Under the pieces are notes generated by a model. That model saw only the letters and a list, made by a program, of their open reading frames with translations, searched no databases and was not told the origin of the DNA. From positions 145,892 through 209,891 of the forward strand of contig JAPDQV010000001.1 of the NCBI GenBank assembly GCA_034505495.1: a stretch of DNA of 64,000 nt, read 5' to 3'. This DNA comes from Candidatus Zhuqueibacterota bacterium. GTDB taxonomy: Bacteria > Zhuqueibacterota > Zhuqueibacteria > Residuimicrobiales > Krinioviventaceae. Positions 1-64,000 of the stretch are shown here, in pieces (the stretch's first letter is position 1; each line of letters opens with the position of its first letter). The translations under genes were made by a program, and so were the position numbers.

Positions 1-2469
1 CAAACGACGTTTGATTTAAACGGTGAGCGTCTCTTGGACGGCCGCGGCAAGTCCTTGCCGCTCAGCGTAATGACTCGAATGAGGTTGGATTTTTGCCATC
101 AAAGGTTGGAGATCGATTCGCTGGCTTTTGCAGTGCAGGATGTTTCATGGTTCAGTCTGTCGATGGTAGTGGACAGTCTGCTCGGCATGCCGACTTTAAC
201 GGGATACCTGCTTCACGGCGCCGTTCCTTTGCAGCAGTTGGTCGACATTGCATCTCTAATTTTCCCAAAGGGCAACATTCCAGACCTCTTTCTTCACAAT
301 CCCAAGGCGGTCGTTGCAATCGACAGCTTGACGTTCAGGGGCAAGTTTGGTGAAGAACAGGCGGCGCTGGACTGGACGGCTTCCTTATCGTTGAAAGATG
401 CCGGAGTGACGGCCGATCGTGGAAATCTTTTCCTCGGAGGCCTGAATCTTACTGCGGTTATGCGGGGTGCCGTGCGAGAACAGACGATTGCGCAGGCTGA
501 TTTGCGGGTTTCTGCCGTCTATGATTCTGCTTCAGTCCGACTTCCGGAGTTGACGCCGCTTTATACAGGACCCTTGACTCTTGCTGCAGCCATGTCTATA
601 GGTCGAGACGGCTTTCCTGCCGACCTCGAGGCAAAGTTGACTGTTCGCAATTTGTTGGGGGCAAACGCAGCGGCATCCCTTCGGTTAAGCACCCCTCAGG
701 AACTGTCTCGCGCACACGGAAATGCGGTTATTCGAGTCGATGGTTTTGATTTGTCGCAACTTACCGGCGCTCAATGGGTTGGAAATGTTTCTGCTGAAGC
801 GGGTGTGGACATTCGCTCTCTTGATTCTTTGCGCTTCGAGGCAAAGGTTACCACGGATACGCTGACAGCCATTCAGGAAGGTCAGCTTTATGTTATGGCG
901 CCGATGACGGTCAAATCGGCTGCGCGCGGCGCCTATCATCTCGATGATAACCGCTTGGAGCTCAGAGCATTAGACTTTTCGCTCGATCCTTTCCTCCGCG
1001 CCGAGCTGCGAGCGGATTTATCACTTCAAGATTCGTCTGCGGTTTTACATCAATTTTCTGTGGCAATGGACCACGCGGCTCTTTTCGAAAAGCTGCCGAA
1101 CGCCCTGAATGAACAAATTCCGGGTGCCGGCCTAAGTGGCCGAACATCGTTTGAGGCAGGCGGCCGATTCAAGTTGTCGCCCGATCTGTTGCCGAAAGAA
1201 TTCGAAGTAAAGGCTGTGCTGCAGTCACGAGCAGATTTATCGCTACCCGCGCAGGGTGTAAAAGTCAAAGACCTTTTTGCCGAAGGCGAGCTCGTTGCGG
1301 ATTCCCGACGCGGAGGATTCATGCAGTTTGCCGTCGCACTGGACACAACGCGCTTCCTATTGCCGAATCCTCTCTCGTTTCGAGACAATCGCCTGCTGAT
1401 TCGGCTGTCGATGCCGAATCTCTCCACGATTAGTCTGGATACCGGATACGTTTCGATTCCCGATTTGCACACCTTGGGCGCCGTCAGCGGCCGTATTGAG
1501 AATTTAACCACGCATCCTTTTCTCTCGCTCAAGGCCTCGCTGCGTCAATCGGCTGAGGACACGTTGATTTTTGCCCCGGAGGTCTTTTTCAAAGGCATTA
1601 ATGAAATCGACCTGAATATTCGTGCAGATTCCAGTCATGCGGTTTTGAATGCATCGGTTCGGACCAAGGATCTCAGCGTCTACATGCCGAACGACATTCG
1701 CATCGATCGTTTGAATGCCGACCTTGCCTTTTTACAGGAATTTGATTTCGTAAATCCATCGCGTTTGGGGAGGTCTCCTGCAGTTGTGCGCACGCCATCG
1801 GACGGACTTGTCGATTACCTTCTCTATCGCAATTATTACCAAAGCTACCCCAATAAAAGCCGCCTCAGCATTAGACGAATTCAGATCGGCTCTTATCAGG
1901 TCGAGAATGTGCTGTCGGATATTTTTCTTGGCAACGGTAGGCTCGAAATCCCCTACTTTGCATTGGATGCCTACGGCGGCAATATTGCCGGTCAATTTTC
2001 GCTTTCCGCCGGAGAGAAGGATCCTTTGGACGCTTCTTACAAATTGACGGCTCATATTTCTTCCATCAATTCGTCGCTGTTGCTGCCGTCTGCCGCTTCC
2101 GAGAAAAGCAATATTACCGCACATGCCGAGTTGCGCGGCCGCGGGTTGGATATTAATAAGGGCATCGATTTGGACGGCTACTTTAATATCTCGGAGATCG
2201 AGTCCAAGGTGGCCGATAATCTTTTGCGTTCTCTGGATCCGGAAGGAAAGGATTCGGGAATCCGCAGTACGCGGTTGCTTATCAACCGCGGATTCAAACC
2301 CAAGCTTTTTCGCTTTGAGATTCGGCATGGGTTCTGTTATCCGGCAGTTTATTTTCAGCAGCCTTGGTATTTTCCGGTTCGTCTGATCGGCGGCGGCATT
2401 GAGCTGAGCCGCATACCGATCGTCACCCTGCTCAAACTCAATCCCAATTTAGCACGGAGTTTCAAATGA
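1..2469 (+). CDS. AsmA-like / YdbH-like large envelope protein (5' end lies upstream of window)
   Basis: Frame is open from nt 1 (no stop before the listed TTG at 34); >811 aa, repetitive beta-rich sequence without recognizable enzyme motifs; stop overlaps start of downstream YnbE/YdbL-like lipoprotein gene (ATGA at 2466-2469), mirroring the E. coli ydbH-ynbE-ydbL gene order. Confidence 0.4.
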   Translation, partial: QTTFDLNGERLLDGRGKSLPLSVMTRMRLDFCHQRLEIDSLAFAVQDVSWFSLSMVVDSLLGMPTLTGYLLHGAVPLQQLVDIASLIFPKGNIPDLFLHNPKAVVAIDSLTFRGKFGEEQAALDWTASLSLKDAGVTADRGNLFLGGLNLTAVMRGAVREQTIAQADLRVSAVYDSASVRLPELTPLYTGPLTLAAAMSIGRDGFPADLEAKLTVRNLLGANAAASLRLSTPQELSRAHGNAVIRVDGFDLSQLTGAQWVGNVSAEAGVDIRSLDSLRFEAKVTTDTLTAIQEGQLYVMAPMTVKSAARGAYHLDDNRLELRALDFSLDPFLRAELRADLSLQDSSAVLHQFSVAMDHAALFEKLPNALNEQIPGAGLSGRTSFEAGGRFKLSPDLLPKEFEVKAVLQSRADLSLPAQGVKVKDLFAEGELVADSRRGGFMQFAVALDTTRFLLPNPLSFRDNRLLIRLSMPNLSTISLDTGYVSIPDLHTLGAVSGRIENLTTHPFLSLKASLRQSAEDTLIFAPEVFFKGINEIDLNIRADSSHAVLNASVRTKDLSVYMPNDIRIDRLNADLAFLQEFDFVNPSRLGRSPAVVRTPSDGLVDYLLYRNYYQSYPNKSRLSIRRIQIGSYQVENVLSDIFLGNGRLEIPYFALDAYGGNIAGQFSLSAGEKDPLDASYKLTAHISSINSSLLLPSAASEKSNITAHAELRGRGLDINKGIDLDGYFNISEIESKVADNLLRSLDPEGKDSGIRSTRLLINRGFKPKLFRFEIRHGFCYPAVYFQQPWYFPVRLIGGGIELSRIPIVTLLKLNPNLARSFK

Positions 2470-3008
2470 CAAGAGCTTTTTGCCTTATCGTTTTGTTTAG
2501 CCTGTGCGCGGCCTGCAGCATCAAAACGCCGGAAATTACGCTCACTGGTGAAAAGACGGCGCTGGAAAATCAGATCATCGGTTCGTTCGAACAGTTGAAC
2601 CAACAGGATTATTTGACGACCTCGGTGCGGACGGCATTATCGGATGAGGCGGTGACCGGCAAAACCGAATCAGTGATCCAGGCTCTGCAGAACCAACAGT
2701 TCATTCAGGACGAAATTGATGAACTCAAACGTGATAAAGTCATCGGTGAAAACAATTCCGGATATCTGGAAATATTGGGGAACGAAAAATATCAAAAAGA
2801 TCCGTTGTATCGGAAACAGGTGGATCGATTGGTGGAAGAGGAAAACAACAATCGACGGATAATTTATCAAAAAGCGGCGATGAGTGCGGAGTGGAGCACC
2901 TCCACGGCTTCCGCATTGGCAAAGCTTCAACAAGAAAAGGCCGCGCCGGGAACCATGATCCAGCTGGAAAGCGGCGAATGGATCGAAAAACCCAGGCCGA
3001 AAAAATGA
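2466..3008 (+). CDS. lipoprotein, YnbE-like N-terminus fused to YdbL-like (DUF1318) domain
   Basis: Lipoprotein signal MTRAFCLIVLFSLCAAC with lipobox; C-terminal region with GYLE-type motif and overall resemblance to small periplasmic YdbL/DUF1318 proteins; translationally coupled to upstream and downstream genes. Confidence 0.45.
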   Translation: MTRAFCLIVLFSLCAACSIKTPEITLTGEKTALENQIIGSFEQLNQQDYLTTSVRTALSDEAVTGKTESVIQALQNQQFIQDEIDELKRDKVIGENNSGYLEILGNEKYQKDPLYRKQVDRLVEEENNNRRIIYQKAAMSAEWSTSTASALAKLQQEKAAPGTMIQLESGEWIEKPRPKK

Positions 3009-6000
3009 TGCAGCGATTTACTGTTATTTTCATTTTTACCTTTTTGCTGTCAGGGGCTGTTTGGTCTGAACAAACAAACGGAGGTGCAAAGGGTCCGGTG
3101 GAAGAGGTCTATCAGGTGACCAGCCATCCGGAAGCCGACTTGGCGCCGCGCGTTTCAACGGACGGGAAATGGCTTGCCTATGTCAATCGGCAGAGCGGCA
3201 ATTACGATATTTATATTAAAAATTTACAGACGGGAAGAAGCCGCCGTCTGACCGATCACGAAGCGGACGACTATCACCCGGTTTGGGATAAAAAAAATCG
3301 TTATCTGATCTTTGTCTCGCAGCGAAGCGACGCCAAAGGCGACCTTTTTCGCCTCAATCTGCGTAATGTACGCGGCGAGTTGATCGCCAAAGGCAAACCG
3401 GAACGGCTGACGACCTATATGGGGTTCGACGGCCTGCCGACCATTTCTGAATATGATGAACACATCGCCTGGGTTTCCGATCGGACAGGCCGACCGGAAA
3501 TCTGGCTGATGACTAAGCGGGGCCAGGCGATTCGTCAATTGACGCACGGCGGAGCAACACATCCGGCCTGGAGTCCCAAACAGTCCTATTTGGCTTTTAC
3601 CAGTTTTCGTCAAGACGGCAGCAACGGCGATATCTGGCTCATCAATCTCTATGCGCCGCGCGAGTGGATCGAGGTGAGGACGCCGCTGGACAGCCTTGAG
3701 CGTCCGATGTGGCCTGTAACACGCGGTGAAGCCGCTGACGGCTTTCCAACTTGGTCCCCTGATGCCAAGACGATTCTTTTTTGCCGAAGTGATCACGACG
3801 ATAACGGCGACGGGCTGATCACTCCCTCTGATCGCTCGGTAATTTGGGCTGTCGACGTTTCGCATCTGCCGCAGGACCATCCTTCTTCCTTGAATCCTTC
3901 TTATCGCCTCTACCGCGAAACGTTCGATGAACGAATCGTTCACCGTGCCTGCCCGATTGTATCGGCTAAATACAATGCCGCGCAGCCTGAATACGGTATG
4001 GACGGCCGCATTTATTTTTCGTCCGAAATCAAAGGCAATTTTGACATCTTTTCACTGCCGGACAGCCTGCTGCATGGTCATCCGCCGTCTATCGATGACA
4101 TGCCTCCGCTGCCTAACGGACTGGCTGCCAAGGATTTGTCGATCTTTATTGATGAGCCGCCGGTGTGGAACGAAAGGCAACGGCGTCAGCTCTATGATCG
4201 AATTTATACCCTGCAAAGGATCATGGACAGTCCTCAGGCCGATGCGGAACAAATTGCCGGTGCTGCCTACGAGATCGCCGTATGTTCGCTGCTGTTGGGA
4301 GATTCGCTGCGCTGCGTGCGTCATCTCGATTTTATTCTCGCCGATTATCCTGCCTCCGAGGCGGCTCCATTTGCCGAGCTTTTGCGGACCAGGGTTTCCG
4401 AGGTACGCAAAGAAAATGAGGCGCAGAAACTGCGACTTTTGGAACAGGAGATCCTTCGCCTTCAGGCCGGCGCTGCACCGAGCCGTCGATTCGCCGCCGA
4501 ATCAGAGCTGCTCCTTGGTGCTCTTTATGAACGACAAGAAAGATTTGAAGATGCAGAAAAGGCTTATCGGCGGGAAACGGAAAAGGCGCAGGCTTTTCCG
4601 GATCTTGTCGGTGAGGCCCTGCTTCGTCTCGGACGTTTGCAAAAAACCGAAGGCAAATACGGTGACGCAATGGCCTCTTTTTTGTCGGCCATGAAAAACG
4701 GCGGCAAACCGGAAAAGCATGCCCAAGCACGCAGTGAACTGCTCGAAATGTTCACCCTCGGTGCTGCCGATGATGCAACGCTGCTCTCGCGCTATAAAAT
4801 GGTGATCCGCCGGTTTTTTGCCCTCGATGTTTTCGTCATTGAGCCGTTTTTGCGAATCGCGGAATTGCATGTGCGAAACGGCAGGCTGCAGGAAGCATTG
4901 GATCTCTATGACTTTCTCCAGGCCCAGTTTGCCGATTTGACCGACGAAGCCTTTGACATTCGCTTAGGACGGGCGCAGGTGCTCTATCGGCTGGGAGATT
5001 TGCAGCAGGCGGCAACCCTCTTGAGCGAAACGGCCGCACTTTATCGCCAAAATCGGCCCAAATTGGCCAAGCAGGCCGAAACGCAATTGACCGATATGCT
5101 CTACCACTCGGCTTTAGACCTGATGACGACTAATCAATACGGTCAAGCGGCCGCAAGGTTGAAAAAGGTGCTGGAAATCGATCCGCATCATTTGCCGGCG
5201 CATCAGAGCTACATCGAATGCGCATTTTTGCTCAATCAAATCGATCAGGTGTTGACGGAATATACTGAAGCCGTCCGGAATCATCCCGAAGATAACATTC
5301 TTCTCTACGCTCAGGGATTGGCTTATTCCTATAAAGGTGCCTCGATCTATCCGAATGGTTGTGAAACTTGGGTGACCAGTGCGGAGGCTTTGGAGCAATC
5401 GAATCAAATTCTCTACAAAGCGCTGGCCTTGGATTACAATCTAATCGATGCCTACCTGCTGTTGAGTTTCAATTCCGAACTATTGGAATCTTTTCAGAAT
5501 CGGCGACAGCGGGAAGCCAAAAGTTTTGCGCAAAAGGCTTTCGGTACAATCACGGCGCCGTTGGTTTGGCTTTATCACACAGTCACCTTTTACGAAGAAA
5601 CTAAACCGCCGAGATATTATGAAAGTGCCATTCAGGAGCTCACCCAGGCGATGGCGCTCAACGACGAAGAGCTCTATCCACGGCGCGAGGCGCTTCTGGC
5701 GCTCAATATGGCCAACAATTATTACAGCCTGGGCGAATTCGGGTTCCGCAAGGCTTATGAGTACTATCACACTTTTTTAAAGTATGACTCGACTTTTGCC
5801 GGTATGCCGCACGAGGCGTTAATCAAAGAACGGATGGGGCACTGTGCCATCTTTGTCAACGATCAGCTGCGGGGACCCAACTACCTCAAGCGGGCTATCG
5901 AGTTGTATGGTAAATTGAACAATCAGGAACGTCTTCTGCTTAATCTCAAACGGCTCGCTTTGCTCTATGAGGTCGGGGAAAATCATAGCGAGGCCTTACG

Positions 6001-9000
6001 GTATTATTCAGCAGCCGCGGAGATGGAAGAACGGCTCGGGCGCTATGACGGTCTGTTGCGCAGCCGGCGCAGCGCCGCTTTGCATTACTATGCTTTGGGA
6101 CGATATGAGGAAGCGGTTAGGTCTGCTGAGGAGGCTTTGAGCATGCTCGAAAGCGGCCAGGTCCCGCGAAAAAAGAGTAAACCCATTTATCTTCAAATCG
6201 GATTGCTCGATCTTTACGCCCCCATTCCTTTCGATCTCCGCAAGGTCGGTGCCAAATCGACCATCGATATTTCGACTGAAGAAGAGGAAGCTTTTCTCTA
6301 TACGATTCTTGCTAAAGTTTTTATCGAAAATAAAGATTTCGATCGCGCCATCGAATTCTATCAGAAAAAGTTCGACCTTTATGAGCGGCGCCACGATTAC
6401 GACGCCCAGGCTGTTTTTCAAAACAACATGGGCTATCTCTATTTTCTCAAGGGTGATTATGACAACGCCTGGCGCATGTTCACCAATTCTTATTGGTGGT
6501 GCGTGCGCACCAAATACGTTTATGGCCAGCTGCTGAATTTGGAAAATGCAGCGCAAGTGGTCCTTACGATCGCAAATGAAGAAGATCCGAAACGAAAAGT
6601 TAATTTTGCCAAATATCATCGCTGGATAATCGGCAAGCTGACCGATCTTTTACGAGTCACCCGAGGCGATGAGGCCTTTTATTCGGCGATTCATGCCCGT
6701 TATCGTCTCCTTCTAGCGGATTTACTGATTGTTCCCTATGCCGAATTGCCGAAGAATCTGGAGGCGCGATGGTCGTTTCTTGAAGCGGTCGGCAATGCCG
6801 AAAAGCATCTGATGGAAGCGGAGCGGCTCAGCCGACAGTATCGTCTGCCGCGTGAAGAGTGCGCGGCGCTTTATCGACGGGCAGAGTTGCGGCTCCAAAC
6901 CGGCGACTCGACGGCGGTTTCTTTGTATCTTAGAGCCAAAGAGACGGCGGAGCAGCATCAACTGCGCGATCTTTTGCGACAAATCTATACGGCGCTCGGC
7001 AGTGAAAGCATGAGATTATCTGAAAGAACAGATAACTCTTTGGCGGATGCATCCTTTTATTTGCAGGAGGCCGTGCGATTGACCGAACGGGAGGCTCCTT
7101 CGAACCTGCTTTTATCGGCTGTGCAGGTGCGGCGTCTCATCGAAGCGCCTTATCGCCGTCTCATTCAGCTGCAGGCGGAACGCGGCGATGCGGAGAATGC
7201 GCTGCTGACGGCGGAAAGGATGCGCAGCCAAGTTTTTCGGCAATTGATGCGACGAGACCGTCCGAGTCTCGGGGGAGAAACGGAGCAACGACTTTTTCAT
7301 AGAGCGGACTCTTTGGCCGAGGAGCTGCGCCGTCAAACTGAGCAGGCGAATCGAACTCGTACGAACGACGCAGTCTTGGCTGAAGAGATCGAAAGGTTGC
7401 AGCGTGAATACGAGGCGGCCTTGACTGTCGTTAGGCGCAAAGCGCCGCAGCTTGAGCCGTTTTTACGGCCGGTCAACATTTCGTTGGCTGAACTGCAAAG
7501 CAGACTTGAGCCCAAAGAAGGGCTGCTTACAATTCTTTATCTGCAGGATCAGCTGCTGTTTGGTTGGATAACACGCCGAAACATCGAATTGTACCGACCG
7601 AATTTAGCTGCTTCAAACTTTCGAAAACTTTTGGTTCGTTTACGGGATGGTTTCGAAGCCGATTCGTTGGACGCGGCCGCGGCGGACAGCATTAAAACGG
7701 CCTTTTCCATTTTACCCCTTCAAGGGATCAAACGTTTATACATTCTTCCTGAGCACAAGGATCTGCCTTTTCCTTGGAGTGCATTGTTTCATCTTGTCGA
7801 TTTTCCAACTGTTGCAGGGGTTATTTCTGATTTATCGGCCTTTTTCCCGCCTGGAAAAACAGATCGCTTACCCTCGTTAACGATCTTGAGTTCCGATTCT
7901 CTGCTGCTGCAGGCTCTGCAGAAGCGGGACAGCCTCGTCGTCTCGCCGCTGCCGTCCAAGGCGTCTGACCGCATTGACGCAGCGGTGGTACATTTGCGCG
8001 GAAACAGCCTCGCTCAACCGGTCTTTCCGACCAACAGCACGTTTTCCGCAGCTTGGGCGGGGAAGTGGTCGCCGCTCGATTTACTGCGTGGAAAAGCTTC
8101 TTTAACCCTGCTCTGCTTGGATATTGATAAGGGAGAGTGGACGGCTGAAGCGCTGAGTGCTTGGGAGCGAGCGGCTTATTTCAATGGAACCCGCCGGCTT
8201 TTTGTCTCCTTATGGCCGACAGCCGACAGCAGTCGAACCTTTCTGCAAAGCTGTTTTCGTTATTTGCAAAACAACTTGCCCTCAGCGGCTTTGGACACAA
8301 CCCAGGAGCAAATGGTCGAAAAAGGTGTTCCGTTGCGTTTTTGGGCGGGATTTCAAATCTACGGCGTCGAATCAGGTTCGACTGCAGAAGCGCCGATGAG
8401 CAGCGATGCAGATGAGTGGGTTGCGCGGGGTGATGAGGCGCGGCGGGCACGAAACTGGCGGCATGCTGTGGAATGCTACCTCGAAGCTTTAGAGAGAACG
8501 CAAGCAGAGCGGGAAAAGAATGAGTCGATAGCCGAAAGACTCTTGGCAAGCGCCTTGAGCGGCGGTCTGTGGACCGAGGCGGTTGATGTTGTGCGCCGTC
8601 GAGCATCTTATTACTCCCAAAAGAACTTGCGCCGTGAACAGGCGGCAATGCAGAGGCTTATGGCGGTCGTTTATCATCAGCAGGGGGCGACGGCCGGCGA
8701 GGCGCAGGCGTTAGCCGAATATAGACGGCTTTGCCGCACTTTTTCCATTCCTTACGACGATGCGACGGCTTTTTTCGAAACGGCTCAGCTTTACGCAGAC
8801 AACGGCGACTATGAGCAGGCCGCGCTTCTTTCCATTAAAGCGGCCGAACGGTACGGCAAACTAAACCGCACGCGAAATCAGATTGAAAGCTTACTGAGGG
8901 CCGCAGAATATTTATTCGAAGAGACAGGTTATGTCGATTTGGCGATCGATTTGGCGGAATCGGCTGAACAGCTGAGTAAAAATAACCAGCAAATGGATTT

Positions 9001-11167
9001 GCAGGCAAGGGCTTTGACTTTTTTAGGGCGCTGCCGCTTTGGAGTTGACGCAAATAAAGCACGACAATCCTTGCAATCGGCTTTAAAGCTTGCTGAGAAA
9101 GGGGGATTCAAGCGCCTTGCGGCGGAAATTCGCTTGTCGATGGCGGAGCTGCATCTCAGGACCTTCGAACCCATGGCTGCCGAGCGATTTCTTGTCCAAA
9201 TCGAGGTCGCCGAGCTGGATCCGGCTCTCAAAATAGCGCACCATCTGCTTATTGCACGACAAGCGAGAGCGGTAGGCGATACTGCGAAAGCTGCAGCTCT
9301 TTTGCGCAAAGCTTTTCTCGAGGCGGAATGGTCGGATGATGCGGATTTGGAACAACGGGTAGGCGAAGCTGTTGCCGTTCATGCCGCGTTATCCGGCAAA
9401 GCGGCTAAGGCGGCAGAAGAGATGAAACGATCCGTTCGCCTTGAAAGCCGCCCCTTCAACCGTTCGGCAATACGCCGACGTACAGCCTTGGCTTTATTCT
9501 TATATCTGGCAGGAAAAACCGAAGAGGCGAAGAGCGAGGCTAAAGAAAATATCGGTGCTTGCGATCGTCCCTATTTATATGATTTTCGCTCTGCCAATAA
9601 CTGGCTGCTGAGCTGTCTCGAAGAGGATGCGGCGCTTTCCAGGCAATTTGCAGAAGCAGCGGCATCTGCAGCGCAACGCATCGGTCGCTCGGATCTCCTC
9701 TTTCGCGCCTATTATCGCTTGGCACAACTAGCGGAAGAAGATGATAGGGCTCATTTCTATTTAGTCGCAGCCGACTCGGCGCTCAGCCTTGCCCCGCCGC
9801 AAAGCGAGTACGACGATTATTTCCTAGGGCTGCTGCCGCTGGAGCGACGGTTTTATCAAACCGCGGTCAAACTATGTGTGCGCAGCAATCGGTTGCACGA
9901 TGCGCTTGTTTTCGCTGATCAGCACCGAAATATCGATTTTATTCACGCCGCAAGGCTGCGGCTTTTTTCCTTCAAGGCTGACGACCGGCAGCAGGCCGAG
10001 CACTATTTCCGGATCAAAGAGCGATTATCAAGACTCTACTCAAGCGCAATGTTTCAATGCGACCCGCGTTCCATCTTTGCCGCAAAAGATTCCCTAATCG
10101 TGAAACGGCAAATCTCTGCCCTGCAGGACTCTCTGAGGTCGCTTAAAGAAACCTGCCGTTTTCAAGATCCTCAATTGGGTCCGCTGCTTTTCGGGTTGAG
10201 CGGCTGCCGTGAGGCAAGCCCGCTCGCCGATGGTCGGCTGCTGATCTCGCTTTACCATGATGATGAAACCCTCTACATTTGGCGGCGCCGCGAGGATCGC
10301 CTCGACGTAGACCTGCAGCCCTATGACGCGGTGCAGACAAAGAATGTCCTAAAAACGCTGCAGCAACTAGACCTCAACGCCGATGCCGGAGATTTTACCC
10401 GTCTTCTTTATGCAACGGTGTTCGAACCTTGGCAGCAGGACGTCGAACAAGCGCGCAGAATCGTTATCGTTCCCTATTCCCAATGGCACTATGTGCCGTG
10501 GGCTATGTTGAATGACAAGAGCGGTACCTTCCTCGGCCTCGAGAAACCAATTTCACTCGCGGCATGGTCGTTCGAAGCGGAAAAAAAGGAATCCTTAACA
10601 GCTGCCTGGAATTCAAAACGGCTTATTCTGGTTGGAAAACCACCCTCGTCGCAACAAGATCCCTTTTATAAGCCCCTTGCCCGAGCCTTGGAACGGTATG
10701 CTGAAGAGTCAATTGTGCTTTTGCCGGATCGACTCCAGACCGCTTCACTTGGCGGATCGGTACTTGTTGCTGAGAGTTTGGATGAGAATTCACAGGAAGC
10801 CTGGCTTTATCAGCCGGAAAGCGAGTCAGGTTATCGCAATATGGCCTGGCCGGATTGGATGCAGCAGAGCGAACCGCCCTATGCCGTCGTTTTTTTGCGG
10901 ACCCGTAATTCGGAGCCGCAAGAAGGCACCGAAACGGCCGTTGCAGGCGCTGTCGCTTCATATCTCGGCTCCGCGCTGCTTCTGCCCTTGCCGTTAAACG
11001 CCGATGCGTTTGCTGCCGCCATTTTGGTCAAGCGTTACGTAAAGATGCTCAGCGAAGGACTTTCCCCTTCGGAAGCCCTCAATTCGGCACAACGAGCCGT
11101 TTACGACCGGCTTGATCGTCGTCCGAAAGCTTGGGGCTGTTTTGTTCTCTATGATGTTGGTCGATAA
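3005..11167 (+). CDS. giant (about 2720 aa) secreted PD40 beta-propeller / TPR / CHAT-domain protein with two CHAT (caspase-like) domains
   Basis: In-frame ATG at 3005 overlapping upstream stop (TGA 3006-3008); signal peptide MMQRFTVIFIFTFLLSGAVWS; N-terminal TolB-like PD40 repeats (YHPVWDKKNRYLIFVS, THPAWSPKQSYLAFTS, DGFPTWSPDAKTILF); long TPR-rich middle; CHAT signatures (see domain features). Confidence 0.8.
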   Translation: MMQRFTVIFIFTFLLSGAVWSEQTNGGAKGPVEEVYQVTSHPEADLAPRVSTDGKWLAYVNRQSGNYDIYIKNLQTGRSRRLTDHEADDYHPVWDKKNRYLIFVSQRSDAKGDLFRLNLRNVRGELIAKGKPERLTTYMGFDGLPTISEYDEHIAWVSDRTGRPEIWLMTKRGQAIRQLTHGGATHPAWSPKQSYLAFTSFRQDGSNGDIWLINLYAPREWIEVRTPLDSLERPMWPVTRGEAADGFPTWSPDAKTILFCRSDHDDNGDGLITPSDRSVIWAVDVSHLPQDHPSSLNPSYRLYRETFDERIVHRACPIVSAKYNAAQPEYGMDGRIYFSSEIKGNFDIFSLPDSLLHGHPPSIDDMPPLPNGLAAKDLSIFIDEPPVWNERQRRQLYDRIYTLQRIMDSPQADAEQIAGAAYEIAVCSLLLGDSLRCVRHLDFILADYPASEAAPFAELLRTRVSEVRKENEAQKLRLLEQEILRLQAGAAPSRRFAAESELLLGALYERQERFEDAEKAYRRETEKAQAFPDLVGEALLRLGRLQKTEGKYGDAMASFLSAMKNGGKPEKHAQARSELLEMFTLGAADDATLLSRYKMVIRRFFALDVFVIEPFLRIAELHVRNGRLQEALDLYDFLQAQFADLTDEAFDIRLGRAQVLYRLGDLQQAATLLSETAALYRQNRPKLAKQAETQLTDMLYHSALDLMTTNQYGQAAARLKKVLEIDPHHLPAHQSYIECAFLLNQIDQVLTEYTEAVRNHPEDNILLYAQGLAYSYKGASIYPNGCETWVTSAEALEQSNQILYKALALDYNLIDAYLLLSFNSELLESFQNRRQREAKSFAQKAFGTITAPLVWLYHTVTFYEETKPPRYYESAIQELTQAMALNDEELYPRREALLALNMANNYYSLGEFGFRKAYEYYHTFLKYDSTFAGMPHEALIKERMGHCAIFVNDQLRGPNYLKRAIELYGKLNNQERLLLNLKRLALLYEVGENHSEALRYYSAAAEMEERLGRYDGLLRSRRSAALHYYALGRYEEAVRSAEEALSMLESGQVPRKKSKPIYLQIGLLDLYAPIPFDLRKVGAKSTIDISTEEEEAFLYTILAKVFIENKDFDRAIEFYQKKFDLYERRHDYDAQAVFQNNMGYLYFLKGDYDNAWRMFTNSYWWCVRTKYVYGQLLNLENAAQVVLTIANEEDPKRKVNFAKYHRWIIGKLTDLLRVTRGDEAFYSAIHARYRLLLADLLIVPYAELPKNLEARWSFLEAVGNAEKHLMEAERLSRQYRLPREECAALYRRAELRLQTGDSTAVSLYLRAKETAEQHQLRDLLRQIYTALGSESMRLSERTDNSLADASFYLQEAVRLTEREAPSNLLLSAVQVRRLIEAPYRRLIQLQAERGDAENALLTAERMRSQVFRQLMRRDRPSLGGETEQRLFHRADSLAEELRRQTEQANRTRTNDAVLAEEIERLQREYEAALTVVRRKAPQLEPFLRPVNISLAELQSRLEPKEGLLTILYLQDQLLFGWITRRNIELYRPNLAASNFRKLLVRLRDGFEADSLDAAAADSIKTAFSILPLQGIKRLYILPEHKDLPFPWSALFHLVDFPTVAGVISDLSAFFPPGKTDRLPSLTILSSDSLLLQALQKRDSLVVSPLPSKASDRIDAAVVHLRGNSLAQPVFPTNSTFSAAWAGKWSPLDLLRGKASLTLLCLDIDKGEWTAEALSAWERAAYFNGTRRLFVSLWPTADSSRTFLQSCFRYLQNNLPSAALDTTQEQMVEKGVPLRFWAGFQIYGVESGSTAEAPMSSDADEWVARGDEARRARNWRHAVECYLEALERTQAEREKNESIAERLLASALSGGLWTEAVDVVRRRASYYSQKNLRREQAAMQRLMAVVYHQQGATAGEAQALAEYRRLCRTFSIPYDDATAFFETAQLYADNGDYEQAALLSIKAAERYGKLNRTRNQIESLLRAAEYLFEETGYVDLAIDLAESAEQLSKNNQQMDLQARALTFLGRCRFGVDANKARQSLQSALKLAEKGGFKRLAAEIRLSMAELHLRTFEPMAAERFLVQIEVAELDPALKIAHHLLIARQARAVGDTAKAAALLRKAFLEAEWSDDADLEQRVGEAVAVHAALSGKAAKAAEEMKRSVRLESRPFNRSAIRRRTALALFLYLAGKTEEAKSEAKENIGACDRPYLYDFRSANNWLLSCLEEDAALSRQFAEAAASAAQRIGRSDLLFRAYYRLAQLAEEDDRAHFYLVAADSALSLAPPQSEYDDYFLGLLPLERRFYQTAVKLCVRSNRLHDALVFADQHRNIDFIHAARLRLFSFKADDRQQAEHYFRIKERLSRLYSSAMFQCDPRSIFAAKDSLIVKRQISALQDSLRSLKETCRFQDPQLGPLLFGLSGCREASPLADGRLLISLYHDDETLYIWRRREDRLDVDLQPYDAVQTKNVLKTLQQLDLNADAGDFTRLLYATVFEPWQQDVEQARRIVIVPYSQWHYVPWAMLNDKSGTFLGLEKPISLAAWSFEAEKKESLTAAWNSKRLILVGKPPSSQQDPFYKPLARALERYAEESIVLLPDRLQTASLGGSVLVAESLDENSQEAWLYQPESESGYRNMAWPDWMQQSEPPYAVVFLRTRNSEPQEGTETAVAGAVASYLGSALLLPLPLNADAFAAAILVKRYVKMLSEGLSPSEALNSAQRAVYDRLDRRPKAWGCFVLYDVGR
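3110..3850 (+). other. PD40/TolB-like beta-propeller repeat region of giant protein
   Basis: Three or more repeats of the W-S-P-D/hydrophobic PD40 pattern separated by about 45 aa, immediately after signal peptide. Confidence 0.6.
7700..8370 (+). other. CHAT domain 1 (apparently catalytically intact caspase-like protease domain)
   Basis: LYILPEHKDLPFPWSALF (substrate-groove motif), AAVVHLRGNS (catalytic His), LTLLCLDIDKGEW (catalytic Cys), C-terminal RRLFVSLWPTAD...RFWAGFQIYGV matching CHAT consensus ...slW.v.D....WA.F.l.G. Confidence 0.65.
10450..11164 (+). other. CHAT domain 2 (degenerate, His and Cys positions substituted)
   Basis: RIVIVPYSQWHYVPWAML ... AWGCFVLYDVGR matches CHAT N- and C-terminal motifs, but the His position reads VLVAESLD and the Cys position reads AVVFLRTRNSEP (no Cys). 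Confidence 0.5.
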
Positions 11168-11193
11168 GTTTTTCGTTCATTTAAGGATTTGCC

Positions 11194-12930
11194 GTGAAAC
11201 CGAGAGTTATTGGCCTGCTTTTGCTGTTTTTCCGACTTGCGGAGGCCCAAACGCCGCTGCTTCAGATAACCTTTCCGGCTCAAAACGATACGGTAAACGG
11301 TAACCGAGTTCGAATTTCCGGATTTACCGAAAGCGGAGCCGTTGTTTCGATCAATGGCAAAAAAGTACCGTTAACACCTCAGGCTTCTTTTGTTGCCCGC
11401 GTTGATTTGTCTGAAGGATTGAACACAATTCTCGTCGAAGCACAAAAAAACGGAGCCGTATCCGTTCAGAACCTGTCGGTTTATCGTCCGCCGTCGACCA
11501 AGTCCCTGCCTGAAAAGCCCACGGCGATCGACTTGGACGGGTGTGCGCCGCGCCGCGATGTTTGGCTAAGCGTCGGTGATTATCTCGATGTTCAGCTTAA
11601 AGGCAGCCCTAACGGTGTTGCCGCCTTTTCGATCGACCGCTATCTCAAGCACCTGCCGATGGTAGAAATCGATACCGCTTTGACTGACGGAATTTTCGGC
11701 ATATATCGCGGAGCAATCCGTATTAGTTCCGATCTCCCTATTGATAAACCGCTGGCCATCGAGGGCGAGCTGCTGGGAGCCGACGGGCGCAAAAAAAAGC
11801 TGGTGATCGGACGCTTGTTCGTGCTTTCGCCGCATGTGCCGCTGATCGGCCGGACCAAGCAAACGGTGACTGTTCACAGCGCTGCGGAGGGGTATGTTCC
11901 TTGGTTGCGTCTTCCGGCCGGAATCGATTTGCACATCGTCGGCAAGCGGAATAACCGCTATCAAGTTCGTTTTTCAGCAACGAAGCAAGGTTATATCGAA
12001 GAGGATGGAATCGAGTTGTTGCCGGCGGGTACGCCCCTGCCGTCTTTAGCTGTCGGCGCTCCAAACTTGGTTCAGGATAAAAATTGGATCCGGCTGATTT
12101 ATCCGGCCGACCGGCTGCCGGCCTTTTGGATCGATCAAGATCCTGTCCTTAATCGTCTCGACTTGTATCTCTTCGGAGCTCGGCAGGCTTCGCACTGGGT
12201 GACGTTTCCCAACGGAGAAAGCGACCTTGCTGCGCTGGTCTTTGGACAGGAAGACAATGCATTTCGAACTACGGTCGTTTTGCGGACCAAAAGGGTATGG
12301 GGATATAAAGCAGAGTATCGCGACGGCGCCGTCGTTTTTTCCATACGCAGGCCGCCGGTAATCAATTCGCAGAATCCGCTGCAGGGGTTGGTGATCGCCG
12401 TCGACGCCGGACACGGCGGTCAGGATCGAGGCGCCGTGAGCCCCCTCGGCAGATTGGAAAAAGAGATCAACCTTATGTGGGCCGAAAGCCTTGCCGCCAA
12501 ACTGAGGAGCAACGGCGCAACCGTGGTCATGACGCGACGGGAAGACATCGAGGTCTCTTTGGCAGAACGCATACGTCTGGCCGAGGAAGCCGAGGCTCAT
12601 ATCTTTCTTTCCCTGCACAACAACAGCGTGCCGGCGACCGGCAATCCGGCTGCCGAGGGCACGAGCGTTTATTTCACCACGCCGCAAAGTCGTGACCTGG
12701 CCTGGGCTCTTTATCCTTACCTGGTCAAACTGGGTCTGGCGCCCTTTGGCCGCGTCTATAATGCCTACTATGTAACGCAATCAACGGCGTTTTTGAGTGT
12801 GCTCATCGAAGGAGGATTTCTCAGTAACCCAAAAGAGGAACTCAAGCTGGCGGATCCTGTTTTTATCGACAGGTTATCGCAGGCAATTTGTGAGGGATTA
12901 GCGGATTTTTTGTCGACTGGAGAAAAATGA
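11194..12930 (+). CDS. N-acetylmuramoyl-L-alanine amidase (Amidase_3, AmiC-like) with N-terminal Ig-like/unknown domains
   Basis: GTG start; signal peptide; C-terminal Amidase_3 motifs VIAVDAGHGGQDRGA ... SLHNNS ... EGGFLSN; 26 nt downstream of giant CHAT gene. Confidence 0.85.
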   Translation: MKPRVIGLLLLFFRLAEAQTPLLQITFPAQNDTVNGNRVRISGFTESGAVVSINGKKVPLTPQASFVARVDLSEGLNTILVEAQKNGAVSVQNLSVYRPPSTKSLPEKPTAIDLDGCAPRRDVWLSVGDYLDVQLKGSPNGVAAFSIDRYLKHLPMVEIDTALTDGIFGIYRGAIRISSDLPIDKPLAIEGELLGADGRKKKLVIGRLFVLSPHVPLIGRTKQTVTVHSAAEGYVPWLRLPAGIDLHIVGKRNNRYQVRFSATKQGYIEEDGIELLPAGTPLPSLAVGAPNLVQDKNWIRLIYPADRLPAFWIDQDPVLNRLDLYLFGARQASHWVTFPNGESDLAALVFGQEDNAFRTTVVLRTKRVWGYKAEYRDGAVVFSIRRPPVINSQNPLQGLVIAVDAGHGGQDRGAVSPLGRLEKEINLMWAESLAAKLRSNGATVVMTRREDIEVSLAERIRLAEEAEAHIFLSLHNNSVPATGNPAAEGTSVYFTTPQSRDLAWALYPYLVKLGLAPFGRVYNAYYVTQSTAFLSVLIEGGFLSNPKEELKLADPVFIDRLSQAICEGLADFLSTGEK

Positions 12931-12937
12931 GGGTCGA

Positions 12938-13651
12938 TTAGTCCTTTGGACGCGGTTCTCCTAAACGCACTTCCAATGCGGCAATAATGATGTCCGTAAT
13001 TTGTTCATTGTTCAAGTATTCGACATTGATCACCAGATCATAATTTTGCGGATCGCTGATGTCGGCGTGATAATAGGTGCGAACGAATTCCGCCCGTTGG
13101 CGGTCGACGGCCTCTACTTTTTTCAAAGCTTCTTTGAACGGAATTCCCTCCTTTTCGGCGTACCGTCGCGCCCGCTCGTGAAGGTTGCCGATGACGCGTA
13201 CATGCAGCCCGTTGGCTTTGTCGGTGACAAAATTAGCTCCTCTGCCGATGATGACAGCCTTGCCTTTCCGACTGATGGACAATATGACTTGAACCAAATG
13301 CCGGTAATATTTGTCGGAAGAATAGCTTCCTGGGCTAAATAAAAGCTGCGTCAGTTTGGAGGAGTGCTTCCGCTCGTCGAATTCCGAGATTACCTTTTCT
13401 CTCAGCTTGGCTTTTTTTGCAATGTGTTCAATGATGTTGCTGCCGTAAAGCTCCCAACCGAGCTTTTGTGCCAAGAGCTGACCGATCGCAAAGCCGCGCG
13501 CTCCAAATTGACGAGATATGGTAACGTGGGCCGTCTCCCATTTGCTTGTCTTTTTTCCGGGAGCCTCTTCTTCCAGATGTTTCTCCTCCCAAAGGCGCAT
13601 TTGAAAATCGGACGGCTCTTCCCATTGAACAGGTTCGTGAGTCACGGGCAT
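12938..13651 (-). CDS. cytidylate kinase-like family protein (Cytidylate_kin2-type)
   Basis: TISRQFGARGFAIGQLLAQKLGWELYGSNII P-loop-like NMP-kinase motif typical of the cytidylate kinase-like family. Confidence 0.5.
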   Translation of the reverse strand: MPVTHEPVQWEEPSDFQMRLWEEKHLEEEAPGKKTSKWETAHVTISRQFGARGFAIGQLLAQKLGWELYGSNIIEHIAKKAKLREKVISEFDERKHSSKLTQLLFSPGSYSSDKYYRHLVQVILSISRKGKAVIIGRGANFVTDKANGLHVRVIGNLHERARRYAEKEGIPFKEALKKVEAVDRQRAEFVRTYYHADISDPQNYDLVINVEYLNNEQITDIIIAALEVRLGEPRPKD

Positions 13652-13677
13652 GCTCTACCTCACTGGGTGTTGTTGAA

Positions 13678-14115
13678 TCAACCTTTGAAAATCGTAATTC
13701 TGACACGCGAAGAGCCCGGTAAAAGAATGGGAATGTTGACACCCGATTGCACTTTGAAGGGATTGGGAAACGGTTCGAGAAGTTCGGGATATTGCCAAAA
13801 ACCGGGCTCAAAGTGCGACTGATTGTTTTCTCCCGGGCTTCCGCCCTTAATGGCTGTTATGATTTCCTGTTGCTGCCAGTCTTTGATTTCCAACACGACT
13901 ACATAATCGCCGGGTTCAACGTACTGTTTGTCCTCATTTTTCCCGTCCCAATAAAATACATATTTTCCGCCGTCAATTAAATAATCATCGATCAATAGAA
14001 TTACTTTTTGCGCCGATACCGGATTTTTGCACGACACCAAAAGGCAAAAAACCGGCCAGATCAGAACGCGTAAGAGTGTTCGGGACGGCTTTATTCCGAT
14101 GTCTTTGCGAGCCAT
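13678..14115 (-). CDS. lipoprotein with FlgD Ig-like / T9SS-like C-terminal domain
   Basis: Lipoprotein signal ...VFCLLVSC; YVFYWDGKNEDKQYVEPGDYVVVLEI followed by PFPNPFK...RVRITIF; start overlaps 3' end of S9 peptidase gene. Confidence 0.45.
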   Translation of the reverse strand: MARKDIGIKPSRTLLRVLIWPVFCLLVSCKNPVSAQKVILLIDDYLIDGGKYVFYWDGKNEDKQYVEPGDYVVVLEIKDWQQQEIITAIKGGSPGENNQSHFEPGFWQYPELLEPFPNPFKVQSGVNIPILLPGSSRVRITIFKG

Positions 14116-16136
14116 TTTTCCAACCAGGCAAATACTTCGTTCCACCACAACCGGGCGTTTTGCGGTTTGGTCACAAAATGCGTCTCATCAGGAAAACAAA
14201 TCAGTTTGGACGGCACGCCGTACCTCTGCAGGGCGGTGAACATTTGCAGGCCCTGCGTCACCGGAACACGAAAGTCGAGTTCTCCATGGATGACCAGCGT
14301 CGGCGTTCGAAACTTGTTCAGGTTCGCCGCATAGGTAGAAGGCGACCAGCGCCGGTAAAGATCGGGATTTTCGTATGGGATACCGCCGAACTCCCATTCC
14401 GGAAACCACAGCTCATCGGTGGCGCCGTATTTGCTGACGAGATCAAAAACACCCGCATGGCTGACCAAAGCTTTGAAGCGGTCGGTCTGTGTAGCGATCC
14501 AATTAATCATGTAGCCGCCGTAGCTTGCTCCCGCCGCGGCAATGCGCTCCTTATCGATAAAGCTGTAACGCTCGACCACATAATCGATGCCCGCCAGAAT
14601 ATCTTGATAAGGCCCGCCGCCCCAATCGCGACTGACGGCGTCGCACCACTCCTGACCGTAGCCTTTGGAACCGCGTATGTTCAAAGCAACCACGACAAAG
14701 CCGCGCGATGCAAATAGTGACGTGTTCCAGCGATAGTGAAAATCATCGCCCCACATTCCCTGCGGCCCCCCGTGGATGAGGCAAAGCAGCGGATATTTTC
14801 GGGAAGTATCGAAAGCCGGCGGCTTTAGTAGGAAGCCGTGAACCGTCTTGCCGTCAAAAGAAGGATAACTCAGATCTTCCAATGGGGTTAAATCCAATTG
14901 ATCGAGCAAAGGCTGATTGGTAAAAGTGAGTTGTGTCGGCGATTTGTTGCGCAGATCATAGCCGAAAATTTCCTCCGGCATAACGGCGGATTGGCGTTTG
15001 AAGAAGAGGCGGCGACCGTTCGGGCTAATTGTTAAATGACGATTGACGTGATCGCCGATGATTTTCGTGATGCGCCCGGATTTCAATTCCAGGCGATAAA
15101 TAGATTCGCGGCCGAAATCCTCGGCGGTAAAAAAGAGGGCCGAGTTATCGGGAGACCAAATCACCTGGCCGACCGAGCGATCGAAAGAATCCGTCAGCGA
15201 TACGCTGCTTCCGGTTCGACGATCATAAAGCATCAGCTCGTACTCGTCGGCTTCGAAGCCTGGGCGCCGCATGGCGCGGTAGGCAAGATAGCGACCGTCG
15301 GGAGAAAAGACCGGCTGATTATCGACCGCTGCGTTGGCGGCCGTCAGATTTTGTTGGATGCCGCTTTCCAAATCGAGTAGAAAGACGTCATTGTTGGTGT
15401 TGACGGCCGGCTCCGCCGTTGCATTGCCGACAAAGGCGATCGTTTTTCCGTCAGGTGAGAAACAAAAGTCGGGATCACCGCCCAAATCAAGCGGCGGCAC
15501 GTCCCAATCGCCCGGCGTGAGATCGCGGAGGTTGGCGCCGTCGGCATTGCAGAGGAACAGATGCGATCGTCTGCCGTCGCGCCAATGATTCCAAGGTCGA
15601 AACAAGAGGCGGTCGGCAATGTGCGCCTTAACAAGCGATTCCTCTCTCACGCGCTCCATTGCCGCGCTTTCTTCTATATTTGCGGCTTTTGGAAAAATTG
15701 AAAGGATCAGCGCCAGATGTTTGCCGTCAGGAGACCAGGCAAAATCCTCAATATCCAAAGGCAGGCGGGTCAACTGCACTGCTTCGCCGCCGGAAAGGGG
15801 CAAAAGGAAGATCTGCCGCGAGCAGTTGCGGGAAGAGAGAAAGGCTACCGCGCTGCCGTCCGGTTTCCAATGCGGCGTACTGCTGCCCGCAGCATGAGTG
15901 GTAAGCTGACGCGTCTCGCCGGTTGCCGTGTCGAGGAGCCAAAGGTCGGTACGGCCGCTGTTTTTTTCCATGTCGTAAGCGGTCATTTCGTAGACCATTC
16001 GGCTGCCGTCCGGGGAAAGTTCGATTCGGCCGATGCGCTTCATTGCCCAAAGGTCTTCAACGGTCATCGGGCGTTTGGCCGGCAGCGAAGCAGCCGAAAG
16101 GCTCACGAGCAGGAAAAAAGATATCAGCATGCGCAT
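14091..16136 (-). CDS. S9 family serine peptidase (prolyl oligopeptidase/acylaminoacyl-peptidase type) with N-terminal PD40 propeller
   Basis: Signal peptide; PD40 repeats; catalytic GASYGGYM (GxSxG) and alpha/beta hydrolase C-terminus. Confidence 0.85.
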   Translation of the reverse strand: MRMLISFFLLVSLSAASLPAKRPMTVEDLWAMKRIGRIELSPDGSRMVYEMTAYDMEKNSGRTDLWLLDTATGETRQLTTHAAGSSTPHWKPDGSAVAFLSSRNCSRQIFLLPLSGGEAVQLTRLPLDIEDFAWSPDGKHLALILSIFPKAANIEESAAMERVREESLVKAHIADRLLFRPWNHWRDGRRSHLFLCNADGANLRDLTPGDWDVPPLDLGGDPDFCFSPDGKTIAFVGNATAEPAVNTNNDVFLLDLESGIQQNLTAANAAVDNQPVFSPDGRYLAYRAMRRPGFEADEYELMLYDRRTGSSVSLTDSFDRSVGQVIWSPDNSALFFTAEDFGRESIYRLELKSGRITKIIGDHVNRHLTISPNGRRLFFKRQSAVMPEEIFGYDLRNKSPTQLTFTNQPLLDQLDLTPLEDLSYPSFDGKTVHGFLLKPPAFDTSRKYPLLCLIHGGPQGMWGDDFHYRWNTSLFASRGFVVVALNIRGSKGYGQEWCDAVSRDWGGGPYQDILAGIDYVVERYSFIDKERIAAAGASYGGYMINWIATQTDRFKALVSHAGVFDLVSKYGATDELWFPEWEFGGIPYENPDLYRRWSPSTYAANLNKFRTPTLVIHGELDFRVPVTQGLQMFTALQRYGVPSKLICFPDETHFVTKPQNARLWWNEVFAWLEKWLAKTSE

Positions 16137-16141
16137 AGATG

Positions 16142-16846
16142 CTACCTGTCGATGTTTTTACGAAAATCAGCGATGGCTTTTTCGAGTCCCACGAGAACGG
16201 CTCGGGAAACGATCGCCCATCCGACATTGTACTCCTCGATCAGTTCTGCGGCATCGGCCAATTCGCGGGCGATCGGGGCTGTAAGTTTCCGTCCCGCTGA
16301 AACGCCCAGTCCCAGCTTTCCGGCCGCTATGGCCGAAGAGCGGAATTGCTCCACGATATCCGCCATGGTGCCCAAATCGTCAATGCCGGAGAAAACAGAC
16401 GTATCCAACTGCACATAATCGACCTGAAGGCGCGCCGCATTGCGAATGGCCGACGGATCAGGGCGAATGAGCTGCGCAACGACAATGTTGCTGTCGCGCA
16501 GCTGTTCCACCAATTCCTGCAAAATCGGCGCCTGTTCTTCAGGACTTTCTTCTCCGGCAGCGTAGCTTTGCGGCAGCAACGTCACCATATCCGGTGCCCA
16601 GGAGACGGCTTTGCGCACCATGGTTTCTTCCGCCGGAACGGCGATATTGAGGTGCGTCTGCACCACCTCCTTGAGGAGCCGAACATCGCGGTCGGAGATT
16701 TCTCCCGATTCATCGACATAAACGACAATGCCGTCGATACCGGCCGCTTCTGCAGCCACGGCCGCGGTGACCGGATCCGGGTTGCGGCCTTTTTTGATCG
16801 CCCGAATACGGGCAATCGGATTGATGCAGAGACATAATCGAGCCAT
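16142..16846 (-). CDS. pdxJ: pyridoxine 5'-phosphate synthase
   Basis: LCINPIARIRAIK-GRNPDPV ... EYNVGWAIVSRAVLVGLEKAIADF pattern colinear with PdxJ (LGVNIDHIATLR...ELNIGHAIIARAV). Confidence 0.75.
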   Translation of the reverse strand: MARLCLCINPIARIRAIKKGRNPDPVTAAVAAEAAGIDGIVVYVDESGEISDRDVRLLKEVVQTHLNIAVPAEETMVRKAVSWAPDMVTLLPQSYAAGEESPEEQAPILQELVEQLRDSNIVVAQLIRPDPSAIRNAARLQVDYVQLDTSVFSGIDDLGTMADIVEQFRSSAIAAGKLGLGVSAGRKLTAPIARELADAAELIEEYNVGWAIVSRAVLVGLEKAIADFRKNIDR

Positions 16847-16867
16847 ACGCTTTCCTTTCGAGTTTCC

Positions 16868-17968
16868 TCAATTCACCAACTGCGAGGCCGGTACAATCTG
16901 AACTCCCGATGCTTGAATTCTCGGCAACATTTGTTTGAGGACCTGCAGCGTCAAGGGACGGGCGTGGCCGATAACGATCAACCGTTCGCCTTTTTGCGCC
17001 TTTTCCGCTGCGGTGCGCAAACGCTCGCGGATTGTTTGTTCTTCCTCTATGGAATCAATAAAAAGGCTGTTGCGGCCGCACGGAACGCCTCCTCGGCGGG
17101 CCGTCCGGTAGGCGATGCTTTGCGTCGAGGTGCTGCTGTCAATAAAGTATTTTCCCAGCGCCTTCAGCGTTTCCATGGTCGACTGCATGGTACGCATGTC
17201 TGCCGTTGCTTTGGATCCCTGATGGTTATTCATTCCTACAGCCTGCGACACCTCGGCAAAAGCTTTACGGATGCGCAGAGAAATCGTCCCGGGATCGTGG
17301 CGAGTAAGCAGAATGTAGCCGTCATCTTTGTAAGGCTCATTGAGCGGCTCCATCGGCAGATGAATGATGACCTCTTTACGATGCAGTTGCGCAGCTTCGG
17401 CAACGCGGGAAGTATAGTCAAGCCCGGGCAGAATCGATAGGGTAAGCGGCGCCTCAAAGGCTAAAAAGTCGCGTATGGTCGAGTTGAAAGCGTAGCCGAA
17501 ATCGTCGATAATAATGGCCAACGCTCCCTCTCCGCTTCGAGCTTCTCCTTTTTTAAAGCGGAAGTGCTTGGCCGCTTTGCCGTTTTTGCCGACGGAAACG
17601 ATTGTCGTCGTGCCTTGTCTCCGTACCTCGATGATCTCATAGCCTCGGCTTTCGAGCCGATTCCGCAGCTGCGCCATCAGGTCGTACAACGGAAACTGCT
17701 GCGGAATGACCGATTCCGACAATGTATCGCCCGAAACGGTTGTCGGCGCCGAGATTCCGTATTCCGTCATCAGCTCGGCAACCACGGCGTCGATGCGCTT
17801 AATGTCTTTGCTTCCGAAACGCGGCACGGAAGAAGAAAAGAGCGTCAGGCGCAGCACAAGCAGCACGACTGCGCTTATGCTGAGAATTCGCGCCAGCCGT
17901 TTTTCCCCAGCCGTCCAGCCGATGGTCGATATTCGTACTGCAGAGACTGTTCGCCTTGCTCTTTTCAT
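16868..17968 (-). CDS. divergent polysaccharide deacetylase family protein (YibQ-like)
   Basis: N-terminal TM anchor; LAIIIDDFGY ... HLPMEP ... NHQGS motifs of the divergent polysaccharide deacetylase family. Confidence 0.7.
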   Translation of the reverse strand: MKRARRTVSAVRISTIGWTAGEKRLARILSISAVVLLVLRLTLFSSSVPRFGSKDIKRIDAVVAELMTEYGISAPTTVSGDTLSESVIPQQFPLYDLMAQLRNRLESRGYEIIEVRRQGTTTIVSVGKNGKAAKHFRFKKGEARSGEGALAIIIDDFGYAFNSTIRDFLAFEAPLTLSILPGLDYTSRVAEAAQLHRKEVIIHLPMEPLNEPYKDDGYILLTRHDPGTISLRIRKAFAEVSQAVGMNNHQGSKATADMRTMQSTMETLKALGKYFIDSSTSTQSIAYRTARRGGVPCGRNSLFIDSIEEEQTIRERLRTAAEKAQKGERLIVIGHARPLTLQVLKQMLPRIQASGVQIVPASQLVN

Positions 17969-17972
17969 CGAT

Positions 17973-18578
17973 TCACTGCCCGAAACGGGCTTTCAAGAGA
18001 CTCCAAGTCGGCAAATCGCCGGTCGAATAATCGATCCATTTGGCGATGTACCAAATTTGATCTTCAGATCGAATAAAGTGAAATTCGGCCTGACCGCGGA
18101 AAACGTGCGGACAGTTGGGCTCGCTGCACTTGTAGTGAACGGTCAGCTCATAATTCTGCAGCAAGACGACGGAATCTTGATAGACGGTTTCGTTCAGACG
18201 TTCAAATGACAACTTTGCAGTCGAGTCCTTCGGCACGTAAGAGAAAAGCTGATTCAGGTAATTCGCCTCTTCTTCTTTACCCCAGCGACTGAATAGAGCG
18301 GGATAAACGTTTGCAACTGCCGGGTCCGCAATAAAAGAAAACGATCGTTTTGCCGTCGAGCTGTCCGACAGGCAGCGCAGATAATTGCTCCGATTCTTTT
18401 CCGAAACAGCGTTGCGCAGATTGATTAACACGTAGGTCGGCGAGACCGGCTGGATCCAATTGGACTGCGTCTGCTTAGGCGGCTCCGGTTCCCGCGTGGC
18501 AAACGGATTGTCGCACCCCGCCATTCCCAATACAATCCACAAAGCGGTCAATTGCAGATGCATTTTAGGGTTAAGCAT
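17973..18578 (-). CDS. hypothetical lipoprotein
   Basis: Lipoprotein signal with lipobox LGMAGC; no recognizable domain; 5-nt gap to downstream deacetylase gene. Confidence 0.5.
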   Translation of the reverse strand: MLNPKMHLQLTALWIVLGMAGCDNPFATREPEPPKQTQSNWIQPVSPTYVLINLRNAVSEKNRSNYLRCLSDSSTAKRSFSFIADPAVANVYPALFSRWGKEEEANYLNQLFSYVPKDSTAKLSFERLNETVYQDSVVLLQNYELTVHYKCSEPNCPHVFRGQAEFHFIRSEDQIWYIAKWIDYSTGDLPTWSLLKARFGQ

Positions 18579-18709
18579 GATTAAATATATCGGAAACGTT
18601 ATCCATTTTCAAGGTCTATTTATCGATTCCTTGAAGCGTAAAATCAAATAAAAGCAGATCAACCTGGATAATGATGAACTTGATTTTCTTTGTCAACGAG
18701 CCGCTCACC

Positions 18710-19094
18710 TCAATCGAGTGATCCCTTGACGTAAAAATCGATTTCGTTTACGGCACCTGCTCGGATGCAAAAGAGCATGACGGCCGCCAAAGGCTCCTGC
18801 GTTACCTCTGATTTGTGGCTTTCAAGGCGAAAACGTGCGACACCGCAAAGTCCCAAGCTTATCGTCTCTTCGACTTTTAAATGAAAGCGGGTGCAAAGAA
18901 TTCTTAGATACTGAAGAACTGTCTCACGGCCCACATATCGGCGGCCGACAGGAGCCGGTTCCGGTGTTGATCAAGACGCAGTCCGGCGCGATCCGCTCCG
19001 CCGCCTGTTCGAATGCGCCGCGATTCAGCGCATCGAGGAGGGATAAAACGGTTCTGACGGTCGTTTCAACGCGCTGCATGGAAACCGGCGACAT
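18710..19094 (-). pseudogene. SnoaL-like/NTF2-like domain gene interrupted by a single frameshift
   Basis: N-terminal part MSPVSMQRVETTVRTVLSLLDALNRGAFEQAAERIAPDCVLINTGTG (19094->~18945) and C-terminal part GRETVLQYLRILCTRF... (18934->18710) lie in adjacent frames; together about 133 aa, typical SnoaL_2 length. Confidence 0.35.
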
Positions 19095-19178
19095 GTCCGT
19101 CTGACCTCAAGTTACATAACGAAAGAAATTGCAAATCGTGCGGCTGAACGGCCCGCCTCAAAGCTTTAGATCCGGTTC

Positions 19179-19349
19179 TTATTGATGTTGAGAGTCTTCC
19201 GGATCGGCGGTCTCTTTTTCAGGTTTGAGCATATTCAGCACCAAAACCGTTCCGAGTGAGATTGCCATAACTGCCAGAATTGCTCCTGCCACCCATTTTC
19301 CGGTTTTGGAAGAATTCTGGATTTTTTTTCGAAGGCTTTTGCCCAACAT
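19179..19349 (-). CDS. small (56 aa) single-TM protein
   Basis: GGAG 8 nt upstream of ATG; MLGKSLRKKIQNSSKTGKWVAGAILAVMAISLGTVLVLNML... one TM helix; directly downstream of HExxH membrane protein gene. Confidence 0.25.
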   Translation of the reverse strand: MLGKSLRKKIQNSSKTGKWVAGAILAVMAISLGTVLVLNMLKPEKETADPEDSQHQ

Positions 19350-19369
19350 GTGAAAAACTCCCTATGCGC

Positions 19370-19900
19370 TTAGTTCGTTTTTGGTTTTACTATAGGCCGT
19401 AACAAAAAATGACTCCTTTTTACTCCAAAAAGCGGTGCGACGCAAGTTGCGGCCAATTCACGGTTGACTAAAAATACGACAAAGGATATTGCCTGCAAAA
19501 CACTCTGGGAGGTATTCAAACCTACGGCGATCCCTATGGCGTCTCCTCCATACAGAAAGGGGCCAAAAGCAAGGTTTAAGGGATCGAGAAATAAAAAGAG
19601 AACGACCGCATAGAAGGTATAGAGGCGCCAAAAGTTGGTCTTTATAGTGCAAAGACGTCTGCGCGCAGCAAAAAGACTATAGCCCAACACGACGGTCAAA
19701 AGATTTGCGCCTCCGGAAATCAGTGCCCAGCGGCTGCCGAGTCGCTGCTCGACAGGGGTTTTGAATACGACTTCCAATCCGAAGGGACGAACTCGAAAGC
19801 CTTCATATTCACCGAACGCTGCGGCGACGAGCGCATGCGCGCCTTCATGAACCGCCGCAAAAGAAAGGACGACGAGCAAAAAAGCGGACCATTTGACCAT
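19370..19900 (-). CDS. membrane-embedded HExxH protein (putative zinc metalloprotease, M50-like/DUF3267-like)
   Basis: 4 predicted TM segments; VHEGAHAL (HExxH) motif in first TM/periplasmic boundary. Confidence 0.45.
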   Translation of the reverse strand: MVKWSAFLLVVLSFAAVHEGAHALVAAAFGEYEGFRVRPFGLEVVFKTPVEQRLGSRWALISGGANLLTVVLGYSLFAARRRLCTIKTNFWRLYTFYAVVLFLFLDPLNLAFGPFLYGGDAIGIAVGLNTSQSVLQAISFVVFLVNRELAATCVAPLFGVKRSHFLLRPIVKPKTN

Positions 19901-19966
19901 AAGATTCCTCCGAATATTATCGTTACAAATTTTCTTAAAGCAACGATTTTTACGAAGGAAACCTCG

Positions 19967-21208
19967 TCAAGATTCTCGACCGATGCGCAAAGGAGCAAGT
20001 TTGCCCATTCGGCGCAATGCTAGGAGTCGTTCGATCAGCCGGTCGCGGATTTCTTCCGGTCGAAAGACGTCGGTGTAGCGCCCTGTGATGCCCTCGAAAC
20101 CGGCGTGGCGGTTTTTTCGCCAAATCACAAGCACGAACCAGGGAAAACGAACCGGCGCCTGCGGCGGAGGATAGAACCATTCTTCGTTGCAGGCTTCCTG
20201 GGCGCCAAATGCCGCATGTACAGCATGGACTACATCGGCCATATCGTCGAAAGCCGCATTCCGGCAATCGTACGGCAGTTCATTGCTTTTATTAATGATG
20301 ATAACGGTGGAAAACGGGCGGCCAAAGTCTGCCGCGGCGACGGCATGCTCGTTTTCGCAGATGATGAGCGAAAGCTTTTCGAGTCGCTGTAGATGTTCCT
20401 GAAGGGCGCGGGGGTTCTTTTTATGCAGCTCAAGACAGTGGCGGATCGGTTTGCCCCAGTAGTCGATGCCGGCCGCCTGGCGATGCAAATGAGAAAACGT
20501 TGCGCCGGCATCCCGTCTCCAATTGGTAAACACGGCGACAAAACGCACAAATGGATTCTGCCGATAGATGTCCCATGTGGTGCTTTGTGTAAAAGCAAAA
20601 AACCGCCGATGCTCCTCGACCGTCATTTCACCTGTGGAAAAGAGATCGGCGTCGGTGAGGGCATTTTTACGGAAATGGAGTTTGGGAATGATCAAGTCGT
20701 GCGAACCGCCGAAAAAGGCGTCGGCGGCCGAAAGCTGCATCGAGTCCCCAACGATCTGACGGCGATGCAGCCGATGGTGCAGCAATTCGAGGATATGCTC
20801 CCTTCCAAGAGGCGTGGAAAGATAGTTTTCCTTAAGCTCACGGCATTCCGGAGTTAATGTATAGCCGTAATTCTCTCGCCAATACTCAAAGGGAATAATC
20901 TCAAAGAGATTGGCTATTCGGCGCATTTCGGCCGGTACGGAAAAAACTTGTTCAGCGGACAGCTTTTTCTCGTAATGCCATTGCCCATTATGCTGTACCA
21001 GTCTTTCCTTTTCGGGTGTTGTGTGTCGATAATGAGCCGGGCAAAAGCTGCAATAGTCCTGCGGGTCATGCAATACGATCGGCTTTGCAGGCAAAGCGTC
21101 CGTTTGGCCCGGCCGGTGTTTCCTGTTGGGAGTATACCAGCATTCGGTTCCGGAGATCGGATTGCGATAAAGGATGGTGCCGTCTTTGAATGTGGTGATG
21201 AGCTGCAT
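19967..21208 (-). CDS. GalT-like HIT-superfamily nucleotidyltransferase (DUF4921/galactose-1-phosphate uridylyltransferase-like)
   Basis: CSFCPAHYRH zinc-knuckle-like motif and FSHLHRQ (HxHxQ) nucleotidyl-transfer motif; start taken at internal ATG (MQLITTFKDG) abutting intergenic region. Confidence 0.5.
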   Translation of the reverse strand: MQLITTFKDGTILYRNPISGTECWYTPNRKHRPGQTDALPAKPIVLHDPQDYCSFCPAHYRHTTPEKERLVQHNGQWHYEKKLSAEQVFSVPAEMRRIANLFEIIPFEYWRENYGYTLTPECRELKENYLSTPLGREHILELLHHRLHRRQIVGDSMQLSAADAFFGGSHDLIIPKLHFRKNALTDADLFSTGEMTVEEHRRFFAFTQSTTWDIYRQNPFVRFVAVFTNWRRDAGATFSHLHRQAAGIDYWGKPIRHCLELHKKNPRALQEHLQRLEKLSLIICENEHAVAAADFGRPFSTVIIINKSNELPYDCRNAAFDDMADVVHAVHAAFGAQEACNEEWFYPPPQAPVRFPWFVLVIWRKNRHAGFEGITGRYTDVFRPEEIRDRLIERLLALRRMGKLAPLRIGRES

Positions 21209-21317
21209 TGTTGAATTATAAAGAATTTGTGCGCAAAGACCAAAGCATTTTGCAAAAGCGTAATTGTATGTTTGCAAAATTCTTTCTATTTTGCGGCAGA
21301 AAAACGGAAATCGAGGT
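21209..21317. promoter_or_regulatory. divergent intergenic region between GalT-like gene (-) and GroES-like gene (+)
   Basis: 109-nt AT-richer non-coding gap flanked by divergently oriented starts. Confidence 0.3.
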
Positions 21318-21689
21318 ATGAAAAAGGGAAACAAAGAACTGATCGTCGTCGGCGATCGCATATTGATCGTGCCGGATGTCGGAGAGGAGAGGAGCAATAC
21401 CGGCCTCTATCTTCCCAAGTGGGCGTTGGAACGCGAGTCGATCCAGGCCGGTCGAATTGTCGAGATCGGCAGCGGGCCGGCCTTGACGCCGCCGGATATA
21501 ATCGAAGATGAGCCGTGGAAAGAGCCGCCTCCGCCGCCGGAACCGCCCCCTCATCAGGCCAGGGTCGGCGATTATGCACTGTTCCTGCGCAAGGCCGCCA
21601 TAGAGGTCAAATTCGAGGGTGATCTCTATCTCATTGTCCCTCAGGCTGCACTCCTCCTGCTTGTTCGTGATATTGATGATTTAGAATGA
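21318..21689 (+). CDS. GroES/Cpn10-like co-chaperonin family protein with proline-rich insertion
   Basis: ELIVVGDRILIV...TGLYLP...GRIVEIGSG...ARVGDYALF...GDLYLIVPQAALLLLV colinear with GroES (RPLHDRVIVK..GGIVL..GEVLAVGNG..VKVGDIVIF..EEVLIMSESDILAIV); 15-aa EPWKEPPPPPEPPPH insertion in mobile-loop/roof region; not adjacent to groEL. Confidence 0.5.
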   Translation: MKKGNKELIVVGDRILIVPDVGEERSNTGLYLPKWALERESIQAGRIVEIGSGPALTPPDIIEDEPWKEPPPPPEPPPHQARVGDYALFLRKAAIEVKFEGDLYLIVPQAALLLLVRDIDDLE

Positions 21690-23755
21690 GCCGTAAAGAC
21701 ACCGAACACCCCTCGCAAAAAAGAGCTTTTTGGGAATGGCGCAAAACTCTGGCCGGGAGGCTCGATCCCCGTGGCGCATCGGAATACACGCTGCTAATCG
21801 GCTTGTCCGCTTTAATGGGGATTGTTGCCGGTTTGGTTGCCGTGGTTTTTCACAGCGGCATCGACTGGATGACTGAGGTTTTTTTCAGCGAACATATCCT
21901 TTCTCACTCTTTGCCCGCATTGGTCATTTTGATACCGGCGGCAGGCATGTTCCTTCAGTGGTTGATGAGGCGTTTGGCGCCCGAAGAGGCAAAAAAGCGC
22001 GGCGTCTATGAAGTAATCGAAGCCGTTTCTTTAAGAGATGGTTACATTTCTCCTAAAACGACGTTGTTCCATTTTTTGGCGCCGATCATCTGTATGGGCA
22101 GCGGCGGCACAGTTGGGCCCGAGGCGCCGGCAGCGCAGACCGGTGCAGGCGCAGTGTCGGCTGTTTGCCGCCTGCTGGGGCTTTCCAAGGCGCAAATGCG
22201 GCTCTTTACTGCGGCCGGCGCAGGAGCGGCTATTGCCGGAGTTTTCAACACGCCGATGGCCGGCGTCTTTTTCTGCATCGAAGTCGTTCTTCTGAATGAG
22301 ATGCACCCCTCTGCGCTGTCTGCTTTCCTGTTGACTTCGGTAGCGGCCAATGCGGTTTCGCGCGCTTTTTTAGGCGACGCCCCCAAATTTACCTTCGGCG
22401 AATTGCACGTTGGACCGCCCCACCATTTGCTTTTTTTTCTTCTGCTCGGCCTCGGCAGCGGTATTATCGCTATTCTTTTCATCAAAGCCAATGACTATTC
22501 TGCTCAAACTGTCGAGCGTTTACCCAGGCGGCTGCCGATCATGTTGACGGTGGGGCTGCTTATGGGATTGTCAGGCTATCTGTTCCCGCAACTCTTCGGA
22601 ATAGGCTACGGCGCCGTCAATGATTTTCTGGCAGGAAAATTATCATTATCGATGAGCGCTTTGCTGCTCGTTCTAAAGTTTCTTTTGGTTACGATGATTT
22701 TAGCATCGGGCGGTTTCGGCGGCGTGTTTGCTCCCTCTTTGTTTATGGGGGCGGCATTCGGCAATCTGTTTGCCCGTATTTGCAATCAGATGTTCGGCCT
22801 CACGTTACACCCGACGACGTTTACTCTTGTCGGCATGGGGTCCATGCTGGCGGGCGTGAATTCGGTGCCGCTCACCTCCATTTTACTTCTCTTTGAGATG
22901 ACAAACGATTACCGCTTTATTCTGCCGCTGATGGCGGGGGTGGTCGGCAGTCATGCCGTTACTCATTTTGCGCTGGGCGGATCAATCTATCAATTCAAGT
23001 TGCGGCGTAAAGGATTAGATAAGAGCCGAGATCGCGAACACAGCATCCTGCGGAATACGCCGGTGCGCAATCTGCTGCGCGAAAAGCCGCCCTGCGTCGA
23101 GGAGACTGCGGCTGTCGCCGAACTGGTCCGTTATTTTGTAGAAAAAGATGTGGAAAGGCTTTATGTTATTCGGCCGGATGGTCAGATTTCCGGTGTGATC
23201 ACCCTGGCAACGATGCGCTACATATTGGCCGAAAGCGAAAACCTGCAAATCATCATCGCCAAAGATGTTGCCGAGCCTCCACCGCCGTTCATTGATGCGG
23301 AAGATACGATCGAGGCCGCCATGCCTGTCTTTGCCAGGGGCTATGAAGAAATCCCCGTCATCGAAAATCGAAATCCTGCCGAGTTTATCGGCGTTCTGCA
23401 TCATAAAGATGTCATGGCCCTGCTGCACCGAGCTCCCGGCAGTCGCTCCCTCGCCGCCAAACTGATGGAAGACATGGTTCGCCTGCGTGAAGAAAAAATG
23501 CTGGAAATCACTCCCGGACTCTTTCTTTACCGCGCGCCGGTGCCTGATGAGTTTATCGGAAAAACGATCGCGGAACTTGCACTGCGGAATACGCTCCGCA
23601 TTGAATTGATGATGATCGAGCGTCGGCGTTTCGATGACCTTGCGCCGCAGCAGATTTTACCGGAAAAGGATACTGTTTTTCATCGCGGCGATGAAATGAT
23701 TCTGTATGGGTCGCGTGAAAATATTGAAAATTTCAAGCAAAAATTCGGCGGCTGA
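21686..23755 (+). CDS. ClC family voltage-gated chloride channel with C-terminal CBS pair and TrkA-C domain
   Basis: GSGGTVGPEAP (GxEGP-type selectivity motif), multiple TM helices, C-terminal CBS-like and RCK_C-like segments. Confidence 0.8.
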   Translation: MSRKDTEHPSQKRAFWEWRKTLAGRLDPRGASEYTLLIGLSALMGIVAGLVAVVFHSGIDWMTEVFFSEHILSHSLPALVILIPAAGMFLQWLMRRLAPEEAKKRGVYEVIEAVSLRDGYISPKTTLFHFLAPIICMGSGGTVGPEAPAAQTGAGAVSAVCRLLGLSKAQMRLFTAAGAGAAIAGVFNTPMAGVFFCIEVVLLNEMHPSALSAFLLTSVAANAVSRAFLGDAPKFTFGELHVGPPHHLLFFLLLGLGSGIIAILFIKANDYSAQTVERLPRRLPIMLTVGLLMGLSGYLFPQLFGIGYGAVNDFLAGKLSLSMSALLLVLKFLLVTMILASGGFGGVFAPSLFMGAAFGNLFARICNQMFGLTLHPTTFTLVGMGSMLAGVNSVPLTSILLLFEMTNDYRFILPLMAGVVGSHAVTHFALGGSIYQFKLRRKGLDKSRDREHSILRNTPVRNLLREKPPCVEETAAVAELVRYFVEKDVERLYVIRPDGQISGVITLATMRYILAESENLQIIIAKDVAEPPPPFIDAEDTIEAAMPVFARGYEEIPVIENRNPAEFIGVLHHKDVMALLHRAPGSRSLAAKLMEDMVRLREEKMLEITPGLFLYRAPVPDEFIGKTIAELALRNTLRIELMMIERRRFDDLAPQQILPEKDTVFHRGDEMILYGSRENIENFKQKFGG

Positions 23756-23812
23756 ATAAGCATGAGATCAGCCAAACGATCCGGCTTTTAAAACTTTTAC
23801 AGGAGGAGAGAG

Positions 23813-24733
23813 ATGAATCGACGTCGATTCCTTCAGGTTGGCGCCATCGGTTTTGCCGGTATGGGGCTCGCCGGCTGCAGCGCGCGCCTGACGACACCCC
23901 TGTTCAAGATTTCTCTTGCCGAATGGTCTCTGCATCGAGCGCTGTTTGCCGGTGAAATCGATCATTTGGATTTCCCGCGCATCGCCAAAGAGCGCTTCGG
24001 CATCGATGGTGTTGAATATGTCAATCAGTTCTTTATGGATAAAGCTCAGGATCGCGACTATTTGAGCGAAATGAAGCGCCGCTGCCGCGATCTCGGCGTG
24101 ACGAGCGTGCTGATTATGTGCGACAATGAAGGACGCCTTGGGGATCCGAATGAAACGGCGCGCCTGCAGGCGGTGGAAAACCATAAAAAATGGGTGGAGG
24201 CGGCCAAATTTTTAGGGTGCCGCGGCATTCGCGTCAACGCCTACAGCGAAGGCGATTATAAGGAGCAGCAAAAATTAGTTGCAGATGGTCTGCGTCGGCT
24301 GGCGGAATTCGCCGATCCGTTCGGCATCAATATTTTGGTTGAAAACCACGGAGGCTTTTCTTCCAACGGCAAGTGGCTGGCGGAAGTGATGCGCATGACC
24401 GCTCATCCGCGCGTCGGCACGCTTCCCGATTTCGGCAATTTTCGTATCAGCGCGGACGAATGGTACGACCGCTACCAAGGCGTGGCCGAACTGATGCCTT
24501 TTGCCATGGGCGTCAGCGCCAAATCGTCGGAATTCAACTCGGAAGGTGAGGAGGTACGCAGCGATTTTTTGCGCCTGATGCGGATCGTTGCCCGTTCGGG
24601 CTATCGCGGCTGGGTGGGTATCGAATACAGCGGCACTCAGCTGTCCGAGATGGATGGGATCGCGTCGACCAAAAGGCTCCTTGAAAAGGTTCGGCGCCGC
24701 CTGACGGCAGAATTCCCCAAGTTCAAAGGATGA
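23813..24733 (+). CDS. sugar phosphate isomerase/epimerase (xylose isomerase-like TIM barrel), Tat-signal lipoprotein
   Basis: MNRRRFLQVGAIGFAGMGLAGCSA twin-arginine motif plus lipobox; ILVENHGG and WVGIEY motifs of AP endonuclease 2/xylose isomerase-like fold. Confidence 0.7.
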   Translation: MNRRRFLQVGAIGFAGMGLAGCSARLTTPLFKISLAEWSLHRALFAGEIDHLDFPRIAKERFGIDGVEYVNQFFMDKAQDRDYLSEMKRRCRDLGVTSVLIMCDNEGRLGDPNETARLQAVENHKKWVEAAKFLGCRGIRVNAYSEGDYKEQQKLVADGLRRLAEFADPFGINILVENHGGFSSNGKWLAEVMRMTAHPRVGTLPDFGNFRISADEWYDRYQGVAELMPFAMGVSAKSSEFNSEGEEVRSDFLRLMRIVARSGYRGWVGIEYSGTQLSEMDGIASTKRLLEKVRRRLTAEFPKFKG

Positions 24734-24759
24734 TGAATCACCGCATCACAGAGAGGTGC

Positions 24760-25857
24760 TCACTCCCGGACGCGGTCATCCAACAGTCTCTTGAGTTGCG
24801 CGCTGCTGCGCGGCGCCCAACCGAATGAGCGCCGCCAAACCTCGGCGCTTTCCATACAGAGGTAAATCGGAACATCGGCCGTATAGCCGCGGATCCAGCG
24901 GTACATTTTGGCGAACAGTTCGATGCGCAACGGCTTGAAATAGCGCAGCTTTTTGTCGATGCCGGGGAGCAGCTCGCCCAGGTAAATTCGGGATTGGGGG
25001 TGGTTTTTGCGAATCACATCCTCAAACGCTGCAGGATAGCGCAATGCTCCGAGGCTGATCCACGCGATGTTCTGAGGTCGAATGACGCGAAAGATCTGGT
25101 CGACTATCTCGCGATAGCCCTCTTCCCATTGGGGATACCAAATCATAGGGTCGAAATGAAATCCCAAACGATAACCGGCCTCTTGAACCTTCCGCGCCGC
25201 CTGCAGTCGTTCCTGCGGCGACGCCGAAGTCCCTTCATCGCTTTGATAAACCGCTTCGGCATTCATCGACCAGGAAACGATGGTGCGTCGGTTGTGCCTC
25301 AGCCCAAGGAGGTTCTCTACAAAGACGTTCTTGCTTTTCAGCTCCAGAACGGCGTTGCGTCGTTCGGCAAAAAAAGAAACCAGCTCGGGCGCCAGATTGA
25401 GGAACGGCTCGAAGGTGAGGCTGTCGCTCAGTTCGCCGGTGCCGACGCGGAAAAAGCTGTTTGAATTGGAAAATTTTTTCTCAAGTTCGGCAAAGAGATC
25501 ATCCCAATTGCAATAGACGGTAATCAGCGGCGTGTTGAGGTAACCCTGCAGCACGCAGTATGAACAGCCGAGGTCGCAGCCGGCGACGACATCCAGATTG
25601 TGGTAGAGGCAGCAGAGGTGATGCTTGGTGCCCGGACAAAGGCGCAGGAAGGGACCGCGCTGTTTGGCGAGCAGGAGAGCACCGCGCAAATCGCGGGTTC
25701 GGCCGGCGCCGGACAGAAGCACCTCCGCCTCCGTCGGCTCAACCGGGACATCCGGAAATTGCTGCAGCACTTTTTGGGCAAGCGGCGACCTGCTAACTGC
25801 CTCTTCGATAAAGATCATGCGGGGACGAAAAACTTCCGGCATAATCGTTTCCGTCAA
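24760..25857 (-). CDS. spore photoproduct lyase (SPL/SplB) family radical SAM protein
   Basis: CDLGCSYCVLQGY (CxxxCxxC followed by YCxLQ as in SplB); about 365 aa; start overlaps stop of ParB-like gene (4 nt). Confidence 0.65.
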   Translation of the reverse strand: MTETIMPEVFRPRMIFIEEAVSRSPLAQKVLQQFPDVPVEPTEAEVLLSGAGRTRDLRGALLLAKQRGPFLRLCPGTKHHLCCLYHNLDVVAGCDLGCSYCVLQGYLNTPLITVYCNWDDLFAELEKKFSNSNSFFRVGTGELSDSLTFEPFLNLAPELVSFFAERRNAVLELKSKNVFVENLLGLRHNRRTIVSWSMNAEAVYQSDEGTSASPQERLQAARKVQEAGYRLGFHFDPMIWYPQWEEGYREIVDQIFRVIRPQNIAWISLGALRYPAAFEDVIRKNHPQSRIYLGELLPGIDKKLRYFKPLRIELFAKMYRWIRGYTADVPIYLCMESAEVWRRSFGWAPRSSAQLKRLLDDRVRE

Positions 25858-26813
25858 ATCAACTTTACCAACTCGTCGATTTTCCCTTCGCGATACTGCT
25901 CTTCCAGCCAGTCGAGTCTATGGCGGAACTCCCGCGCCGAGCCGAAAGAAAAAACTACCGTCATCTCTTCATCCTGAAAGTAGGGTGCGTGGCTTATCGA
26001 GACGCCTTTCGGCGGCCGCATGCGCTTTATCAGCTCTGAAAAAGCTTTTTCCTGTTCGCTGTAGCGGGGGTAGCGCCTCTCCCATAGAATTTGTTTGAGC
26101 CGGTCGCTCTTTTGCGAAGGCGTTAGAGGCGCGTCAAGGACCTCGCGGAAAGCCGACAACTCGAGGAGCGCGCAAGGGGAGCTGTCGGCTAAACGCGCGA
26201 CATCCTGGAGAAGCAAAAGGAACTCACGCTGACGATTTTTACCCAACCGCAAGGTCTGAAAAAGCCGCCATATTGCGTCTCGATCTGCATCCGGCAACTC
26301 TGCCAGATCTTTGACGATTTCGAAGGAGAGACGGTCTTCTGCAGCCGCTTGCTGCCAATCCGACGGCAGGTCGGCGATCGGCGCAAAAAGAGCCAAGAGG
26401 TTCGGATTGCTGCCGAGGCGCATGAGCGGAAAAAAGCTGCGCCAGATTTCCTCATCCTTGACCTGCATAAGGCGCAGTTTTTTGATCGCCCAAGAGACTT
26501 CTGCGGCGTTGAAGGTGCGATGGGCGGCGTTTTCCGCCAGCGCAATGCGGAACCGCTCTGCCGGCGATGCGGGATCGGTTAAAATGCGGGCCTCGGCGCG
26601 GCTAAATTCGAGCTCGCGCAGAGCCAGAAAGCGGCGAAAGCCGCACACGATGCGCAGCCCGCCTTGCGGCGACGGTTCGAGGATCAAGGGGCTGAGCAAG
26701 CCTGCCAGCCGAATGGAATCCTTGAGCGGCTGCAGCGGGGCAAAGGAAGGCAGACGATAAAGATCGTCGTCGCTTATCTCCTGCAAATCGATTGTGACGG
26801 TTTGAGATGTCAT
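25854..26813 (-). CDS. ParB-like nuclease (ParB/Srx N-terminal) domain protein
   Basis: IVCGFRRFLALREL ... ALAENAAHRTFNAAE matches ParB N-terminal GxRRxxA / ENxxR motifs; no adjacent ParA; 1-nt stop/start overlap (TAATG) with upstream helicase. Confidence 0.6.
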   Translation of the reverse strand: MTSQTVTIDLQEISDDDLYRLPSFAPLQPLKDSIRLAGLLSPLILEPSPQGGLRIVCGFRRFLALRELEFSRAEARILTDPASPAERFRIALAENAAHRTFNAAEVSWAIKKLRLMQVKDEEIWRSFFPLMRLGSNPNLLALFAPIADLPSDWQQAAAEDRLSFEIVKDLAELPDADRDAIWRLFQTLRLGKNRQREFLLLLQDVARLADSSPCALLELSAFREVLDAPLTPSQKSDRLKQILWERRYPRYSEQEKAFSELIKRMRPPKGVSISHAPYFQDEEMTVVFSFGSAREFRHRLDWLEEQYREGKIDELVKLI

Positions 26814-29800
26814 TAAAATAAACTCAATTGTTTAACTTTTTTCCGCGGATCAATCCGGCTTTTTTCAGCCGAAACAAGCGATTCGGAAATTGCGCTTAGA
26901 AAATGAGAAGGTTCCTGCTGCACCATTTTGCCGTTGAGCAGTCGATTTTTTGCGTGCGTTAAAAAAAGGAAGCGTTTGGCGCGCGTCATACCGACGTAGA
27001 GCAGGCGCCTTTCCTCTTCGAGGTCGTTGCGGCCGAGGTGATGGGGAAGAATCCCCTCTTCGCAGGCGGCAATAAAGACGGCGGAAAACTCTAATCCTTT
27101 GGCCGCGTGCAGGGTCAGCAAGCGCACGCGGTCGGCGCGGGGATCGAGACGGTCGAGGCTTCGTTGAACCGCCAAGGCGTCGAAAAAGCGCTGCGGCTCG
27201 TGCTGAAACGCCGCCGCCCATTTCATTAGGCGGTCTAAAAAGCGAGCCGTCTGTTCGCCTGCCCTATTCTCCGGCAAATATTTCTTTATCAGAGAAAGCA
27301 ACGTTTCGGCCGATGTATCGGTGGGAAGATCGGCTGCTGCAGCGAGGTAGGAGCGTGCCGCCGTTTCATCGCCAAAGAAATCCCTGGCGGCGGCAAAAAC
27401 CGCCGCGTCTTCCTTTTTACGGGCAGCGGTCAGCAGCCGGTAAAGCGGCTCGTCGAGCATAAACGCATCGTCGGCATAGTCGTAAGGAATGCCCGATCGG
27501 TGAAAAGCTTCAATAAGCGCCGGCGCTGCGGCACGTGAGCGAAAGAGCACGGCAATGTCGCCGAAAGCGAGACGTGCTTCTGTTCGATCGACGCGTCCAG
27601 TGTCGAAAGAGAAGAAACCGGTACCTCCGACGAGCTGCTCCACAGTCTGCACGATGTATTCAGCCTCCGCTCGGTCAGTGACTGCATGATGGATGATGAC
27701 TTTGACCGGGTTTGAGGGGCTTTCAACAGAGACGGTTCGACGCCGGAGCATTTGCTGCGCCGCTGCGGAGATGATCGGCGTCGAACGGTAATTGCGCGAA
27801 AGTTTGATGATGCGGGCGTGCGGAAATTCCTCTTGGAAGCGTTCGAATAGTCGAGGTTCGGCGCCGCGAAAGCCGTATATGGCCTGGTCCGGGTCGCCGA
27901 TGGCGCAAAAATCCCTGGCCGAAAGCGCGAACAGACGGATGAGTTCGTACTGGATGCGGCTCAAGTCCTGGAATTCGTCTACGGCAACGATTGGAAATTG
28001 ACGCAGCATGGTTCTTCTTACCTCCGGTTTGAAGCGGAGGAGACGCAGAGGCAGGAGAATCAGGTCCTCCAAATCAACGGCGTCAAGTTCAATTAAAAGT
28101 TCTTCATAGCGGCGAAAAAGGGTCGTAAAGGCTTCGCCTTCCTTTTCCGACACCTCTTTAGGCAGCGAATCGGGAAGTATGCCGCGACTTTTGTAGAATG
28201 CAAGGCGAGGCCAAGGGATAGCCGTTTTTTCTAAGAGCGGTTTCAGAGACTCATGCAGTCCAGGATGTGTTGCCGGCTCAATAATCGAAAAGGAAGGGGT
28301 ACGTCCGGCAAAGGGTTCTTTCATTCGGCGCAAAATCTCGGCTCCAAAAGCGTGTAGGGTGGAGATGGTCATTCGCTCTGCGCGCGCACGACCGAGAAGA
28401 TGAGTGAGCCGTTCGCGCATTTCATCTGCGGCACGATTGGTAAAAGTTACAGCCAATACTTCCTCCGGTTCGGCGCTCCCTTCCTCGATGATCGCCGCCA
28501 ACCGATGAGTGAGGGTGCGGGTTTTGCCGCTGCCGGGACCTGCGATGATGAGCAACGGGCTGCCGCGATGCTCTACCGCCTGCCGCTGCTCCTCATTGAG
28601 ACCGAATGATTCAGCCGGAGGCTCGTTTACCTGAATTGTTTCGATCTGTTGTTCCGGTTTCCGAACGTCCTGCCTTTGCGGCTTTTCTGCCTTTGGAAGC
28701 TCAAAAAGAAGCTGCTGTCGGGCGATCTCTTCTCTTTCTCCGGGCAAAAAAATGCGGACCACACCGTACTCTCCGTCATATCCGGGCTCGGGCATGACTT
28801 TACCTTCCCGCATTCTCCTGATGGCCTCGGCAAGGAGGCTTCCGCCTGCGCGCTGAATGTCGGCAAGAGGCCTATCGAGGAGGATTTCGAGCTCGGGGCC
28901 CAGTTCGCCGAGCAAATAAAAGTAGCGTTCTTCGATTTTGGCTGCGGTTTTGCCGATGTTGGCGGCTTCCGCCAGCACTTCGGGCAGCGGTATGAGGCTG
29001 TAAAAGGGCTGAGCGGTCGGCGGCCGATAACCGACAGGCCGATCCGCCAGCTCGTCGACCCGATAGCTGACCCCTAGCACCAAAGGCTGATTGCAGACAG
29101 GGCAGACGCCGCGGTGCGCTTTGGTCTCTTCCGGCGTAAAGCGTACACCGCATTTTCGGTGACCATCCGCGTGATACTTGCCCTCTTCGGGAAAGAACTC
29201 GATGGTGCCGCCAAATCGGTTGGACGAACGGTTGCGCAGCGCGTCGAACAGGGCAGAATAACTCAATTCCGTCTCAAAAATATTGGCTTCTCTAGCCAGG
29301 TTCGCGGGAGAGTGGGCGTCCGAATTGGAGACGAGAGCATAGCGGTCGAGCTGTGACAGCCGCCAGTTCATCGGCGGATCACTGGACAGTCCGGTTTCCA
29401 TGGCGAAAATGTGCGGCGTTAGATCGCCGAAACACTCTTCGACCGTATCGAATCCCGATTTGGAGCCGAAAAGAGAAAACCAAGGCGTCCAGATGTGGGC
29501 CGGGATAAGCACCGCCTGCGGATCGACTTGAAGAAGAATCTCCAGCAGATCACGGGTATCGAGTCCCAGGATCGGTCTGCCGTCCGAGGTAATGTTGCCG
29601 ATCTTGGCGAGCTGCTCCTGGAGTTTTTCCGCCGCGGCAATTGACGGTACAAAAATGACGCTGTGCACTTTACGGACGCGGCCGCCCTTTTTGTAAATGG
29701 TGCTGATTTCGCCCGAGAGGATAAAGCGGACTGCCCGACGACACGAAGCGGGCACCGCCGGAGACAAGTTTTGCGTAAATTCGCGACGCAAAGCAAAGAG

Positions 29801-29986
29801 GCCCTCCTCGGCCTCGGCCAGCTTGGTTTTGATCTCTTCCAATCTCCCGGGGTGGGTAATGTCTCCTGTCGCAACGACGGACAAACCTTTGAGTTGCGCC
29901 CATTGATGGATGTGCTCCAGGTCCAGCTCTTTGCTGGTGGCGCGGGAGAAAGGCGAATGAATATGCAGATCGGCAAAATAGCGCAT
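26813..29986 (-). CDS. EndoQ-like PHP-domain endonuclease fused to UvrD/PcrA-type SF1 helicase
   Basis: N-terminus MRYFADLHIHSPFSRATS...LKGLSVVATGDITHP resembles endonuclease Q PHP domain plus Zn ribbon (CGVRF...CPVC); followed by Walker A AGPGSGKT, motif II VDEFQD and UvrD_C region. Confidence 0.8.
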   Translation of the reverse strand: MRYFADLHIHSPFSRATSKELDLEHIHQWAQLKGLSVVATGDITHPGRLEEIKTKLAEAEEGLFALRREFTQNLSPAVPASCRRAVRFILSGEISTIYKKGGRVRKVHSVIFVPSIAAAEKLQEQLAKIGNITSDGRPILGLDTRDLLEILLQVDPQAVLIPAHIWTPWFSLFGSKSGFDTVEECFGDLTPHIFAMETGLSSDPPMNWRLSQLDRYALVSNSDAHSPANLAREANIFETELSYSALFDALRNRSSNRFGGTIEFFPEEGKYHADGHRKCGVRFTPEETKAHRGVCPVCNQPLVLGVSYRVDELADRPVGYRPPTAQPFYSLIPLPEVLAEAANIGKTAAKIEERYFYLLGELGPELEILLDRPLADIQRAGGSLLAEAIRRMREGKVMPEPGYDGEYGVVRIFLPGEREEIARQQLLFELPKAEKPQRQDVRKPEQQIETIQVNEPPAESFGLNEEQRQAVEHRGSPLLIIAGPGSGKTRTLTHRLAAIIEEGSAEPEEVLAVTFTNRAADEMRERLTHLLGRARAERMTISTLHAFGAEILRRMKEPFAGRTPSFSIIEPATHPGLHESLKPLLEKTAIPWPRLAFYKSRGILPDSLPKEVSEKEGEAFTTLFRRYEELLIELDAVDLEDLILLPLRLLRFKPEVRRTMLRQFPIVAVDEFQDLSRIQYELIRLFALSARDFCAIGDPDQAIYGFRGAEPRLFERFQEEFPHARIIKLSRNYRSTPIISAAAQQMLRRRTVSVESPSNPVKVIIHHAVTDRAEAEYIVQTVEQLVGGTGFFSFDTGRVDRTEARLAFGDIAVLFRSRAAAPALIEAFHRSGIPYDYADDAFMLDEPLYRLLTAARKKEDAAVFAAARDFFGDETAARSYLAAAADLPTDTSAETLLSLIKKYLPENRAGEQTARFLDRLMKWAAAFQHEPQRFFDALAVQRSLDRLDPRADRVRLLTLHAAKGLEFSAVFIAACEEGILPHHLGRNDLEEERRLLYVGMTRAKRFLFLTHAKNRLLNGKMVQQEPSHFLSAISESLVSAEKSRIDPRKKVKQLSLF

Positions 29987-30060
29987 GGGGGATTGCGTTC
30001 CAGAATTCGGTGGTTAGGATCAACGTTTTGAAAAAGACTATCGCGGCTTTCCGCCGGTCA

Positions 30061-30088
30061 AAAAAAAGGCGGATTGTATCCGCCTTTT
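30061..30088. terminator. bidirectional rho-independent terminator
   Basis: A7-GGCGGAT-TGT-ATCCGCC-TTTT: perfect 7-bp GC-rich stem flanked by A-tract and T-tract; sits between convergent... downstream of minus-strand small ORF/OMP operon and upstream of helicase promoter. Confidence 0.55.
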
Positions 30089-30111
30089 CGATGCGCGTTT
30101 CGAAGCGGTAA

Positions 30112-30288
30112 TCAAACCTTGACTTTGTCCCACGTTTCCTTGCTGACAAATTTCGTTAGGCTGCGGCCGTCGCTGGTTTTTCCCTTGAGGGCATAGCGCT
30201 GTTTGCCGGGTTCACCGTACGTTACCTTTTCTACGACATCGGCCTGCACCGATTTTCGCAGCTTGACGTCATAAAAGGTTTCTTTCAT
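30112..30288 (-). CDS. small conserved-looking protein (58 aa), unknown function
   Basis: Strong SD GGAGG 7 nt upstream of ATG; MKETFYDVKLRKSVQADVVEKVTYGEPGKQRYALKGKTSDGRSLTKFVSKETWDKVKV; followed by terminator; not in ORF track (<60 aa). Confidence 0.4.
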   Translation of the reverse strand: MKETFYDVKLRKSVQADVVEKVTYGEPGKQRYALKGKTSDGRSLTKFVSKETWDKVKV

Positions 30289-30337
30289 GAGAAAACCTCC
30301 TTTTAATTAGGTGTGCAATCAACAAGCGCCGAACGGC

Positions 30338-30970
30338 CTAAAACGGCGACACCGATAAACCTGCGGCGAATCGCCAACCGCCGATGCTTTTTTCTTCAAA
30401 ACCGGTTCGGCCGCCAACTCCTCCTGAGGCGACTTCAGCCTCGAGGTAAATGACGGCTTTTGAAGTCGCAAGATACTCGACCGCTGCTTCCATGTAAAAA
30501 CCGGAACCCTGTTGTTTACCGGCGGCGCCCGAAGAATTGCCTGCCAGGACAAATCGGTTCCCAGTTTCGTCGATAAAATAGAATGCCGCTCCGAATCCGT
30601 AGTAGGAGCCCCAGCGGCCGTCCGGAAGCCTCCGAATGCGCACGCCTGCTTTCAGCCATTTTTCTTTCCATGAGGATTCCATGAAACCCTCAGCAGCGGT
30701 TGGATTGTCAGCACGGCGGTAAAAAGAACCGTACTTGGCCGATGCATAAGCTGTTCCGTAGAACCGCACGGCGGCAAAGCCGCCGAATCCGCCTCCCCAT
30801 CGGCTTTCGTAGACCTGCTCAAAATCTTTATGGGAGATGCGGAAAGCGCCGTAATCTCCGCCAAGGATCAATCGCGGAGGTTCGGCAGGTTTTAACTCTT
30901 TGTACCACTGAGCCGAGACGCTGCCTACGAGGCAAAAAACAGCATAAAGAAGACGCTTTACCATAGCCAT
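30338..30970 (-). CDS. outer membrane beta-barrel protein (OmpW/OmpA-like small porin fold)
   Basis: Signal peptide MAMVKRLLYAVFCLVGSVSAQ; alternating amphipathic beta strands; C-terminal aromatic residue (…GLSVSPF). Confidence 0.55.
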   Translation of the reverse strand: MAMVKRLLYAVFCLVGSVSAQWYKELKPAEPPRLILGGDYGAFRISHKDFEQVYESRWGGGFGGFAAVRFYGTAYASAKYGSFYRRADNPTAAEGFMESSWKEKWLKAGVRIRRLPDGRWGSYYGFGAAFYFIDETGNRFVLAGNSSGAAGKQQGSGFYMEAAVEYLATSKAVIYLEAEVASGGVGGRTGFEEKSIGGWRFAAGLSVSPF

Positions 30971-31332
30971 CCGCGCTTTTGCATAAATATTACCATGCGT
31001 CTGAAAGCGCAAAGGGCCGTACAGGTTCCCAATAAATTGGCTGCAGCATCCAACGGATCGAACAATCTGCCTGGAATCCAAATTTGCACCGTTTCATCGA
31101 TAAGGGCAAAAAAGATCGAAAAAAGTGCTGCCCGTTTAACCGCACGCGGGAGGCCAATTATTTCATATTTGCTAAAGTTCCTTGCGGCCAACCAGGCAAG
31201 CAGAAAAAACGCGAGAAAATGAGCGGCTTTGTCCTGCTCATCGAATCCCAGATCGGGCAGCTCAACTTTTGGAGACCAGGTCAAATACAACAAAAGGATA
31301 GACCACAGGATCAGCGGCCCTTGCCATTTCAT
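30958..31332 (-). CDS. VanZ-like family membrane protein
   Basis: DKAAHFLAFFLL ... DETVQIWIPGRLFDPLDAAANLLG matches VanZ family DK..H / DE..Q..pgR..d..D..aN motifs. Confidence 0.6.
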   Translation of the reverse strand: MKWQGPLILWSILLLYLTWSPKVELPDLGFDEQDKAAHFLAFFLLAWLAARNFSKYEIIGLPRAVKRAALFSIFFALIDETVQIWIPGRLFDPLDAAANLLGTCTALCAFRRMVIFMQKRGWLW

Positions 31333-32864
31333 AGCGGCGCCGCGTTTTCTATTTCCATGAGCGCCTGAGGGACGTTTCTCAGCAGATCGCCGGCGATCAT
31401 GCCCGCTTGGCCGAGCTTCTCGGCGGCCAAATCTCCCGCCAGGCCGTGGATAAAGACGCCGGCTGCGGCGGCATCTTTGGGCGTCAGTCCCTGCGCCAGC
31501 AACGAAGCAATCAGTCCGGTCAGCACGTCGCCGGTTCCGGCGGTGGCCATACCGGCGTTACCGGTCGAATTGATGTACACGCTGCCGTCCGGCGCGGCAA
31601 TGACCGTCGGCCCGCCTTTAAGGACCAGCGTGCATTTCCATTCCTTGGCAAATCGGGCTGCGGTCTCTACCGGTTCGGCCGTTATTTGGTCTGCCGAAAG
31701 GCCGGTAAGTCGGGCCAGTTCGCCGGCATGCGGAGTGAGAACCAGTCCGCGGCGATGCGCCGCAAACAGCTGCGTATGGCCGACGCAGGCGTTCAGCCCG
31801 TCCGCGTCGAGGACCAACGGCCTGTCGATCTGCAAAAGAAGGCTCTTGATCAGCGCCTGGGTCTCGGGATCGCGGCCCATGCCCGGTCCTACGGCCACGG
31901 CATCTTTTGTAGCGGCTTGTTCCAAAAGAAGGGGCAGCGAGGCGGCGGTGAAGCGGCCGACGTCGCCGGTGGGCAGGGTGATGACTTCGGTGAGCTTGGT
32001 CTCATAGATGACGTTGAGATCGCTGGGAGTTGCCAGGTATACGAGACCCGCGCCGGCGCGCAGTGCTGTTTCCGCGGTCAACGAGGCGGCGCCGGTAAAA
32101 CCGCGCGATCCGGCGATGACCAGCACTTGGCCGCACTGCGTTTTATGGGCGTTCGGCGCGCGGCGAGGCAGCAGTTTTCCCACGTCTTCTTTTTCGAGGC
32201 GGTATATGCGCGGATCGTGTGCGGCAATCAAAGCCTGAGGCATACAGATGTCGACGATTTCGATGCGGCCGCAATGCTCTCTGCCGGGAGAAAACAGCAG
32301 GCCTCGCTTCATTAGCGCCATGGTAGCCGTCAAATCCGCCTTTACGGCTATGCCTTCGACGGCGCCGGAATCGGCATTGACCCCAGTTGGAATGTCGACG
32401 GCTACGATCGGCGCGCCCTGCGCCTGCAGGTGCGCGACGGCCTGGGCAATGAGACCGCGCAGGCTGCCGCGAACGCCGGTTCCCAGCAGCGCATCGACGA
32501 TCAGATCCGGCTTTTCTTTCGGCAGGTCTTCGGCCGACTGCACGATGCAGGGGGTAATGCCGAATTGCACCAGCCGCTCGAAATGAAATCGGGCGTCGGG
32601 AGTCAGCTTATCTTTTACTGAGAGCAACAGGACGGCAGGCTCGAAACCACGATTTTTCAGATAGCGGGCAATGACAAATCCGTCGCCGCCGTTGTTGCCG
32701 GGTCCGCAGTATATATGAACCGTCCTGAAGCGAAAGCGGTCTAAAATCAAGTCGACGACGCCGCGTCCGGCATTTTCCATCAACAGAATGCCCGAAAGAG
32801 CGAACTGTTCGATTGTCAACCGATCCAACTCGGCCATTTGAGCTGCCGTAACGACGACCTTCAC
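31329..32864 (-). CDS. nnr: bifunctional NAD(P)H-hydrate repair enzyme (epimerase + ADP-dependent dehydratase)
   Basis: YjeF-N motif GPGNNGGDG and C-terminal carbohydrate-kinase-like LVIAGSRGFTGAASL; GTG start with GGAGG SD, GTGA overlap with acpS stop. Confidence 0.85.
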   Translation of the reverse strand: MKVVVTAAQMAELDRLTIEQFALSGILLMENAGRGVVDLILDRFRFRTVHIYCGPGNNGGDGFVIARYLKNRGFEPAVLLLSVKDKLTPDARFHFERLVQFGITPCIVQSAEDLPKEKPDLIVDALLGTGVRGSLRGLIAQAVAHLQAQGAPIVAVDIPTGVNADSGAVEGIAVKADLTATMALMKRGLLFSPGREHCGRIEIVDICMPQALIAAHDPRIYRLEKEDVGKLLPRRAPNAHKTQCGQVLVIAGSRGFTGAASLTAETALRAGAGLVYLATPSDLNVIYETKLTEVITLPTGDVGRFTAASLPLLLEQAATKDAVAVGPGMGRDPETQALIKSLLLQIDRPLVLDADGLNACVGHTQLFAAHRRGLVLTPHAGELARLTGLSADQITAEPVETAARFAKEWKCTLVLKGGPTVIAAPDGSVYINSTGNAGMATAGTGDVLTGLIASLLAQGLTPKDAAAAGVFIHGLAGDLAAEKLGQAGMIAGDLLRNVPQALMEIENAAPL

Positions 32865-33244
32865 TTGGCACCTCCGCAGCTTTCGCAAACCACGACGGCC
32901 GCGGCCGTATCTCGTCCATGGCTCATACTCAAATGCAGGCGTAAGCCGGCGAAAAGAATGCTCTTGGGCCCGACGGGCTGAATGAATGGTTTGCCGCTCG
33001 CATCGTTCATGACCTGCACATCGCGCCAACCGATTTGCTGCTGCAATGCTTCCGGCAGGCTTTTAAACAGCGCCTCTTTGGCTGCAAAACGCGCGGCAAT
33101 GGAGTGAACTTTGAGCCTCGGCCGACAACAATAATCAATCTCGGGAGCCGTCAGCACTTTGCGCAGAAACTTTTCGCCCCACCGTTGCACGGTTTTCCGA
33201 ATACGGTCAATCTCCACCAAATCGATGCCGATGCCCTGCGTCAT
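32861..33244 (-). CDS. acpS: holo-[acyl-carrier-protein] synthase
   Basis: GIGIDLVEIDRI ... FAAKEALFK ... 127 aa, canonical AcpS. Confidence 0.9.
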   Translation of the reverse strand: MTQGIGIDLVEIDRIRKTVQRWGEKFLRKVLTAPEIDYCCRPRLKVHSIAARFAAKEALFKSLPEALQQQIGWRDVQVMNDASGKPFIQPVGPKSILFAGLRLHLSMSHGRDTAAAVVVCESCGGAK

Positions 33245-33345
33245 AAACGTTTCCGCCTTTTATTTCATAAAAGTTACAATCCGCCTCCGTCTTTTGCAAC
33301 AAGTTTCGCTTGCTTGTTTTACTGTTTCATGTTACTTTTTTATTC

Positions 33346-33933
33346 ATGCGGGAAAACAACAGAAAAGAAACTCGGCAGATTATCGATCGGGCGCTGGCAG
33401 GCGATCAAAAAGCTTATGAAGAGATCGTCAATGAATATCACGAACGGATTTATCACTTTATTTATAAAATGGTCAAAGACGGCGCCCAGGCGCAGGATCT
33501 TACCCAGGTCACTTTTATCAAAGCGTTTCGCGCTTTAGCTTCATTCAACTCGGAATACGCCTTTTCGACTTGGCTCTATAAAATTGCCGCGAACAACTGC
33601 ATCGATTATTTCCGTAAAAAAAAGCTCAGAACCTATTCACTCGATACCCCGATTCAAGGCAAGGACGGCGAACTGCAGCGGGACTATGCCGATTTCGAGC
33701 AAAATCCGGAAAAAGAATTGATTTCGCGCGAGCGCGATATGCATATCGAAGAGGCGATCAACTCTTTGCCGGAAAAGTATCGGACGGCAATCCTTCTTCG
33801 GCATGCCCAGGACAAATCGTATGAAGAGATTGCCGAAGAGTTGTCTCTGCCGCTCGGGACAGTCAAGGTGCGGATTTTTCGCGCCCGCGAAATGCTCAAA
33901 AAAAAGCTCAAGGAACAGTTGCGGCCAGGGTAA
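33346..33933 (+). CDS. RNA polymerase sigma-70 factor, ECF subfamily
   Basis: Region 2 (IYHFIYKMV...DLTQVTFIKAF, FSTWLYKIAANNCIDYFRKK) and region 4 (EKYRTAILLRH...SYEEIAEEL..GTVKVRIFRAREMLKK). Confidence 0.85.
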   Translation: MRENNRKETRQIIDRALAGDQKAYEEIVNEYHERIYHFIYKMVKDGAQAQDLTQVTFIKAFRALASFNSEYAFSTWLYKIAANNCIDYFRKKKLRTYSLDTPIQGKDGELQRDYADFEQNPEKELISRERDMHIEEAINSLPEKYRTAILLRHAQDKSYEEIAEELSLPLGTVKVRIFRAREMLKKKLKEQLRPG

Positions 33934-34204
33934 ATTGCCCCAAGTCTCTCGCCAGCTTTTACCTTCCGCCTATCTCCCTCGCCCATAAAGCCTTATGAGA
34001 TGGTTGGAATTCCCCTGTTTTCAATCTGTGTTTTCGTTGGTGCCTTGAGCAGAGCGCGGCTTCACAACTTGCATAAAAGATTAACGGTAGGGGTCGCGGC
34101 GGGAAAAGCGGCCGGTTTTGGACAGCAAAAAAAAATATGGAACCGGAACCATCAGCGGCGTTTTATGACAAGTCGCAAAGGTTCGGTATAGTGTGGTAAA
34201 AGAA

Positions 34205-35167
34205 ATGAATTCTGGAATTCGGCTAATGCGCGAGGGCGATCTTTTGCAGGTTAACGCTTTGCTCTCGCGTGCTTTTAGTCAAGGGCGAGCGGACGACGGC
34301 TATCTCCATACGGATGTGCCCATGTGCCGGAGTGAATTTTTGCGCATGTATTTAGGGCAAAATCCGGAGGGATGTTTTGTCTATCTTGAAAACGGCAGGC
34401 TTTTAGGGGCGGCGTTTACACATGTTTGGGGTAAGCGCGGCTGGTTTGGTCCCTTGGCCGTTGCACCCGAACGGCATCTCATGGGCATCGGCAAACATTT
34501 GGTTGCTGCGTGCATCGCACATCTGCAGAAGCGCGGCTGCACCACCATCGGCCTGGAGACCAATCCGCGCAGCAACCGCAATCTCGGTTTTTACGGCAGG
34601 CTCTCTTTTCTTCCATCGGTCTTGTGCATCGACATGATCCGACCGGTAAAGACCGAACCCCCTGCAAGCGGAACTCCTCCGCATCAAATTTTTATCTACT
34701 CCGAGCTTTCAGAAGCTGATCGCCGCGAATTTCTCAAACATGTTCGCAATCTCATCCTCTGGAGCGACGGCGATGCCGATTATTCCTCGCTGATCGTCAG
34801 CGCGGCTCATTACGGCGTCGGCGACGCTCTGCTCTTTTTCCGCGGTTCGACGCCGATTGCCTTTGCCGCACTGCAGACACTTCCGACTTTGGCGGAAGAG
34901 CAGAACAGCATTATGCGACTTTTTGCATTTGCCGCGCATCCGCAAATGCCGGACAACTATTTGAGCATTGTGGTTCGCGACCTTCTCGCTTTTGCTCAGC
35001 AGCAGAGTTTCGACCGCCTGTTGATCCGGGTGCCAATGCACAGCGGCAGATTGTATCGAATTCTGCTCGAAGGTCAATTTCGGGTCGTAAACGCCGACAT
35101 TCGCCTTGTCCTGGAAGGCTTTGACGAAAAGCCGAATCGAGGAGTTTTGATCGAACGATGGGTATGA
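34205..35167 (+). CDS. GNAT family N-acetyltransferase (two-domain)
   Basis: LMGIGKHLVAACIAHLQKRGCTTIGLET acetyl-CoA binding motif; start chosen at first ATG after GTG 34193. Confidence 0.65.
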   Translation: MNSGIRLMREGDLLQVNALLSRAFSQGRADDGYLHTDVPMCRSEFLRMYLGQNPEGCFVYLENGRLLGAAFTHVWGKRGWFGPLAVAPERHLMGIGKHLVAACIAHLQKRGCTTIGLETNPRSNRNLGFYGRLSFLPSVLCIDMIRPVKTEPPASGTPPHQIFIYSELSEADRREFLKHVRNLILWSDGDADYSSLIVSAAHYGVGDALLFFRGSTPIAFAALQTLPTLAEEQNSIMRLFAFAAHPQMPDNYLSIVVRDLLAFAQQQSFDRLLIRVPMHSGRLYRILLEGQFRVVNADIRLVLEGFDEKPNRGVLIERWV

Positions 35168-36000
35168 CCAAAGGGAAGGCAACCACCGCTTCACTGTTCG
35201 ACGATCTTCCGCGTCGGGTCATCTCGGCCAGTCGACGTATCGATATGATTGCGGGGGATCCCGACGGCTTGGCCAATATTCTGGCTGAGCGCGTTCCGCC
35301 CGATCTGACGCACACTGTGGTACTGTGGACTAAAAATCCCGTTGTGCTGATCAATCATTCTCGTCTGCGCCGGCAACTGCAGCGTTACGATCAGCTTTTT
35401 CTGCATTTGACGATTACCGGTCTGGGCGGGACGGACGTTGAGCCAAATGTGCCGCGTCCAGATCGCGTCCTGGCTGAATTGGACCGTCTCATTGAATGGT
35501 TTCAATCTCCTTTGCGAATCCGACTGCGTTTTGATCCGATCGTTCATCTGCGCGATGCTTCCGGGCGAACGATTTGCAATCTTGACTTTTTCGACGAACT
35601 CGCGCCGATCGCTTCGAGCCGCGGTCTATGCGACATTACGGTGAGTTGGGTCCAGCTCTATCCCAAAGTAAAAAAACGATTGCAGCGTTGCGGTTACGAG
35701 GCCGTCGAGGTGCCTTCCGAGCAGAGGCAGGAGGAAGAAAAACGGCTGTGCAGCGTTGCGGAAAGATGGGGTATTACCCTGCACGGATGCTGTGTTGCCG
35801 GATGGCCGCGTTCCCGCTGCATCGACGGAGAGCTGCTTACCCAACTACACCCGCGCCGGCTGGCTGCTTCGACGCGCAAAGCAAAGGGTCAGCGTCAGGA
35901 TTGCGGCTGCACCGAAAGCGTGGATATCGGATGGTACACTCCTTGTGCGCACGGCTGCCTTTACTGTTACGCCAATCCGCGCGTCGAGATCAAAAAGTAA
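35158..36000 (+). CDS. DUF1848 domain protein
   Basis: VVLWTKNP ... C-terminal DCGCTESVDIGWYTPCAHGCLYCYANP cysteine cluster characteristic of DUF1848. Confidence 0.55.
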   Translation: MGMTKGKATTASLFDDLPRRVISASRRIDMIAGDPDGLANILAERVPPDLTHTVVLWTKNPVVLINHSRLRRQLQRYDQLFLHLTITGLGGTDVEPNVPRPDRVLAELDRLIEWFQSPLRIRLRFDPIVHLRDASGRTICNLDFFDELAPIASSRGLCDITVSWVQLYPKVKKRLQRCGYEAVEVPSEQRQEEEKRLCSVAERWGITLHGCCVAGWPRSRCIDGELLTQLHPRRLAASTRKAKGQRQDCGCTESVDIGWYTPCAHGCLYCYANPRVEIKK

Positions 36001-36092
36001 ATCGGATGGGGCGACCCGAGAAGCCAAGCTTTTTATTGCAAAAGTGGCGCAAAGTTTCTAAGTTCTTGAGTGAATACAAAACGGAGGAAAAA

Positions 36093-36419
36093 ATGGCAAA
36101 ACCAATCGAATTGACGGACGCCAATTTCAAAAGTGAAGTGATAGAATCGACGCTTCCGGTTTTGGTGGATTTCTGGGCGATATGGTGCGGCCCCTGCCGC
36201 ATGGTGGCGCCTGTGGTAGAAGAGATCGCAGCGGAGTACGACGGCAAGCTCAAGGTCGGTAAACTTGATGTCGATAACAATCGCCGAACGGCCATTGATT
36301 ACGGCATTCACAGCATTCCGACGCTCTTGTTGTTCAAGAACGGTCAAGTCGTGGAAACCATCATCGGGGCGCTCCCCAAAACACAGTTGGTCAATAAAAT
36401 TTCCAAGCATATCGGTTAA
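36093..36419 (+). CDS. trxA: thioredoxin
   Basis: GGAGG SD 6 nt upstream; WAIWCGPCRMVAP active site; 108 aa. Confidence 0.9.
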   Translation: MAKPIELTDANFKSEVIESTLPVLVDFWAIWCGPCRMVAPVVEEIAAEYDGKLKVGKLDVDNNRRTAIDYGIHSIPTLLLFKNGQVVETIIGALPKTQLVNKISKHIG

Positions 36420-36425
36420 TTCCTC

Positions 36426-36461
36426 GACGGGCGTCGGCGGGAGGTAAGCGCGACGCCCGCT
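36426..36461. terminator. GC-rich stem-loop downstream of trxA (possible terminator, no T-tract)
   Basis: GACGGGCGTCG-14 nt-CGACGCCCGC inverted repeat beginning 7 nt after trxA stop. Confidence 0.25.
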
Positions 36462-36613
36462 CTAATCGCAAAACAGCCGACCGCAATAATCCTCACAAGG
36501 TGCGTACTGCCGGCGGGAATTTCAACTCGATGCTGGAGTTATTTACGCAAAACACAGTCGAAACTCATTACCGTATGGTTGAGTCTCGTATATGGTGAAG
36601 GAACAGCACAGAG

Positions 36614-37708
36614 GTGAAAATGGGGGTTGGTGATCACCTTTACGGCGTCATTCTCGCCGGCGGCATCGGCACGCGCTTCTGGCCGAAAAGTCGAGAAGAC
36701 AAGCCCAAGCAGTATCTGGCCATGATCAGCGACGAAACGTTGATTCAAAACACCGTGGCTCGGTTGTTGGGGCTGGTGCCGAGCGATCGGCTTTTCGTCG
36801 TCAGCACGAAAGCACAGGAGCCTCTGCTCAAAGAGCAGCTTCCGCATCTGCAGGCGGATCATTTCATCTTTGAACCGGTGGGACGCAACACGGCGCCGGC
36901 GATCGGTCTGGCGGCAGTTCATTTGCGTCGCCTCGATCCGAATGCGGTCATGCTTGCGGCACCTGCCGATCATCTTATTCAGCGCACCGAATTGTTCTAT
37001 CAGGCCGTACGCGCAGCACTGCGCGTTATCGAAAAAGAGCCCTCCGCTACGGTCACTTTCGGCATTCCGCCGACTTACCCGGCAACCGGCTATGGATACA
37101 TAGAAGCCGGACGCATGTTCGAAGAACCATCGGTTTTTCAGGCGGCATCGTTTCGCGAAAAGCCCGATCAAGCCACGGCGGAGCTGTTTCTGCAGAGCGG
37201 CACATTTTATTGGAACAGCGGTATTTTCCTCTGGCGGGTCGACCGTTTGATGCAGCTCATCGAAAAGTGGATGCCCGAACTTTATGAAGGGCTACGAGAG
37301 ATCGACCGGTCGATCGACGAGGGTCGCTATGACAATGTATGTGCGGCCGTGTATCATCGGCTCGTCGGTTGCTCCATCGACTACGGGGTGATGGAAAAAG
37401 CCGATTGCATCTATATGGTTAAAGGAGAATTTCTCTGGAACGACCTCGGCAGTTGGGAGGAAGTCTACCGCCTTTCACCCAAGGACGATTCTTCGAATGC
37501 GGTTTTCGGCAAACCTCTTTTAAAAGATGTGAGAAACTCGTATATTGATGTGCAATCCCGCACCGTATCGATCATCGGCGTAGAAGACTTGATTGTCATC
37601 GAACAGGCAGACGCGCTGCTGATCTGCGGGATGCGGCATTCGCAGGAAGTAAGATGGGTAACAAACGAACTGCATCAGCAAAAGAACCGCAATTCTTTAA
37701 AGGAATAA
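36614..37708 (+). CDS. mannose-1-phosphate guanylyltransferase (GDP-mannose pyrophosphorylase), monofunctional
   Basis: YGVILAGGIGTRFWPKSREDKPKQY nucleotidyltransferase motif; length 364 aa without C-terminal PMI domain. Confidence 0.8.
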   Translation: MKMGVGDHLYGVILAGGIGTRFWPKSREDKPKQYLAMISDETLIQNTVARLLGLVPSDRLFVVSTKAQEPLLKEQLPHLQADHFIFEPVGRNTAPAIGLAAVHLRRLDPNAVMLAAPADHLIQRTELFYQAVRAALRVIEKEPSATVTFGIPPTYPATGYGYIEAGRMFEEPSVFQAASFREKPDQATAELFLQSGTFYWNSGIFLWRVDRLMQLIEKWMPELYEGLREIDRSIDEGRYDNVCAAVYHRLVGCSIDYGVMEKADCIYMVKGEFLWNDLGSWEEVYRLSPKDDSSNAVFGKPLLKDVRNSYIDVQSRTVSIIGVEDLIVIEQADALLICGMRHSQEVRWVTNELHQQKNRNSLKE

Positions 37709-37992
37709 ACAATACAGAAGCGCTCAGCCGACTGGAGCATGCGGCCGTACAGGCGGGTATCGAGGTCCGTTATGAAAAAGGTGATTTTCGCAGCGCCGGC
37801 TGCCGCCTCGAAGAGAAACGGCTGGTAATTCTGCAAAAGGCGGATAGCGACGCCGCCAAAATCGAAACGTTGCTGCAGGAGTTGGCCGCCCTTGACCTGT
37901 CATCCATTGATTTACCCGCCCCCATTTTATCCCGCATCTCTGCAATTCGACAACATGTAGATGAACCTTCCCTCGTAGAAAAGGAGCCATAA
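37654..37992 (+). CDS. hypothetical protein (112 aa), overlaps 3' end of preceding gene by 55 nt
   Basis: Only in-frame start is ATG at 37654; ends 1 nt before ptsN-like start; no recognizable motif. Confidence 0.3.
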   Translation: MGNKRTASAKEPQFFKGINNTEALSRLEHAAVQAGIEVRYEKGDFRSAGCRLEEKRLVILQKADSDAAKIETLLQELAALDLSSIDLPAPILSRISAIRQHVDEPSLVEKEP

Positions 37993-38454
37993 ATGAGCAG
38001 GGTCAATTTGACAAACTATTTTCACTCGTCGCTTTTTATCCCGGAAATGAAAGCGACCACCAAAGATGAAGCTTTGGAAGAACTACTGAATCTGTTCGTT
38101 CGGGAAAAGCTGGTAAAAAATAAAAGGCTGGTTTTGGCCATGCTCAAGCAGCGGGAAAAGCTGGGCAGCACCGGTATCGGCAAAGGCGTCGCTATTCCGC
38201 ACGGCCGAACCACCGCTGCGGGCGACGTGATGATCGCCTTCGGCAAATCCTCAAAAGGCATCCCCTTTGACGCCATCGACCAACAACCGGTGCACCTGCT
38301 GTTCATGGTCATCGCTCACCCGCAGGAAAAGAGCAACGAGTATCTGCCGCTGCTCGGGTCGCTCGTCACAACATTAAAAGACGACAGCAAAAGAGAACAG
38401 TTGATGCATGTTGCCAATTTTGAAGACCTCTTGGCGGTGTTTCAAGGAGAATGA
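37993..38454 (+). CDS. ptsN: PTS EIIA type-2 domain protein (nitrogen regulatory IIA-Ntr-like)
   Basis: GIGKGVAIPHGR phosphorylatable His motif of EIIA-2; 153 aa. Confidence 0.75.
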   Translation: MSRVNLTNYFHSSLFIPEMKATTKDEALEELLNLFVREKLVKNKRLVLAMLKQREKLGSTGIGKGVAIPHGRTTAAGDVMIAFGKSSKGIPFDAIDQQPVHLLFMVIAHPQEKSNEYLPLLGSLVTTLKDDSKREQLMHVANFEDLLAVFQGE

Positions 38455-38792
38455 CGATGGTAAATAAAGAGCTGGAAATGATCGTCCATCTGCAGGACCT
38501 CGATTTGATGATCGATGAGGCTCATGACGTGGAAAAGCTGGGCTTTGCGATCAGCGGGTGCGAGGAGCTGAAAGCGGCGCGCCAAGAGTTGGCCGCTAAA
38601 ATCAGCAAACCCCTGCTCTATCGGTACGAACGGCTGCGCGGCAAACTGAAACGAGCCGTTGTTCCGGTTAAAAACGACATCTGCCTCGGTTGTTTTCTTC
38701 GTCAACCCACGGCAGTGGGTGCGCAGGGCCGTGAAGGCAACGAGATATTCGTTTGCGAAAACTGCGGACGCATGCTGTATTGGATTGACTAG
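38451..38792 (+). CDS. C4-type zinc ribbon domain protein (short DUF164/zf-RING_7-like)
   Basis: Coiled-coil N-terminus then CLGCF...CENCGRMLYW zinc ribbon. Confidence 0.5.
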   Translation: MTMVNKELEMIVHLQDLDLMIDEAHDVEKLGFAISGCEELKAARQELAAKISKPLLYRYERLRGKLKRAVVPVKNDICLGCFLRQPTAVGAQGREGNEIFVCENCGRMLYWID

Positions 38793-39063
38793 ACACGTCT
38801 TTTCCGCGCAGCAAGAAATTTTTGAATTCGCCGAATAAAAAAACAGTTACCCACCCCTTTCCTTGACTATTGGCCGCAGGGGCGTTTAAACGGCTATTTT
38901 CATCTCAAAATTGTTTCCCCTCTAACCGTATCTTTCCCGCCTAAACCTTGAAATATTTGGAATAACTCGGATTTTTTAATAATCTTTTTTTCTGTGGAAT
39001 AATCGCCTATGACTCTCTGTTATGACAACGGTTTAAATAAGACTAAAAAAGTCCGATATAATT
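38793..39063. promoter_or_regulatory. promoter/operator region of Rrf2-suf operon
   Basis: 270-nt AT-rich non-coding gap; TTGACT (about 38862) and TATAAT immediately 5' of Rrf2 start; Rrf2 regulators typically autoregulate via sites here. Confidence 0.3.
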
Positions 39064-39474
39064 ATGTTCAAATTAAGCAAAAAAACAGAATATGCCATTT
39101 TAGCGCTGCAGTATATGGCCGAACAGAATGAGGGATACATTGGAACAGTGAAGGAGATTGCCGAGGCCAAGTCGGTGCCGCAGCCGTTGTTGGCCAAAAT
39201 TCTACAGCAGCTGGCCAAAGAGGGATTGATTGACTCTCTCCAGGGAGCATACGGGGGATATATTTTGCACCGGAAGCCCCAGGAAATTACGCTCGGCGAG
39301 ATCGTCGAAGCGATCGAGGGCCCCATACGGATCGTCGAATGCATCGATGAGCTGCAAAGCTGCGCCCGAGATGTCAATTGCGGTGTCAAAAAGAGTTTCA
39401 ATCCCCTGCAGCAGGCGGTCTCTGCCTATCTGCAGCGCGTAACGCTGGCGGATGTCGCCGCCATAAATTCATAA
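39064..39474 (+). CDS. Rrf2 family transcriptional regulator (IscR/SufR-like, 3-Cys cluster ligands)
   Basis: N-terminal wHTH ([14 protein letters not shown]) and C-terminal [16 protein letters not shown] cysteine cluster. Confidence 0.85.
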
Positions 39475-39485
39475 AAGGAGATGAA

Positions 39486-40928
39486 ATGAGCGACGATTTG
39501 GATCTTTTGGAACATTTTACCCGGCAGGAATACAAATACGGTTTTGTAGCCGATATCGAGAGTGAAAGCTTTCCGAAGGGCTTGAACGAGGAAATTGTTC
39601 GCGCCATTTCAAGACGAAAAGGCGAGCCGGACTGGCTGCTGGAATGGCGGCTGAAAGCCTTTCATGCTTGGCAAAAGATGACCGAGCCGCATTGGGCGCA
39701 TGTCAAATATGATCCCATCGACTACCAGGACATCATTTACTTTGCCGCCCCGAAAAAGGCAAATCCAAAGAGCCTGGACGAGGTCGATCCGGCGATTTTG
39801 GAAATGTACAACAAGCTCGGCATTCCCTTGGCGGAACAAGAAAAACTCGCCGGTGTGGCGGTCGACGCGGTGCTCGACAGCGTCTCCGTGGCCACGACCT
39901 TTAAGGAAAAATTGGCTGAGCTTGGCATTATTTTCTGCTCCTTTTCGGAGGCGGTGCGGGAGCATCCGGATTTGGTGCGCAATTATCTGGGCAGCGTGGT
40001 TCCCCCTAATGACAATTTTTTTGCCGCGCTGAATTCCGCAGTTTTCAGTGACGGTTCGTTCGTCTACGTACCGAAGGGCGTGCGCTGTCCCATGGAGCTT
40101 TCGACCTACTTTCGCATAAACGCGCAGTTCACCGGTCAATTCGAGCGCACTTTGATCATTGCCGATGATGGCGCTTACGTCAGCTATTTGGAAGGATGCA
40201 CTGCGCCGATTCGTGACGAAAACCAGCTGCATGCGGCAGTCGTGGAGCTGATCGCCCTGGACAACGCGGAAATCAAGTATTCGACGGTGCAGAACTGGTA
40301 TCCGGGCGATAAGGAAGGGCGCGGCGGAATCTATAATTTTGTGACCAAGCGCGGTCTCTGTAAGGGCGTAAATTCCAAAATCAGCTGGACGCAGGTCGAG
40401 ACCGGTTCAGCCATCACCTGGAAATATCCCAGCTGCATTTTGATGGGCGACAATTCGGTCGGGGAGTTTTATTCGGTGGCGCTGACCAACCATTACCAGC
40501 AGGCCGACACGGGCACCAAAATGATTCACATCGGTAAAAATACGCGCAGCACCATTGTTTCCAAGGGCATCTCAGCGGGACACGGACAGAACAGCTATCG
40601 CGGCCAGGTAAAGGTGCTGAAAAGCGCTCAGAATGCACGTAATTTTTCCCAATGCGACTCGCTGCTGATCGGCGACAAATGCGGGGCGCACACCTTTCCT
40701 TACATCGAGGTCAAGAACAGCTCGGCAACGATCGAGCATGAAGCCACGACTTCCAAGATCGGCGAGGATCAGATCTTTTACCTCAACCAGCGCGGTATTT
40801 CGACTGAGAACGCCGTGTCGATGATCGTCAACGGTTTTTGCAGACAGGTATTTGCCGAGCTGCCCATGGAATTTGCCGTTGAGGCGCAAAAGCTGCTTGG
40901 TGTAAGCTTGGAAGGCAGCGTCGGTTGA
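39486..40928 (+). CDS. sufB: Fe-S cluster assembly protein SufB
   Basis: AAGGAG SD; strongly conserved SufB sequence throughout. Confidence 0.9.
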
Positions 40929-40982
40929 TAAATCGCAACGAATCGGCTGTCAAGTTATCTAATGGAAAAAGGAGAACGATTG

Positions 40983-41738
40983 ATGTTGACCATAAGAAAT
41001 CTGCACGCCTCGGTGGAGGGGCATGAAATCTTGAAAGGAATCGATCTGCAGGTCAATGCGGGGGAAGTGCACGCGATCATGGGACCGAACGGTTCGGGAA
41101 AAAGCACTTTGGCGGCAGTGTTGGCCGGACGGGATGGCTACGAAGTGACCGAGGGTACGATCACGTTCGAAGGCCGCAACCTTCTCGAATTGGCGCCGGA
41201 AGAGCGGGCCCGCGAAGGCATTTTCCTTGCCTTTCAATATCCGGTCGAGATTCCTGGTGTGAATACAAGTTATTTTCTGCGCACGGCCCTCAATGAAATT
41301 CGAAAACATCGCGGATTGCCGCCGGTGGGGGCTATGGAATTTCTCAAGCTGATCCGCGAAAAGCTCGAGCTGGTGCAGATGGATGAAAAGTTCCTCAAGC
41401 GCTCGGTAAATGAAGGCTTTTCCGGCGGCGAGAAAAAGCGCAATGAAATTCTGCAGATGGCGGTTTTAGAGCCCAAGCTGGCCATCCTGGACGAAACCGA
41501 TTCGGGTCTGGACATTGATGCGCTTAAAATCGTTGCCAACGGCGTCAACAGTCTGCGTCGGCCGGACAATGCCGTCATTGTTGTGACGCATTACCAGAGG
41601 CTGCTCAATTATATCATTCCAGATTTCGTCCATGTTTTGTACGATGGGCGGATCGTCAAGTCAGGCGACCGCGAACTGGCTCTGCATCTAGAAGATTACG
41701 GCTATGATCAGATCAAGGAAGGAGCCGCTGCCGTATGA
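40983..41738 (+). CDS. sufC: Fe-S cluster assembly ATPase SufC
   Basis: Walker [13 protein letters not shown] signature FSGGEKKR, 251 aa. Confidence 0.9.
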
Positions 41739-43018
41739 ATGAAAAGCCTGAAATCCTCTGGTACCGACCGCTTATCGATAAGGCAGAAAACGGCGCTTTT
41801 CCGGCGGCGCTCAAAGACAGGCTTAATGCGGCCGCCGAGCTGTTTCTCGAAAACGGTTTTCCAACTCTCAAAGACGAAGAGTGGCGTTTTACCGACCCGA
41901 CTCCTTTCCGCGCCGCGAGTTTCTCTATCGCTGGAGAGACGGCATTGCCCGACCTACCTTTTTTGCAGGCGAGTAACGAGCTGCGAATCGTATTGGTCAA
42001 CGGTAGAGCGCCAAAGATTCCGGCAGATTTGCCCGAAGGTGTTCGCCTCTTTTCGCTCGCAGAGGCTTTGCGCAGCATACCGAATCGCCTCGAAGCTGAA
42101 CTGGCCGCAACAGGCGACGGCCGTCGGCACGGATTTGCCGCTCTCAATACGGCGCTGATGAAGGATGTCGTCGTACTTGAAATTGCCGATAATGCCTTGT
42201 TGGAGCAGCCGATCGAGCTGCTGTTTTTGACGATCGCTGAAGATGTACCGATCATGACGCTTCCCCGCCTGCTCATTTTGGTCGGTCGCTCGGCGCAGGC
42301 AACGCTGATAGAAAGATACGTCTCCATCGGCAGGCAGAGGCATTGGACTAACTCGGTCGGCGAAATCATAGTGGGCGAGAACGCCTCGATTTTTCACATC
42401 AGGGTCAATGAAGAAAACCAACAGTCCTTACACACCGGCTTTACTGCCGTACGCCAGGAGCGCTCCGCGGTTTATTCCTCCTATCAGATCACTCTCGGCG
42501 GCCGGCTGGTGCGGAACGATCTCACCTCTCGGCTTGAAGGCGAAGGGGCCGAAAGCATCCTGAACGGCCTTTATATTACGGCCGGCGAACAGCTGGTTGA
42601 CAATCATACGCTCCTCGAGCATGCGGCGCCGCATACCGGCAGCCGTGAGCTTTATAAAGGCATTCTTGCCGAACGATCGCGCGCCGTTTTCTGCGGCAAG
42701 ATTTACGTACACAAGGCGGCGCAAAAGACCGACGCCGTTCAATCCAACAAAAATCTGCTGCTGACGGATGAGGCGACCATAGACACCCAACCGCAGCTGG
42801 AGATCTATGCGGACGACGTGCGCTGCACGCACGGCGGCACAGTGGGACAACTGGATGCAGACGCGCTGTTTTATCTGCAAAGCCGCGGCATTGCCCAGAG
42901 CAGCGCCAAACGGCTGTTGACCCAGGCATTTGTCGGCGAGGTCATCGAATCTATGCCGGAACCCGTCAAAGAACGTTTTGCCGTCAAAGCAGGAGAAGTC
43001 TTGGCGGCACTGATTTAG
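41735..43018 (+). CDS. sufD: Fe-S cluster assembly protein SufD
   Basis: 4-nt overlap with sufC; C-terminal beta-helix region homologous to SufB (…[14 protein letters not shown]…). Confidence 0.85.
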
Positions 43019-43035
43019 AGTAAAGGAGAGCCCGA

Positions 43036-43362
43036 ATGGAACCCAGTTTTTCCGTCGACGATCTCCGCGAAGAGGTCATCGAGACGCTGCGCACCTGCTA
43101 TGATCCCGAAATACCGGTCAATATTTACGATCTCGGCTTGGTCTACGAAGTAGATGTCGATCAGCAAGGTCGAGTTAAGGTGGTGATGACCCTGACCTCC
43201 CCTGCCTGTCCGGTTGCCGAAACGCTGCCCGATGAAGTCCATCGGCGGATCCAGGAAATCGACGAGGTGACGGAGGTGGATGTGGAGGTGGTTTGGGAAC
43301 CGCCGTGGAATCCGAGTATGATGTCCGAAGCGGCGCGGCTGGAATTGAACTATTTCACATAA
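43036..43362 (+). CDS. sufT: SUF system Fe-S assembly protein, DUF59/MIP18 family
   Basis: CYDPEIPVNIYDLGLVY...LTSPACP motif of DUF59. Confidence 0.8.
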   Translation: MEPSFSVDDLREEVIETLRTCYDPEIPVNIYDLGLVYEVDVDQQGRVKVVMTLTSPACPVAETLPDEVHRRIQEIDEVTEVDVEVVWEPPWNPSMMSEAARLELNYFT

Positions 43363-43556
43363 TTCAGCCAGGCGCATCCGATTTGAGCGCTCGAGCCGGA
43401 AAATTTTTTCCAATCAGCCTTCTGTTTTTATAGCGGCATAATACATTAAAATCTTTTGCCTGGTTTTTTCAATCTTCGGCAATTATGTTCTGTACGTAAC
43501 GACTGCGATCCAAAATATTAAAACTCGTTAAACCCCTTTTGCAAGAGAGGCAGAAA

Positions 43557-43865
43557 ATGAGTACATTCGATGCAGGCCTTTTGGAGGGTCTTCCGGATGC
43601 AAGTCTGCGCGGCATTACTGCCGACGGAAGACGAATTGTATTGGTGCGGATCGGCGAGGAGGTTTTTGCGCTGCAGGATCAGTGTACGCACGAAGAGTTT
43701 CCGCTTTCGGAAGGGTGGATAGAAGACGGCGCGCTATGCTGCGCCTTTCACGGCGCCAGATTCGATCCGCGTACCGGTGCGGCGCTCTCGTTGCCTGCCT
43801 ATGAGGCGCTCAAGACCTTCCCGACGGCAATAGTCGACGGCAGAATCATCGTTACTCTCGATTGA
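43557..43865 (+). CDS. Rieske [2Fe-2S] domain ferredoxin
   Basis: CTHEEF...CCAFHGARFD (CxH-x17-CxxH); preceded by 190-nt gap inside suf operon. Confidence 0.8.
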   Translation: MSTFDAGLLEGLPDASLRGITADGRRIVLVRIGEEVFALQDQCTHEEFPLSEGWIEDGALCCAFHGARFDPRTGAALSLPAYEALKTFPTAIVDGRIIVTLD

Positions 43866-43877
43866 TAAGGAAAAGGT

Positions 43878-45128
43878 ATGGGAGCGGGCGACTCCCCACA
43901 AGCTGTTTTTGACGTTGAAGCGGTTCGACGCGATTTTCCCATTTTCCAACAGCCGGAAAATCGAAACCTGATCTACTTTGACAATCCGGCGACGACGCAA
44001 CGGCCTGTTCAAGTCTTGGACGCCATTCGTCGGTTTCATGAAGAGTACAATTCAAACACCCACCGCAGCGCCTACAAGTTGGCGGAGAAAGCAACCGCCG
44101 GATATGAATGTGCACGGTTGCAGGTGGCGCAGTTTATCGGCGCGCGTCATGCCCACGAGATCATCTTTACGGCCGGAGCCACCCAGTCCCTCAATTTTGT
44201 CGCTTACGGCTGGGCGCGTAAATTCCTAAAGGCGGGCGACGAGATTCTGGTTACCGAGTTGGAACATCACAGCAATCTGGTTCCATGGCAGGAAACGGCC
44301 AAGCGAACCGGCGCAACGCTCAAGTTTCTGCCGATCGACGGTGAAGGGCGTCTGCAGATCGAAGATTTGGAAACATTGGTAAGCGAAAGGACACGGCTTG
44401 CGGCAATTACCCACGCGTCTAATGTGCTCGGCACCCGTGTCGACGTAAAGCGAATCATCGAGGCGGTGCATGCGGTCGGCGGCGTCGTTGTTATCGACGG
44501 CGTGCAGTACGTTCCTCACAATCGCGTAAACGTCGAGGAGTTGAACGCCGACTTTTATGCCTTTTCCGGCCACAAAATGCTGGGACCGATGGGCATCGGT
44601 ATTCTATACGGCAAGGAACAGCTGCTCGAGGCGATGGATCCGGTCATGTTCGGCGGATCGATGATCGACCAGGTTCATCACCATTACTCCACATGGGCCA
44701 AACTGCCGTGGAAATTCGAAGCCGGAACCCAAAATATTCCGGGCGTCATCGGCCTGGGGGCAGCCATCGACTTTTTGGAGCAGATCGGCTTGGACAAGAT
44801 TGAAGCGCATTGTCGGGCGTTGACCGATTACGCGCTGCAAAAACTGCAGGAAATCGAATTGATAAAAATCTACTGTCCTGATACAGAACGAAATCCTGTG
44901 ATTTCATTTACGGTCCGCAATCTGCATCCCCATGATTTAGCCACATTTTTCGACAGCCGGAACATTGCCGTGCGCTCCGGCCACCACTGCGCCCAGCTGG
45001 TAATGAGGAAATTGGGTGTTCCGGCCACTGCCCGCATCGGCTTTTATCTTTACAACACCTTTGCCGAAATCGATCGATTTATCGATGTCGTGGGTCAAGC
45101 TTTGGGATATTTTGCGCGATGGATCTAG
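43878..45128 (+). CDS. sufS: cysteine desulfurase SufS
   Basis: PLP-Lys motif SGHKMLGPMGIG, catalytic Cys region HHCAQ, 416 aa. Confidence 0.9.
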   Translation: MGAGDSPQAVFDVEAVRRDFPIFQQPENRNLIYFDNPATTQRPVQVLDAIRRFHEEYNSNTHRSAYKLAEKATAGYECARLQVAQFIGARHAHEIIFTAGATQSLNFVAYGWARKFLKAGDEILVTELEHHSNLVPWQETAKRTGATLKFLPIDGEGRLQIEDLETLVSERTRLAAITHASNVLGTRVDVKRIIEAVHAVGGVVVIDGVQYVPHNRVNVEELNADFYAFSGHKMLGPMGIGILYGKEQLLEAMDPVMFGGSMIDQVHHHYSTWAKLPWKFEAGTQNIPGVIGLGAAIDFLEQIGLDKIEAHCRALTDYALQKLQEIELIKIYCPDTERNPVISFTVRNLHPHDLATFFDSRNIAVRSGHHCAQLVMRKLGVPATARIGFYLYNTFAEIDRFIDVVGQALGYFARWI

Positions 45129-45562
45129 ACGAACTTTATCAGGAAATCATCCTCGAACACTACAAGCAGCCGAAAAATCAAGGCGAACTCCCCGAACCCG
45201 ACGTAGTGATCGAGGGACACAATCCGTTTTGCGGCGATCAAATCAAGCTGACGATGCGCATGCGCAACGGCGTTGTCGAGGATGTCAAGTTCAGCGGCAG
45301 CGGCTGCGCCATCAGCCAGGCGTCGGCATCGGTTATGACCGAGCACATCAAAGGCAAGACGGTGGAAGAGGTGCAAAAGCTCTTTCGCGAATTTACCGGC
45401 ATGGTCAAGGGAGAAGATCCGCTTCATCCCCATATTCCGGAAACCGACGAGTTGAGCGCTTTTAAAGGGGTTTCCGCCTATCCCACCCGCGTTAAATGTG
45501 CTCTTTTGGCGTGGAATGCCCTTAAAGAAGGCATCGAACGAGAGATTAAGGAAAAAAAGTGA
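45119..45562 (+). CDS. sufU: SUF system Fe-S scaffold SufU/NifU-like
   Basis: NPFCGD ... SGCAISQAS conserved Cys ligands. Confidence 0.85.
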   Translation: MDLDELYQEIILEHYKQPKNQGELPEPDVVIEGHNPFCGDQIKLTMRMRNGVVEDVKFSGSGCAISQASASVMTEHIKGKTVEEVQKLFREFTGMVKGEDPLHPHIPETDELSAFKGVSAYPTRVKCALLAWNALKEGIEREIKEKK

Positions 45563-45593
45563 CCAAAAAACCGGGCTTTCCGAGCTGCAAAGG

Positions 45594-46265
45594 ATGTCGT
45601 TAATGAAGCATCGCGATGTGATTCTCAAGACTCTATTCTATTTAGGGCTGCTCTTGCTATTTTTGTTAATGGCCCTCTGTTCCCATAAACCGCCAGCGTT
45701 CGATCCGCTCGACTATTTTCCGCTCGCGGAAGGCAATCAGTGGCTCTTTAGCGGCGATCTGCAGGTTTTGACGATCAAAGAGATCAAGCATATAGAGAAA
45801 TCATTACAGGCGACGGCAGTTTTTTCCGATACTCTTTTGACGCCCCTATGGCGCGAGACCTATCTCCTGAAAGACGGGCAGCTGCAGTGGACTGATTTCG
45901 AACCGGCAACGCAAATTTTGCCAAAGGTTACTTTCGAACCTCCGCTCCCTGCGGCGCCGTTTTCCGTCCTTGTCGGCGATGTACGAAAAATAACCGGCGT
46001 GGAAATCCGAATCGATTCGACCGGCGCAACAAAGCGCGTACCCATCACTGTCGAGTATCGCATCAACGCGGTCGAGAATGTCGAAACTCCAGTCGGATCC
46101 TTTGAGAACTGCATCAAAATGACCTCAGAGTTTCAATACCCATCTGCCGATGATCATCCGCTGTTCGTCGACCGGCATATCTGGTGGTTTGCCAAGTCCG
46201 TTGGGCCGGTCAAATACGAATTACCCTCTTCAAGCGGAGAATTGATCGGCTTTAAGCTTCATTAG
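45594..46265 (+). CDS. hypothetical secreted/lipo-protein
   Basis: Hydrophobic signal LFYLGLLLLFLLMALCS; no known domain. Confidence 0.4.
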   Translation: MSLMKHRDVILKTLFYLGLLLLFLLMALCSHKPPAFDPLDYFPLAEGNQWLFSGDLQVLTIKEIKHIEKSLQATAVFSDTLLTPLWRETYLLKDGQLQWTDFEPATQILPKVTFEPPLPAAPFSVLVGDVRKITGVEIRIDSTGATKRVPITVEYRINAVENVETPVGSFENCIKMTSEFQYPSADDHPLFVDRHIWWFAKSVGPVKYELPSSSGELIGFKLH

Positions 46266-46377
46266 TACATTTTTCACCGCTCGCCATCTGCTCTATAAAT
46301 TACAAAGGATTGAATTTTTCCCCGCTCAAACGAATTTCCTATCAAAAGCATTCGACTCGTTAACCCCCTGTGTCCCA

Positions 46378-47187
46378 CTAAAAAGTTATGCGGCAGCAGA
46401 GTAAGGGAGAGAAAAATTCAAAAGAGGGTAGCACGGCCAGCCGCAGGGTGGTGTGGGGTTTTACGCGAAACAGGAGATCAGTCTGAGCGGCACTCCACAC
46501 TGCTGCATAGCCGAGCCACAACGCGTTACGAGTTTTGTAGGCAGAGTTGTAAACAGAATAGGTATGACGGATTTGCTCGAGGTCGACGGCGTTGAGATAA
46601 AGGGCCTCTTTTTCTCGACAGTCGATGGTTGCATCCACAGCACCAGCCAGTAAGAAAGAGCCCAGAAGCATAAAGGCGACGCCGCTTTTCCGGCTTCCGG
46701 CCAAGAGATGTCCCAATCCTGGTAAGACCATAGACGGAGGCAGTACGCGGCGATAAAAGCCGCTGCTCGATTCGATCAATCGAACTGTGTCGGTGCGAAC
46801 GACGACGTGCTGCACAGTCTCCGGTCGTACCGCATCTGTAAAAGCCTGTTTGACCTCTTCAAAAAAGCGAACAAGCTTGGGTGAGGTAAAAGTGGGATCG
46901 AGCTGATGGTCGATATCGATTTTGAGAATAGCCGCATAAGCGGCAAACGCTTCCTGCGGCTGATTGAGTGAATAATGCGACGCCGCTTTAAGTTCATAGA
47001 TTTTCACCCGCTGAAAGCCATCGATCGGCGCTGATGAGGAAAGCAGCGAATCGGCCAATTCGATGACGCGATTATAATTAAAATCGCGATAATTCTTTTC
47101 GAGTTCTTCGAGAGAAATCTGCTTCGCCGCCAGTGCGGCCGTCAGGAACAGCCAAAGAATCAGTCGTCCGCCGCTCATTTGACACAT
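46378..47187 (-). CDS. hypothetical protein with signal peptide, TPR-like N-half and hydrophobic C-half
   Basis: Start overlaps 3' end of Kelch gene by 13 nt; no enzyme motifs. Confidence 0.4.
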   Translation of the reverse strand: MCQMSGGRLILWLFLTAALAAKQISLEELEKNYRDFNYNRVIELADSLLSSSAPIDGFQRVKIYELKAASHYSLNQPQEAFAAYAAILKIDIDHQLDPTFTSPKLVRFFEEVKQAFTDAVRPETVQHVVVRTDTVRLIESSSGFYRRVLPPSMVLPGLGHLLAGSRKSGVAFMLLGSFLLAGAVDATIDCREKEALYLNAVDLEQIRHTYSVYNSAYKTRNALWLGYAAVWSAAQTDLLFRVKPHTTLRLAVLPSFEFFSPLLCCRITF

Positions 47188-48455
47188 ATGATTTTTCGCG
47201 TCAAAATTTGCTCGCCCGCCGTCAGCCGGACAAAATAAATGCCGCTTGGCACGTTTTCAGCGTTCCAAACGATTTCATGCCTGCCGTTGGGTAAGAATTT
47301 ATTGAGAAGCTGATCGATACGGCTTCCGTCTGAAGCAAAAACGTCGAGCCTGACCTCCGCCGATCTGTCTATTTCGAAAACAATGGTCGTCCGATTGTTG
47401 AACGGATTAGGATAAATGTGCAGCAGGGTCCAGCGATCGGCGAATTCGACTCTTTCCTTTACTGAGGAGCTCGATGTAAGGGCGAGCTGCTCCACCTCCT
47501 GAACTACTTGGAATCCATTGTTGCCTCCGAATAAATAAATAGATCCGTCAAGATAGACGGCAGTCGCTTCGCGGCGCGGTATGTTTATTTCCGCCTGTGC
47601 TTCGGACATAGAAATGCGATTCGGAGTTCGATGAAATACAAGCACGGAACGAGATGCCCGTAGTTTTTCGTTATAGCCGCCGATCAGATAGACGGTATCG
47701 CTCGGCGTTTTAACGGAGGCAAAACCGGCGAGCGGTCGAATCAGATCTGGATGAATACGCTCAAAGCGCCAAGTGGCCAAGTCGAGCTCGTATATGCGGC
47801 TTGAAACGCCCAATCGGATGCCGCCGAACAAAACCACTTTTCCATTCAACAACACGGCGCGCTGGTCGTACTGCAGTTGTCCCGGAAAATCGTCCAAAAT
47901 GCGTACGATGCGGTTTTCCTTCAAATCAAAGACCATCAAGTAGGGAGGCGCAACCGGGCCGGTCGGCGAGTAATAGCCGCCGAGAATCAGCAGCAAGTCA
48001 TTATAAAGCACTCCGGCAGCGCCGATGCGCAGCAGCTGCTCGGGAGCCTGCAGGAATTGGGATTTGCCGTCTTTTAATGAAAACAGCTCCACGCCGGCTA
48101 TCTTTTCCCGGCCGATTTTATCGCTTCGCCCGCCGACAAGTAGTACATGGTCATTCCACAGTTGGGCAACAAATTGGCCGCGTGCCTCCAGCATGCGGCC
48201 GAAAATCGACCACCGTTGACCCGCAGGCGCCTTCGGATCGAAACATTGCACCAAATCCGTCGGTGCCCGCAACGAATCGGAAAAACCGCCGAAAAGGTAA
48301 ATTTTGTTCTCATAGCTTACTGCCTCGGCGCCGACCACGGGCACGGGCATGTTGTCCGGTAAAACGGTCCATTGGCTTTGCGGCCACACGGCTGCCGCGG
48401 GCAGAAAGCAAAACAACAATATTCGAACTTTGGACATCTCTTTGAACTTTTTCAT
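47175..48455 (-). CDS. Kelch-repeat beta-propeller protein with T9SS C-terminal sorting domain
   Basis: Six Kelch-like repeats (IYLFGG, VLLVGG, LLILGGYY, VVLFGG, VYLIGGYN, IYLFGGNN); C-terminal ...IYPNPFNNRTTIVFEI...LDVFASDGSRI...SGIYFVRL (T9SS type A CTD). Confidence 0.7.
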   Translation of the reverse strand: MKKFKEMSKVRILLFCFLPAAAVWPQSQWTVLPDNMPVPVVGAEAVSYENKIYLFGGFSDSLRAPTDLVQCFDPKAPAGQRWSIFGRMLEARGQFVAQLWNDHVLLVGGRSDKIGREKIAGVELFSLKDGKSQFLQAPEQLLRIGAAGVLYNDLLLILGGYYSPTGPVAPPYLMVFDLKENRIVRILDDFPGQLQYDQRAVLLNGKVVLFGGIRLGVSSRIYELDLATWRFERIHPDLIRPLAGFASVKTPSDTVYLIGGYNEKLRASRSVLVFHRTPNRISMSEAQAEINIPRREATAVYLDGSIYLFGGNNGFQVVQEVEQLALTSSSSVKERVEFADRWTLLHIYPNPFNNRTTIVFEIDRSAEVRLDVFASDGSRIDQLLNKFLPNGRHEIVWNAENVPSGIYFVRLTAGEQILTRKIICVK

Positions 48456-48490
48456 CGCTTTTTCATTTGCAACAAGCGTACCTTTTAGGG

Positions 48491-49963
48491 TTAAGGGGCG
48501 CTTTTGCGGTTTTGCTCATCGAATGCAAAGTGGACGTACAACGTTTCGCCGCAGGCTGCAATGATCCGCTCTTCATGGCGCCCAAATTGCGGATTTTCAA
48601 TACGTAACCAATGCTCCCCAGCTGGGATGATGATCAGGTCTTTAAAAGGGGTAACGCCGATAAATTGATTATCGAGATAGACTTCTCCCCATGGATAGAC
48701 CTGACATTGCAGTCGGGCGACCAGCGTATCCAGATTTACGGCAACGGTCTGCATTTTTCGCGGGGAGATGCGAACAGTTTGCGTAAAAGTCGGATAATTC
48801 GGGTGTTTTAATTCGAGTAGATGCTCGCCGGTTGGAAGCACTAGAGCTTCCGATAACGGTGTGGTGTCGATCAAACGTCCGTCCAGCCAAACTTCCGCCC
48901 ACGGTAGACAGCGGATCATCAGGCTGCCCGAAGCGCTTTCTACGGCTTTTTGCTCCCGCACCTTTTGTCTTTCTGGTTCGGCCTCTTCGACGCGTTGAAT
49001 TTGCGGCGGCTGGAGCGAATCGCCTTGATCCGAATCCGCGGCCGCAGCAGGCAACGGCTTTGATTCATTCAGGGAGGGCGATCGGGAACTGAAGAGCAGA
49101 ACGGCGATCCCTGCCGCGGCGGCAGCGATTATCGGGATCAGGATTGGGATTCGGCGACGCTTTTTAGGCGCTTCCACGGTGTTGCCGAGAAGCCGCAAAA
49201 GCGTTTCGGCAGAATCGAGCCGTTCGGACGGGTTTTTTGCCAAGAGTTTGGAAAGGATCGGCGATATTTCCGGCGGAGCCTGTGAGCAATCGACAGAGAG
49301 GGAAAGAATGCGGTTGAGCGTCGTGCCGATGTCCTCCCCGAGAAACGGGTTGGCGCCGATAAACAGCTCGCAGACGATAATGCCGAGAGAAAACAGATCG
49401 CTTTGCGGTGTAAGCGGTCGGCCGAGAATTTGTTCGGGCGACATGTATCCCGGCGTGCCTACGATCGATGAGGGATGGGTAAGAGTAGGTTCGCCGGAGA
49501 TGACCGCCAGGCCGAAATCGGCGATTTTGACCTGCAGATTGTCATTGACGAGAATGTTTTCCGGCTTGAGGTCGCGGTGAATGATGCCGAAGCGATGCGC
49601 GGCGGCCAAGCCGGCCGCCAGCTGTTTCAGGATATGCAGTTTTTCTGCAGAGGTAAGCGGCCGCCCGCTCATCAGTTGACGCAGGTTGCAGCTTTCGAAA
49701 TATTCGAACGAGATGTAGAACTGATCTCCCTGGCTGCCGAAATCGAGAACCCGAATTACATTCGGGTGTTCGAGCTTGGCGAGAGATCGTGCTTCGCGCT
49801 GAAATCGTTCCAAGGCGGCCGCATCGGCATGGCGGCGATCGAGGGTTTTCAGTAAAATGCGCTTGCCCAAATAGCGGTGATGCGCAGCATAAACGCCCAT
49901 CGCCTGGTCTTTTTTCAGGCACTCGAGGAGTTCGAATTTTTCGAACAATACCTCACTCATCAT
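48491..49963 (-). CDS. Ser/Thr protein kinase with TM segment and C-terminal PEGA-like repeats
   Basis: HRDLKPENIL, DFGLA, SPE motifs; TM helix IPILIPIIAAAAAGIAVLLF; two extracellular PEGA-like beta repeats. Confidence 0.85.
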   Translation of the reverse strand: MMSEVLFEKFELLECLKKDQAMGVYAAHHRYLGKRILLKTLDRRHADAAALERFQREARSLAKLEHPNVIRVLDFGSQGDQFYISFEYFESCNLRQLMSGRPLTSAEKLHILKQLAAGLAAAHRFGIIHRDLKPENILVNDNLQVKIADFGLAVISGEPTLTHPSSIVGTPGYMSPEQILGRPLTPQSDLFSLGIIVCELFIGANPFLGEDIGTTLNRILSLSVDCSQAPPEISPILSKLLAKNPSERLDSAETLLRLLGNTVEAPKKRRRIPILIPIIAAAAAGIAVLLFSSRSPSLNESKPLPAAAADSDQGDSLQPPQIQRVEEAEPERQKVREQKAVESASGSLMIRCLPWAEVWLDGRLIDTTPLSEALVLPTGEHLLELKHPNYPTFTQTVRISPRKMQTVAVNLDTLVARLQCQVYPWGEVYLDNQFIGVTPFKDLIIIPAGEHWLRIENPQFGRHEERIIAACGETLYVHFAFDEQNRKSAP

Positions 49964-51440
49964 GAGCCTGTTCGGCTTGTTCCATCTCTTTCAGTTTAAG
50001 TTGAATCCAACGCACGGAAACTCCCAGGCTTTTTGCAGCTTGAGTGCGATTGTTGTTGCAGGCTTTTAAGCGCTGCATCAATATTTTTGTTTCGATTTCT
50101 TTGAGCGTTCCCGTTAATGCGACGTCTTCGGAGGCTTCATCGAGAAGAATATGCTCGGGGCCTATTTTTTCGCCGTCGCAGAGAATGACGGCGCGATGCA
50201 GCACATTAACAAGCTGACGAATGTTGCCGGGCCAGGAGTAGTTCATTAATTTTCGCATGCTTTCGGGGGTCGGGGTTGCCGTGCAGCCGAGTTTGGTCAA
50301 ATGGCGGTGAACCAGCAGGGGGATGTCTTCGCGTCGCTCTCGCAACGGCGGCAGAACGATGGGAAAGACGTTCAGCCGATAATAGAGGTCTTCGCGAAAG
50401 CGGCCGTTTTTGACGAGCTCTTTGAGGTCGCGATTGGTGGCGGCGATGATGCGCACGTCTATTTTGCGCACCTGCGTTTCGCCGAGACGAATGATCTCCT
50501 GATTTTCCAGCACGCGCAGGAGCTTGGTCTGAGTGCTCAAGGGCAGGTCGCCGATTTCGTCCAGGAAAAAAGTGCCGCCGGAAGCGACCTCGAAAAGGCC
50601 CTTTTTATCGCTCACGGCGCCGGTAAAGGCGCCCTTTTTAAAGCCGAACAATTCGCCTTCCAAAAGGGCTTCCGGGATTGAGCCGCAAAATTGAGCGATG
50701 AACGTCCCTTTGCAGCGGTTGCTGAGTTGATGTATGGCCCGAGCGGCCAGCTCTTTGCCGGTGCCGCTCTCGCCGAGGAGGAGTACCGTCGCATCCGTTT
50801 TGGCTACTCGACGGATGAGCTCGGCAACGCGCCGCATCGCGGGGCTTTCGCCGATCATTTCCGGCAACTCCTCCTGCGCTTCGATGCGTTGCCGCAGCAG
50901 CCTGTTCTCATCGCGCAGAGCCTCCAGCTCGATGATGCGGTCCAGGTGCGGCGAAATCAGATGCGAAAAAAGTTCCAGGAACTTGAGGTTTTCCTCGGTA
51001 AAGCGGGTTCGATTGCTGCGGCTGTCGGCAAGAATGACCCCCCAGACTTTGCCATGATGAAAGAGCGGCACGCCGACTATGGATTGAATTCTGTGAATTT
51101 GAATACTTTGAAATTGGGAAACCGTCGCATCAGCCTGAACGTCATGATACAGCTTCGGCTTTCCGCCGGAGGCCACCTGCCGTAGAATTCCAAGCGAAAA
51201 CTGGGAGAGATCGTCGATGCTTTTTTTGTCCATATTGCGGGCGGTGACGATCGTAAAATCGTCATCGACACAACGTGCGAACAAGCCGCGTTCGGCGCCC
51301 AAAACTTCGATGACCCAATCCAGCGCCTGGGCAATCAGATGCTCTTGAAGTTCGACGCCGTGAAACAAACGGCTGATGCGCAAGAGCGTTTCGAGTTGAT
51401 CCTGGCGCAGATCGAGTGTTTGAAAATCGTTCTGTTTCAT
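49953..51440 (-). CDS. sigma-54-dependent transcriptional activator (GAF - AAA+ - Fis HTH)
   Basis: GESGTGKE Walker A, GAFTGA loop, ESELFG-like motif, C-terminal HTH; 11-nt overlap with downstream kinase gene. Confidence 0.85.
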   Translation of the reverse strand: MKQNDFQTLDLRQDQLETLLRISRLFHGVELQEHLIAQALDWVIEVLGAERGLFARCVDDDFTIVTARNMDKKSIDDLSQFSLGILRQVASGGKPKLYHDVQADATVSQFQSIQIHRIQSIVGVPLFHHGKVWGVILADSRSNRTRFTEENLKFLELFSHLISPHLDRIIELEALRDENRLLRQRIEAQEELPEMIGESPAMRRVAELIRRVAKTDATVLLLGESGTGKELAARAIHQLSNRCKGTFIAQFCGSIPEALLEGELFGFKKGAFTGAVSDKKGLFEVASGGTFFLDEIGDLPLSTQTKLLRVLENQEIIRLGETQVRKIDVRIIAATNRDLKELVKNGRFREDLYYRLNVFPIVLPPLRERREDIPLLVHRHLTKLGCTATPTPESMRKLMNYSWPGNIRQLVNVLHRAVILCDGEKIGPEHILLDEASEDVALTGTLKEIETKILMQRLKACNNNRTQAAKSLGVSVRWIQLKLKEMEQAEQAHDE

Positions 51441-52669
51441 GGCATCTCTGCTATACTAAAAGATCCGGGTTTGGAGCGGGCGCTGTTGCCGAATTCATCG
51501 ATGCACCAAACCATCCATACATACTCTCCCGGCGGTAAGGCGGCGCTGACGGTATGCGCAAGCGAATCGGAAGAGATGCCTTTTCTGCTGTATTTCAGTT
51601 GAGGAATAAAGTCGCTATTGGTGTAAATCTCTACGGAAAAGGAAAAGGAAAATCCGGGTGTAAAGGGCAGCCAGCGCAAAGGGAACGGCGGATACACTAT
51701 CTCGCCGTTGATGGGGGATGTAAGCTCTATTTCGTCGAGAATGACGCGTTCCACACGTTCGACGCCCAATAGATGATTATCTCCCTCCTGATCGACGACG
51801 TAAAGCTGAAAATCGTGTCCCACGCACTGCGCCAGCGAATTCAAACCGAGCTCGCTCAAAGAAAAACTTTTGCGAAAAATTTTTGCAGAAAAATCATAAG
51901 GAAGTTCGGCACGAAAGGAATTGAGAGATGAGGCAATGTACACAGAATCAATGTCGTTTTCTGCATCAATGACTTTGGCCTCGACTTCAAGGTGAAAAAG
52001 ACGGCGGGAACCGTAATAATTTTCGACCACACTGTAAACCTTGAAACCGTATAAAATCGGCAAGGCATTTAAAAAAACATCCTGAGTGATGGATTCTCGG
52101 CCGTTAAAGTCGATTTTCTGGTATATCGTTTTATAGCCTTTTTTTTCAAAAATAAGATTGCCGACTCCGGCTGTCGACCTATTAAAGTGGTAGCGGCCGC
52201 CGTCATCGGTAAAGGTATAGATGTTTGCCGGCTGCCAAGTGACCTTGACGCCTGCAATCGGTCGCGGCGGCGACTTGAGCGTCAATACTTTGCCGCTGAT
52301 CGTGGGCAGCGGCTGCAAAAAAATGTCAATTTCCTGCGCAAGTCCTTTGCTCCAATCGATGAAAACCGAATCTTCGAAAAAGTTTTCTTTGGAAATGAAT
52401 AACATGCCGTTCTGCGGCAGCAGGTGGGCAAAACTAAATTGGCCGGATGAATCGCTGACGGTCATACGATTTTGCGCCGGCAGAAAAATTTTTGCCCCGC
52501 GTATTACCTGCATGGGATCGGCGGCGGATCTAATTCGGCCGCTGAGCGAAGCCCAATCAAAATGGGGATTCAACGGATCAAACGGATTGCGGTGCGGAGC
52601 TTCGCATACGCAAAACAGGGTTGTCGAGGCTATGGTAAGGTAAAGAAATATTTGCAGCTGATTTTTCAT
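51437..52669 (-). CDS. secreted protein with carboxypeptidase-regulatory-like (CarbopepD_reg) domains
   Basis: Signal peptide; repeated GxVxD..G.Pi.GvkV motif segments; 4-nt overlap with sigma-54 activator start. Confidence 0.45.
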   Translation of the reverse strand: MKNQLQIFLYLTIASTTLFCVCEAPHRNPFDPLNPHFDWASLSGRIRSAADPMQVIRGAKIFLPAQNRMTVSDSSGQFSFAHLLPQNGMLFISKENFFEDSVFIDWSKGLAQEIDIFLQPLPTISGKVLTLKSPPRPIAGVKVTWQPANIYTFTDDGGRYHFNRSTAGVGNLIFEKKGYKTIYQKIDFNGRESITQDVFLNALPILYGFKVYSVVENYYGSRRLFHLEVEAKVIDAENDIDSVYIASSLNSFRAELPYDFSAKIFRKSFSLSELGLNSLAQCVGHDFQLYVVDQEGDNHLLGVERVERVILDEIELTSPINGEIVYPPFPLRWLPFTPGFSFSFSVEIYTNSDFIPQLKYSRKGISSDSLAHTVSAALPPGEYVWMVWCIDEFGNSARSKPGSFSIAEMP

Positions 52670-52832
52670 AACCGGAGGAGTTGGTTCCACCTTTTTAACG
52701 TAAGTAAATCATTGCATTTTTCAAATACAAAAGAAAAAATTCTTGGGAAATGACTAGAATCTTTATTCTTGAGTTTATCGGTGCAATTCAATATTTTGTT
52801 TTACTAAAATTTGGAACCGTATCGGGGATAGA

Positions 52833-54197
52833 ATGACACAACTAAAGAATTTGATGGTTTCAGTTTCCGGGATTCGCGGCATTGTCGGTGACGGCCTGAC
52901 GCCCGAGGCTGCACTGCAGCTTGCGCAGGCTTATGGAAGCGAATTCGGGCCGGGAAAGATCGTGTTGGCGCGCGATTCGCGGGTTACCGGGCCGATGCTC
53001 AAACATGCCGTCATCGCCGGATTAATGGCCGTCGGCTGCGATGTCGTTGATCTCGACCTGGCTGCAACCCCTACCGCCGAACTGATCACCGAACGACCCG
53101 AGCACGCCGGTGGTATCATCATTACCGCCAGCCATAATCCCAAAGAGTGGAACGCGCTCAAGCTGTTGGCGCCTGACGGCCTGTTTCTTCGACCGGATCA
53201 AGGGCAAAAGGTCATCGACCGCGTCTATAAGAGCAATTTCAGCTTTGTTCCCTGGAATCGAATCGGACGGTACTATACTTACAACGATGCGGCCGGCGAG
53301 CATGTCTCTCGGATTCTTGAGCTGCCGATTATCGATGCGGAACGAATACGAGGCAAAAAGTTCAAAGTGGTTGTCGATTGCTGCAACGGCGCCGGGGAAG
53401 CCGTGCTGCCCAAGCTGTTCGAGGCATTCGGATGCAGCGTGACTTGGTTGAATCGCGAAGCCAACGGACTGTTTCCGCGCAATCCGGAGCCGGTGCCGGA
53501 AAATCTGACCGAGCTGTCGGAGGCGGTACGGCGGTCGCGCGCCGATTTCGGCCTGGCTGTGGATCCAGACGTCGATCGTCTCGCCTTGGTCGATGAAAAA
53601 GGTATCCCATTGGGTGAGGAATACACACTGGTGTTGGCCGTGCGATTTGTATTGAGCAAAACGCCCGGCGATGTGGTGGTCAACGCCTCTACGACGCGCG
53701 CCATAGACGACGTCGCGGCGCCCTACGGCCGTGTGCACCGCACACCGGTCGGGGAAATTCATGTTGCCGTCAAAGCGCAGCAAATCGGCGCCGTGATGGC
53801 CGGCGAGGGGAACGGCGGAGTAATGTACCCCGAGTTACACATCGGCCGCGACGCCCCCATGGGCATCGCCCTGATTCTGCAGTATCTTGCCGAAAGCGGC
53901 AAGCGGCTGTCTGAGCTAAAGGCCGAAGTGCCGCATTATGTCATGATCAAGGACAAGATCGAGCTGGGATTCGGCGTCGATGCCAAGGCGGTCGTCGAAC
54001 GCCTGAAGGAGCAGCTGGCAAATGAAAATCTCAACACCATCGACGGCCTTAAGGTAATCTATCAAGATTCGTGGGTGCATATTAGAGCTTCCAACACCGA
54101 GCCGATCATCCGCATTATTGCCGAAGCGCCGACGCAGGAAAAAACGGTTGAACTAATAGAACATTATAAAGCTGCCGTCGTTCAATTGACAAACTGA
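52833..54197 (+). CDS. alpha-D-phosphohexomutase (phosphoglucosamine mutase / phosphomannomutase family)
   Basis: Active-site TASHNP, GIRGIVGDGLTPE N-terminus, metal-binding DPDVDR. Confidence 0.85.
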   Translation: MTQLKNLMVSVSGIRGIVGDGLTPEAALQLAQAYGSEFGPGKIVLARDSRVTGPMLKHAVIAGLMAVGCDVVDLDLAATPTAELITERPEHAGGIIITASHNPKEWNALKLLAPDGLFLRPDQGQKVIDRVYKSNFSFVPWNRIGRYYTYNDAAGEHVSRILELPIIDAERIRGKKFKVVVDCCNGAGEAVLPKLFEAFGCSVTWLNREANGLFPRNPEPVPENLTELSEAVRRSRADFGLAVDPDVDRLALVDEKGIPLGEEYTLVLAVRFVLSKTPGDVVVNASTTRAIDDVAAPYGRVHRTPVGEIHVAVKAQQIGAVMAGEGNGGVMYPELHIGRDAPMGIALILQYLAESGKRLSELKAEVPHYVMIKDKIELGFGVDAKAVVERLKEQLANENLNTIDGLKVIYQDSWVHIRASNTEPIIRIIAEAPTQEKTVELIEHYKAAVVQLTN

Positions 54198-54223
54198 ACG
54201 CTGTTACTGAAAAGCGAGGGTCT

Positions 54224-54982
54224 ATGTCGCAGCTCTATTTCGAAAGAATCATACGCGAAGCAACGGAGCGACTTGAAACAACGCCGTTGCAGCCGGTTGT
54301 CGACGTCCAATCGCTTACTGCCGAGGGCTTGGCGGCGCTCATCGATCACACACTGCTCAAGCCGGAAGCAACCCTGGAGCAAATTCTCAAGCTTTGTGAA
54401 GAGGCAACGGAACATCGTTTTGCCTCGGTCTGCGTCAATCCTGCTTGGGCGCCTGTGTGCTTGGATCAATTGGCCAACACCGGCGTCGCCGTCTGTTCGG
54501 TAGTGGGCTTTCCGCTGGGTGCTTCGACAATGGAAAACAAGGTGATCGAGGCGGAAGAGCTCGTATCCATGGGGGTCAAAGAGATCGACATGGTCATGAA
54601 CATCGGCAAGCTTAAAGACAAGCAGTATGTATACGTTTTTGAAGAGATCCAGCAGGTTGCCGATATCTGTCGGCGGGGTACCGTCAAGGTAATCCTCGAG
54701 ACTTGTCTTTTAACGGATGAGGAAATCATTGCCGCCTGTGTGCTGGCGAAAGAAGCAGGCGCCAAATTCGTTAAAACTTCCACAGGGTTTAACAAAAGCG
54801 GCGCCACGAAGGAAGCTGTGGCGTTGATGCGCCGGGTTGTCGGCAGGGAGATGGGCGTGAAGGCGGCCGGCGGAATACGCGACACCGCCGCCGCTTTGGA
54901 AATGCTGCGTTCCGGCGCCGACCGCATCGGCAGCAGCGTCGGTCCTACTCTTGTCGCCGGACTGGCTACGCTTCAAAACTAA
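54224..54982 (+). CDS. deoC: deoxyribose-phosphate aldolase
   Basis: DHTLLKPEAT ... catalytic Lys in FVKTSTGF. Confidence 0.85.
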   Translation: MSQLYFERIIREATERLETTPLQPVVDVQSLTAEGLAALIDHTLLKPEATLEQILKLCEEATEHRFASVCVNPAWAPVCLDQLANTGVAVCSVVGFPLGASTMENKVIEAEELVSMGVKEIDMVMNIGKLKDKQYVYVFEEIQQVADICRRGTVKVILETCLLTDEEIIAACVLAKEAGAKFVKTSTGFNKSGATKEAVALMRRVVGREMGVKAAGGIRDTAAALEMLRSGADRIGSSVGPTLVAGLATLQN

Positions 54983-55820
54983 TGCGCGCGGTTTTCTTTT
55001 TTTGATCGACCCATGAGGCAATGAACTCGTCGCCGCATTCGGTTTTAATGCGGTCAATGATTTCATTCCGCACTTCCGCCAAAGATTTGAGCCGCGCCTC
55101 GCCGCGCTCCAGTACCGTCACCAGATGGTAGCCGAACGAAGTAAGAAAAACCGGCGAGATTTCTCCTACTTCCATCGAAAAAACTACCGCATCGAACTCA
55201 GGCACCATTTGGCCTGGCACTATGCGCCCCAAATCTCCGCCCGGTTCCTCGCAGGAAGAATATTCGTCCGCCAGAGCGGCAAAAGATTCGCCCTTCAGCA
55301 GTCTTTTACGCAGCTCAACCATTTCCCGAAAGGCAACTTGAGGCCGCGCCGGATTCGGGCGCATTAAAATTTGCGCCGCATGCACCCAGGGAGGCTCGGT
55401 AAATTCCTCACCATGCCTGCGATAGTAAGCGGCGATCTCCTCCTCGGTCGGTTCAGGCAGACCCGCCGTCAGCTGCGAGAGGAATTGCCGCACGCAAAAA
55501 TTGATCTCGATCTCCTTTCGAACTTGAGCCAGCTCATCCTTTTTCAATCCATGCCGCTGCAGAAAACGGTTTTCGCCGCCCGCCTCTTCAATCAAACGGC
55601 TCAGCTCGTTTTCCACAAGTGCAGGCGGTACGGTTATTTCGCTCTTTTGTGCTTCCTGTCGAATGATGGTCCAGTCGATGATCGTCTCTTTCGTTAATGC
55701 GGAGAGTTGCTCGGGAGAAGCATTTGGATGGATACGGCGCTGGTTTTTCAGTTCTGCAGCAAAAACCTTTTCCGAAATCTCTTCACCGTTAATAATGAAT
55801 TTCATAGTTATGTTGATCAA
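54966..55820 (-). CDS. peptidyl-prolyl cis-trans isomerase, parvulin (PpiC) type, SurA/PrsA-like
   Basis: C-terminal rotamase motif GGDLGRIVPGQMVPEFDAVVFSMEVGEISPV..FGYHLV. Confidence 0.75.
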   Translation of the reverse strand: MINITMKFIINGEEISEKVFAAELKNQRRIHPNASPEQLSALTKETIIDWTIIRQEAQKSEITVPPALVENELSRLIEEAGGENRFLQRHGLKKDELAQVRKEIEINFCVRQFLSQLTAGLPEPTEEEIAAYYRRHGEEFTEPPWVHAAQILMRPNPARPQVAFREMVELRKRLLKGESFAALADEYSSCEEPGGDLGRIVPGQMVPEFDAVVFSMEVGEISPVFLTSFGYHLVTVLERGEARLKSLAEVRNEIIDRIKTECGDEFIASWVDQKKKTARISFEA

Positions 55821-55836
55821 TTTTTCTTAAGGTGCT

Positions 55837-56787
55837 TCAGACATGATTGCGCAGCATCAACTCGGCCGGATTGGGGGAAAGATAGTGTTGACGCGCAAGG
55901 TAAGGTTCCTTATATTTGCGTACCAAAAAAGTCAGCAGGGTGATCGGCACGATCAGCGGAATGAGGCCGCGGTGATATTCCTCGATCACTCTCAAAATCT
56001 GCTGTTTTTCTTCGCTGTCGAGTTGTTTTTTGAAATAACCGAGAATGTGCTGAAGCACGTTGACATTTTTCTTGACGGTGGCGTGCAGTTTGAGCGCCTG
56101 CATTAGTTTTTCGAAATAGATTCGAAAGAGCTCATCTTGCGCCAAGTTTTGCGGCGATGCCGCCAATTTTCCGAGTTCGCGCAGATGCTTTTCGCTGTGC
56201 GCCATAATAAGCAATTTGTGATCCGTATGGAACTCTACCAGCCCTTGGCGCGAGGGATTGGTATCCAAGAATTTGTACCAACGGTGCACGACAAAGACGC
56301 GCTCGAGAAAGTTTTCCCTAATCGCGGCGTCATTTAGACGGCCTTCGTCTTCAACCGGCAGGTTCGGAAAACGGCGCATGAGCGCGGCGGCGAACAATCC
56401 CGCTGTTTTGCCGATCGGCATACCGGCTTCGTTATAGACTTTAATGTCGCGCATGCCGGAACTTGGCGATTTGGATTTAAAAATGAATCCGCAGATGCGC
56501 TCTTTTTCCAAAAGATCGAGGCGCTTTTGCGTCCATTGCAGCATTCGTTCTGTGTGATCGATATGGGAACGATGGGTCACCAGGCGCGGTTCCTGTACGC
56601 TGCCGACCAGTCGCATCGATTCGCGCGGTATCGGCAGGCCGCATTCGACCTCGGGGCAAACAGGCACCCACTGCACAAAAGGACCGACCACCTCGACAAG
56701 ATATCGATCCCGTTTATGATCGCCGTCGTAGCGAACCTTTTCACCCAACAAACAGGTGCTGATTCCCAGCTTGATTTTTTCGCTCAT
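55837..56787 (-). CDS. DUF523 (TudS-like 2-thiouracil desulfidase family) fused to DUF1722
   Basis: N-terminal GISTCLLGEKVRYDG...CPEVECGLP cysteines typical of DUF523; C-terminal DUF1722-like helical region. Confidence 0.55.
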   Translation of the reverse strand: MSEKIKLGISTCLLGEKVRYDGDHKRDRYLVEVVGPFVQWVPVCPEVECGLPIPRESMRLVGSVQEPRLVTHRSHIDHTERMLQWTQKRLDLLEKERICGFIFKSKSPSSGMRDIKVYNEAGMPIGKTAGLFAAALMRRFPNLPVEDEGRLNDAAIRENFLERVFVVHRWYKFLDTNPSRQGLVEFHTDHKLLIMAHSEKHLRELGKLAASPQNLAQDELFRIYFEKLMQALKLHATVKKNVNVLQHILGYFKKQLDSEEKQQILRVIEEYHRGLIPLIVPITLLTFLVRKYKEPYLARQHYLSPNPAELMLRNHV

Positions 56788-56864
56788 AAGCTCGGCTCCA
56801 AAATTGACAAATTCATTTTAGTTAATATCGATTCGATTTGCAAGTCCAAATACTAGGGAAAACC

Positions 56865-57704
56865 ATGAAAAAGAAAATCGTTGTCTTTGCAGGATTCCTC
56901 AGCCTGATCATCGGCTGCGCGCAGATGAGGCAGCTGGTGGTTCCTCCGTCGGTAAAAGTAGAAACGGTTTCTCTTCGCGATGTCTCTTTTGAGGATGTTA
57001 AATTGGATTTCTCGCTGCTGGTACAGAATCCCAATTCCTTCGGGGCATCCTTGGAAGGCTATCGATTCAGTTTTGCAATACTCGATCATGAAATCCTGAA
57101 TGGGGAAGAGGCCCAACGCCTGGATCTTGGTCCTCGATCCGTCGGTACGTTGACGATTCCGGTCACGGTGAATTTCAAACAGCTTTACAAGCTGTTTTCC
57201 GAAACCGCCTCTTTAGATTCTCTTGCTTTTGCTCTGCGGGGAGAATTTCGACCGGCAGGCCTGCTTTCCGGGTTTTCCATACCCTTTCAGTACAGTGGCC
57301 GTCTTCCGAATATTCGTGTTCCGGAGATTCGCCTAAGCGGTCTCACCGTCGATCGATTCTCGTTTACGGGTGTGGATCTCAAAATCGGATTATTACTCAA
57401 AAACCCGAATGCTTTCCCCTTCGAAATCGGCAAATTGAACTATGACATTGCTTTGGCCGGAAATGCGGTCGCAAAGGGAGCGGTGGAAAAGCTTGTGTCG
57501 GCGCCTGCCAAACAGACCGCTGAATTTCAACTGCCGCTGTCCATCAATTTTGCCGGTGCGGGCAGCGGTTTGCGCTCGCTGCGCTCGCTGCTCCAAGGGG
57601 ATGAAATATCCTGCTCCCTTGACGGCAACATTGAACTGGGGACGCCTTGGGGCAGCATACCTTTACCGCTTCGGGCCGATCAAACCGTGTCGATTATTAA
57701 ATAG
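56865..57704 (+). CDS. LEA type 2 (LEA14/WHy) family lipoprotein, two tandem domains
   Basis: Lipoprotein signal FLSLIIGCAQ; two repeats of the LEA_2 pattern (V.L.....V.f..l.l...v.NPN.f...l.g..y.....g..la.g). Confidence 0.65.
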   Translation: MKKKIVVFAGFLSLIIGCAQMRQLVVPPSVKVETVSLRDVSFEDVKLDFSLLVQNPNSFGASLEGYRFSFAILDHEILNGEEAQRLDLGPRSVGTLTIPVTVNFKQLYKLFSETASLDSLAFALRGEFRPAGLLSGFSIPFQYSGRLPNIRVPEIRLSGLTVDRFSFTGVDLKIGLLLKNPNAFPFEIGKLNYDIALAGNAVAKGAVEKLVSAPAKQTAEFQLPLSINFAGAGSGLRSLRSLLQGDEISCSLDGNIELGTPWGSIPLPLRADQTVSIIK

Positions 57705-57823
57705 CGCGCAAGTCCAATCGACTGCTCAAAAAGTGCAGCGCAGTAAAACGCAACGCGGACAATGTCTTATCTCCCAACGTTGTTTTAAGAGATGGAATTT
57801 TGCCAACATATGGGAGTTTGAAA

Positions 57824-59461
57824 ATGGAATGGAAACAACAGATCGGGCGGATCCTGAATACACCAAAGGTACTTTGTAACCCTTCGCGGAAAAAGCTGAT
57901 CCAAGACGCTGTAGAACAAAAACGATGCATCGTTCTGCAAACCGGAACGTTGGCAACTTGGACACCGCCGCATTCAACCGGAAGGAGCCCCAAAGACACC
58001 TATATCGTTCGTCGCCCGGAAAGCGAGGCGTTCATCGACTGGAGTTCGCCGAACTGCATTCCGATGGCTCCCGATACCTTCGACATGCTTCTTGTCGATT
58101 GCCTGAATCTTTTTGGACGGAAACCGCAAATCTACGCTCTCGAACGCGTCGTCGGCGCCGATTCTGCGTATGCCATGCCCATTTTAACGATTACCGACAA
58201 TCCGCTCAGCGCATTGTTCATCGACAACATGTTTCGGCCGGTGCCGCCGGACATCGAACGCAGCATTTTTGCCGAGAGAGGCTTTACACTGTTGAGCCTG
58301 CCGAATGATCTGATTGAAGAGCAAAAATATCAGGGCCGCCTTCGACGCCTGGCCGACGGTTCCACCAGCCGCCTCGTTGTCGCCATGGATTTTGATCGGC
58401 GCCTCGGCATTGTTTTCGGCTCGGCTTATATGGGTTCCATGAAGAAACTGATATTTACGGTCATGAACTACTATCTCCCGGCTGAGGGAATTCTGCCGCT
58501 GCATTGTTCCGCCAATGAAGGCCGCGACGGGCGCAGCGCCCTCCTTTTGGGTCTTTCCGGCACCGGCAAAACCACGCTTTCCGCCGATCCGGAACGGGCT
58601 CTGCTGGGCGACGATGAACACGGTTGGAGCGACAGCGGGATTGCCAATTTTGAGTACGGCTGCTATGCCAAATTGATCAACCTCAATCCCCAAAAAGAGC
58701 CGGATATCTTTAAAGCAACCTTTCATCCGGCGCATTACCTCGAGCACGGCGCCATTGTCGAAAATCTGATGGTTTACCCCGACGGCTCCTTCGATCTTGA
58801 CGACAGCCGGTTTACGGAAAACTCCCGTGCCTCCTATCCGCTTTCTTTTAATTCCAACGTTAAACCCTCGGCCTGTTCCGGTCACCCGAGCGCCATTCTC
58901 TTTCTTGCCGCCGATGCGTACGGCGTGCTGCCGCCGATTGCCAAACTGACTCCGGAACAGGCGATGTTTTGGTTTATGATGGGCTACACCTCTAAACTGG
59001 CCGGAACCGAAACCGGCATCACCGAGCCGGAGGCGACCTTTTCCCGTTTTTTCGGCGCGCCTTTTATGCCTAGGAATCCTTCCGATTATACGGATCTTTT
59101 AGGGAAAAAGCTGCAGAAGCATCAAGTGCCGGTCTATTTAGTAAACACCGGTTGGAGCGGCGGTCCTTACGGTATCGGGAAACGTATGGACATCACTCTG
59201 ACGCGGGCCATGGTACGCGCCGCCGTGGAGGGCACTCTTCAGGAAGTTCCTTGCGAACCTGATCCTATTTTCAAAGTACTGGTGCCGAAAAGCTGCCCCG
59301 GAGTTCCTGCCGAAGTTCTTGTGCCCGTCAATACCTGGGCGGATCGTAACTCTTTTACCGATCATGCCAAGCGTTTGGCGGAAAAGTTCAAAGCTCACTT
59401 TGACAAAAATTTTCACGGTAAAGTCAGTCAATCTGTGGCTGCCCAATGTCCGGAGCATTGA
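57824..59461 (+). CDS. pckA: phosphoenolpyruvate carboxykinase (ATP)
   Basis: GRSPKDTYIV, kinase-1a GLSGTGKTTLS, conserved throughout; GGGAG SD upstream of ATG (alternative TTG start at 57800). Confidence 0.9.
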   Translation: MEWKQQIGRILNTPKVLCNPSRKKLIQDAVEQKRCIVLQTGTLATWTPPHSTGRSPKDTYIVRRPESEAFIDWSSPNCIPMAPDTFDMLLVDCLNLFGRKPQIYALERVVGADSAYAMPILTITDNPLSALFIDNMFRPVPPDIERSIFAERGFTLLSLPNDLIEEQKYQGRLRRLADGSTSRLVVAMDFDRRLGIVFGSAYMGSMKKLIFTVMNYYLPAEGILPLHCSANEGRDGRSALLLGLSGTGKTTLSADPERALLGDDEHGWSDSGIANFEYGCYAKLINLNPQKEPDIFKATFHPAHYLEHGAIVENLMVYPDGSFDLDDSRFTENSRASYPLSFNSNVKPSACSGHPSAILFLAADAYGVLPPIAKLTPEQAMFWFMMGYTSKLAGTETGITEPEATFSRFFGAPFMPRNPSDYTDLLGKKLQKHQVPVYLVNTGWSGGPYGIGKRMDITLTRAMVRAAVEGTLQEVPCEPDPIFKVLVPKSCPGVPAEVLVPVNTWADRNSFTDHAKRLAEKFKAHFDKNFHGKVSQSVAAQCPEH

Positions 59462-59495
59462 CCATTCTTTGTTTTGCGACTATAAGGTATAAAGC

Positions 59496-59978
59496 TTGAA
59501 GATACATCAAGACGACCGCCTGCTTATTGAAAGAATCATCGCCAAGGCGCTGGTGTGCCGCGTGGCGGCTTCTGTTGATGATCGACCGTATCTGGTGCCC
59601 CTTTCGTTCGGCTATGACGGCAAGGCTTTCTATTTTCATACTGCGCCTGCCGGCAAAAAGATCGACTATTGGCGCGGTAATCCGCGGATCTGCTTTGAAC
59701 TGGAAGGGGACGTTCAGATCAAGGAAGCCGATAAAGCGTGCGAATGGACCATGCTTTATGAAAGCGTCATCGGTTACGGCGTGATCAGCGAGATTACTGA
59801 TCCGCTTGAGAAAGAGGCGGCTCTTAAGGAAATAATGCGCCATTATTCGGAAAAATCGGAATGGCAATTCGAGGCGGCGCAAACGGCCAAAGCGCGCCTC
59901 TGGAAACTAACGGTCGAAAAGATGACCGCCAAGAGCAATCGGATCATTTCTCATGCAGTCGGCTCCTCCGTTTCTTGA
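59496..59978 (+). CDS. pyridoxamine 5'-phosphate oxidase family FMN-binding protein
   Basis: Split-barrel PNPOx-like pattern (VCRVAASVDDRPYLVPLSFGYDGKAFYFHTA). Confidence 0.75.
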   Translation: MKIHQDDRLLIERIIAKALVCRVAASVDDRPYLVPLSFGYDGKAFYFHTAPAGKKIDYWRGNPRICFELEGDVQIKEADKACEWTMLYESVIGYGVISEITDPLEKEAALKEIMRHYSEKSEWQFEAAQTAKARLWKLTVEKMTAKSNRIISHAVGSSVS

Positions 59979-60690
59979 AATCTGCATCAATGAAGACGAG
60001 CATCTTCTTCAATCCGTTGAAGCGGCCTGCCAAGGCGGCGCCGACCGAATCGAGCTGTGCAGCAGAATGGACCTCGACGGCTTGACACCCTCCTTAAAGG
60101 CAGTCAGATCTGCAGCCGCCGTCTGCAAAGATCGGGCAGCGCTTATGGTCATGATTCGGCTGAGAGCGGGGGATTTTTTCTATACCTGCTTGGAAACTGC
60201 ACAAATGATCCGGCAAATCGAGGCGGCAGCCGAAGCCGGCGCCGACGGCGTGGTGTTCGGCGCAGTGAAGGAAGGGCAGATTGATCTTTCCACCCTGAGA
60301 CAATTGACGCGTGCCGCGCACTCTTGCGGTCTCGCCGTTACTTTCCACCGCGCGTTCGATGCCCTGCATCATCCGCTGCAGGAACTGCAGATTCTCTCGG
60401 CTTTGGGAGTGAAGCGGATACTGACGGCTGCTGAACCCTGGGGAGCCTCTGCGGAATGGACGGAGAGATGCAGCAATTGGCATGATTTGCTGGAAAAGGC
60501 GGACGGCGTGGAAGTCATTTTGGCAGGTGGTCTTACACCAAGGCTTGCCGCGGCGGCATTGAGGTCATTGCCTTATCGCGGGCGAATCGTATCCGTGCAT
60601 GCCTATTCGGCAGCCCTGCGCGACGGAATTACAGATAGAGAAAAAGTGGGCGAATTTTTCGAGGCGCTGCAGGCTTTCCGCTCTTTATAG
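59953..60690 (+). CDS. cutC: copper homeostasis protein CutC family
   Basis: LEICINEDE...[11 protein letters not shown]-terminal motif; TIM-barrel length. Confidence 0.8.
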
Positions 60691-60843
60691 CGGGTCGAAC
60701 TGATCCTTGCCGACATAGCAAACCGGACAAATCCAATCCTCCGGCAGATCTTCAAAAGCCGTACCCGGTGGGACTCCGTTTTCCGGGTCTCCTTGCGCCG
60801 GATCATAGACATAGCCGCAATTGGTGCAGATAAATTTTTCCAC
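60685..60843 (-). CDS. rubredoxin
   Basis: Not in ORF track (52 aa, GTG start with GGAG 7 nt upstream): (M)[51 protein letters not shown] with both CxxC pairs; 27 nt downstream of metH; stop overlaps cutC stop (convergent). Confidence 0.7.
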
Positions 60844-60869
60844 AGCTTCTCCGTCCTTATTATCCGCTT

Positions 60870-63800
60870 TTATTCCAACGAAAAATATTTTGCCTGCGGA
60901 TGATGCACAATGAAAGCGCTGGTCGTTTGTTCCGGTATCATTTGGTCTTCCGCGGTTAGCTGAACGCCGATGCGTTCCGGAGCCAGCAGTTTGGCGATTT
61001 GGCGATTACCATAAAGATCGGGACACGCCGGATAGCCGAAGCTGTAGCGTGAACCGCGATACTTTTGCACCACCAGCTCTTCCATGGTCGTCCCGTCTTC
61101 CGAAGCAATGTTCAGTTCCAAGCGTATCTGTTTGTGCCAATACTCGGCCAGAGCCTCCGCACTTTCCACCGAAAGACCATGAAAGAGCAGATAATCCTTA
61201 TAGGCATTGTTTTCATAGAGGCGTTGGGCATATTCCGAGGCGCGGCTGCCGACGGTCGCAATCTGCATCGGCATGATGTCGCGGCGCCCGCTTTCTATCG
61301 GAAGAAAAAAGTCGGCGATGGATCGATACGGCGGCTTTTTCTGCCTTGGAAAGTGGAAGCGCAGCAATTCGATGTCGGTTTCCGGATCAAAGATGATCAC
61401 GTCATCGCCTTGGCGATTGCAGGGGAAATAACCATAGACCACCTTCGGCTCCAGGAGTTTTTCTGCGATGCATTTTTCCTTCAGCATTTCGAATTGGGGC
61501 CGGACCTCTTGTTCGATGAGTCGTTCATACTCTTCACGGCTTAAAGTGCCTCGTCGGTAACCCCAACGCCCGCGGAAAAGAACCGGTTCAGTCAGGAAGG
61601 AAAATACAGTCTTTAAATCGATATCCTCGACGACCCGGCTGCCCCAAAACGGCGGTACAGGGATGTCGTGATCGAAGAAAAGAGGCTCCGGTTTCTGCAC
61701 CAAGGGCCTGCTTTCGGATCTTTTCTCTTTTTTGTTTCCGCCACCGGACAAAGACGAAAGCTTGCCCTCCTTCAGCAGATTCATCACTTTGAGGCCTTCA
61801 AAGGCGTCTTCACAGTAAACCACCGGTGCATCGAGAATGGGCGCACAGACTTGATCGACGTAACTGCGCGTCAAGGCAGCGCCTCCGAGCAAAACCGGAA
61901 TTTTGTAGCCGCGCTGCCGCATTACTTCCAAATTTTCCTTCATGACAATCGTCGACTTGACCAGTAGCCCACTCATGCCGATGGCGTCGGCGCCGACTTC
62001 ATCCGCCTTTTGCAGCATGGTGTCGATCTCGCATTTAATGCCGAGATTGTAAACCTTGAAGCCGTTGTTGCTCAGGATAATGTCCACCAAATTTTTACCG
62101 ATGTCGTGCACGTCGCCGCGAACGGTAGCCAAGACCAGGCTGGTGCGCGTCTGTACCTCGCTTTTTTCCATAAACGGCTCGAGAATGCCGACCGCATGCT
62201 TCATCGCTTCGGCGGATTGGAGAACAAACGGAAGCTGCATTTTTCCGGCGCCGAACAGGTCGCCGACGGTCTTCATGGCCGGAATCAGCCACCGGTTGAT
62301 AATGTCGACGGCGCGATGCTCTTCAAGCGCCGCCTTTAACAGCTCGTCCAATCCCGAACGGTTGCCTTGAATGATTCGTTGTTTGACTTTTTCCTCCAAA
62401 GAGAGGGGCTCTTCGACCGCAGCATCTCCGCCTCGACCGGTCCTTTTTTCGAAATGACGAATAAAGTCAAGTAGAGGAGTTTCACCCCGATTGTAGATCA
62501 AATCAAGGCAGATCCGGATATCCTCCGTATCGATTTGGTACAAGGGAATGATCTTTTTGACGTTGACGATGGCGGCATCCAATCCTGCCTTGACCGCTTC
62601 GGCAAGAAAGACAGAGTTGAGCACCTCGCGCGATTCCGGATTTAGTCCGAAAGAGATATTGGAAACGCCGAGCAGGGTAAAGACTCCGGGCAGCTCCTGC
62701 TTGATCCGGCGAATGCCTTCGAGGGTTTGGATCGCGGCGTCGCGCAGTGTTTCATCGCCGCTGCCGAGGGTAAAAGTGAGGGGATCAAAGATCAAATCGT
62801 TAGGTCGAAGGCCGTTTTGCCGCACGGCAATGTCGTAAAGCCGCCTTGCGACGGCGATTTTTTGCTCGACAGTTTTCGCCATGCCGCTCTCGTCGATGGT
62901 AAGGGCAACGAGAGCCGCGCCGTAGCGCTTGGCCAACCGGCAGATGCGGTGAGCCCGCTCTTCGCCGTCCTCAAGATTGATGGAATTAATGACCGGTCTG
63001 CCGCCGATCAGCTTGAGTGCTGCCTCGATGACCTTGACATCGGTCGAGTCGATGAAAATCGGCAGGTTGACTTGGGTGACGATGCGGCTGACGGCTCGAG
63101 TCATATCGGCGACTTCATCGCGTCCCGTATAAGCGACGCATAGATCGAGGCCGTGTGCGCCGGTGCGTTCTTGGTCGCGCGAAATTTCGACAATGGCGTC
63201 CCAATCTTCCGCCAGGAGGCGTTCCCTAAACTGCTTCGAACCGTTGGTGTTGGAACGCTCGCCGACAAAAAAGGGCGGCGGATCCTGGCGCAGTTCCTGG
63301 GCCGTAAACAACGATGCCAAAGCGGGTCTAAAAGTCGGTTGCCGTTCTGCCGCCGTAAGATATGGTAAACGTTCGGCCATTGCGCGAATAAAATCCGGCG
63401 TTGTCCCGCAGCATCCGCCGACAATTCTAACGCCGTACTCTTGAATAAAGCTGGAAAGCACCGTAACATATTCTTCGACCGACAGGGTATAAACCAGATG
63501 ACCGTCGACCATTTGCGGCATGCCGGCGTTAGGCTGTACCATCACGACGCCGGGGAAAGCCTCGCAGATTTGCTTTACAAACGGGCGCATCGCTTCGGGG
63601 CCGGTGGCGCAGTTCATGCCGAAAATTTCGAGTTCATACGGCGCCAAAGCGGCGAGAGCCGCGCTGACATCGCTGCCGACGAGCATGGTGCCGGTCGTTT
63701 CCACGGTAATGGTCACGGCGCGCGGCAAATGCACTCCCGCGCGCCGCATCTCGTCCTGCACCGCTGTCAACGCTGCCTTGATCTGCAGCAAATCCTGGCA

Positions 63801-64000
63801 GGTTTCAATGACGAACAAGTCGACCCCGCCTTGAATCAAACCGCGGGCTTGCGCCGCATAGGACTCGTACAGAGTGTCGAAATCGATCTGACCGAGGCTG
63901 GGAAGCTTTGTTCCCGGACCGATAGAGCCTGCGACAAAGCGGGGTTTGGAGTCGGAAAAACGATCGGCGGCTTGCCTGGCGATTTCGGCGGCGGCGCGAT
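60870..64000 (-). CDS. metH: cobalamin-dependent methionine synthase (5' end outside window)
   Basis: Frame stays open to window edge (…[41 protein letters not shown]…); pterin-binding, B12-binding and AdoMet-activation domains present. Confidence 0.9.

Follow-up and report, generated by a model that had tools for sequence, protein, structure and literature searches.

The locus studied here raises the question of whether four tightly packed genes for envelope proteins act as one system and, if so, of what kind. The genes occupy positions 1–12930 of a 64,000 nt stretch of DNA (the window) from a Candidatus Zhuqueibacterota (KSB1) bacterium, placed by GTDB in Bacteria; Zhuqueibacterota; Zhuqueibacteria; Residuimicrobiales; Krinioviventaceae. 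The window comprises forward strand positions 145,892 to 209,891 of contig JAPDQV010000001.1 (assembly GCA_034505495.1). The initial annotation saw a translationally coupled operon in which the first two products resemble the E. coli YdbH–YnbE–YdbL system, with YnbE and YdbL fused, and are linked to a secreted CHAT protease and an amidase of the AmiC type; it proposed either outer-membrane and cell-wall remodelling or a surface conflict system. The four genes are:

1 to 2469, plus strand: AsmA-like gene (ORF1), 3′ 822 codons; frame 1 is open from base 1 and the 5′ end lies beyond the window edge
2466 to 3008, plus strand: lipo-YdbL, from its translation a lipoprotein of 180 amino acids with a signal peptide; codon of Cys17 at 2514–2516
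3005 to 11167, plus strand: giant protein (ORF, Pfam) of 2720 amino acids, counted from the ATG at 3005; signal peptide, no lipobox
11194 to 12930, plus strand: exported N-acetylmuramoyl-L-alanine amidase of 578 amino acids (signal peptide; Pfam)

The junctions are as initially annotated. The TGA stop of ORF1 (2467–2469) is overlapped by the lipoprotein ATG at 2466–2468 (ATGA at 2466–2469), the lipoprotein stop is overlapped by the ATG of the giant gene (ATGA at 3005–3008, in frame with the giant ORF), and 26 nt after the TAA of the giant gene (11165–11167) the amidase starts with the GTG at 11194. The start of the giant gene is ambiguous, as further in-frame start codons are present (ATG at 2978 and 3008, GTG at 2891) and in the near-identical contig L001 the gene caller chose the equivalent of the ATG at 2978, giving a 31-nt overlap. 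Any of these starts leaves the gene overlapping or abutting the lipoprotein gene, and the spacing in relatives is similarly tight (−35 to +39 nt). The co-directional genes with their overlapping or near-abutting junctions support a translationally coupled block, as had been proposed. A 4-base overlap is the most frequent operon junction and alone unremarkable; we regard the arrangement as non-random because the synteny is conserved (see below). In this region the promoter and terminator scan yielded nothing exceeding shuffled expectation, no Rfam families or tandem repeats were found, and alternative-frame ORFs within the genes have no Pfam matches.

The first gene was analyzed with the help of a full-length homologue (P0001, 1087 amino acids, 93% identical), which begins with a basic stretch and a transmembrane helix and matches the Pfam families AsmA (30.6 bits against a cutoff of 29.8), DUF748 and YhdP. 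DUF748 is matched by 33 of 34 orthologues, AsmA by 25 and YhdP by 17, and the Pfam families YdbH and TamB by none of the 34. The closest E. coli paralogue of the family is AsmA (hhalign 93% over the N-terminus), against 0.3% for YdbH. Judged by these profiles the product belongs to the AsmA-like superfamily and is of the AsmA/DUF748 type; it is probably an inner-membrane-anchored lipid-bridge protein of the repeating-beta-groove kind. The proposed likeness to YdbH thus holds at the level of the superfamily but not for YdbH itself, which is also shorter (879 versus about 1090 amino acids). As in the TamA-TamB, YhdP and AsmA systems, an inner-membrane-anchored AsmA-like protein with N-terminal AsmA/TamB_N/DUF748 similarity is encoded beside a presumed outer-membrane partner. 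Unlike TamB, however, the protein lacks the DUF490 C-terminal domain, and an Omp85 partner is absent from the cluster. Its own C-terminal domain is family-specific:

about 1867 to 2466, plus strand: conserved C-terminal domain of ORF1, about 200 amino acids, with the highest conservation in the protein

The lipoprotein consists of two conserved parts:

2514 to 2654, plus strand: N-module, amino acids 17–63, with the extended segment C-SIKTPEITLTG, an acidic helix (amino acids 26–51) and invariant S53 and R55
2706 to 2990, plus strand: YdbL/DUF1318 domain, amino acids 81–175 (PF07027, 49.4 bits against a cutoff of 27, E = 6.7e-13)

PF07027 is present in 43 of 43 homologues, which are 179–227 amino acids long. 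The domain aligns with E. coli YdbL (hhalign 92%) and with the YdbL crystal structure 28oj (Foldseek, E = 2e-4, target TM-score 0.81, rmsd 2.2). Invariant residues are G94, E95, G99, E126, N127, R130, W172 and K175, and these align with E35, N58, R61, W104 and K107 of E. coli YdbL, which are required for function (PMC13464000). By profile and predicted fold, the C-terminal half is a genuine YdbL domain. Its core is acidic, not basic as in E. coli (net charge −3.8 versus +3); therefore an electrostatic fit of helix and pocket as in E. coli is not evident.

Unlike E. coli YdbL, lipo-YdbL has a lipid anchor of its own and, with it, a conserved N-module of about 60 amino acids. Cys17 is invariant after a hydrophobic stretch in 29 homologues, and the N-module is the best conserved part of the protein, with a variable linker after S53/R55. 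An AF2 model of moderate confidence shows coil at 17–25 and helix at 26–51. This order of extended segment and helix resembles the strand and helix of YnbE (PMC13464000), and like YnbE the lipoprotein directly follows the AsmA-like gene; together with the YdbL domain, both points speak for the proposed fusion. Similarity to YnbE, however, is not detectable: the N-module has no Pfam match to it even at E ≤ 10, the hhalign value falls from 28% with signal peptides to 0.5% without them, and the cluster has no YnbE gene. Among 1.84 billion cluster representatives searched, N-module and DUF1318 are linked in every full-length member inspected of about 245 protein clusters; no clear stand-alone N-module turned up, and those short matches that were inspected seemed to be pieces left by truncation or a frameshift. 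Of the YnbE–YdbL fusion we therefore retain YdbL only.

For the synteny we used 71 loci where both flanks could be tested; they had been picked for their likeness to the lipoprotein, and most are from one phylum. The giant gene follows the lipoprotein gene in 62 loci and an AsmA-like gene lies upstream in 45. In detail, 42 loci have an adjacent AsmA-like gene and the giant gene, two have an AsmA-like gene nearby and the giant gene, 18 have the giant gene without an AsmA-like gene, and eight have neither. Whenever the AsmA-like gene is directly adjacent, the giant gene is present (42/42). In the reverse direction, metagenome loci found via the C-terminal domain of the AsmA-like protein have lipo-YdbL as the next gene in 12 of 12 cases and the giant gene in all 11 testable ones. 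The trio persists while its flanks vary: the upstream context differs in locus L008, and downstream follow an amidase, NTP-transferases or CstA. Since the loci were selected by the lipoprotein and stem mostly from one phylum, and since the upstream synteny TrkA-HSP20-Lon-UDPGP is likewise conserved, part of the linkage could be phylogenetic inertia. Four-gene conservation had been anticipated; by gene order, three genes are co-conserved across the phylum, namely those for the AsmA-like protein, lipo-YdbL and the giant protein.

About one-quarter of the loci contain the lipoprotein–giant pair without an adjacent AsmA-like gene, and the primary partner of lipo-YdbL may thus be the giant protein and not the AsmA-like protein. 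The pair could then be an autonomous periplasmic module, either an outer-membrane-tethered protease with its adaptor or an envelope tether of the TolB/Pal/CpoB kind, in which the YdbL domain would have its helix ligand in the giant protein and the function would be something other than lipid transport; the AsmA-like gene would be a frequent neighbour, co-regulated at most. The giant gene is indeed the steadier neighbour, the N-module is equally conserved at loci without the AsmA-like gene, and in the distant lineage L092 the pair lies without that gene next to rpmH-rnpA-yidC-jag-trmE. Yet the pair follows all sampled AsmA-like genes of this type, the junctions overlap or nearly so, and the sole studied YdbL acts on an AsmA-like bridge (PMC11126948, PMC13464000). 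In the tree of the giant protein, moreover, the loci without AsmA-like gene form two nested clades, which suggests that an ancestral cluster of three genes was later split up and fits gene relocation better than independence. We consider the autonomous module possible but less likely than an operon built around the AsmA-like protein.

The giant protein, which has no counterpart in E. coli, is found in 48 full-length orthologues (2594–2877 amino acids) adjoining lipo-YdbL. Its regions are:

3092 to 4204, plus strand: TolB-like PD40 beta-propeller region, amino acids about 30–400 (PD40, E = 3e-34, four repeats)
4472 to 6454, plus strand: TPR solenoid, amino acids about 490–1150 (multiple TPR families)
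7202 to 8374, plus strand: CHAT-1, amino acids about 1400–1790 (Pfam CHAT, amino acids 1713–1787 to profile positions 207–288)
10397 to 11164, plus strand: CHAT-2, amino acids 2465–2720 (Pfam CHAT, E = 2.2e-16)

Conservation peaks at amino acids about 800–1000, within the TPR solenoid. The N-terminus and the TPRs have partial matches to TolB and YbgF/CpoB (TolB to E = 3e-30), which favour a tether, but the scores stay far under the family cutoffs (105 bits against 343 for the TolB NCBIfam model); the proteins of relatives also match Tricorn_N/Tricorn_2nd. As in Tol-Pal, a periplasmic PD40 propeller protein with weakly YbgF-like TPRs is encoded beside an outer-membrane lipoprotein. Unlike there, the lipoprotein is YdbL-like and not OmpA-like as Pal, tolQRA is not adjacent, and propeller and TPRs are fused in a CHAT-bearing protein.

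The proposed protease activity does not hold for the window. In the family alignment CHAT-1 has no His or Cys column of at least 60% apart from an N-terminal His of the LHxLPF type; it is degenerate, with no conserved catalytic His/Cys column, in all family members. In CHAT-2 the His is kept in 40 and the Cys in 38 of the 48 orthologues; the window has neither, with VAESLD in place of SCHG.. and VVFLRTR in place of SACETG. By its motifs, the CHAT-2 of this genome is catalytically dead, although about 80% of the relatives keep the dyad. The gene is nevertheless maintained at full length. Amino acids 1917–1965 show a weak, sub-threshold HEPN_AbiV match.

The TPR and CHAT architecture resembles Csx29/Craspase (CHAT family PF12770), where TPR arrays precede a caspase-like CHAT domain, and the CHAT-2 motif columns, with HG and C in most relatives, align, in a weak profile alignment, with ILCHGE/GACETD of the solved structures. 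One could therefore think of an envelope-located conflict or defence system, to which the HEPN_AbiV match might be added. We regard this as very improbable. PADLOC yields a generic TPR match only, no island-like patchy distribution within species or association with phage or CRISPR genes was seen, and throughout the phylum the cluster stays at one place in the chromosome, surrounded by housekeeping genes, with uniform GC content and neither mobile elements nor a compositional shift seen. Signal peptides on three products and the N-terminal membrane anchor of the AsmA-like protein place all four in the envelope. Unlike Csx29, the giant protein is exported, about four times larger and has tandem CHAT domains, and in this genome it is maintained at full length with a dead protease.

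We suggest, with a probability of about 0.5, that the locus represents an envelope operon passed on vertically in the KSB1/Zhuqueibacterota and allied lineages, comprising an AsmA-like bridge, lipo-YdbL as its outer-membrane partner and the giant protein as periplasmic scaffold or regulator. The AsmA-like protein of about 1090 amino acids would be anchored in the inner membrane and probably transport lipids. In E. coli, YdbL binds a helix of its partner YnbE (PMC13464000), and lipo-YdbL retains the residues for this binding. Directly after the lipid anchor, the N-module with its short amphipathic extended segment and acidic helix would provide the contact on the outer-membrane side, the role that YnbE has in E. 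coli, by function and not by homology; its likely target on the AsmA-like protein is the highly conserved domain at the C-terminus. The giant protein would bind lipo-YdbL. In most lineages it could work by proteolysis, comparable to the control of YdbL by DegP in E. coli, and YdbL thus has an associated protease there as well as, through the CHAT domain, in most relatives here; with the dyad gone, the giant protein of this genome could only bind or scaffold. In E. coli, too, an AsmA-like gene precedes, at overlapping or abutting junctions, the gene of an outer-membrane lipoprotein and a DUF1318/YdbL domain (PMC11126948, PMC13464000). As a DUF1318 protein partners an AsmA-like protein there too, in YdbH-YnbE-YdbL (PMC11126948), the pairing would recur here with a different AsmA-like subfamily. 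The cluster thus appears to be a new variant of this theme and most likely a phylum-level envelope module, not a defence system.

The fourth gene is not a core part of this operon. Its domains are:

12394 to 12903, plus strand: Amidase_3 domain, amino acids 401–570 (Pfam, 133.5 bits)
amino acids 21–88 of the amidase: Glucodextran_B-like Ig domain (Pfam, 40.6 bits)

With its strong Amidase_3 match and signal peptide the protein resembles AmiA/B/C and CwlD. Unlike these it has no AMIN domain in Pfam or NCBIfam, and about 300 uncharacterised residues separate the Ig domain from the Amidase_3 domain. The score against the AmiC model of NCBIfam is 56.6 bits against a cutoff of 700, and all NCBIfam equivalog cutoffs are missed; an amidase it is, but by this cutoff not one of the AmiC type. 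Its position 26 nt downstream favours the view of the initial annotation that envelope and cell-wall remodelling are coupled. With the gene in one close clade only, the dyad absent and YdbH and YnbE not recognizable, we find that view, taken as a YdbH–YnbE–YdbL orthologue working together with an active protease and an amidase of the AmiC type, improbable as a whole. The amidase is found at the cluster only in the window, in L011, L008/L025, L013, L014, L027 and L093 and at the P0019 locus, that is, in the close clade where the CHAT dyad was lost. From this distribution it is a lineage-specific, recent addition, probably appended in that clade. In locus L054, a 452-amino-acid ORF with weak similarity to DUF5686 is inserted in the cluster.

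The cluster consists of four large open reading frames, all on the same strand, followed by housekeeping genes on the opposite strand:

1 to stop codon 2467-2469, + strand, 3' part of an AsmA-like gene (ORF1), 822 codons
2466-3008, + strand, lipoprotein of 180 aa with a YdbL domain (lipo-YdbL), start codon ATG 2466
3005 (ATG)-11167, + strand, giant PD40/TPR/CHAT protein of 2720 aa
7202-8374, + strand, first CHAT-like domain of the giant protein (CHAT-1, aa ~1400-1790), partial Pfam CHAT match at aa 1713-1787
10397-11164, + strand, C-terminal CHAT domain of the giant protein (CHAT-2, aa 2465-2720), Pfam CHAT (PF12770) 60.6 bits, cutoff 24
11194 (GTG)-12930, + strand, amidase of 578 aa
downstream, opposite strand, a cytidylate-kinase-like gene, an S9 peptidase, PdxJ and others

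The frame of ORF1 is open from base 1 and the gene is therefore cut by the edge of the window. The tight packing of the genes described in the initial annotation was borne out. The start codon of the lipoprotein gene overlaps the ORF1 stop within an ATGA, a second ATGA (3005-3008) joins the lipoprotein stop to an ATG in frame with the giant ORF, and the amidase gene starts 26 nt past the giant stop. The start of the giant gene is ambiguous, with in-frame ATGs at 2978, 3005 and 3008. On the near-identical contig L001, the gene caller chose the equivalent of 2978, which extends the overlap with the lipoprotein gene from 4 nt to 31 nt. Whichever start applies, both genes overlap or abut. Scans of the region revealed no promoter or terminator above background, no Rfam RNA families and no tandem repeats, and a check of alternative frames gave no credible antisense genes. 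The nearest public relative is a hot-spring MAG of candidate division KSB1 (Zhuqueibacterota). The S9 prolyl-oligopeptidase 1.2 kb downstream (14091-16136, - strand) carries PD40 propeller repeats, which makes it another PD40 protein in the vicinity; its position is not conserved in relatives.

The assignment of residues 80-180 of the lipoprotein to YdbL/DUF1318 is upheld by profile, fold and functional residues alike. Residues 81-175 match PF07027 with 49.4 bits (cutoff 27, E 6.7e-13), the domain is present in all 43 homologues, and hhalign of the lipo-YdbL profile against Escherichia coli YdbL gives 92%. The AF2 model reaches a pLDDT >90 over the domain and its sole significant PDB match is the crystal structure of E. 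coli YdbL (28oj, target TM-score 0.81, rmsd 2.2 Å). Residues E95, N127, R130, W172 and K175, invariant in 29 sequences, align with E35, N58, R61, W104 and K107 of E. coli YdbL, which are required for function (De'Ath et al., PMC13464000). The protein is not of the soluble periplasmic type with an ordinary signal peptide. Its first 16 residues are a signal peptide ending at an invariant Cys17, and as this cysteine follows a hydrophobic stretch we regard lipo-YdbL as a lipoprotein form. In relatives, Cys17 is often preceded by an atypical residue (H, N, Q), so that we infer lipidation only.

Between Cys17 and the linker ahead of the DUF1318 domain lies a segment (residues 17-63, the N-module) which had been taken for YnbE fused to YdbL. 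Conservation within the protein peaks here, directly after the signal peptide, in the stretch C-SIKTPEITLTGEKTALENQIIG...TTSxR. In the AF2 monomer model, residues 17-25 are coil and residues 26-51 form a helix, followed by the disordered variable linker. No similarity to YnbE is apparent: Pfam gave no match for residues 1-80 even at E<=10, and hhalign against YnbE yields 28% with the signal peptides but 0.5% for the mature parts. Among 1.84 billion cluster representatives, a profile of the N-module retrieved 245 clusters. Matches of full length are proteins of 170-255 aa with DUF1318 attached. The short matches that we inspected looked truncated or frameshifted, and none qualified as a stand-alone lipoprotein of ~60 aa. 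Thus a YnbE-YdbL fusion is not demonstrable, and judged by its sequence lipo-YdbL represents a distinct long, lipid-anchored YdbL subfamily. It could do the job of YnbE. The profile matches P0176, a highly repetitive protein of 789 aa (repeat AALEGQVLGIY...), nine times, almost certainly a low-complexity false positive. Two ideas on this segment were rejected. Arg55, an invariant residue bordering the variable linker, was considered as a cleavage site for a clan-CD CHAT protease, but it is unchanged in clades in which the catalytic His-Cys dyad is dead. An E. coli-style fit of an acidic helix into a basic YdbL pocket is unsupported because the DUF1318 core (-3.8) is acidic like the helix (-2.7).

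The product of ORF1 is AsmA-like as proposed, but the suggested relationship to YdbH did not hold. The window fragment, which is devoid of the N-terminus, gives only sub-threshold Pfam matches (AsmA E 0.0068, YhdP E 0.013), and a homologue search with it returned at least one match. The full-length homologue P0001 (1087 aa, 93% identical) is just above the cutoff for Pfam AsmA (PF05170; 30.6 against 29.8 bits) and matches DUF748 with E 4e-9. Among 34 orthologues from related loci, DUF748 is found in 33, AsmA in 25 (best E 7e-21) and YhdP in 17, and none of the 34 matches the Pfam families of YdbH or TamB. With hhalign, the family profile scores 93% against the N-terminus of E. coli AsmA, 26% against YhdP and 9% against TamB; against YdbH it scores 0.3% over the entire protein and 0.4% when the C-terminal domain alone is compared. 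From these comparisons we conclude that ORF1 is AsmA-like and not YdbH-like. The matches listed in a search with the family profile are distant TamB and AsmA proteins aligned over the N-terminal 10-15%. The last ~200 residues form a family-specific domain and are the best-conserved part. P0001 begins with a basic N-terminus and one hydrophobic transmembrane helix, RILLCVPIIIALCLLFIVGGAALYF, a part missing from the window copy; read from this sequence, the protein is predicted to have a single N-terminal membrane anchor with its bulk in the periplasm. Single-sequence AF2 of P0001, with no alignment as input, gave a mean pLDDT of 30.4, too low to be read as a model of the elongated beta-taco groove fold.

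The giant protein consists of a signal peptide, PD40 propellers (aa ~30-400), a TPR solenoid (aa ~490-1150), a helical region and the two CHAT domains. The NCBIfam TolB model reaches 105 bits at a cutoff of 343, and the PD40 repeats alone match. We aligned 48 full-length orthologues. In CHAT-2, the histidine of an SCHG motif is present in 40/48 and the cysteine of an SACETG motif in 38/48; these columns align with the ILCHGE (HG) and GACETD (C) motifs of the solved Csx29 TPR-CHAT structures. The window protein, which had been described as a secreted CHAT protease, has VAESLD in place of SCHG and VVFLRTR in place of SACETG with no His or Cys nearby, and is a pseudoprotease. CHAT-1 has a conserved catalytic dyad in none of the 48 orthologues; the family thus has a pseudo-CHAT followed by a CHAT domain in tandem. 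A neighbour-joining tree implies at least two losses of the dyad, one in the clade of the window and one in L002/L009. The best-conserved TPR core holds an adjacent His-Cys pair (aa 946-947, window 5840-5845), whose His is kept in 36/48 and whose Cys in 44/48 orthologues, the window's included.

How constant is the cluster? The synteny set, analysed with tblastn and jackhmmer, combines seven context look-ups with 80 loci retained after a scan of GTDB species representatives that yielded 155 relatives. In the 71 loci testable on both sides of the lipoprotein gene, the AsmA-like gene is adjacent and the giant present in 42. The AsmA-like gene lies one or two genes away in two loci with and one locus without the giant gene, and is absent from 18 loci with and 8 loci without it. 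In none of the 71 does an AsmA-like gene directly adjoin the lipoprotein gene when the giant gene is missing. For the reverse test we used the AsmA-like C-terminal domain as query, the whole-protein alignment having no stretch conserved enough for searching. In all 12 metagenome loci retrieved lipo-YdbL comes next, and the giant follows in 11/11 testable ones. The proposed co-conservation of all four genes therefore holds for the AsmA-like gene, lipo-YdbL and the giant; the amidase is confined to one close clade. The trio persists although its flanks vary, as in L008, where other surroundings are found upstream. In many KSB1 loci (L002, L006, L007, L009 and the locus of P0019), the order TrkH/TrkA - HSP20 - Lon - UDP-glucose pyrophosphorylase - AsmA-like recurs upstream. 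Since this order is also conserved, part of the linkage of the trio is phylogenetic and arguments from synteny to function have to be tempered.

The association between lipoprotein and giant is stronger than that with the AsmA-like gene. This supports the main rival to a three-protein system, an autonomous module of lipo-YdbL and the giant to which the AsmA-like protein is only loosely linked. However, in the giant-protein tree the loci without the AsmA-like gene fall into two nested clades, which suggests that the gene moved away secondarily. In the distant locus L092, a long-form lipo-YdbL (P0185) is located after rpmH-rnpA-yidC-jag-trmE and lacks an AsmA-like gene upstream, but the next gene again encodes a PD40/TPR protein, collinear with the giant over 819 residues; another distant member (L091) stands alone. 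The genes inserted between cluster members in some loci look heterogeneous from the printed sequences and are not core parts of the cluster. The one scanned against Pfam, a 452-aa ORF between the AsmA-like and lipoprotein genes of L054 (8539-9897), weakly matches DUF5686, ends in an aromatic C-terminus and may encode an outer-membrane barrel. In one clade without the AsmA-like gene (L023, L038, L047, L067), two ORFs of ~130-160 aa recur upstream of lipo-YdbL. We considered ExbD/TolR, but by eye their motifs look YtxH-like and like a DUF948-type membrane protein.

The fourth gene does encode an amidase, with an Amidase_3 catalytic domain at aa 401-570 (133.5 bits), but the AmiC type assigned to it could not be maintained. 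The AmiC equivalog NF038267 gives 56.6 bits at a cutoff of 700, every NCBIfam equivalog cutoff is missed, and in place of an AMIN domain, for which there was no match, the N-terminal domain is Glucodextran_B-like. An amidase gene behind the giant gene is limited to the window, L011, L008/L025, L013, L014, L027, L093 and the P0019 locus; other relatives carry NTP-transferases, CstA or other genes at this position. Every amidase-bearing locus with a readable CHAT-2 has lost the dyad (the window, L008, L013, L014, L027, L093). L007 and L002/L009 have lost it and gained no amidase. As the amidase-bearing loci form one clade, amidase gain and dyad loss may be a single event rather than a functional replacement.

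We consider a conserved envelope module, made up of an AsmA-like bridge in the inner membrane, lipo-YdbL at the outer membrane and the giant as periplasmic scaffold or regulator, to be the best reading of the cluster. The closest parallel is the YdbH-YnbE-YdbL system of E. coli. YdbH on its own does not reach across the periplasm, and the lipoprotein YnbE completes the span by strand augmentation; YdbL binds the C-terminal helix of YnbE, and free YdbL is degraded by DegP (PMC11126948, PMC13464000). An operon that includes a DUF1318/YdbL gene, as in the YdbH subfamily, is also found here. By this parallel we infer that lipo-YdbL would serve the AsmA-like protein as its partner on the outer-membrane side and would itself be bound or regulated by the giant. 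Such regulation could be proteolytic in most lineages, and in the window genome it would be by scaffolding alone. There are differences from E. coli. Lipid anchor, short amphipathic segment, acidic helix and YdbL domain are in one chain here, so that the YdbL is lipid-anchored and carries a new N-module. The linked protease is a CHAT domain and not DegP, the AsmA-like subfamily is a different one, and the giant has no E. coli counterpart.

A surface conflict system had also been proposed, and in principle a TPR-CHAT protein could point to defence: PADLOC does return a generic TPR model (E 6e-5), but nothing specific. Each of the four genes encodes an envelope protein: signal peptides are present in three of them and a membrane anchor in the fourth. 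The locus lies on the chromosome, is stable throughout the phylum and has a uniform GC content. We therefore regard a defence role as unlikely.

A bolder version of the envelope reading, to which we would give about one chance in four, is that lipo-YdbL and the giant are an unrecognised phylum-wide periplasmic machine which assembles, caps or proteolytically licenses an AsmA-like bridge from inner to outer membrane, and that this is the ancestral role of the YdbL family. If so, the cluster would provide the first dedicated partner set for an AsmA-like protein that is neither YdbH nor TamB. The ancestral YdbL would have coupled bridges to a giant scaffold or protease, and the small soluble YdbL of E. 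coli would be a reduced derivative.

To our knowledge, partners of AsmA-like proteins are known only for TamB (TamA) and YdbH (YnbE, YdbL), and in the literature on DUF1318, AsmA-like proteins with DUF748 and Zhuqueibacterota we found no paper describing this cluster. It bears on the link between AsmA-like proteins and the outer membrane and on the control of such bridges. In a distant phylum, it pairs a YdbL domain once more with an AsmA-like protein, of another subfamily, and the domain is tied even more tightly to a 2,700-residue TolB/TPR/CHAT protein. The cluster is thus a second, independent system for probing the function of the YdbL domain, and it suggests that proteolytic or scaffold control of AsmA-like bridges may be general. 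Lineages with live CHAT, with dead CHAT, and with dead CHAT plus amidase offer a ready-made natural comparison. Since the organisms are uncultured, the cluster is of practical use for structure prediction and heterologous tests.

Further along the window (24760-63839), the genes are otherwise ordinary housekeeping genes, among them a spore-photoproduct-lyase-like gene, NAD(P)HX repair, SufB, SufD and SufS, a Ser/Thr kinase with a PEGA domain, PEP carboxykinase, MetH and a UvrD-like helicase of 1057 aa with a long N-terminal extension.

Follow-up and report, generated by a model that had tools for sequence, protein, structure and literature searches.

The closest described relatives, by fold, of the protein reported here are TPR-CHAT proteins, in which a TPR solenoid is joined to a caspase-like CHAT domain. 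TPR-CHAT/Csx29 of the type III-E CRISPR Craspase is a cytoplasmic protein of about 700 aa that is complexed with gRAMP/Cas7-11 and switched on by RNA; its only CHAT domain retains the catalytic dyad, H585/C627 (PMC9729208). DdvA of M. xanthus is a transmembrane anti-sigma factor with a solved periplasmic TPR-CHAT domain (PDB 8rot; PMC11506125). It combines a cytoplasmic zinc anti-sigma domain, a transmembrane helix and one CHAT domain with intact H862/C907, and it regulates a defence island. Because the TPR-CHAT module of DdvA is periplasmic, an extracytoplasmic CHAT protein is not unprecedented; the premise of an earlier annotation made from the letters alone (the sequence-only reading), that CHAT proteins are usually cytoplasmic, fits Csx29 and is incomplete in view of DdvA. 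Separase, a eukaryotic, cytoplasmic/nuclear and active enzyme, carries its caspase-like protease behind a large scaffold of helical repeats. Among envelope systems, the DUF1318 protein YdbL of E. coli modulates the YdbH-YnbE lipid bridge from the periplasm, where the protease DegP determines how much YdbL is present (PMC13464000; PMC11126948). In the E. coli ydbH-ynbE-ydbL operon an AsmA-like gene precedes a DUF1318 gene on the same strand in tight packing. TolB is a periplasmic protein with a PD40 beta-propeller. A search of the literature for CHAT combined with PD40 and TPR, with AsmA or with DUF1318 found nothing relevant.

We analyzed a stretch of 64,000 nucleotides from a Candidatus Zhuqueibacterota bacterium (the window; all features given below with coordinates lie on its plus strand), which carries a giant gene at 3005..11167 encoding 2,720 aa from the ATG at 3005. 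As the sequence-only reading had stated, this is one gene with a single uninterrupted ORF; the frame contains no stop between 2891 and the one that ends the gene at 11167, and the NCBI model places the start at ATG 2978, giving 2,729 aa. The ATG at 3005 shares an ATGA with the TGA stop of the upstream DUF1318 gene, and such a start/stop overlap is the usual sign of translational coupling. The GC content of the gene is that of its flanks. The product is identical in sequence to a protein from a candidate division KSB1 MAG (P0001) annotated as "tetratricopeptide repeat protein", and the database names across the family are all equally generic (CHAT domain-containing, PD40 domain-containing, TPR repeat protein, Tol biopolymer transport system component).

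The family architecture consists of a signal peptide, a PD40 propeller, a TPR solenoid, a dyad-less CHAT module, a further TPR region and a C-terminal CHAT module. The domain order proposed earlier for the window protein (PD40, about 1,000 aa of TPR, CHAT, more TPR, C-terminal CHAT) is correct, since Pfam, profile-profile comparison (hhalign) and model/fold matching (AlphaFold2/Foldseek) agree on it. The family was aligned using 44 full-length orthologs, and its size was assessed by an exhaustive search with a TPR-core profile against 1.84 billion cluster representatives. This search returned 90 proteins at E <= 1e-30, and in about 68 of the best 150 the whole core was matched at the expected position in proteins of ~2,500-2,900 aa. 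With about 70 clusters at 50% identity, this is a small family, and it is lineage-restricted, being confined to KSB1/Calditrichota-type bacteria. An alignment of the N-terminal PD40 region was rejected as a query for contig scans; its pattern SPDGKWLAY is generic and retrieved at least 80 TolB-like loci from unrelated taxa (L008-L087).

The giant protein begins with MMQRFTVIFIFTFLLSGAVWS/EQ, in which a basic n-region precedes a hydrophobic core of 16 residues and positions -3 and -1 are small (V, S). By hydropathy and the -3/-1 rule, this leader is a predicted Sec signal peptide (aa 1-21, 3005..3067) cleaved after VWS. No further TM-like segment was found by hydropathy over the whole sequence, the leader has no twin-arginine motif, and Pfam detects no T9SS C-terminal sorting domain, the second CHAT module reaching the last residue. 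Of 53 homologs longer than 2,300 aa, 50 have a similar hydrophobic leader or a lipobox; the other three begin at a conserved QVTTHP motif, and their gene models look truncated. A lipobox pattern is matched by five of the most distant relatives (P0054, P0056, P0057, P0058, P0060), plus P0002. We infer localisation from these sequence heuristics: the giant protein is very probably exported, and probably periplasmic, because its leader is conserved in the family, its distant relatives have lipoboxes and its gene is translationally coupled to a lipoprotein gene. To this extent the earlier description of a secreted protein stands, although the leader could instead be an uncleaved signal anchor; the anchoring role which that description gave to the propeller is unsupported.

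The leader is followed directly by the PD40 beta-propeller (aa ~30-400, 3092..4204), which Pfam PD40 matches with E 3.7e-34 in six stretches. TolB models are the best NCBIfam matches of the giant protein, but the TolB propeller model scores 105.4 bits against a cut-off of 343.15 with only the repeats matched; the N-terminal TolB domain was not found, and what the giant protein shares with TolB is confined to the repeats. The first TPR solenoid (aa ~430-1450, 4292..7354) is covered by TPR_12, TPR_2, TPR_1, TPR_16 and TPR_19 matches. It contains a family-specific core (aa ~790-1010, 5372..6034) with the highest column conservation in the 44-sequence alignment and the motifs LNDE, NLANNYYNLGEFGF, ERMGHCA and NxKRLALLYE. 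This core, not the protease domains, is the best-conserved part of the family. A second helical/TPR region (aa ~1800-2370, 8402..10114) has a weak TPR_16 match; a sub-threshold HEPN_AbiV match within its helical repeats (aa 1917-1965) is probably spurious.

Both candidate CHAT regions gave significant CHAT/caspase-fold matches by Pfam, profile-profile comparison and AlphaFold2, as the sequence-only reading had proposed. The whole giant protein reaches 60.6 bits with Pfam CHAT (cut-off 24). CHAT module 1 (aa 1462-1790, 7388..8374) accounts for 27.9 bits as a segment, with the match confined to its last ~80 residues (aa 1713-1787), and CHAT module 2 (aa 2370-2720, 10112..11164) for 48.5 bits. 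When the two modules are aligned by hhalign (probability 100%, E 2.4e-41, 345 columns), they are, on this profile evidence, internal duplicates. The AlphaFold2 (AF2) models have pLDDT 86.4 and pTM 0.84 for module 1 and pLDDT 77.5 and pTM 0.81 for module 2. In Foldseek searches against the PDB, Csx29/TPR-CHAT ranks first for both (E 7.5e-11 and 6.3e-11, respectively; TM 0.60-0.64), and DdvA and separase rank next. The DdvA matches have E-values of 1.8e-7 to 1.3e-5, and the A1 profile matches DdvA chain 8rot_B with E 0.0049. Single-sequence phmmer searches of the PDB gave no meaningful match for either CHAT segment; a PDB match at the sequence level needed a profile of dyad-bearing orthologs. 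We also considered whether the tandem modules correspond to the pseudo-protease/active-protease pair of separase and ruled this out, the separase pair being two halves of one CHAT module.

The window protein shares the joining of a TPR solenoid to CHAT with Csx29 but differs from it in being exported, in its length of 2,720 aa, and in having a propeller, two CHAT modules and no dyad. It differs from DdvA in its cleavable-type leader, its propeller and its two dyad-less CHAT modules. DdvA-type features are missing, as the 21-residue leader leads directly into PD40 and Pfam finds no adjacent sigma-factor gene among the neighbours.

In CHAT module 1, the catalytic columns transferred from module 2 via hhalign are occupied by Asn1667 and Asp1708. 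The sequence-only reading had considered a His (in AAVVHLRGNS) and a Cys (in LTLLCLDID) to be in place, and this assignment was mistaken: the residues in question, His1663 and Cys1704, both precede their catalytic columns by four positions and fall within beta strands assigned by DSSP on the AF2 model. Of the 44 orthologs, 39 keep His1663 and only three have a Cys at the position of Cys1704; among 60 metagenome genes scored, the window's own is the only one with this Cys. The dyad of module 1 is absent from all 44 orthologs and from ~58 metagenome genes, the Cys column never being Cys, and no conserved Cys occurs anywhere within the module. Judged by these aligned columns, CHAT module 1 is dyad-less family-wide.

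CHAT module 2 differs between clades. Orthologs about 30% identical to the window protein (P0016-P0050 except P0039) carry the dyad motifs LFSCHG and MSACETG in this module. A profile of the dyad-bearing module 2 matches TPR-CHAT/Csx29 PDB chains with E 2.4e-7 and places the His of SCHG and the Cys of SACETG on residues 585 and 627 of 7x8a_D; the dyad columns of the family thus correspond to H585/C627 of Csx29. In the window protein these columns are occupied by Ser2591 (His column) and Thr2633 (Cys column), and residues 2402-2711 contain no Cys. The Ser2591/Thr2633 assignment is less certain than the absence of Cys, because the degenerate His-Cys core was aligned at 19% identity. The NJ tree groups the dyad-less proteins (P0001-P0015 and P0039) in a single clade, and among 45 complete genes (window, L001-L007 and metagenome loci) the His/Cys pair is kept in 41 and missing in four (window, L001, L007, L088).

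We compared regional pairwise identity within the dyad-less clade with that within the dyad clade. The two values are 0.58 and 0.47, respectively, for the propeller, 0.61 and 0.55 for the TPR core (aa 790-1010), 0.26 and 0.43 for the second TPR region, and 0.19 and 0.61 for the His-Cys core of CHAT module 2, which is the least conserved region within the dyad-less clade. Over the second TPR region and CHAT module 2 together, identities range from 0.19 to 0.40 in the dyad-less clade vs 0.42 to 0.70 in the dyad clade. The pattern marks the CHAT module 2 region as being under relaxed constraint in the window's clade; it therefore suggests that the protease function has been lost while the N-terminal two-thirds of the protein have been kept under constraint. 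With the dyad missing from both CHAT modules, the window protein is predicted to be a pseudoprotease rather than an active protease. The regulated proteolysis suggested earlier is unsupported for this protein, and proteolysis is plausible only for relatives that retain the dyad of module 2. The C-terminal module, with its intact ORF and confident CHAT fold, may hold a function not seen here.

Two envelope genes precede the giant gene. The first (1..2469), open in frame 1 from base 1 and running off the 5' end of the window, is the 822-codon 3' part of a gene for an AsmA-like/DUF748-like envelope protein. The window fragment gives YhdP/AsmA matches that are all sub-threshold; its full-length orthologs have 981-1096 aa with an N-terminal hydrophobic anchor, and the ortholog at locus L002 scores 38.8 bits with Pfam AsmA (cut-off 29.8). 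The earlier ydbH-like label for this gene is not borne out by Pfam: PF11739 (YdbH family) does not match the window fragment or any of five KSB1-type proteins, while it scored 969.8 bits on E. coli YdbH. The second gene (2466..3008) encodes a DUF1318 (YdbL-like) lipoprotein (Pfam DUF1318 49.4 bits, cut-off 27) with the leader MTRAFCLIVLFSLCAAC/S. All its orthologs have a lipobox and the conserved mature N-terminus CS[IV]KTPE..TGEKTALENQ, and its best PDB match is E. coli YdbL (28oj_A), which is weak (E 0.16). In the window, the AsmA-like gene shares 4 nt with the DUF1318 gene, which in turn overlaps the giant gene in the ATGA described above. The arrangement is like that of the E. coli operon in that an AsmA-like gene is followed closely by a DUF1318 gene on the same strand. 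It is unlike that operon in that the upstream protein falls outside the YdbH family model, there is no separate ynbE gene (the gaps of 0-35 nt between AsmA-like and DUF1318 genes leave no room for one), the DUF1318 protein is a lipoprotein about 60 aa longer than E. coli YdbL, and the third gene encodes a 2,700-aa TPR-CHAT protein missing from E. coli. A YnbE-YdbL fusion was considered for the longer lipoprotein and rejected, the sole likeness being a 'TP.I' motif after the lipidated Cys, which is too weak.

The order AsmA-like/DUF748 (~980-1,096 aa), DUF1318 (~185-207 aa) and giant gene recurs in five of six annotated loci of relatives, and the triad persists with overlapping genes around a very distant 2,628-aa homolog (P0054). 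To survey synteny more widely, metagenomes were scanned with the family-specific TPR core, and the 66 loci obtained were scored with custom HMMs. Among 62 evaluable loci, 46 have a same-strand DUF1318 gene directly upstream, eight have it 1.3-7 kb away and eight lack it. The AsmA-like gene is upstream in 23 of 37 loci, downstream in four and missing from the flank in ten; one subclade has the DUF1318-giant pair alone, without an AsmA-like gene. DUF1318/giant junctions overlap or are at most ~25 nt apart, and the pair is kept at loci where the other flanks differ (L005, L006, L103-L112). By itself, synteny does not establish that the encoded proteins interact or work together.

Downstream of the giant gene, after a gap of 26 nt with no terminator-like site, lies a gene for an exported N-acetylmuramoyl-L-alanine amidase (11194..12930; Pfam Amidase_3 E 1.1e-38), and the two genes are probably co-transcribed in the window. 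The proposed placement of the giant gene between envelope genes and an amidase gene therefore holds in the window, with AsmA-like and DUF1318 genes on one side and Amidase_3 on the other. Across homologs, the upstream envelope genes proved to be conserved neighbours and the amidase did not; it is downstream in three of 38 loci, all close relatives of the window, and is therefore a lineage-specific neighbour. Other neighbours in the window and at loci L001-L007 include Lon, HSP20, TrkAH and similar genes, and a region running from Lon-HSP20-TrkAH to the giant gene is syntenic across several genomes. No cas genes were found among the Pfam-scanned neighbours in the window or among the neighbours at L001-L007, so that the type III-E setting of Craspase TPR-CHAT, with a gRAMP/Cas7-11 effector and Csx30/31-type substrates encoded alongside, was not seen at these loci. 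The other large ORFs of the window that were scanned are mostly housekeeping genes (UvrD-like helicase, MetH, ClC channel, SufBD, PEPCK), and no second CHAT gene is among them.

The explanation that we favour is that the giant gene product is a pseudoprotease of 300 kDa, exported and probably periplasmic, that serves an envelope module as a scaffold. The ancestor was probably a latent periplasmic TPR-CHAT protease, because most relatives keep the canonical C-terminal CHAT dyad. In the window's clade the dyad of module 2 was lost once; constraint on the C-terminal third was then relaxed, whereas the propeller and TPR core kept the level of conservation seen in relatives. The job retained by the window protein would then be binding via its propeller and TPR core. 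We infer that the giant protein belongs to the same envelope module as the DUF1318 lipoprotein (usually with the inner-membrane-anchored AsmA-like protein), because the lipoprotein is its conserved genetic partner; interacting with this partner as a scaffold, it would bind or organise the DUF1318 lipoprotein/AsmA-like assembly, and dyad-bearing relatives may also cleave a component of that assembly. Taken as a whole, an exported pseudoprotease scaffold tied to the DUF1318/AsmA-like module has in our judgement about an even chance of being right. A bolder extension, which we consider rather improbable, is a periplasmic TPR-CHAT protease system for the AsmA-like bridge. A dyad-bearing CHAT module 2 would cleave the DUF1318 lipoprotein or the bridge protein and so control assembly of the lipid-transport bridge, a role proposed by analogy with that of DegP for YdbL in E. 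coli, and the protein of the window's clade would be a non-catalytic clamp.

Among the alternatives, the one that we take most seriously, while holding it doubtful, accepts an exported and catalytically dead protein but treats the DUF1318/AsmA-like link as inherited gene order, the protein itself being an independent TolB/CpoB-like organiser acting, for example, in cell-wall remodelling with the amidase. The TolB propeller match (105 bits) and a faint YbgF/CpoB match (E 0.0027, NCBIfam) are consistent with such an organiser, but both scores are far under their cut-offs (343 and 90 bits). The amidase gene follows closely with no terminator-like site between, yet this neighbour is confined to the three loci noted above. 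Gene order is generally conserved in this part of the chromosome, as the Lon-HSP20-TrkAH...giant synteny in several genomes illustrates, but the DUF1318-giant pair survives where the other flanking genes change, and its junctions remain overlapping or within ~25 nt. It is also unlikely that the C-terminal third is decaying, non-functional baggage in a gene heading to truncation. The low identities of the second TPR region and CHAT module 2 in the window's clade agree with decay; against it, all 14 full-length clade members keep an uninterrupted ORF of ~2,700-2,790 aa, the family motif AVLxKRFFxxLxEG...AL..AQ is kept in the last 75 residues, and AF2 still gives a CHAT fold for module 2 (pTM as above).

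That the window protein is still a regulated periplasmic protease, acting via His1663/Cys1704 or other non-canonical residues, is very unlikely. Both CHAT folds are confidently predicted and His1663 is widely conserved, but His1663 and Cys1704 sit mid-strand, four residues ahead of the catalytic columns, and Cys1704 is a Cys in few of the genes compared. Module 1 has no conserved Cys and module 2 no Cys between residues 2402 and 2711, the core of the latter being the least conserved region in the clade. We regard as extremely unlikely a conflict or defence effector, that is, a CHAT-based abortive-infection or toxin system sitting by chance among envelope genes. Many characterised bacterial CHAT proteins are defensive, and Csx29/Craspase, SAVED-CHAT and DdvA are among the fold matches. 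The conflict function suggested by the sequence-only reading is nevertheless unsupported, because PADLOC returns only a generic TPR model, the window ORFs are mostly housekeeping and the locus is syntenic in deep relatives, its chromosomal position being stable at 30% identity. Moreover, Pfam finds no cas, CBASS or toxin genes among the neighbours and the ten largest other ORFs of the window, the GC content is like that of the flanks, and the catalytic dyad is absent.

Under the pseudoprotease scaffold reading, it would be a mistake to annotate the window protein as an active protease or a defence effector, or to follow it up as either. A periplasmic TPR-CHAT protein is already known in DdvA, whereas a link to an AsmA-like/DUF1318 module is undescribed; this link and the natural loss of catalysis are the main sources of interest. 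Research on outer-membrane biogenesis has yet to explain how AsmA-like bridge proteins assemble and are controlled. The adjacency of giant TPR-CHAT and DUF1318 genes suggests that this module works with a dedicated caspase-like protease in some little-studied phyla. The family offers a natural comparison between lineages that have the catalytic dyad and one that lost it. If the protease is indeed dedicated to the bridge, the family would provide a new regulatory principle for outer-membrane lipid homeostasis, together with a natural protease-to-pseudoprotease transition.

Within the first CHAT domain (CHAT#1) of the 2,720-aa giant protein, His1663 (window 7991-7993) is kept in 39 of the 44 aligned orthologs; this residue lies off the catalytic column and is without a partner Cys. 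A Pfam match to HEPN_AbiV was detected at aa 1917-1965 (window 8753-8899), scoring 21-24 bits and thus remaining below the cut-off of 27.1. It falls within the second helical region of the protein and is probably a spurious helical match.

The gene neighbourhood varies among relatives. At locus L004, which encodes the homologue P0049, the giant gene is flanked by genes for a Peptidase_C14 caspase, a PEGA-domain protein and an 820-aa TPR protein (L004 5439-6473, 16502-17188 and 17285-19747); the TPR protein matches aa ~1865-2257 of the giant protein. The DUF1318 and AsmA-like genes at this locus are located a few kb from the giant gene and are not adjacent to it. The DUF1318-giant gene pair is retained in one subclade of relatives bearing the catalytic His-Cys dyad (L101, L103, L105, L107 and L112). 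In these five loci the AsmA-like gene is absent from the giant-gene flank, and the genes upstream of the pair are on the opposite strand.

A gene 3 kb downstream of the giant gene (14091-16136, minus strand) codes for a second PD40 protein of exported type, in which the PD40 part is joined to a prolyl-oligopeptidase (Peptidase_S9) domain; this gene was also found in loci L001 and L088. Elsewhere in the window, also on the minus strand, are a UvrD-like helicase gene (26813-29986), whose product has an N-terminal extension of ~460 residues without a Pfam match, and a three-gene cluster (48491-52690) encoding a PEGA-domain Ser/Thr protein kinase, a GAF-domain sigma-54 activator and a CarboxypepD_reg-like protein. 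Residue 2 of a MetH-like B12-dependent methionine synthase ORF (60870-63839, minus strand) already aligns to position 132 of the homocysteine S-methyltransferase profile, which points to a wrongly called start or to an N-terminus that is split or truncated.

All DUF1318 proteins adjoining the giant gene (window 2466-3008 and the L001-L007 orthologs) are lipoproteins, and their mature N-terminus is conserved as C-S-[IV]-[KR]-T-P-E-[IV]-x-[LV]-T-G-E-K-T-A-L-E-N-Q. By comparison, E. coli YdbL is ~60 aa shorter. No separate ynbE-like gene is present at these loci. The extension of the lipoprotein might fill in for YnbE, but the likeness to YnbE is limited to a 'TP.I' motif.

Follow-up and report, generated by a model that had tools for sequence, protein, structure and literature searches.

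A giant TPR protein with two predicted pseudo-CHAT domains from Candidatus Zhuqueibacterota

Can a protein that carries two CHAT domains still act as a protease, and for what would it keep a second CHAT domain that has lost its active site? This question is raised by a giant gene (2978..11167, plus strand, as are all features given below) of a Candidatus Zhuqueibacterota bacterium, analysed here in a window of 64 kb, i.e. the whole stretch of 64,000 nucleotides. An earlier note on this DNA had proposed that the second CHAT domain (CHAT-2) is a pseudo-protease that serves as the allosteric or substrate-docking partner of an active first one (CHAT-1). The open reading frame starts at 2891 and has 2758 codons, from which residues are numbered; translation from M30 (nt 2978) yields a protein of 2729 aa that is 100% identical to its database copy P0001, which is publicly labelled merely as a 'tetratricopeptide repeat protein' and has the same start. 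An alternative start, M39 at 3005, lies in an ATGA overlap with the stop of the upstream gene.

The encoded protein is comprised of a signal-peptide-like segment recognized by inspection (MMQRFTVIFIFTFLLSGAVWSEQ, 3005..3070), a PD40/TolB-like beta-propeller region (3068..4090; PF07676, 1e-28, with TolB models scoring under their cut-offs), the TPR-A solenoid (4178..7390), CHAT-1 (residues 1530-1830, 7478..8380), the TPR-B solenoid (8438..10150), and CHAT-2 with its N-terminal beta-hairpin sub-domain (residues 2445-2758, 10223..11164). Both solenoids are supported by domain search and conservation comparison, CHAT-1 by profile alignment, AF2 modelling and Foldseek, and CHAT-2 by Pfam, alignments, AF2 and Foldseek. 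About 600 residues of TPR separate the two CHAT domains. A weak HEPN_AbiV match at residues 1955-2003 scored 21 bits, short of its cut-off of 27, and was treated as helical-repeat noise.

CHAT-2 is a genuine CHAT fold. The span first assigned to it (10450-11164) corresponds to residues 2521-2758 of the reading frame 2891..11167, and all four motifs quoted for it were found there. The PF12770 profile scores 60.5 bits with the whole protein, 48.9 bits with the CHAT-2 fragment and 28.2 bits with the CHAT-1 fragment, all above the cut-off of 24; active relatives match it from end to end with 199-221 bits. On CHAT-2 the match is split: residues 2503-2632 align with profile positions 4-132 and residues 2708-2754 with positions 237-287, and the middle of the profile that bears the His and Cys residues, positions 133-236, is skipped. 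Alignment of CHAT-2 with the profile of active CHAT-2 domains by hhalign has a probability of 100% (E 2e-64). The AF2 model (pLDDT 81.9, pTM 0.85) contains a sole internal stretch with pLDDT <50, directly following the former His site, and its top Foldseek matches are Csx29/TPR-CHAT structures (E 1e-11). The flanking hallmarks are retained, as had been claimed: the N-terminal one, IVIVPYSQWHYVPWAML (10460..10510; consensus hlvIVPhg.LHYLPFA.L), holds H2533, and the C-terminal helices and strand (11012..11164; LVKRY...AL.SAQ..V...P.AWGCFVLY) include the quoted motif AWGCFVLYDVGR at 11129-11164 and hold C2750.

The catalytic dyad was located in an alignment of the C-terminal domain from 60 sequences. 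His and Cys occupy both dyad columns in 45 of the 60 full-length relatives, in the canonical form xHG...SAC(E/Q)TG, and the dyad is absent from CHAT-2 of the query protein, of P0002-P0015 and of P0060. In a profile search against PDB sequences these columns pair with the motifs 'CHGEAN' and 'GACETDL' of Scalindua TPR-CHAT (Csx29), which by our own count across the numbering offsets of two chains are H585 and C627. These residues were reported to be catalytic, cleavage being abolished by both C627A and C627S (PMC9729208). In the query protein the His-motif remnant VLVAESLD (10760..10783) places S2629 (10775-10777) in the His column, and the Cys-motif remnant AVVFLRTRNSEP (10883..10918) places T2671 (10901-10903) in the Cys column. 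Residues 2481-2758 contain a single His, H2533 in the LHYLPF-type motif, and a single Cys, the non-conserved C2750, both far from the active site; with one of each, no alternative dyad is possible. As judged from its residues, CHAT-2 is catalytically dead, in agreement with the earlier note, and the loss is common to 14 diverged orthologues. Concealment of the motifs by a frameshift or a faulty assembly is excluded by these orthologues and by a six-frame search of the window with the active CHAT-2 HMM, because no reading frame other than the main one matches.

Both catalytic columns hold hydroxyl residues in the query protein, as would be expected if CHAT-2 had remained a hydrolase with a non-canonical active site, e.g. 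with Ser2629 or Thr2671 as the nucleophile. The same columns vary among the closest orthologues (E/R/N/D/P/T/G for His, G/A/L/T/C for Cys), H2533 as the sole His of CHAT-2 leaves no nearby base, the oxyanion and loop motifs HG, SAC.TG.G and GDE..GL.R have all been lost from dead CHAT-2 domains, and the C627S variant of Csx29 is inactive (PMC9729208). We therefore rejected both residues as alternative nucleophiles, as being neither conserved nor provided with a base, and consider a non-canonical hydrolase extremely improbable.

Could CHAT-1 supply the missing activity? In separase an inactive caspase-like domain is combined with an active one, and the proposal that CHAT-1 is an active protease assisted by a dead CHAT-2 draws on such pseudo-plus-active pairs, on the homology of the two CHAT domains, and on a pair of residues, H1701 and C1742, whose distance of 41 residues is near the spacing of 42-45 in real dyads. 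The two domains are indeed homologous duplicates (hhalign 99.6-99.9%, E 1e-23 to 2e-35). However, profile-profile alignment shows that H1701 and C1742 each precede the catalytic columns by four residues. The motif sites of CHAT-1 read 'AAVVHLRGNS' and 'LTLLCLDID'; against active CHAT-2 (99.9%, E 2e-35) N1705 (8003-8005) falls in the His column and D1746 (8126-8128) in the Cys column, and against dead CHAT-2 the same residues pair with S2629 and T2671. H1701 (7991-7993) is the first, non-catalytic His of the HxxxHG motif, and C1742 (8114-8116) lies in a strand and is a Cys in only two of 44 sequences, so that the two were rejected as a cryptic dyad on both register and conservation. Across these 44 sequences the catalytic columns of CHAT-1 hold Q/E/T/R and others in place of His, and D/T/E/N and others in place of Cys, with Cys in none. 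Moreover, the PF12770 match to CHAT-1 is confined to profile positions 207-288, and its family profile finds no match among PDB sequences even at E 10; its homology to CHAT rests on hhalign and on the fold (AF2 pLDDT 89.0, pTM 0.89; Foldseek to Csx29, E 8e-11).

Because a dyad is never conserved among the 44 relatives, CHAT-1 is best described as a family-wide pseudo-CHAT, and the model of an active CHAT-1 is already largely refuted; we give it hardly any credence. With neither CHAT domain holding a dyad, the tandem in the query protein is dead plus dead, and the active-plus-inactive tandem of the earlier note does not hold. The polarity in the family is the reverse of the one proposed, a pseudo CHAT-1 being followed by an active CHAT-2. 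The comparison with separase thus fits the ancestor of the family, for which an inactive-plus-active pairing is the predicted state, and fails for the query protein; one competent domain, the feature of the separase tandem, is provided by CHAT-2 in the 45 relatives with a complete dyad and is absent here. Separase structures (PDB 5fc3, 5u1t, 7nj1) are significant matches, and both proteins have helical repeats followed by a caspase-like domain. In contrast to separase, whose domains stand back to back, the giant protein has ~600 TPR residues between its CHAT domains, is predicted to be exported rather than nuclear or cytoplasmic, and has no securin-like partner. Weak Peptidase_C50 matches were seen in two relatives, P0052 and P0053. 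Dead pseudoenzymes of the caspase family, e.g. cFLIP, heterodimerise with an active paralogue. The giant protein resembles cFLIP as a homologue with a cysteine-protease fold that was retained after losing its catalytic Cys and His, but no active CHAT partner is present in the protein itself, and no second, active CHAT gene occurs in the 64-kb window. The first-pass reading of an active and a pseudo domain would wrongly predict protease activity.

When was the activity lost? A word-index search with CHAT-2 alone collected 8,000 candidates, none of which scored, and so yielded no relatives despite the presence of the identical protein in the database, and we suspect that true relatives were absent from these candidates; the family was gathered with the full-length query and an exhaustive phmmer search. 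In a simple neighbour-joining tree based on 1,369 N-terminal columns and carrying no support values, the query and P0002-P0015 form a monophyletic dead clade nested among active lineages. CHAT-2 is the ancestrally active domain, because most relatives keep the canonical dyad there. The dyad was lost once on the branch at the base of the query's clade and again in a few other lineages (P0060, P0070, P0048/49, and eight of 59 additional representatives). Within the dead clade, the active CHAT-2 HMM matches P0043 only up to position 251, and the C-terminal hallmark is absent from this protein.

Comparison of sequence identity at matched divergence between the active and the dead clade reveals where constraint has changed. 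Identity falls from 0.47 in the active clade to 0.24 in the dead clade for CHAT-2, from 0.64 to 0.185 for its catalytic core, and from 0.47 to 0.26 for TPR-B, on which constraint is relaxed along with that on CHAT-2. The corresponding values are 0.53 and 0.60 for PD40, and 0.34 and 0.30 for CHAT-1, so that these two regions are unchanged; conservation of PD40 and TPR-A in the dead clade equals or exceeds that in the active clade. Of the ~74 columns with a conservation of 85% or more among active members, most have been lost in the dead clade, and conservation specific to the dead clade is seen in only six columns. The retained features are the beta-sheet core, the N-terminal hallmark and the C-terminal helices; the C-terminal part is the best-conserved stretch of dead-clade CHAT-2 (45% identity), and five residues are invariant across the clade (W2464, K2714, L2730, A2733, and W2748). 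The loops that build the substrate groove are the part of CHAT-2 with the lowest identity (18.5%) and also with the lowest AF2 confidence, which makes a canonical substrate-docking role, as suggested in the earlier note, unlikely.

Given this core identity, part of CHAT-2 may be evolving nearly neutrally. A stronger version, in which TPR-B and CHAT-2 together are a functionless remnant drifting neutrally towards deletion, would account for the sharp drop of constraint on both, the scarcity of new clade-specific conserved residues, the recurrent losses of the dyad, and the incomplete domain of P0043. It is nevertheless improbable, as over their whole length the ~900 codons remain open and alignable in at least 14 orthologues that are otherwise 36-45% identical, with the invariant residues and the conserved C-terminal part just described, the strong hhalign match to active domains, and a confidently folded AF2 model. 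At such divergence a stretch free of selection would no longer retain its frame or its similarity. The nearest relative apart from the identical copy is 46% identical, and synonymous sites are therefore saturated. Loss of the catalytic residues with retention of fold and full length across at least 14 diverged orthologues is the pattern of a pseudoenzyme.

Among the known systems, Foldseek searches of the PDB with the CHAT-1 and CHAT-2 models matched Csx29/TPR-CHAT, DdvA, separase and SAVED-CHAT. The best structural match of both CHAT domains is Csx29/TPR-CHAT of the type III-E CRISPR Craspase (PDB 7zoq, 8d9f/g, 7y9x, 8eey; E 1e-11 to 1e-9, TMq 0.6-0.7), which also has a TPR solenoid ahead of its CHAT domain and whose catalytic motifs align with those of the active CHAT-2 domains in the family. 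Unlike Csx29, the giant protein has no dyad in either CHAT domain and no nearby cas genes, is about four times larger, and possesses two CHAT domains, a PD40 propeller and a signal peptide (by eye). The association with Cas7-11/gRAMP and Csx30/31 that characterizes Craspase was not found in the neighbourhood. The only hit of PADLOC was a generic TPR model, and no cas or CBASS genes occur among the neighbours at the examined loci; membership in a defence system was ruled out on these grounds. A precedent for a periplasmic CHAT domain is DdvA of Myxococcus xanthus (PDB 8rot/8rw5; PMC11506125), a transmembrane anti-sigma factor whose TPR-CHAT lies in the periplasm. It is the sole characterised extracytoplasmic TPR-CHAT and is matched by both AF2 models and by the sequence profile, whereas its canonical H862/C907 dyad, single CHAT domain, membrane anchor, cytoplasmic anti-sigma domain and defence-island regulation are all missing from the giant protein.

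The genomic context of the gene is conserved. Directly upstream of it lies a gene for a DUF1318 (YdbL-like) protein whose N-terminus resembles that of a lipoprotein (2466..3008). This gene is preceded by an AsmA-like (YdbH-like) gene (34..2469) that is cut by the window edge and of which the C-terminal 811 aa are present; they share 49% identity with the AsmA-like protein encoded beside P0002 (residues 278-1089). The neighbours of the giant gene further include Amidase_3, a cytidylate-kinase-like protein and Peptidase_S9. The AsmA-like, DUF1318 and giant genes stand next to one another at each of the five loci inspected, always with the DUF1318 gene directly upstream of the giant gene; four of these loci are from KSB1 or unassigned metagenomes and one is from a cultured Geomonas. 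The same slot is occupied by dead P0002 and by active P0030, P0055, and P0064, which identifies the dead proteins as positional orthologues and not as spare paralogues. Signal-peptide-like N-termini were seen by eye in every family member inspected, and together with the conserved AsmA-like/DUF1318 cluster they point to a periplasmic envelope role for the giant protein. We found no paper describing a link of the giant gene to the AsmA-like and DUF1318 genes. A tentative and rather speculative extension is that the giant protein belongs, as an undescribed periplasmic partner, to an intermembrane lipid-bridge system of the AsmA-like (YdbH-type)/YdbL-type kind. In most lineages its C-terminal TPR-CHAT would then act as a regulated periplasmic protease on one of the components of this envelope system, whereas in the query clade the protease would be permanently off, with the PD40/TPR-A/CHAT-1 scaffold under selection. 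If so, the core job of the giant protein would be non-proteolytic and dead CHAT-2 a mere structural cap.

Taken together, CHAT-2 is probably what remains, without catalytic activity, of a periplasmic TPR-CHAT protease module that was active in the ancestor. Loss of the dyad at the base of the clade was followed by loss of nearly all other conserved residues associated with the active site and by relaxed constraint on TPR-B. Because both CHAT domains are dead, the giant protein has most likely turned from a protease into a scaffold that does not cut, and judging from sequence, the protein as a whole would no longer cut anything. CHAT-2 may be kept as a structural end-cap or a partner-binding surface for the TPR-B solenoid, and would not serve an active domain as its allosteric partner. 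What function is retained would reside in the N-terminal PD40/TPR-A half and CHAT-1, and would be exerted in the periplasm jointly with the AsmA-like and DUF1318 products of the upstream genes.

The giant protein is best annotated as a CHAT pseudoenzyme in which both CHAT domains are dead. Its family represents a natural experiment, in which a single polypeptide combines an ancient pseudo-CHAT with an active CHAT; the latter has repeatedly been lost, and after each loss constraint is relaxed on this CHAT domain and its TPR sensor arm and not on the remainder of the protein. What a TPR-CHAT module contributes by catalysis can thereby be told apart from what it contributes otherwise. Adjacency to AsmA-like and DUF1318/YdbL genes, from KSB1-type metagenomes to Geomonas, suggests an uncharacterised envelope function, for which Geomonas would be a tractable host.

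The region 10450-11164 is the 3' end of a giant open reading frame on the forward strand (2891..11167, 2758 codons), whose product Q carries a PD40 beta-propeller, a first TPR array (TPR-A), a first CHAT domain (CHAT-1, residues 1530-1830), a second array (TPR-B) and a terminal CHAT domain (CHAT-2, residues 2445-2758). A database search found an identical copy, P0001 (2729 aa), which begins at M30 (nt 2978) and carries the label 'MAG: tetratricopeptide repeat protein [candidate division KSB1 bacterium]'. Translation could start at GTG 2891, which opens the ORF, at ATG 2978, used in the database copy, or at ATG 3005. The last of these may be the true start, since it lies directly before the signal-peptide-like segment and shares bases with the stop codon of the DUF1318 gene upstream (ATGA). 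Pfam detects five N-terminal PD40 repeats, numerous TPRs and three stretches matching CHAT (PF12770). In a fragment scan, CHAT-1 matched only profile positions 207-288 (residues 1751-1825) and CHAT-2 matched positions 4-132 (residues 2503-2632) and 237-287 (residues 2708-2754), leaving the middle of the profile, with its His and Cys motifs, unmatched in both domains. A sub-threshold HEPN_AbiV/AbiV_defense match inside TPR-B (~8753..8899, residues 1955-2003; 21 bits against a cut-off of 27.1) is probably helical-repeat noise.

Using full-length Q as query, we recovered 76 relatives, ~60 of them full-length (2.6-2.9 kaa) and originating from KSB1, Calditrichota, Zixibacteria, Nitrospirales and Geomonas. 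In the alignment of the C-terminal 330-340 residues of 60 relatives, the canonical xHG ... SAC(E/Q)TG pair is present in 45 and absent in 15; Q, P0002-P0015 and P0060 lack it. The earlier note had described CHAT-2 as catalytically dead, and the alignment bears this out: S2629, within VLVAESLD, occupies the His column and T2671, within AVVFLRTRNSEP, the Cys column, exactly the two motifs it had named, and all four peptides that it quoted occur in Q where it placed them. The domain offers no alternative dyad: between residues 2481 and 2758 the only His is H2533 and the only Cys is C2750. The loss is shared by the orthologues P0002-P0015; the closest of them, P0002, still has a Cys in the Cys column and no His. 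By comparison of the profile with PDB sequences, the dyad columns align with 'CHGEAN' and 'GACETDL' of Scalindua TPR-CHAT, which by our own count across the numbering offsets of two chains correspond to H585/C627, the catalytic dyad of that protease, where C627A and C627S abolish cleavage (PMC9729208).

The homology of CHAT-2 to CHAT is well supported. Dyad-less and dyad-bearing clades align over 318 columns (hhalign probability 100%, E 2e-64), and the AF2 model of residues 2434-2758 (pLDDT 81.9, pTM 0.85) has its best Foldseek PDB matches in Csx29/TPR-CHAT (E 1e-11, TMq 0.67), followed by separase, SAVED-CHAT and DdvA. The sole internal stretch of the model below pLDDT 50 directly follows the former His site. 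Decay of the domain can be measured by the drop in Pfam CHAT score, from 221 and 199 bits in active relatives, matched end to end, to 56 in P0002 and 48.9 in Q. Both score and fold place Q in the CHAT homology family. It lacks the two features that define an active clan-CD peptidase. A frameshift artefact as the cause of the missing motifs was excluded, since an HMM of the active domain, run against all six frames of the window, matched the main frame only.

CHAT-1 had been proposed as the active partner of the tandem, a proposal that the family alignment contradicts. CHAT-1 segments from 44 family members align with the active CHAT-2 profile over 288 columns (hhalign 99.9%, E 2e-35), an alignment in which N1705 of Q occupies the catalytic His column and D1746 the Cys column; the comparison with dead CHAT-2, which pairs N1705 with S2629 and D1746 with T2671, agrees with this placement. 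H1701, conserved in 34/44, corresponds to the non-catalytic His that opens the HxxxHG motif, and C1742, a position with Cys in only 2/44, precedes the Cys column by four residues. Across the family the catalytic columns hold Q/E/T/R and others (His column) and D/T/E/N/L/S and others (Cys column), with no Cys in the latter in any of the 44 sequences. The fold is confidently modelled (AF2 pLDDT 89, pTM 0.89) and matches Csx29, DdvA and separase. The absence of the dyad from these columns argues that CHAT-1 is a family-wide pseudo-CHAT and that, judged from sequence, both CHAT domains of Q are dead.

In a neighbour-joining tree built on 1,369 N-terminal columns only, and hence independent of CHAT-2, Q and P0002-P0015 form one clade nested among dyad-bearing lineages. 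When more taxa were added, P0043 fell in this dead clade, P0060 and P0070 formed separate deep dyad-less branches, and P0048/P0049 formed another. Outside the dead clade the CHAT-2 dyad is also missing in P0060, P0070, P0048/P0049, P0077, P0084, P0098, P0105, P0109 and P0119-P0121. An exhaustive phmmer search of 1.84 billion representatives returned 69 relatives of the Q CHAT-2, most of which appear to be members or fragments of its family; among the 59 newly seen, 50 have both His and Cys, 8 lack both and 1 is too short to call. The nesting of the dead clade, together with the dyad in most relatives, indicates that the ancestral CHAT-2 was active and that the dyad was probably lost once, basally in the clade of Q, and several times independently in other lineages.

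To compare selective constraint, we used sequence pairs with 30-40% identity over the remainder of the protein. Among active lineages no region is better conserved than CHAT-2 (0.47 versus 0.33 for the rest of the protein), whereas in the dead clade it falls below the rest (0.24 versus 0.36). The catalytic core (residues 2611-2700) drops from 64% mean identity in active to 18.5% in dead members and has relaxed together with TPR-B (47% versus 26%), while PD40 (53%/60%), TPR-A (46%/44%) and CHAT-1 (34%/30%) are unchanged. Of the ~74 CHAT-2 columns with at least 85% conservation among active members, most are gone from the dead clade, including HG, D, P..S..L, DGRL..E.F, SAC.TG.G, GDE..GL.R.F..AG and SLW.V.D. 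Conservation specific to the dead clade and missing from active members is confined to six columns, which give no sign of a new active site. The dead clade has kept, among others, the scaffold residues W2464, L2506, P2528, L2540, K2714, L2730, A2733, P2745 and W2748 and the overall length, and such retention at this evolutionary depth would be incompatible with neutral decay. The substrate-docking role suggested in the earlier note is unlikely, at least in its canonical form, because conservation and model confidence are both lowest in the cleft-building loops.

The gene neighbourhood points to the cell envelope. As judged by eye, every family member inspected has a signal-peptide-like N-terminus directly followed by the PD40 propeller. 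Two genes precede the giant gene in the window, both on the forward strand: one for an AsmA-like protein, of which the window covers the C-terminal 811 residues (from 34; 49% identity to the 1089-aa AsmA-like neighbour of P0002), and one for a DUF1318/YdbL-like protein of 180 aa (2466..3008), in which Pfam matches residues 81-175 only. The N-terminus of the latter, MTRAFCLIVLFSLCAAC/SIKTPEITL, has the look of a lipoprotein signal with a lipobox-like Cys. Its 80-residue N-terminal extension has no Pfam match and may represent a lipoprotein segment resembling E. coli YnbE that has become fused to YdbL. The three-gene cluster was present in 5/5 loci examined: the window (34..3008, 2978..11167), L001, L002/L003, L004 and L005, from KSB1-type metagenome assemblies and Geomonas oryzisoli (CP076723). 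Its AsmA-like proteins (~1,100-1,200 aa) are YdbH-like and its DUF1318 proteins YdbL-like. The same order adjoins the dead P0002 and the active P0030, P0055 and Geomonas P0064, so the dead proteins are positional orthologues of the active ones and not spare paralogues. In E. coli, YdbH (AsmA-like), YnbE and YdbL act in an intermembrane lipid bridge as its components or modulators (PMC11126948, PMC13464000). Directly downstream of the giant gene is an N-acetylmuramoyl-L-alanine amidase (11194..12930, forward strand, 578 aa; Amidase_3 1e-38, N-terminal Glucodextran_B-like domain), found also downstream of P0002 and not downstream of more distant relatives. A gene for a PD40 beta-propeller with Peptidase_S9 (prolyl-oligopeptidase-type) lies at 14091..16136 on the reverse strand, with an equivalent at the corresponding position of the P0002 locus. 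No cas or defence genes were found near the giant gene, where PADLOC reported a TPR model only, and Q is not a component of Craspase.

Taken together, the observation in the earlier note is confirmed and its interpretation is partly supported. The separase-like tandem of pseudo and active domains describes the ancestral arrangement of the family and does not describe Q itself, a putative doubly dead tandem CHAT in a giant, predicted exported TPR protein. DdvA, which keeps H862/C907, provides a precedent for a periplasmic TPR-CHAT (PMC11506125); Q is likewise predicted to be extracytoplasmic, and differs in architecture and catalytic status. We propose that TPR-B and CHAT-2 were once one functional protease unit, by analogy with Csx29, DdvA and separase, and that its activity became dispensable. 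Q would now be proteolytically inert, with no role left to CHAT-2 beyond that of a structural cap or interaction surface, and the conserved function would reside in PD40/TPR-A/CHAT-1 and concern the cell envelope. A literature search combining CHAT domain, PD40, DUF1318 and AsmA yielded no description of the family, and no paper describing a link between the giant gene and the AsmA-like/DUF1318 cluster. Dead caspase-like domains are unsurprising in themselves; worth recording are the undescribed link of the family to the AsmA-like/YdbL cluster, the reversed polarity of the tandem, with CHAT-1 the pseudo-domain and CHAT-2 ancestrally active, and the recurrent dyad loss accompanied by relaxation of the TPR arm.

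Follow-up and report, generated by a model that had tools for sequence, protein, structure and literature searches.

A candidate DNA-repair operon joining an EndoQ–UvrD fusion to a ParB-like protein and an SPL-like radical SAM enzyme

Why are an endonuclease for damaged bases, a helicase, a ParB-like protein and a radical SAM enzyme encoded side by side on one strand? This question is raised by three genes in a 64,000-nucleotide stretch of DNA (the window) from a Candidatus Zhuqueibacterota bacterium. The explanation favored here, held with moderate confidence and drawn from sequence, is that the trio is a KSB1-lineage-specific repair operon. Under one promoter it would combine two independently widespread DNA-maintenance modules that are co-regulated and probably act on different lesions. 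The features of the locus are as follows.

24760–25857, minus strand: gene 3, SPL-fold radical SAM enzyme, 365 aa, TTG start
25854–26813, minus strand: gene 2, ParB/Srx N-domain, HTH-like middle and C-terminal X domain, 319 aa
25857–26396, minus strand: X domain of gene 2, residues ~140–319, seen also in X-only ORFs and X-SPL fusions
26813–29986, minus strand: gene 1, EndoQ–UvrD fusion, 1057 aa, from the ORF
26948–28600, minus strand: SF1A UvrD/PcrA-type helicase module of gene 1, residues 463–1013, from Pfam
28751–29986, minus strand: EndoQ module of gene 1, residues 1–412 (PHP nuclease, zinc ribbon and C-terminal helical domain), from the 5zb8 alignment
30066–30086, no strand: palindromic hairpin AAGGCGGA-N5-TCCGCCTT followed by a T-run, terminator-like, the 5' boundary of the operon

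The initial annotation described three minus-strand genes coupled by 1-nt and 4-nt overlaps, and both the ORF list and the letters at the junctions agree. Between genes 1 and 2 (...TTT TAATG ACA) the stop TAA and the start ATG share base 26813. Between genes 2 and 3 (...GAT TTGACG) the start TTG overlaps the stop TGA at 25854–25857. An alternative in-frame ATG start for gene 3 lies 15 nt downstream of the TTG. The hairpin occurs once in the window, with 0 copies expected by chance. Seven of nine trio loci carry its exact stem (AGGCGGA...TCCGCCT) upstream of the trio, against 0 of the 82 non-trio loci compared. Locus L001 has a variant stem (GGGCGGA...TCCGCC), and the L014 contig ends short of the hairpin position. 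A search upstream of the operon found neither a recognizable LexA-type box nor any other sign of control by DNA damage.

The EndoQ–UvrD fusion

Gene 1 had been read as an EndoQ-like PHP domain with a zinc ribbon, fused to a complete UvrD/PcrA SF1 helicase, and both halves of that reading hold. Residues 5–412 align with residues 5–382 of PfuEndoQ (5zb8; E=3e-43). The EndoQ family model TIGR00375 covers residues 5–409 at 161.6 bits, below the NCBIfam full-length cut-off of 326.6 for this 'hypothetical equivalog' model made from stand-alone proteins. The motifs DLHIHS (6–11) and SNSDAHSP (220–227) are present. The metal ligands (H8, H10, E93, H109, H164, D223 and H225) are all identical to those of the two-metal PHP site of EndoQ (His8, His10, Glu76, His84, His139, Asp193 and His195). 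The lesion pocket, compared at EndoQ His139, Thr142, Glu167, Leu168, Gly169, Leu170, Ser171, Asn191 and Asp193, is identical at eight of the nine positions; the exception is Leu168, a main-chain contact, which is replaced by Thr. Pocket residues of gene 1 include T167, E198, G200, L201, S202 and N221, and the wedge W169 corresponds to EndoQ Trp144. The zinc ligands are H275, C279, C295 and C298 (HCCC), differing from the C4 set of EndoQ (Cys249, Cys252, Cys268 and Cys271) in having His first. With ligands, pocket, wedge and ribbon all in place, the N-terminal half is a real EndoQ (TIGR00375 / PF27218) and not a generic PHP protein.

In the second half, the Pfam UvrD-helicase model is covered over its whole length (3e-69; 234 bits) and UvrD_C (119 bits) is matched, both over the Pfam gathering scores; UvrD_C_2 is matched too. 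UvrD/PcrA-type models span residues 462–1037, with the Walker A motif GSGKT at 485–489 and DEFQD at 670–674, and the N- and C-terminal UvrD domains are complete. Assignment as a PcrA, UvrD or Rep orthologue was rejected (374, 270 and 324 bits against equivalog cut-offs of 911, 1144 and 951). Orthologues of the whole fusion, 1058–1070 aa long, occupy the same position in L001, L008, L009 and L011.

Because the catalytic and pocket residues are conserved, gene 1 is predicted to nick 5' of dU, dI or an AP site, as known EndoQ does. The EndoQ part would flip a deaminated or missing base (uracil, hypoxanthine or AP site) into a pocket closed to thymine and adenine, and would cut immediately 5' of the flipped base. 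As both domains are fused, the nick may then be handed over to the attached SF1A helicase, which would unwind from it so that the damaged stretch is displaced and resynthesized. EndoQ has been described as archaeal, with few bacterial homologues (PMC4357722). The domain was found to be plentiful in bacteria, as a stand-alone protein and in fusion with UvrD (at least 8000 matches, thousands of them bacterial), and the matches listed include names from Chloroflexota, Actinobacteria, KSB1, Omnitrophota and Sumerlaeota.

The ParB-like/SPL-like pair

The N-terminal fold of gene 2 is ParB/Srx, with a ParB_N score slightly below the Pfam threshold. Box II (GxRRxxA) is represented by CGFRR at 57–61, in which G58, F59 and R61 are invariant or nearly so across the family, and by A64, present in the window protein and in the family consensus. 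The [E/D]N motif is E94 and N95, the latter nearly invariant (consensus DNxxxRxLNPxE), and the Arg of box III (ENxxR-type) is displaced by one position. The middle region is similar to a ParB-type HTH or helical DNA-binding domain. As the initial annotation had it, this is a ParB/Srx N-domain protein without ParA: no ParA gene was present in any neighborhood with called genes. A canonical partition ParB was rejected, since a ParA partner is lacking and the canonical C-terminal dimerization domain is replaced by the X domain. The latter carries the motifs LGKNRQRE (190–197), TPSQK (231–235) and RYPRY (247–251), has no sequence match in Pfam, NCBIfam or PDB, and has no ParB homology. In most lineages it is attached to a ParB/Srx N-domain. 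It also exists free of that domain, as an ORF of ~190 aa adjoining the SPL-like gene in L062, L075, L081, L083 and L090, and it is joined to the N-terminus of the SPL-like enzyme in L073 and L089, which belong to two lineages. The conserved core of the pair is the X domain with the SPL-like enzyme.

The SplB-type radical SAM signature noticed in gene 3 is genuine: the CxxxCxxC cluster motif is present as CDLGCSYC (94–101), within the SPL-specific overall fold. Also retained are K174 and S195, which contact SAM, and R273, the contact to the backbone phosphate. The H-atom donor of SPL, Cys140 (Gt numbering; Bs Cys141), is an invariant Glu, E142, in the SPL-like family. In the loop of the Clostridium-type H-donor (Cys77), an invariant Cys may correspond to that site, at C82 in the HMMER alignment and at C74 in the MAFFT alignment. 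Tyr98 of the radical-return chain (Bs Tyr99) is V102 in the window protein and, among 79 family sequences, Ile in 50, Val in 18, Tyr in eight and Ala in three; Tyr339 falls beyond the alignable fragment. The spore photoproduct (SP) base contacts to thymine O4 are changed, Arg193 to S195 (Ser) and Glu268 to the invariant G270 (Gly). Further residues are invariant in the SPL-like family (C74, C82, C83, C334, H234, D236 and E336), as is R305–Y306, which could match the SPL hairpin tip Arg304/Tyr305. Scores on the curated models are far short of their cut-offs (TIGR04070, 109.9 bits against 400; TIGR03886, 52.8 against 437), and with the SP-repair residues missing, gene 3 was rejected as a canonical SP lyase. 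For the same reason the suggested direct reversal of thymine-dimer-type photoproducts cannot be assumed.

What, then, might the pair do? The remodeled substrate pocket points to a lesion other than the classical spore photoproduct. The SPL-like enzyme would apply 5'-deoxyadenosyl-radical chemistry to such a lesion, flipped out of nucleic acid, and its fold, partner domains and neighbors suggest that this nucleic acid is DNA. The X domain of gene 2 would be its obligate partner, and gene 2 may load on DNA in an NTP-dependent manner and bring or activate the radical enzyme there. Most likely the pair repairs DNA damage by chemistry as yet undescribed. Neither an EndoQ–UvrD fusion nor a pairing of ParB with SPL was described in the literature searched, which agrees with the first reading of the combination as no described pathway; the ParB-X/SPL-like module looks new to the literature.

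Distribution and competing explanations

The trio recurs in nine other contigs (L001, L008, L009, L011, L012, L014, L015, L016 and L019). It corresponds to one terminal clade of candidate division KSB1 in the SPL tree, within which L013 is without it, so that the co-occurrence across phyla raised in the initial annotation is not seen. Across phyla, it is the pair that is conserved. In 66 of 75 assessable genome loci the SPL-like gene has a ParB-like or X-only gene beside it or fused to it. These loci come from KSB1, Calditrichota, Zixibacteria, Thermodesulfobacteriota, Binatia, Acidobacteriota and WOR-1, and the phyla with the pair are mostly anaerobic. EndoQ–UvrD is absent from most loci of the pair, and in L092 and L093 it occurs without ParB or SPL genes.

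A DNA context is seen for the pair in three independent arrangements: with EndoQ–UvrD, with ssb, which adjoins it divergently in 14 other KSB1-type loci beside pyrimidine-salvage genes, and with a gene for an EVE modified-base reader, inserted in the trio loci L009 and L015. By distribution, the commonest third partner is not a repair gene. A family-2 glycosyltransferase (GT2) gene lies directly upstream of the pair on the same strand in 19 loci of at least five phyla. It is one orthologue (45–58% identity across phyla), found also beside X-only forms in Binatia and Acidobacteriota, and repair alone does not account for it.

Do the three proteins work as one machine? EndoQ would incise, UvrD unwind, the ParB-like protein clamp or recruit, and the radical SAM enzyme reverse or process either that lesion or the exposed strand. 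All trio loci, including those with ParB identity as low as 32%, retain the 1-nt and 4-nt overlaps or have near-abutting junctions, and the conserved overlaps could reflect a real complex instead of mere co-regulation. The conserved hairpin gives the genes one shared 5' boundary, and L028 holds EndoQ–UvrD within 3.3 kb of the pair. EndoQ also cuts at 5,6-dihydrouracil (PMC8307549), a saturated pyrimidine, as is the 5' moiety of the spore photoproduct. However, the association arose once, in a single clade, and each module is far commoner alone. The intact EndoQ pocket shuts out C5-methyl pyrimidines, and PfuEndoQ leaves CPD and 6-4 photoproducts uncut (PMC4357722). Since a pocket that excludes thymine is intact, a common lesion for genes 1 and 3 is unlikely, and so, in our judgement, is the single-machine explanation; we do not think that genes 1–3 form one obligate incise-unwind-reverse machine. 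Of the initial annotation, all three domain assignments hold, and its interpretation is supported in part.

A distinctly improbable alternative is that the pair modifies DNA bases: the SPL-like enzyme would functionalize a base (e.g., a pyrimidine C5-methyl), GT2 would glycosylate the product and the ParB-like protein would spread the activity, with EndoQ–UvrD and EVE policing or reading modified or aberrant bases in KSB1. The specific GT2 orthologue, the EVE genes and the pyrimidine-salvage neighbors are consistent with this. The invariant Cys, Glu, His and Asp residues of the SPL-like family, E142 among them, suggest an auxiliary metal site and acid-base chemistry not found in SPL. Yet GT2 was not found in the window or in the 10-kb flanks of other KSB1-type loci, except L044. 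The enzyme belongs to a generic TuaG/EpsE-like type, for which no DNA acceptor is known. Restriction, methyltransferase and other self/non-self components are lacking, and inheritance looks vertical, in a housekeeping context and with no phage or plasmid copies. A more specific form, which we consider very improbable, is oxygen-independent functionalization of the pyrimidine C5-methyl in DNA by X-SPL and GT2. The radical SAM enzyme would make the thymine allyl radical of SPL, then oxidize and hydrate it with the extra invariant Cys site and the Glu, His and Asp residues. GT2 would glycosylate the product, and the activity would spread along DNA through the ParB-like domain; in KSB1, EVE would be the reader and EndoQ–UvrD the clean-up. 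If true, bacteria would have an anaerobic counterpart of base J synthesis.

It is also quite improbable that the X/SPL-like pair has a substrate other than DNA (RNA, a protein or a small molecule) and adjoins EndoQ–UvrD by neutral synteny. The loss of the SP base contacts from gene 3 and the X domain, without sequence-level homology to any DNA-binding family, would fit such a substrate. ParB/Srx folds include kinases and sulfiredoxin, and pairs of GT2 and radical SAM enzymes are known in small-molecule pathways; the GT2 here weakly matches the mycofactocin MftF and arsenosugar glycosyltransferase models. Against this stand the retained phosphate contact and the possible counterpart of the SPL hairpin tip in gene 3, the HTH-like middle region of gene 2 and the three DNA-metabolism contexts.

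A DNA-targeting defense module was raised in the initial annotation. Anti-phage defense by a helicase-nuclease of UvrD type and its accessory proteins, as in Gabija or with DRT-associated helicases, is close to refuted: the PADLOC GajB-type and RTasHel models match the helicase region of gene 1 strongly, but only as generic UvrD homology in an incomplete system with no GajA-like partner, genes 2 and 3 have no PADLOC match, the trio sits in a stable housekeeping block across divergent genomes (GNAT, ECF sigma, ACPS, YjeF, VanZ ... M3 peptidase, DUF4921) with no compositional anomaly, searches of plasmids, phages and IMG/VR contigs found no relatives, and nothing else speaks for defense or mobility.

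Comparison with known systems

UvrD, PcrA and Rep are SF1A helicases of nucleotide-excision and mismatch repair, where their unwinding starts at a nick. The predicted nick-then-unwind logic of gene 1 resembles that of UvrD after UvrC or MutH incision, with the difference that gene 1 carries its nicking enzyme on the same polypeptide. The layout of PHP domain, zinc ribbon and helical domain in PfuEndoQ (PF1551) and Bacillus EndoQ matches gene 1 end to end. Archaeal EndoQ then ends in a PCNA-interacting tail (PMC8307549), whereas gene 1 has a full UvrD-type helicase there.

SplB (G. thermodenitrificans, 4FHC; B. subtilis) has SplA as its partner, whereas that of gene 3 is ParB-X, and unlike those of SplB the hosts of the SPL-like enzyme are non-spore-formers. 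In other phyla, a LexA-regulated 'splB' (COG1533) and an operon of a radical SAM gene with a UDG-like gene have been put forward as repair candidates (PMC4951493). Such SOS-regulon genes of the SPL superfamily and radical SAM type occur, like gene 3, in non-spore-formers and in genomic linkage to DNA repair, but no ParB-like or X-domain partner has been reported for them (PMC4951493). Gene 3 differs in subfamily from the LexA-regulated splB, and no LexA box was found upstream of the trio.

Gene 2 shares the ParB/Srx N-domain with GxRRxxA with the ParB-family CTP switches and the ParB-like accessory NTPases of DNA-modifying enzymes, among them PadC (6RYK), KorB and Noc. In contrast to these, its C-terminus is a novel X domain able to exist without the ParB part. 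The ParB-like accessory NTPase of the Dpd 7-deazaguanine system is DpdB. Gene 2, beside the predicted DNA-acting gene 3, is similar to DpdB with DpdA, and what sets it apart from ParB-like accessory NTPases is that its enzyme partner is a radical SAM protein.

The operon and its upstream region

The three genes lie on the minus strand of a window that was assigned to candidate division KSB1. They encode an EndoQ-UvrD fusion (gene 1), a ParB/Srx-type protein (gene 2, or ParB-X, with X denoting its C-terminal part) and a radical SAM enzyme resembling spore photoproduct lyase, SPL (gene 3). The ORF listing reproduced the coordinates of the initial annotation exactly. The overlaps it had claimed were read at the junctions as 1 nt (TAATG) and 4 nt (TTGA), and every motif it had quoted is present in the genes. 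The GC content of this trio is not unusual relative to its flanks.

Features of the operon and its surroundings
23813-24733, plus strand: Tat-signal xylose-isomerase-like TIM barrel (Pfam AP_endonuc_2), convergent, downstream of the trio
24760-25857, minus strand: gene 3, SPL-like radical SAM enzyme, ORF of 365 aa
25854-26813, minus strand: gene 2, ParB-X, ORF of 319 aa
26813-29986, minus strand: gene 1, EndoQ-UvrD fusion, ORF of 1057 aa
30066-30086: hairpin with a perfect stem (AGGCGGA-N5-7-TCCGCCT) and T-run, after the 58-aa ORF
30112-30288, minus strand: 58-aa ORF with a strong Shine-Dalgarno sequence, upstream of the operon

Since the 58-aa ORF and then the perfect hairpin with its T-run precede gene 1, the trio very probably forms a separate transcription unit. 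The stem sequence is identical in seven of the nine loci that carry the trio (L008 4518, L009 4213, L011 4686, L012 989, L015 5250, L016 5168 and L019 5797); the L001 stem differs by one base, and the L014 sequence stops short of this position. In the window the stem occurs a single time, and it was found in none of the 82 non-trio loci compared, which total about 1.3 Mb. Such conservation is unusual for a plain terminator, and the hairpin could be a regulatory or attenuator element. LexA-type boxes, which the initial annotation had raised for this region, were not found in the 330 nt upstream in the nine trio loci using Gram-positive, E. coli and TGTAC-type palindrome patterns, which may not be the motif of KSB1 itself; only the terminator-like hairpin surfaced. 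An Rfam scan of 24000-31500 gave chance-level matches only, and a promoter/terminator consensus scan gave no excess over shuffled expectation.

The 58-aa ORF is 78-100% identical in L001, L008, L012 and L016, whereas the ParB-like protein is 38-47% identical in L001, L008 and L016 and 90% in L012. It had no match in Pfam, NCBIfam or PDB, and may encode a small abundant nucleic-acid-binding protein. The same site, 5' of the hairpin, holds a DUF5679 zinc-ribbon ORF in L009 and L011, and also in L019 as judged by its zinc-ribbon-like sequence. L011 (about 4620-4680) and L019 (about 5745-5795) have a further stem, GGGGGAGG...CCTCCTC, which sits between the zinc-ribbon ORF and the conserved hairpin and may be a structured leader or small RNA. 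The convergent gene at 23813-24733 was considered as an Endo IV-like repair partner and rejected on its orientation, its Tat signal and its generic TIM barrel. Despite its Pfam name, it is unlikely to encode an Endo IV-type repair nuclease.

The radical SAM enzyme and its partner across genomes

The nearest homologue of gene 3 is 94% identical, and the entire trio is found at 90-93% identity in L012. Homologues of gene 2 supplied 11 neighbourhoods for the survey, and the SPL alignment supplied 80 genome loci. The trio, with the same flanking housekeeping genes, was present in L001, L008, L009, L011, L012, L014, L015, L016 and L019, among which ParB identity falls as low as 32%. Co-occurrence of the three genes across phyla, which the initial annotation had put up for testing, was not borne out: the trio loci form one terminal KSB1 clade of the SPL tree. 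As an operon, the trio is restricted to one lineage, and it draws attention to a radical SAM/ParB module that is large, uncharacterised and amenable to experiment. In most loci surveyed, the ParB-like gene lies directly upstream of the SPL-like gene, and the hosts of this pair include KSB1, Calditrichota, Zixibacteria, Thermodesulfobacteriota, Acidobacteriota and others.

At several loci X is found beside the enzyme without the ParB N-domain, as an ORF of about 190 aa corresponding to the C-terminal ~170 residues. At two others, the SPL-like enzyme carries the helical half of X at its N-terminus as a fusion; the stretch kept there corresponds to residues ~140-256 of gene 2.

Stand-alone and fused forms of X
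L062 588-1154: stand-alone X
L075 9411-9995: stand-alone X
L081 9454-10014: stand-alone X
L083 9349-10008: stand-alone X
L090 1384-1974: stand-alone X
L073 3786-5207: X-SPL fusion, 474 aa
L089 9548-11053: X-SPL fusion, 502 aa

Both forms are basal in the SPL tree. X is adjacent or fused to the enzyme in 66 of 75 assessable loci and clearly missing in eight. X is best regarded as the true partner of the radical SAM enzyme, and the ParB N-domain, and later EndoQ-UvrD, as accretions onto this putative core. ParB-X is also found alone directly downstream of purC (encodes SAICAR synthase) in L006 (2749-3741), L007 (1575-2567) and L010 (2015-2974), overlapping purC in the first two. These ParB-X proteins are the most divergent, and no SPL-like gene lies within the flanks of the three loci.

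The description of gene 2 as ParB/Srx was upheld for the ParB fold and the nucleotide motifs; no partition-system feature, be it a neighbouring ParA gene or the C-terminal dimerisation domain, was found. Its sequence matches to ParB N-domains are weak, and the family alignment keeps the boxes GxRRxxA (CGFRR) and DNxxxRxLNPxE. For the final ~130 residues no convincing structural or sequence relative was found, and the family as a whole has no model in Pfam or NCBIfam. A word-indexed search returned 49 matches and suggested a rare family, but this was overturned by an exhaustive profile search, which gave 1791 50%-identity clusters at E<=1e-30.

Gene 3 was compared with SPL in a HMMER alignment and by aligning 79 members of the family and the Geobacillus sequence in MAFFT, both read against the structure paper (PMC3467042). 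The SPL fold that had been proposed was confirmed, with a Pfam SPL score of 110 bits. The cysteines of the cluster are kept, as are K174 and S195 at the SAM-contact positions and R273 at the phosphate-contact position. The invariant R305-Y306 may match the SPL hairpin tip Arg304/Tyr305, and the enzyme probably contacts the nucleic-acid backbone. The initial annotation linked this fold to direct reversal of thymine-dimer-type photoproducts, which cannot be taken for granted in gene 3, as it does not match four of the features that define spore photoproduct (SP) lyase. The score against the SP-lyase equivalog TIGR04070 is also 110 bits, against a cut-off of 400. The position of SPL Cys140 is an invariant Glu, 68 of 79 sequences have Ile or Val in place of Tyr98, and the thymine-O4 contacts Arg193 and Glu268 are replaced by Ser and Gly. 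The family has its own invariant residues (C74, C82, C83, C334, H234, D236 and E336), one new cysteine matching the Clostridium-type H-donor position in a register that varies with alignment method. As judged from these residues, gene 3 shares its fold and cofactor handling with SPL and differs in substrate and/or chemistry.

The EndoQ-helicase fusion

Residues 5-409 of gene 1 fit the EndoQ family model TIGR00375, and residues 5-412 match residues 5-382 of the solved PfuEndoQ (E=3e-43). Functional residues were judged from alignment against the lists in the structure papers (PMC5961232; PMC8307549). In PfuEndoQ numbering, all metal ligands (H8, H10, E76, H84, H139, D193, H195), the wedge Trp144 and the lesion pocket (H139, T142, E167, G169, L170, S171, N191, D193) are kept. 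The sole pocket change is at Leu168, a main-chain contact, and the zinc ribbon is HCCC rather than the CCCC of reference EndoQ. The EndoQ-like assignment thus stands on metal, pocket and wedge residues alike. H139, G169 and S171, which are said to exclude thymine and adenine sterically in EndoQ (PMC5961232; PMC8307549), are intact. The full UvrD/PcrA helicase claimed for the C-terminal part was recovered as a complete SF1A type (residues 463-1013); judged by NCBIfam family models, it is not orthologous to the housekeeping enzymes PcrA, UvrD and Rep.

EndoQ has been described as archaeal with few bacterial homologues (PMC4357722). In contrast, EndoQ-domain proteins proved very common in bacteria: the EndoQ part alone gave at least 8000 matches at about 60% identity. 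Those listed comprise stand-alone proteins of about 428 aa, which are the majority, and UvrD fusions, with bacterial sources including Chloroflexota, Actinobacteria, KSB1, Omnitrophota and others. In the source databases, some stand-alone EndoQ proteins bear the label 'DNA helicase UvrD/PcrA'.

On the long contigs L092 (7001-10499) and L093 (7001-10197), EndoQ-UvrD has no ParB-like or SPL-like neighbours and is broken by frameshifts into two or three overlapping ORFs, which are either assembly frameshifts or pseudogenes. Proteins of 500-700 aa were considered as a shorter architecture and rejected as fragments of such frameshifted full-length genes, which explain many 'partial' database entries of this size.

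From its conserved catalytic equipment, gene 1 would cut the strand 5' to dU, dI or an AP site, and its helicase would start unwinding from that nick. The fusion would then be an alternative-excision route inside one polypeptide, which hints that deaminated bases can be removed by nicking and unwinding in a self-contained way.

Function, competing readings and precedents

Genes 2 and 3 are partners in the genome, a link regarded as obligate that extends to natural fusions. Gene 3 has the SPL fold with its contacts to SAM and phosphate; gene 2 has an HTH-like region and the signature of a ParB-type NTP-binding site. DNA-metabolism genes neighbour the pair in three arrangements that are independent of one another: EndoQ-UvrD in the trio, ssb, and EVE. 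In 14 further KSB1-type loci (L017, L018, L021, L022, L024-L031, L042, L052), ssb lies next to the ParB-like gene at a distance of about 200 bp and points away from it (e.g., L029 8370-8792). It is followed by a pyrimidine-salvage block of cytidine deaminase, a uridine kinase-hemerythrin fusion, thymidine kinase, PNP/UDP phosphorylase and a CNT nucleoside transporter. The upstream 'genes' unk261, unk205 and unk561 obtained by ORF clustering were discarded as shadow ORFs antisense to ssb and the salvage genes. An EVE gene (PUA-like, modified-base-binding) lies between the conserved hairpin and EndoQ-UvrD in L009 (4290-4757) and L015 (5326-5781). We infer that gene 2 could be a ParB-like, NTP-dependent DNA loader or adaptor that brings gene 3 to DNA, where the enzyme would act on a flipped-out lesion other than classical SP.

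The favoured reading, to which we give an even chance, is that the two modules are separate, co-regulated repair activities. It is preferred because the EndoQ pocket excludes thymine and because each module is mostly found alone. The same two facts speak against one integrated machine of genes 1-3, which we consider unlikely. A DNA-modification role for the pair is less probable again; it draws on the main unexplained fact, the association with a family-2 glycosyltransferase (GT2) gene. In 19 loci, which come from at least five phyla and include X-only forms, the gene immediately 5' of ParB-X or X is one specific GT2 orthologue, read from the same strand (L005 6968-7804, L035, L036, L044, L045, L047, L054-L056, L059, L060, L064, L066, L067, L075, L081, L083, L087, L090). 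The orthologues are 45-58% identical across phyla, their divergence tracks that of the SPL-like gene (r=0.93), and a small Rho_N/SAP-like protein often precedes them. The window itself lacks this GT2 gene. Desulfacinum infernum DSM 9756 (L082) has the pair, and its 10-kb flanks showed no GT2 gene either. The GT2 association argues more weakly for a non-DNA substrate of the pair, which is a still more doubtful proposal. Defence, also suggested initially, is very unlikely, as PADLOC gave generic helicase matches only and the gene 1-3 subfamilies were found on none of the plasmids, phages or IMG/VR contigs searched.

Gene 3 represents a large sister family in many non-sporulating, mostly anaerobic phyla, with fold and DNA-phosphate contact kept, the active site rebuilt and a dedicated partner. 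The family leads directly towards a new radical chemistry on DNA, which might be a novel base modification or might repair the kind of damage that is typical when cells are anoxic or dormant. The coupling of a ParB-type protein with an enzyme widens the emerging view of ParB/CTP switches as general DNA-loading devices. EndoQ is frequent among bacteria, where it often comes with a fused UvrD helicase. All three points are testable by standard anaerobic biochemistry.

The components all belong to known superfamilies (EndoQ, UvrD, ParB/Srx and SPL). The initial annotation had not recognised their combination as a described pathway. Neither the ParB-X/SPL-like pair nor the EndoQ-helicase fusion was found described in the literature searched. 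DpdB is a ParB-like accessory NTPase of a DNA-modifying enzyme. Accessory NTPases of the DpdB type are one of the nearest conceptual precedents. The others are LexA-regulated splB and the operons that join a radical SAM enzyme with UDG (PMC4951493).
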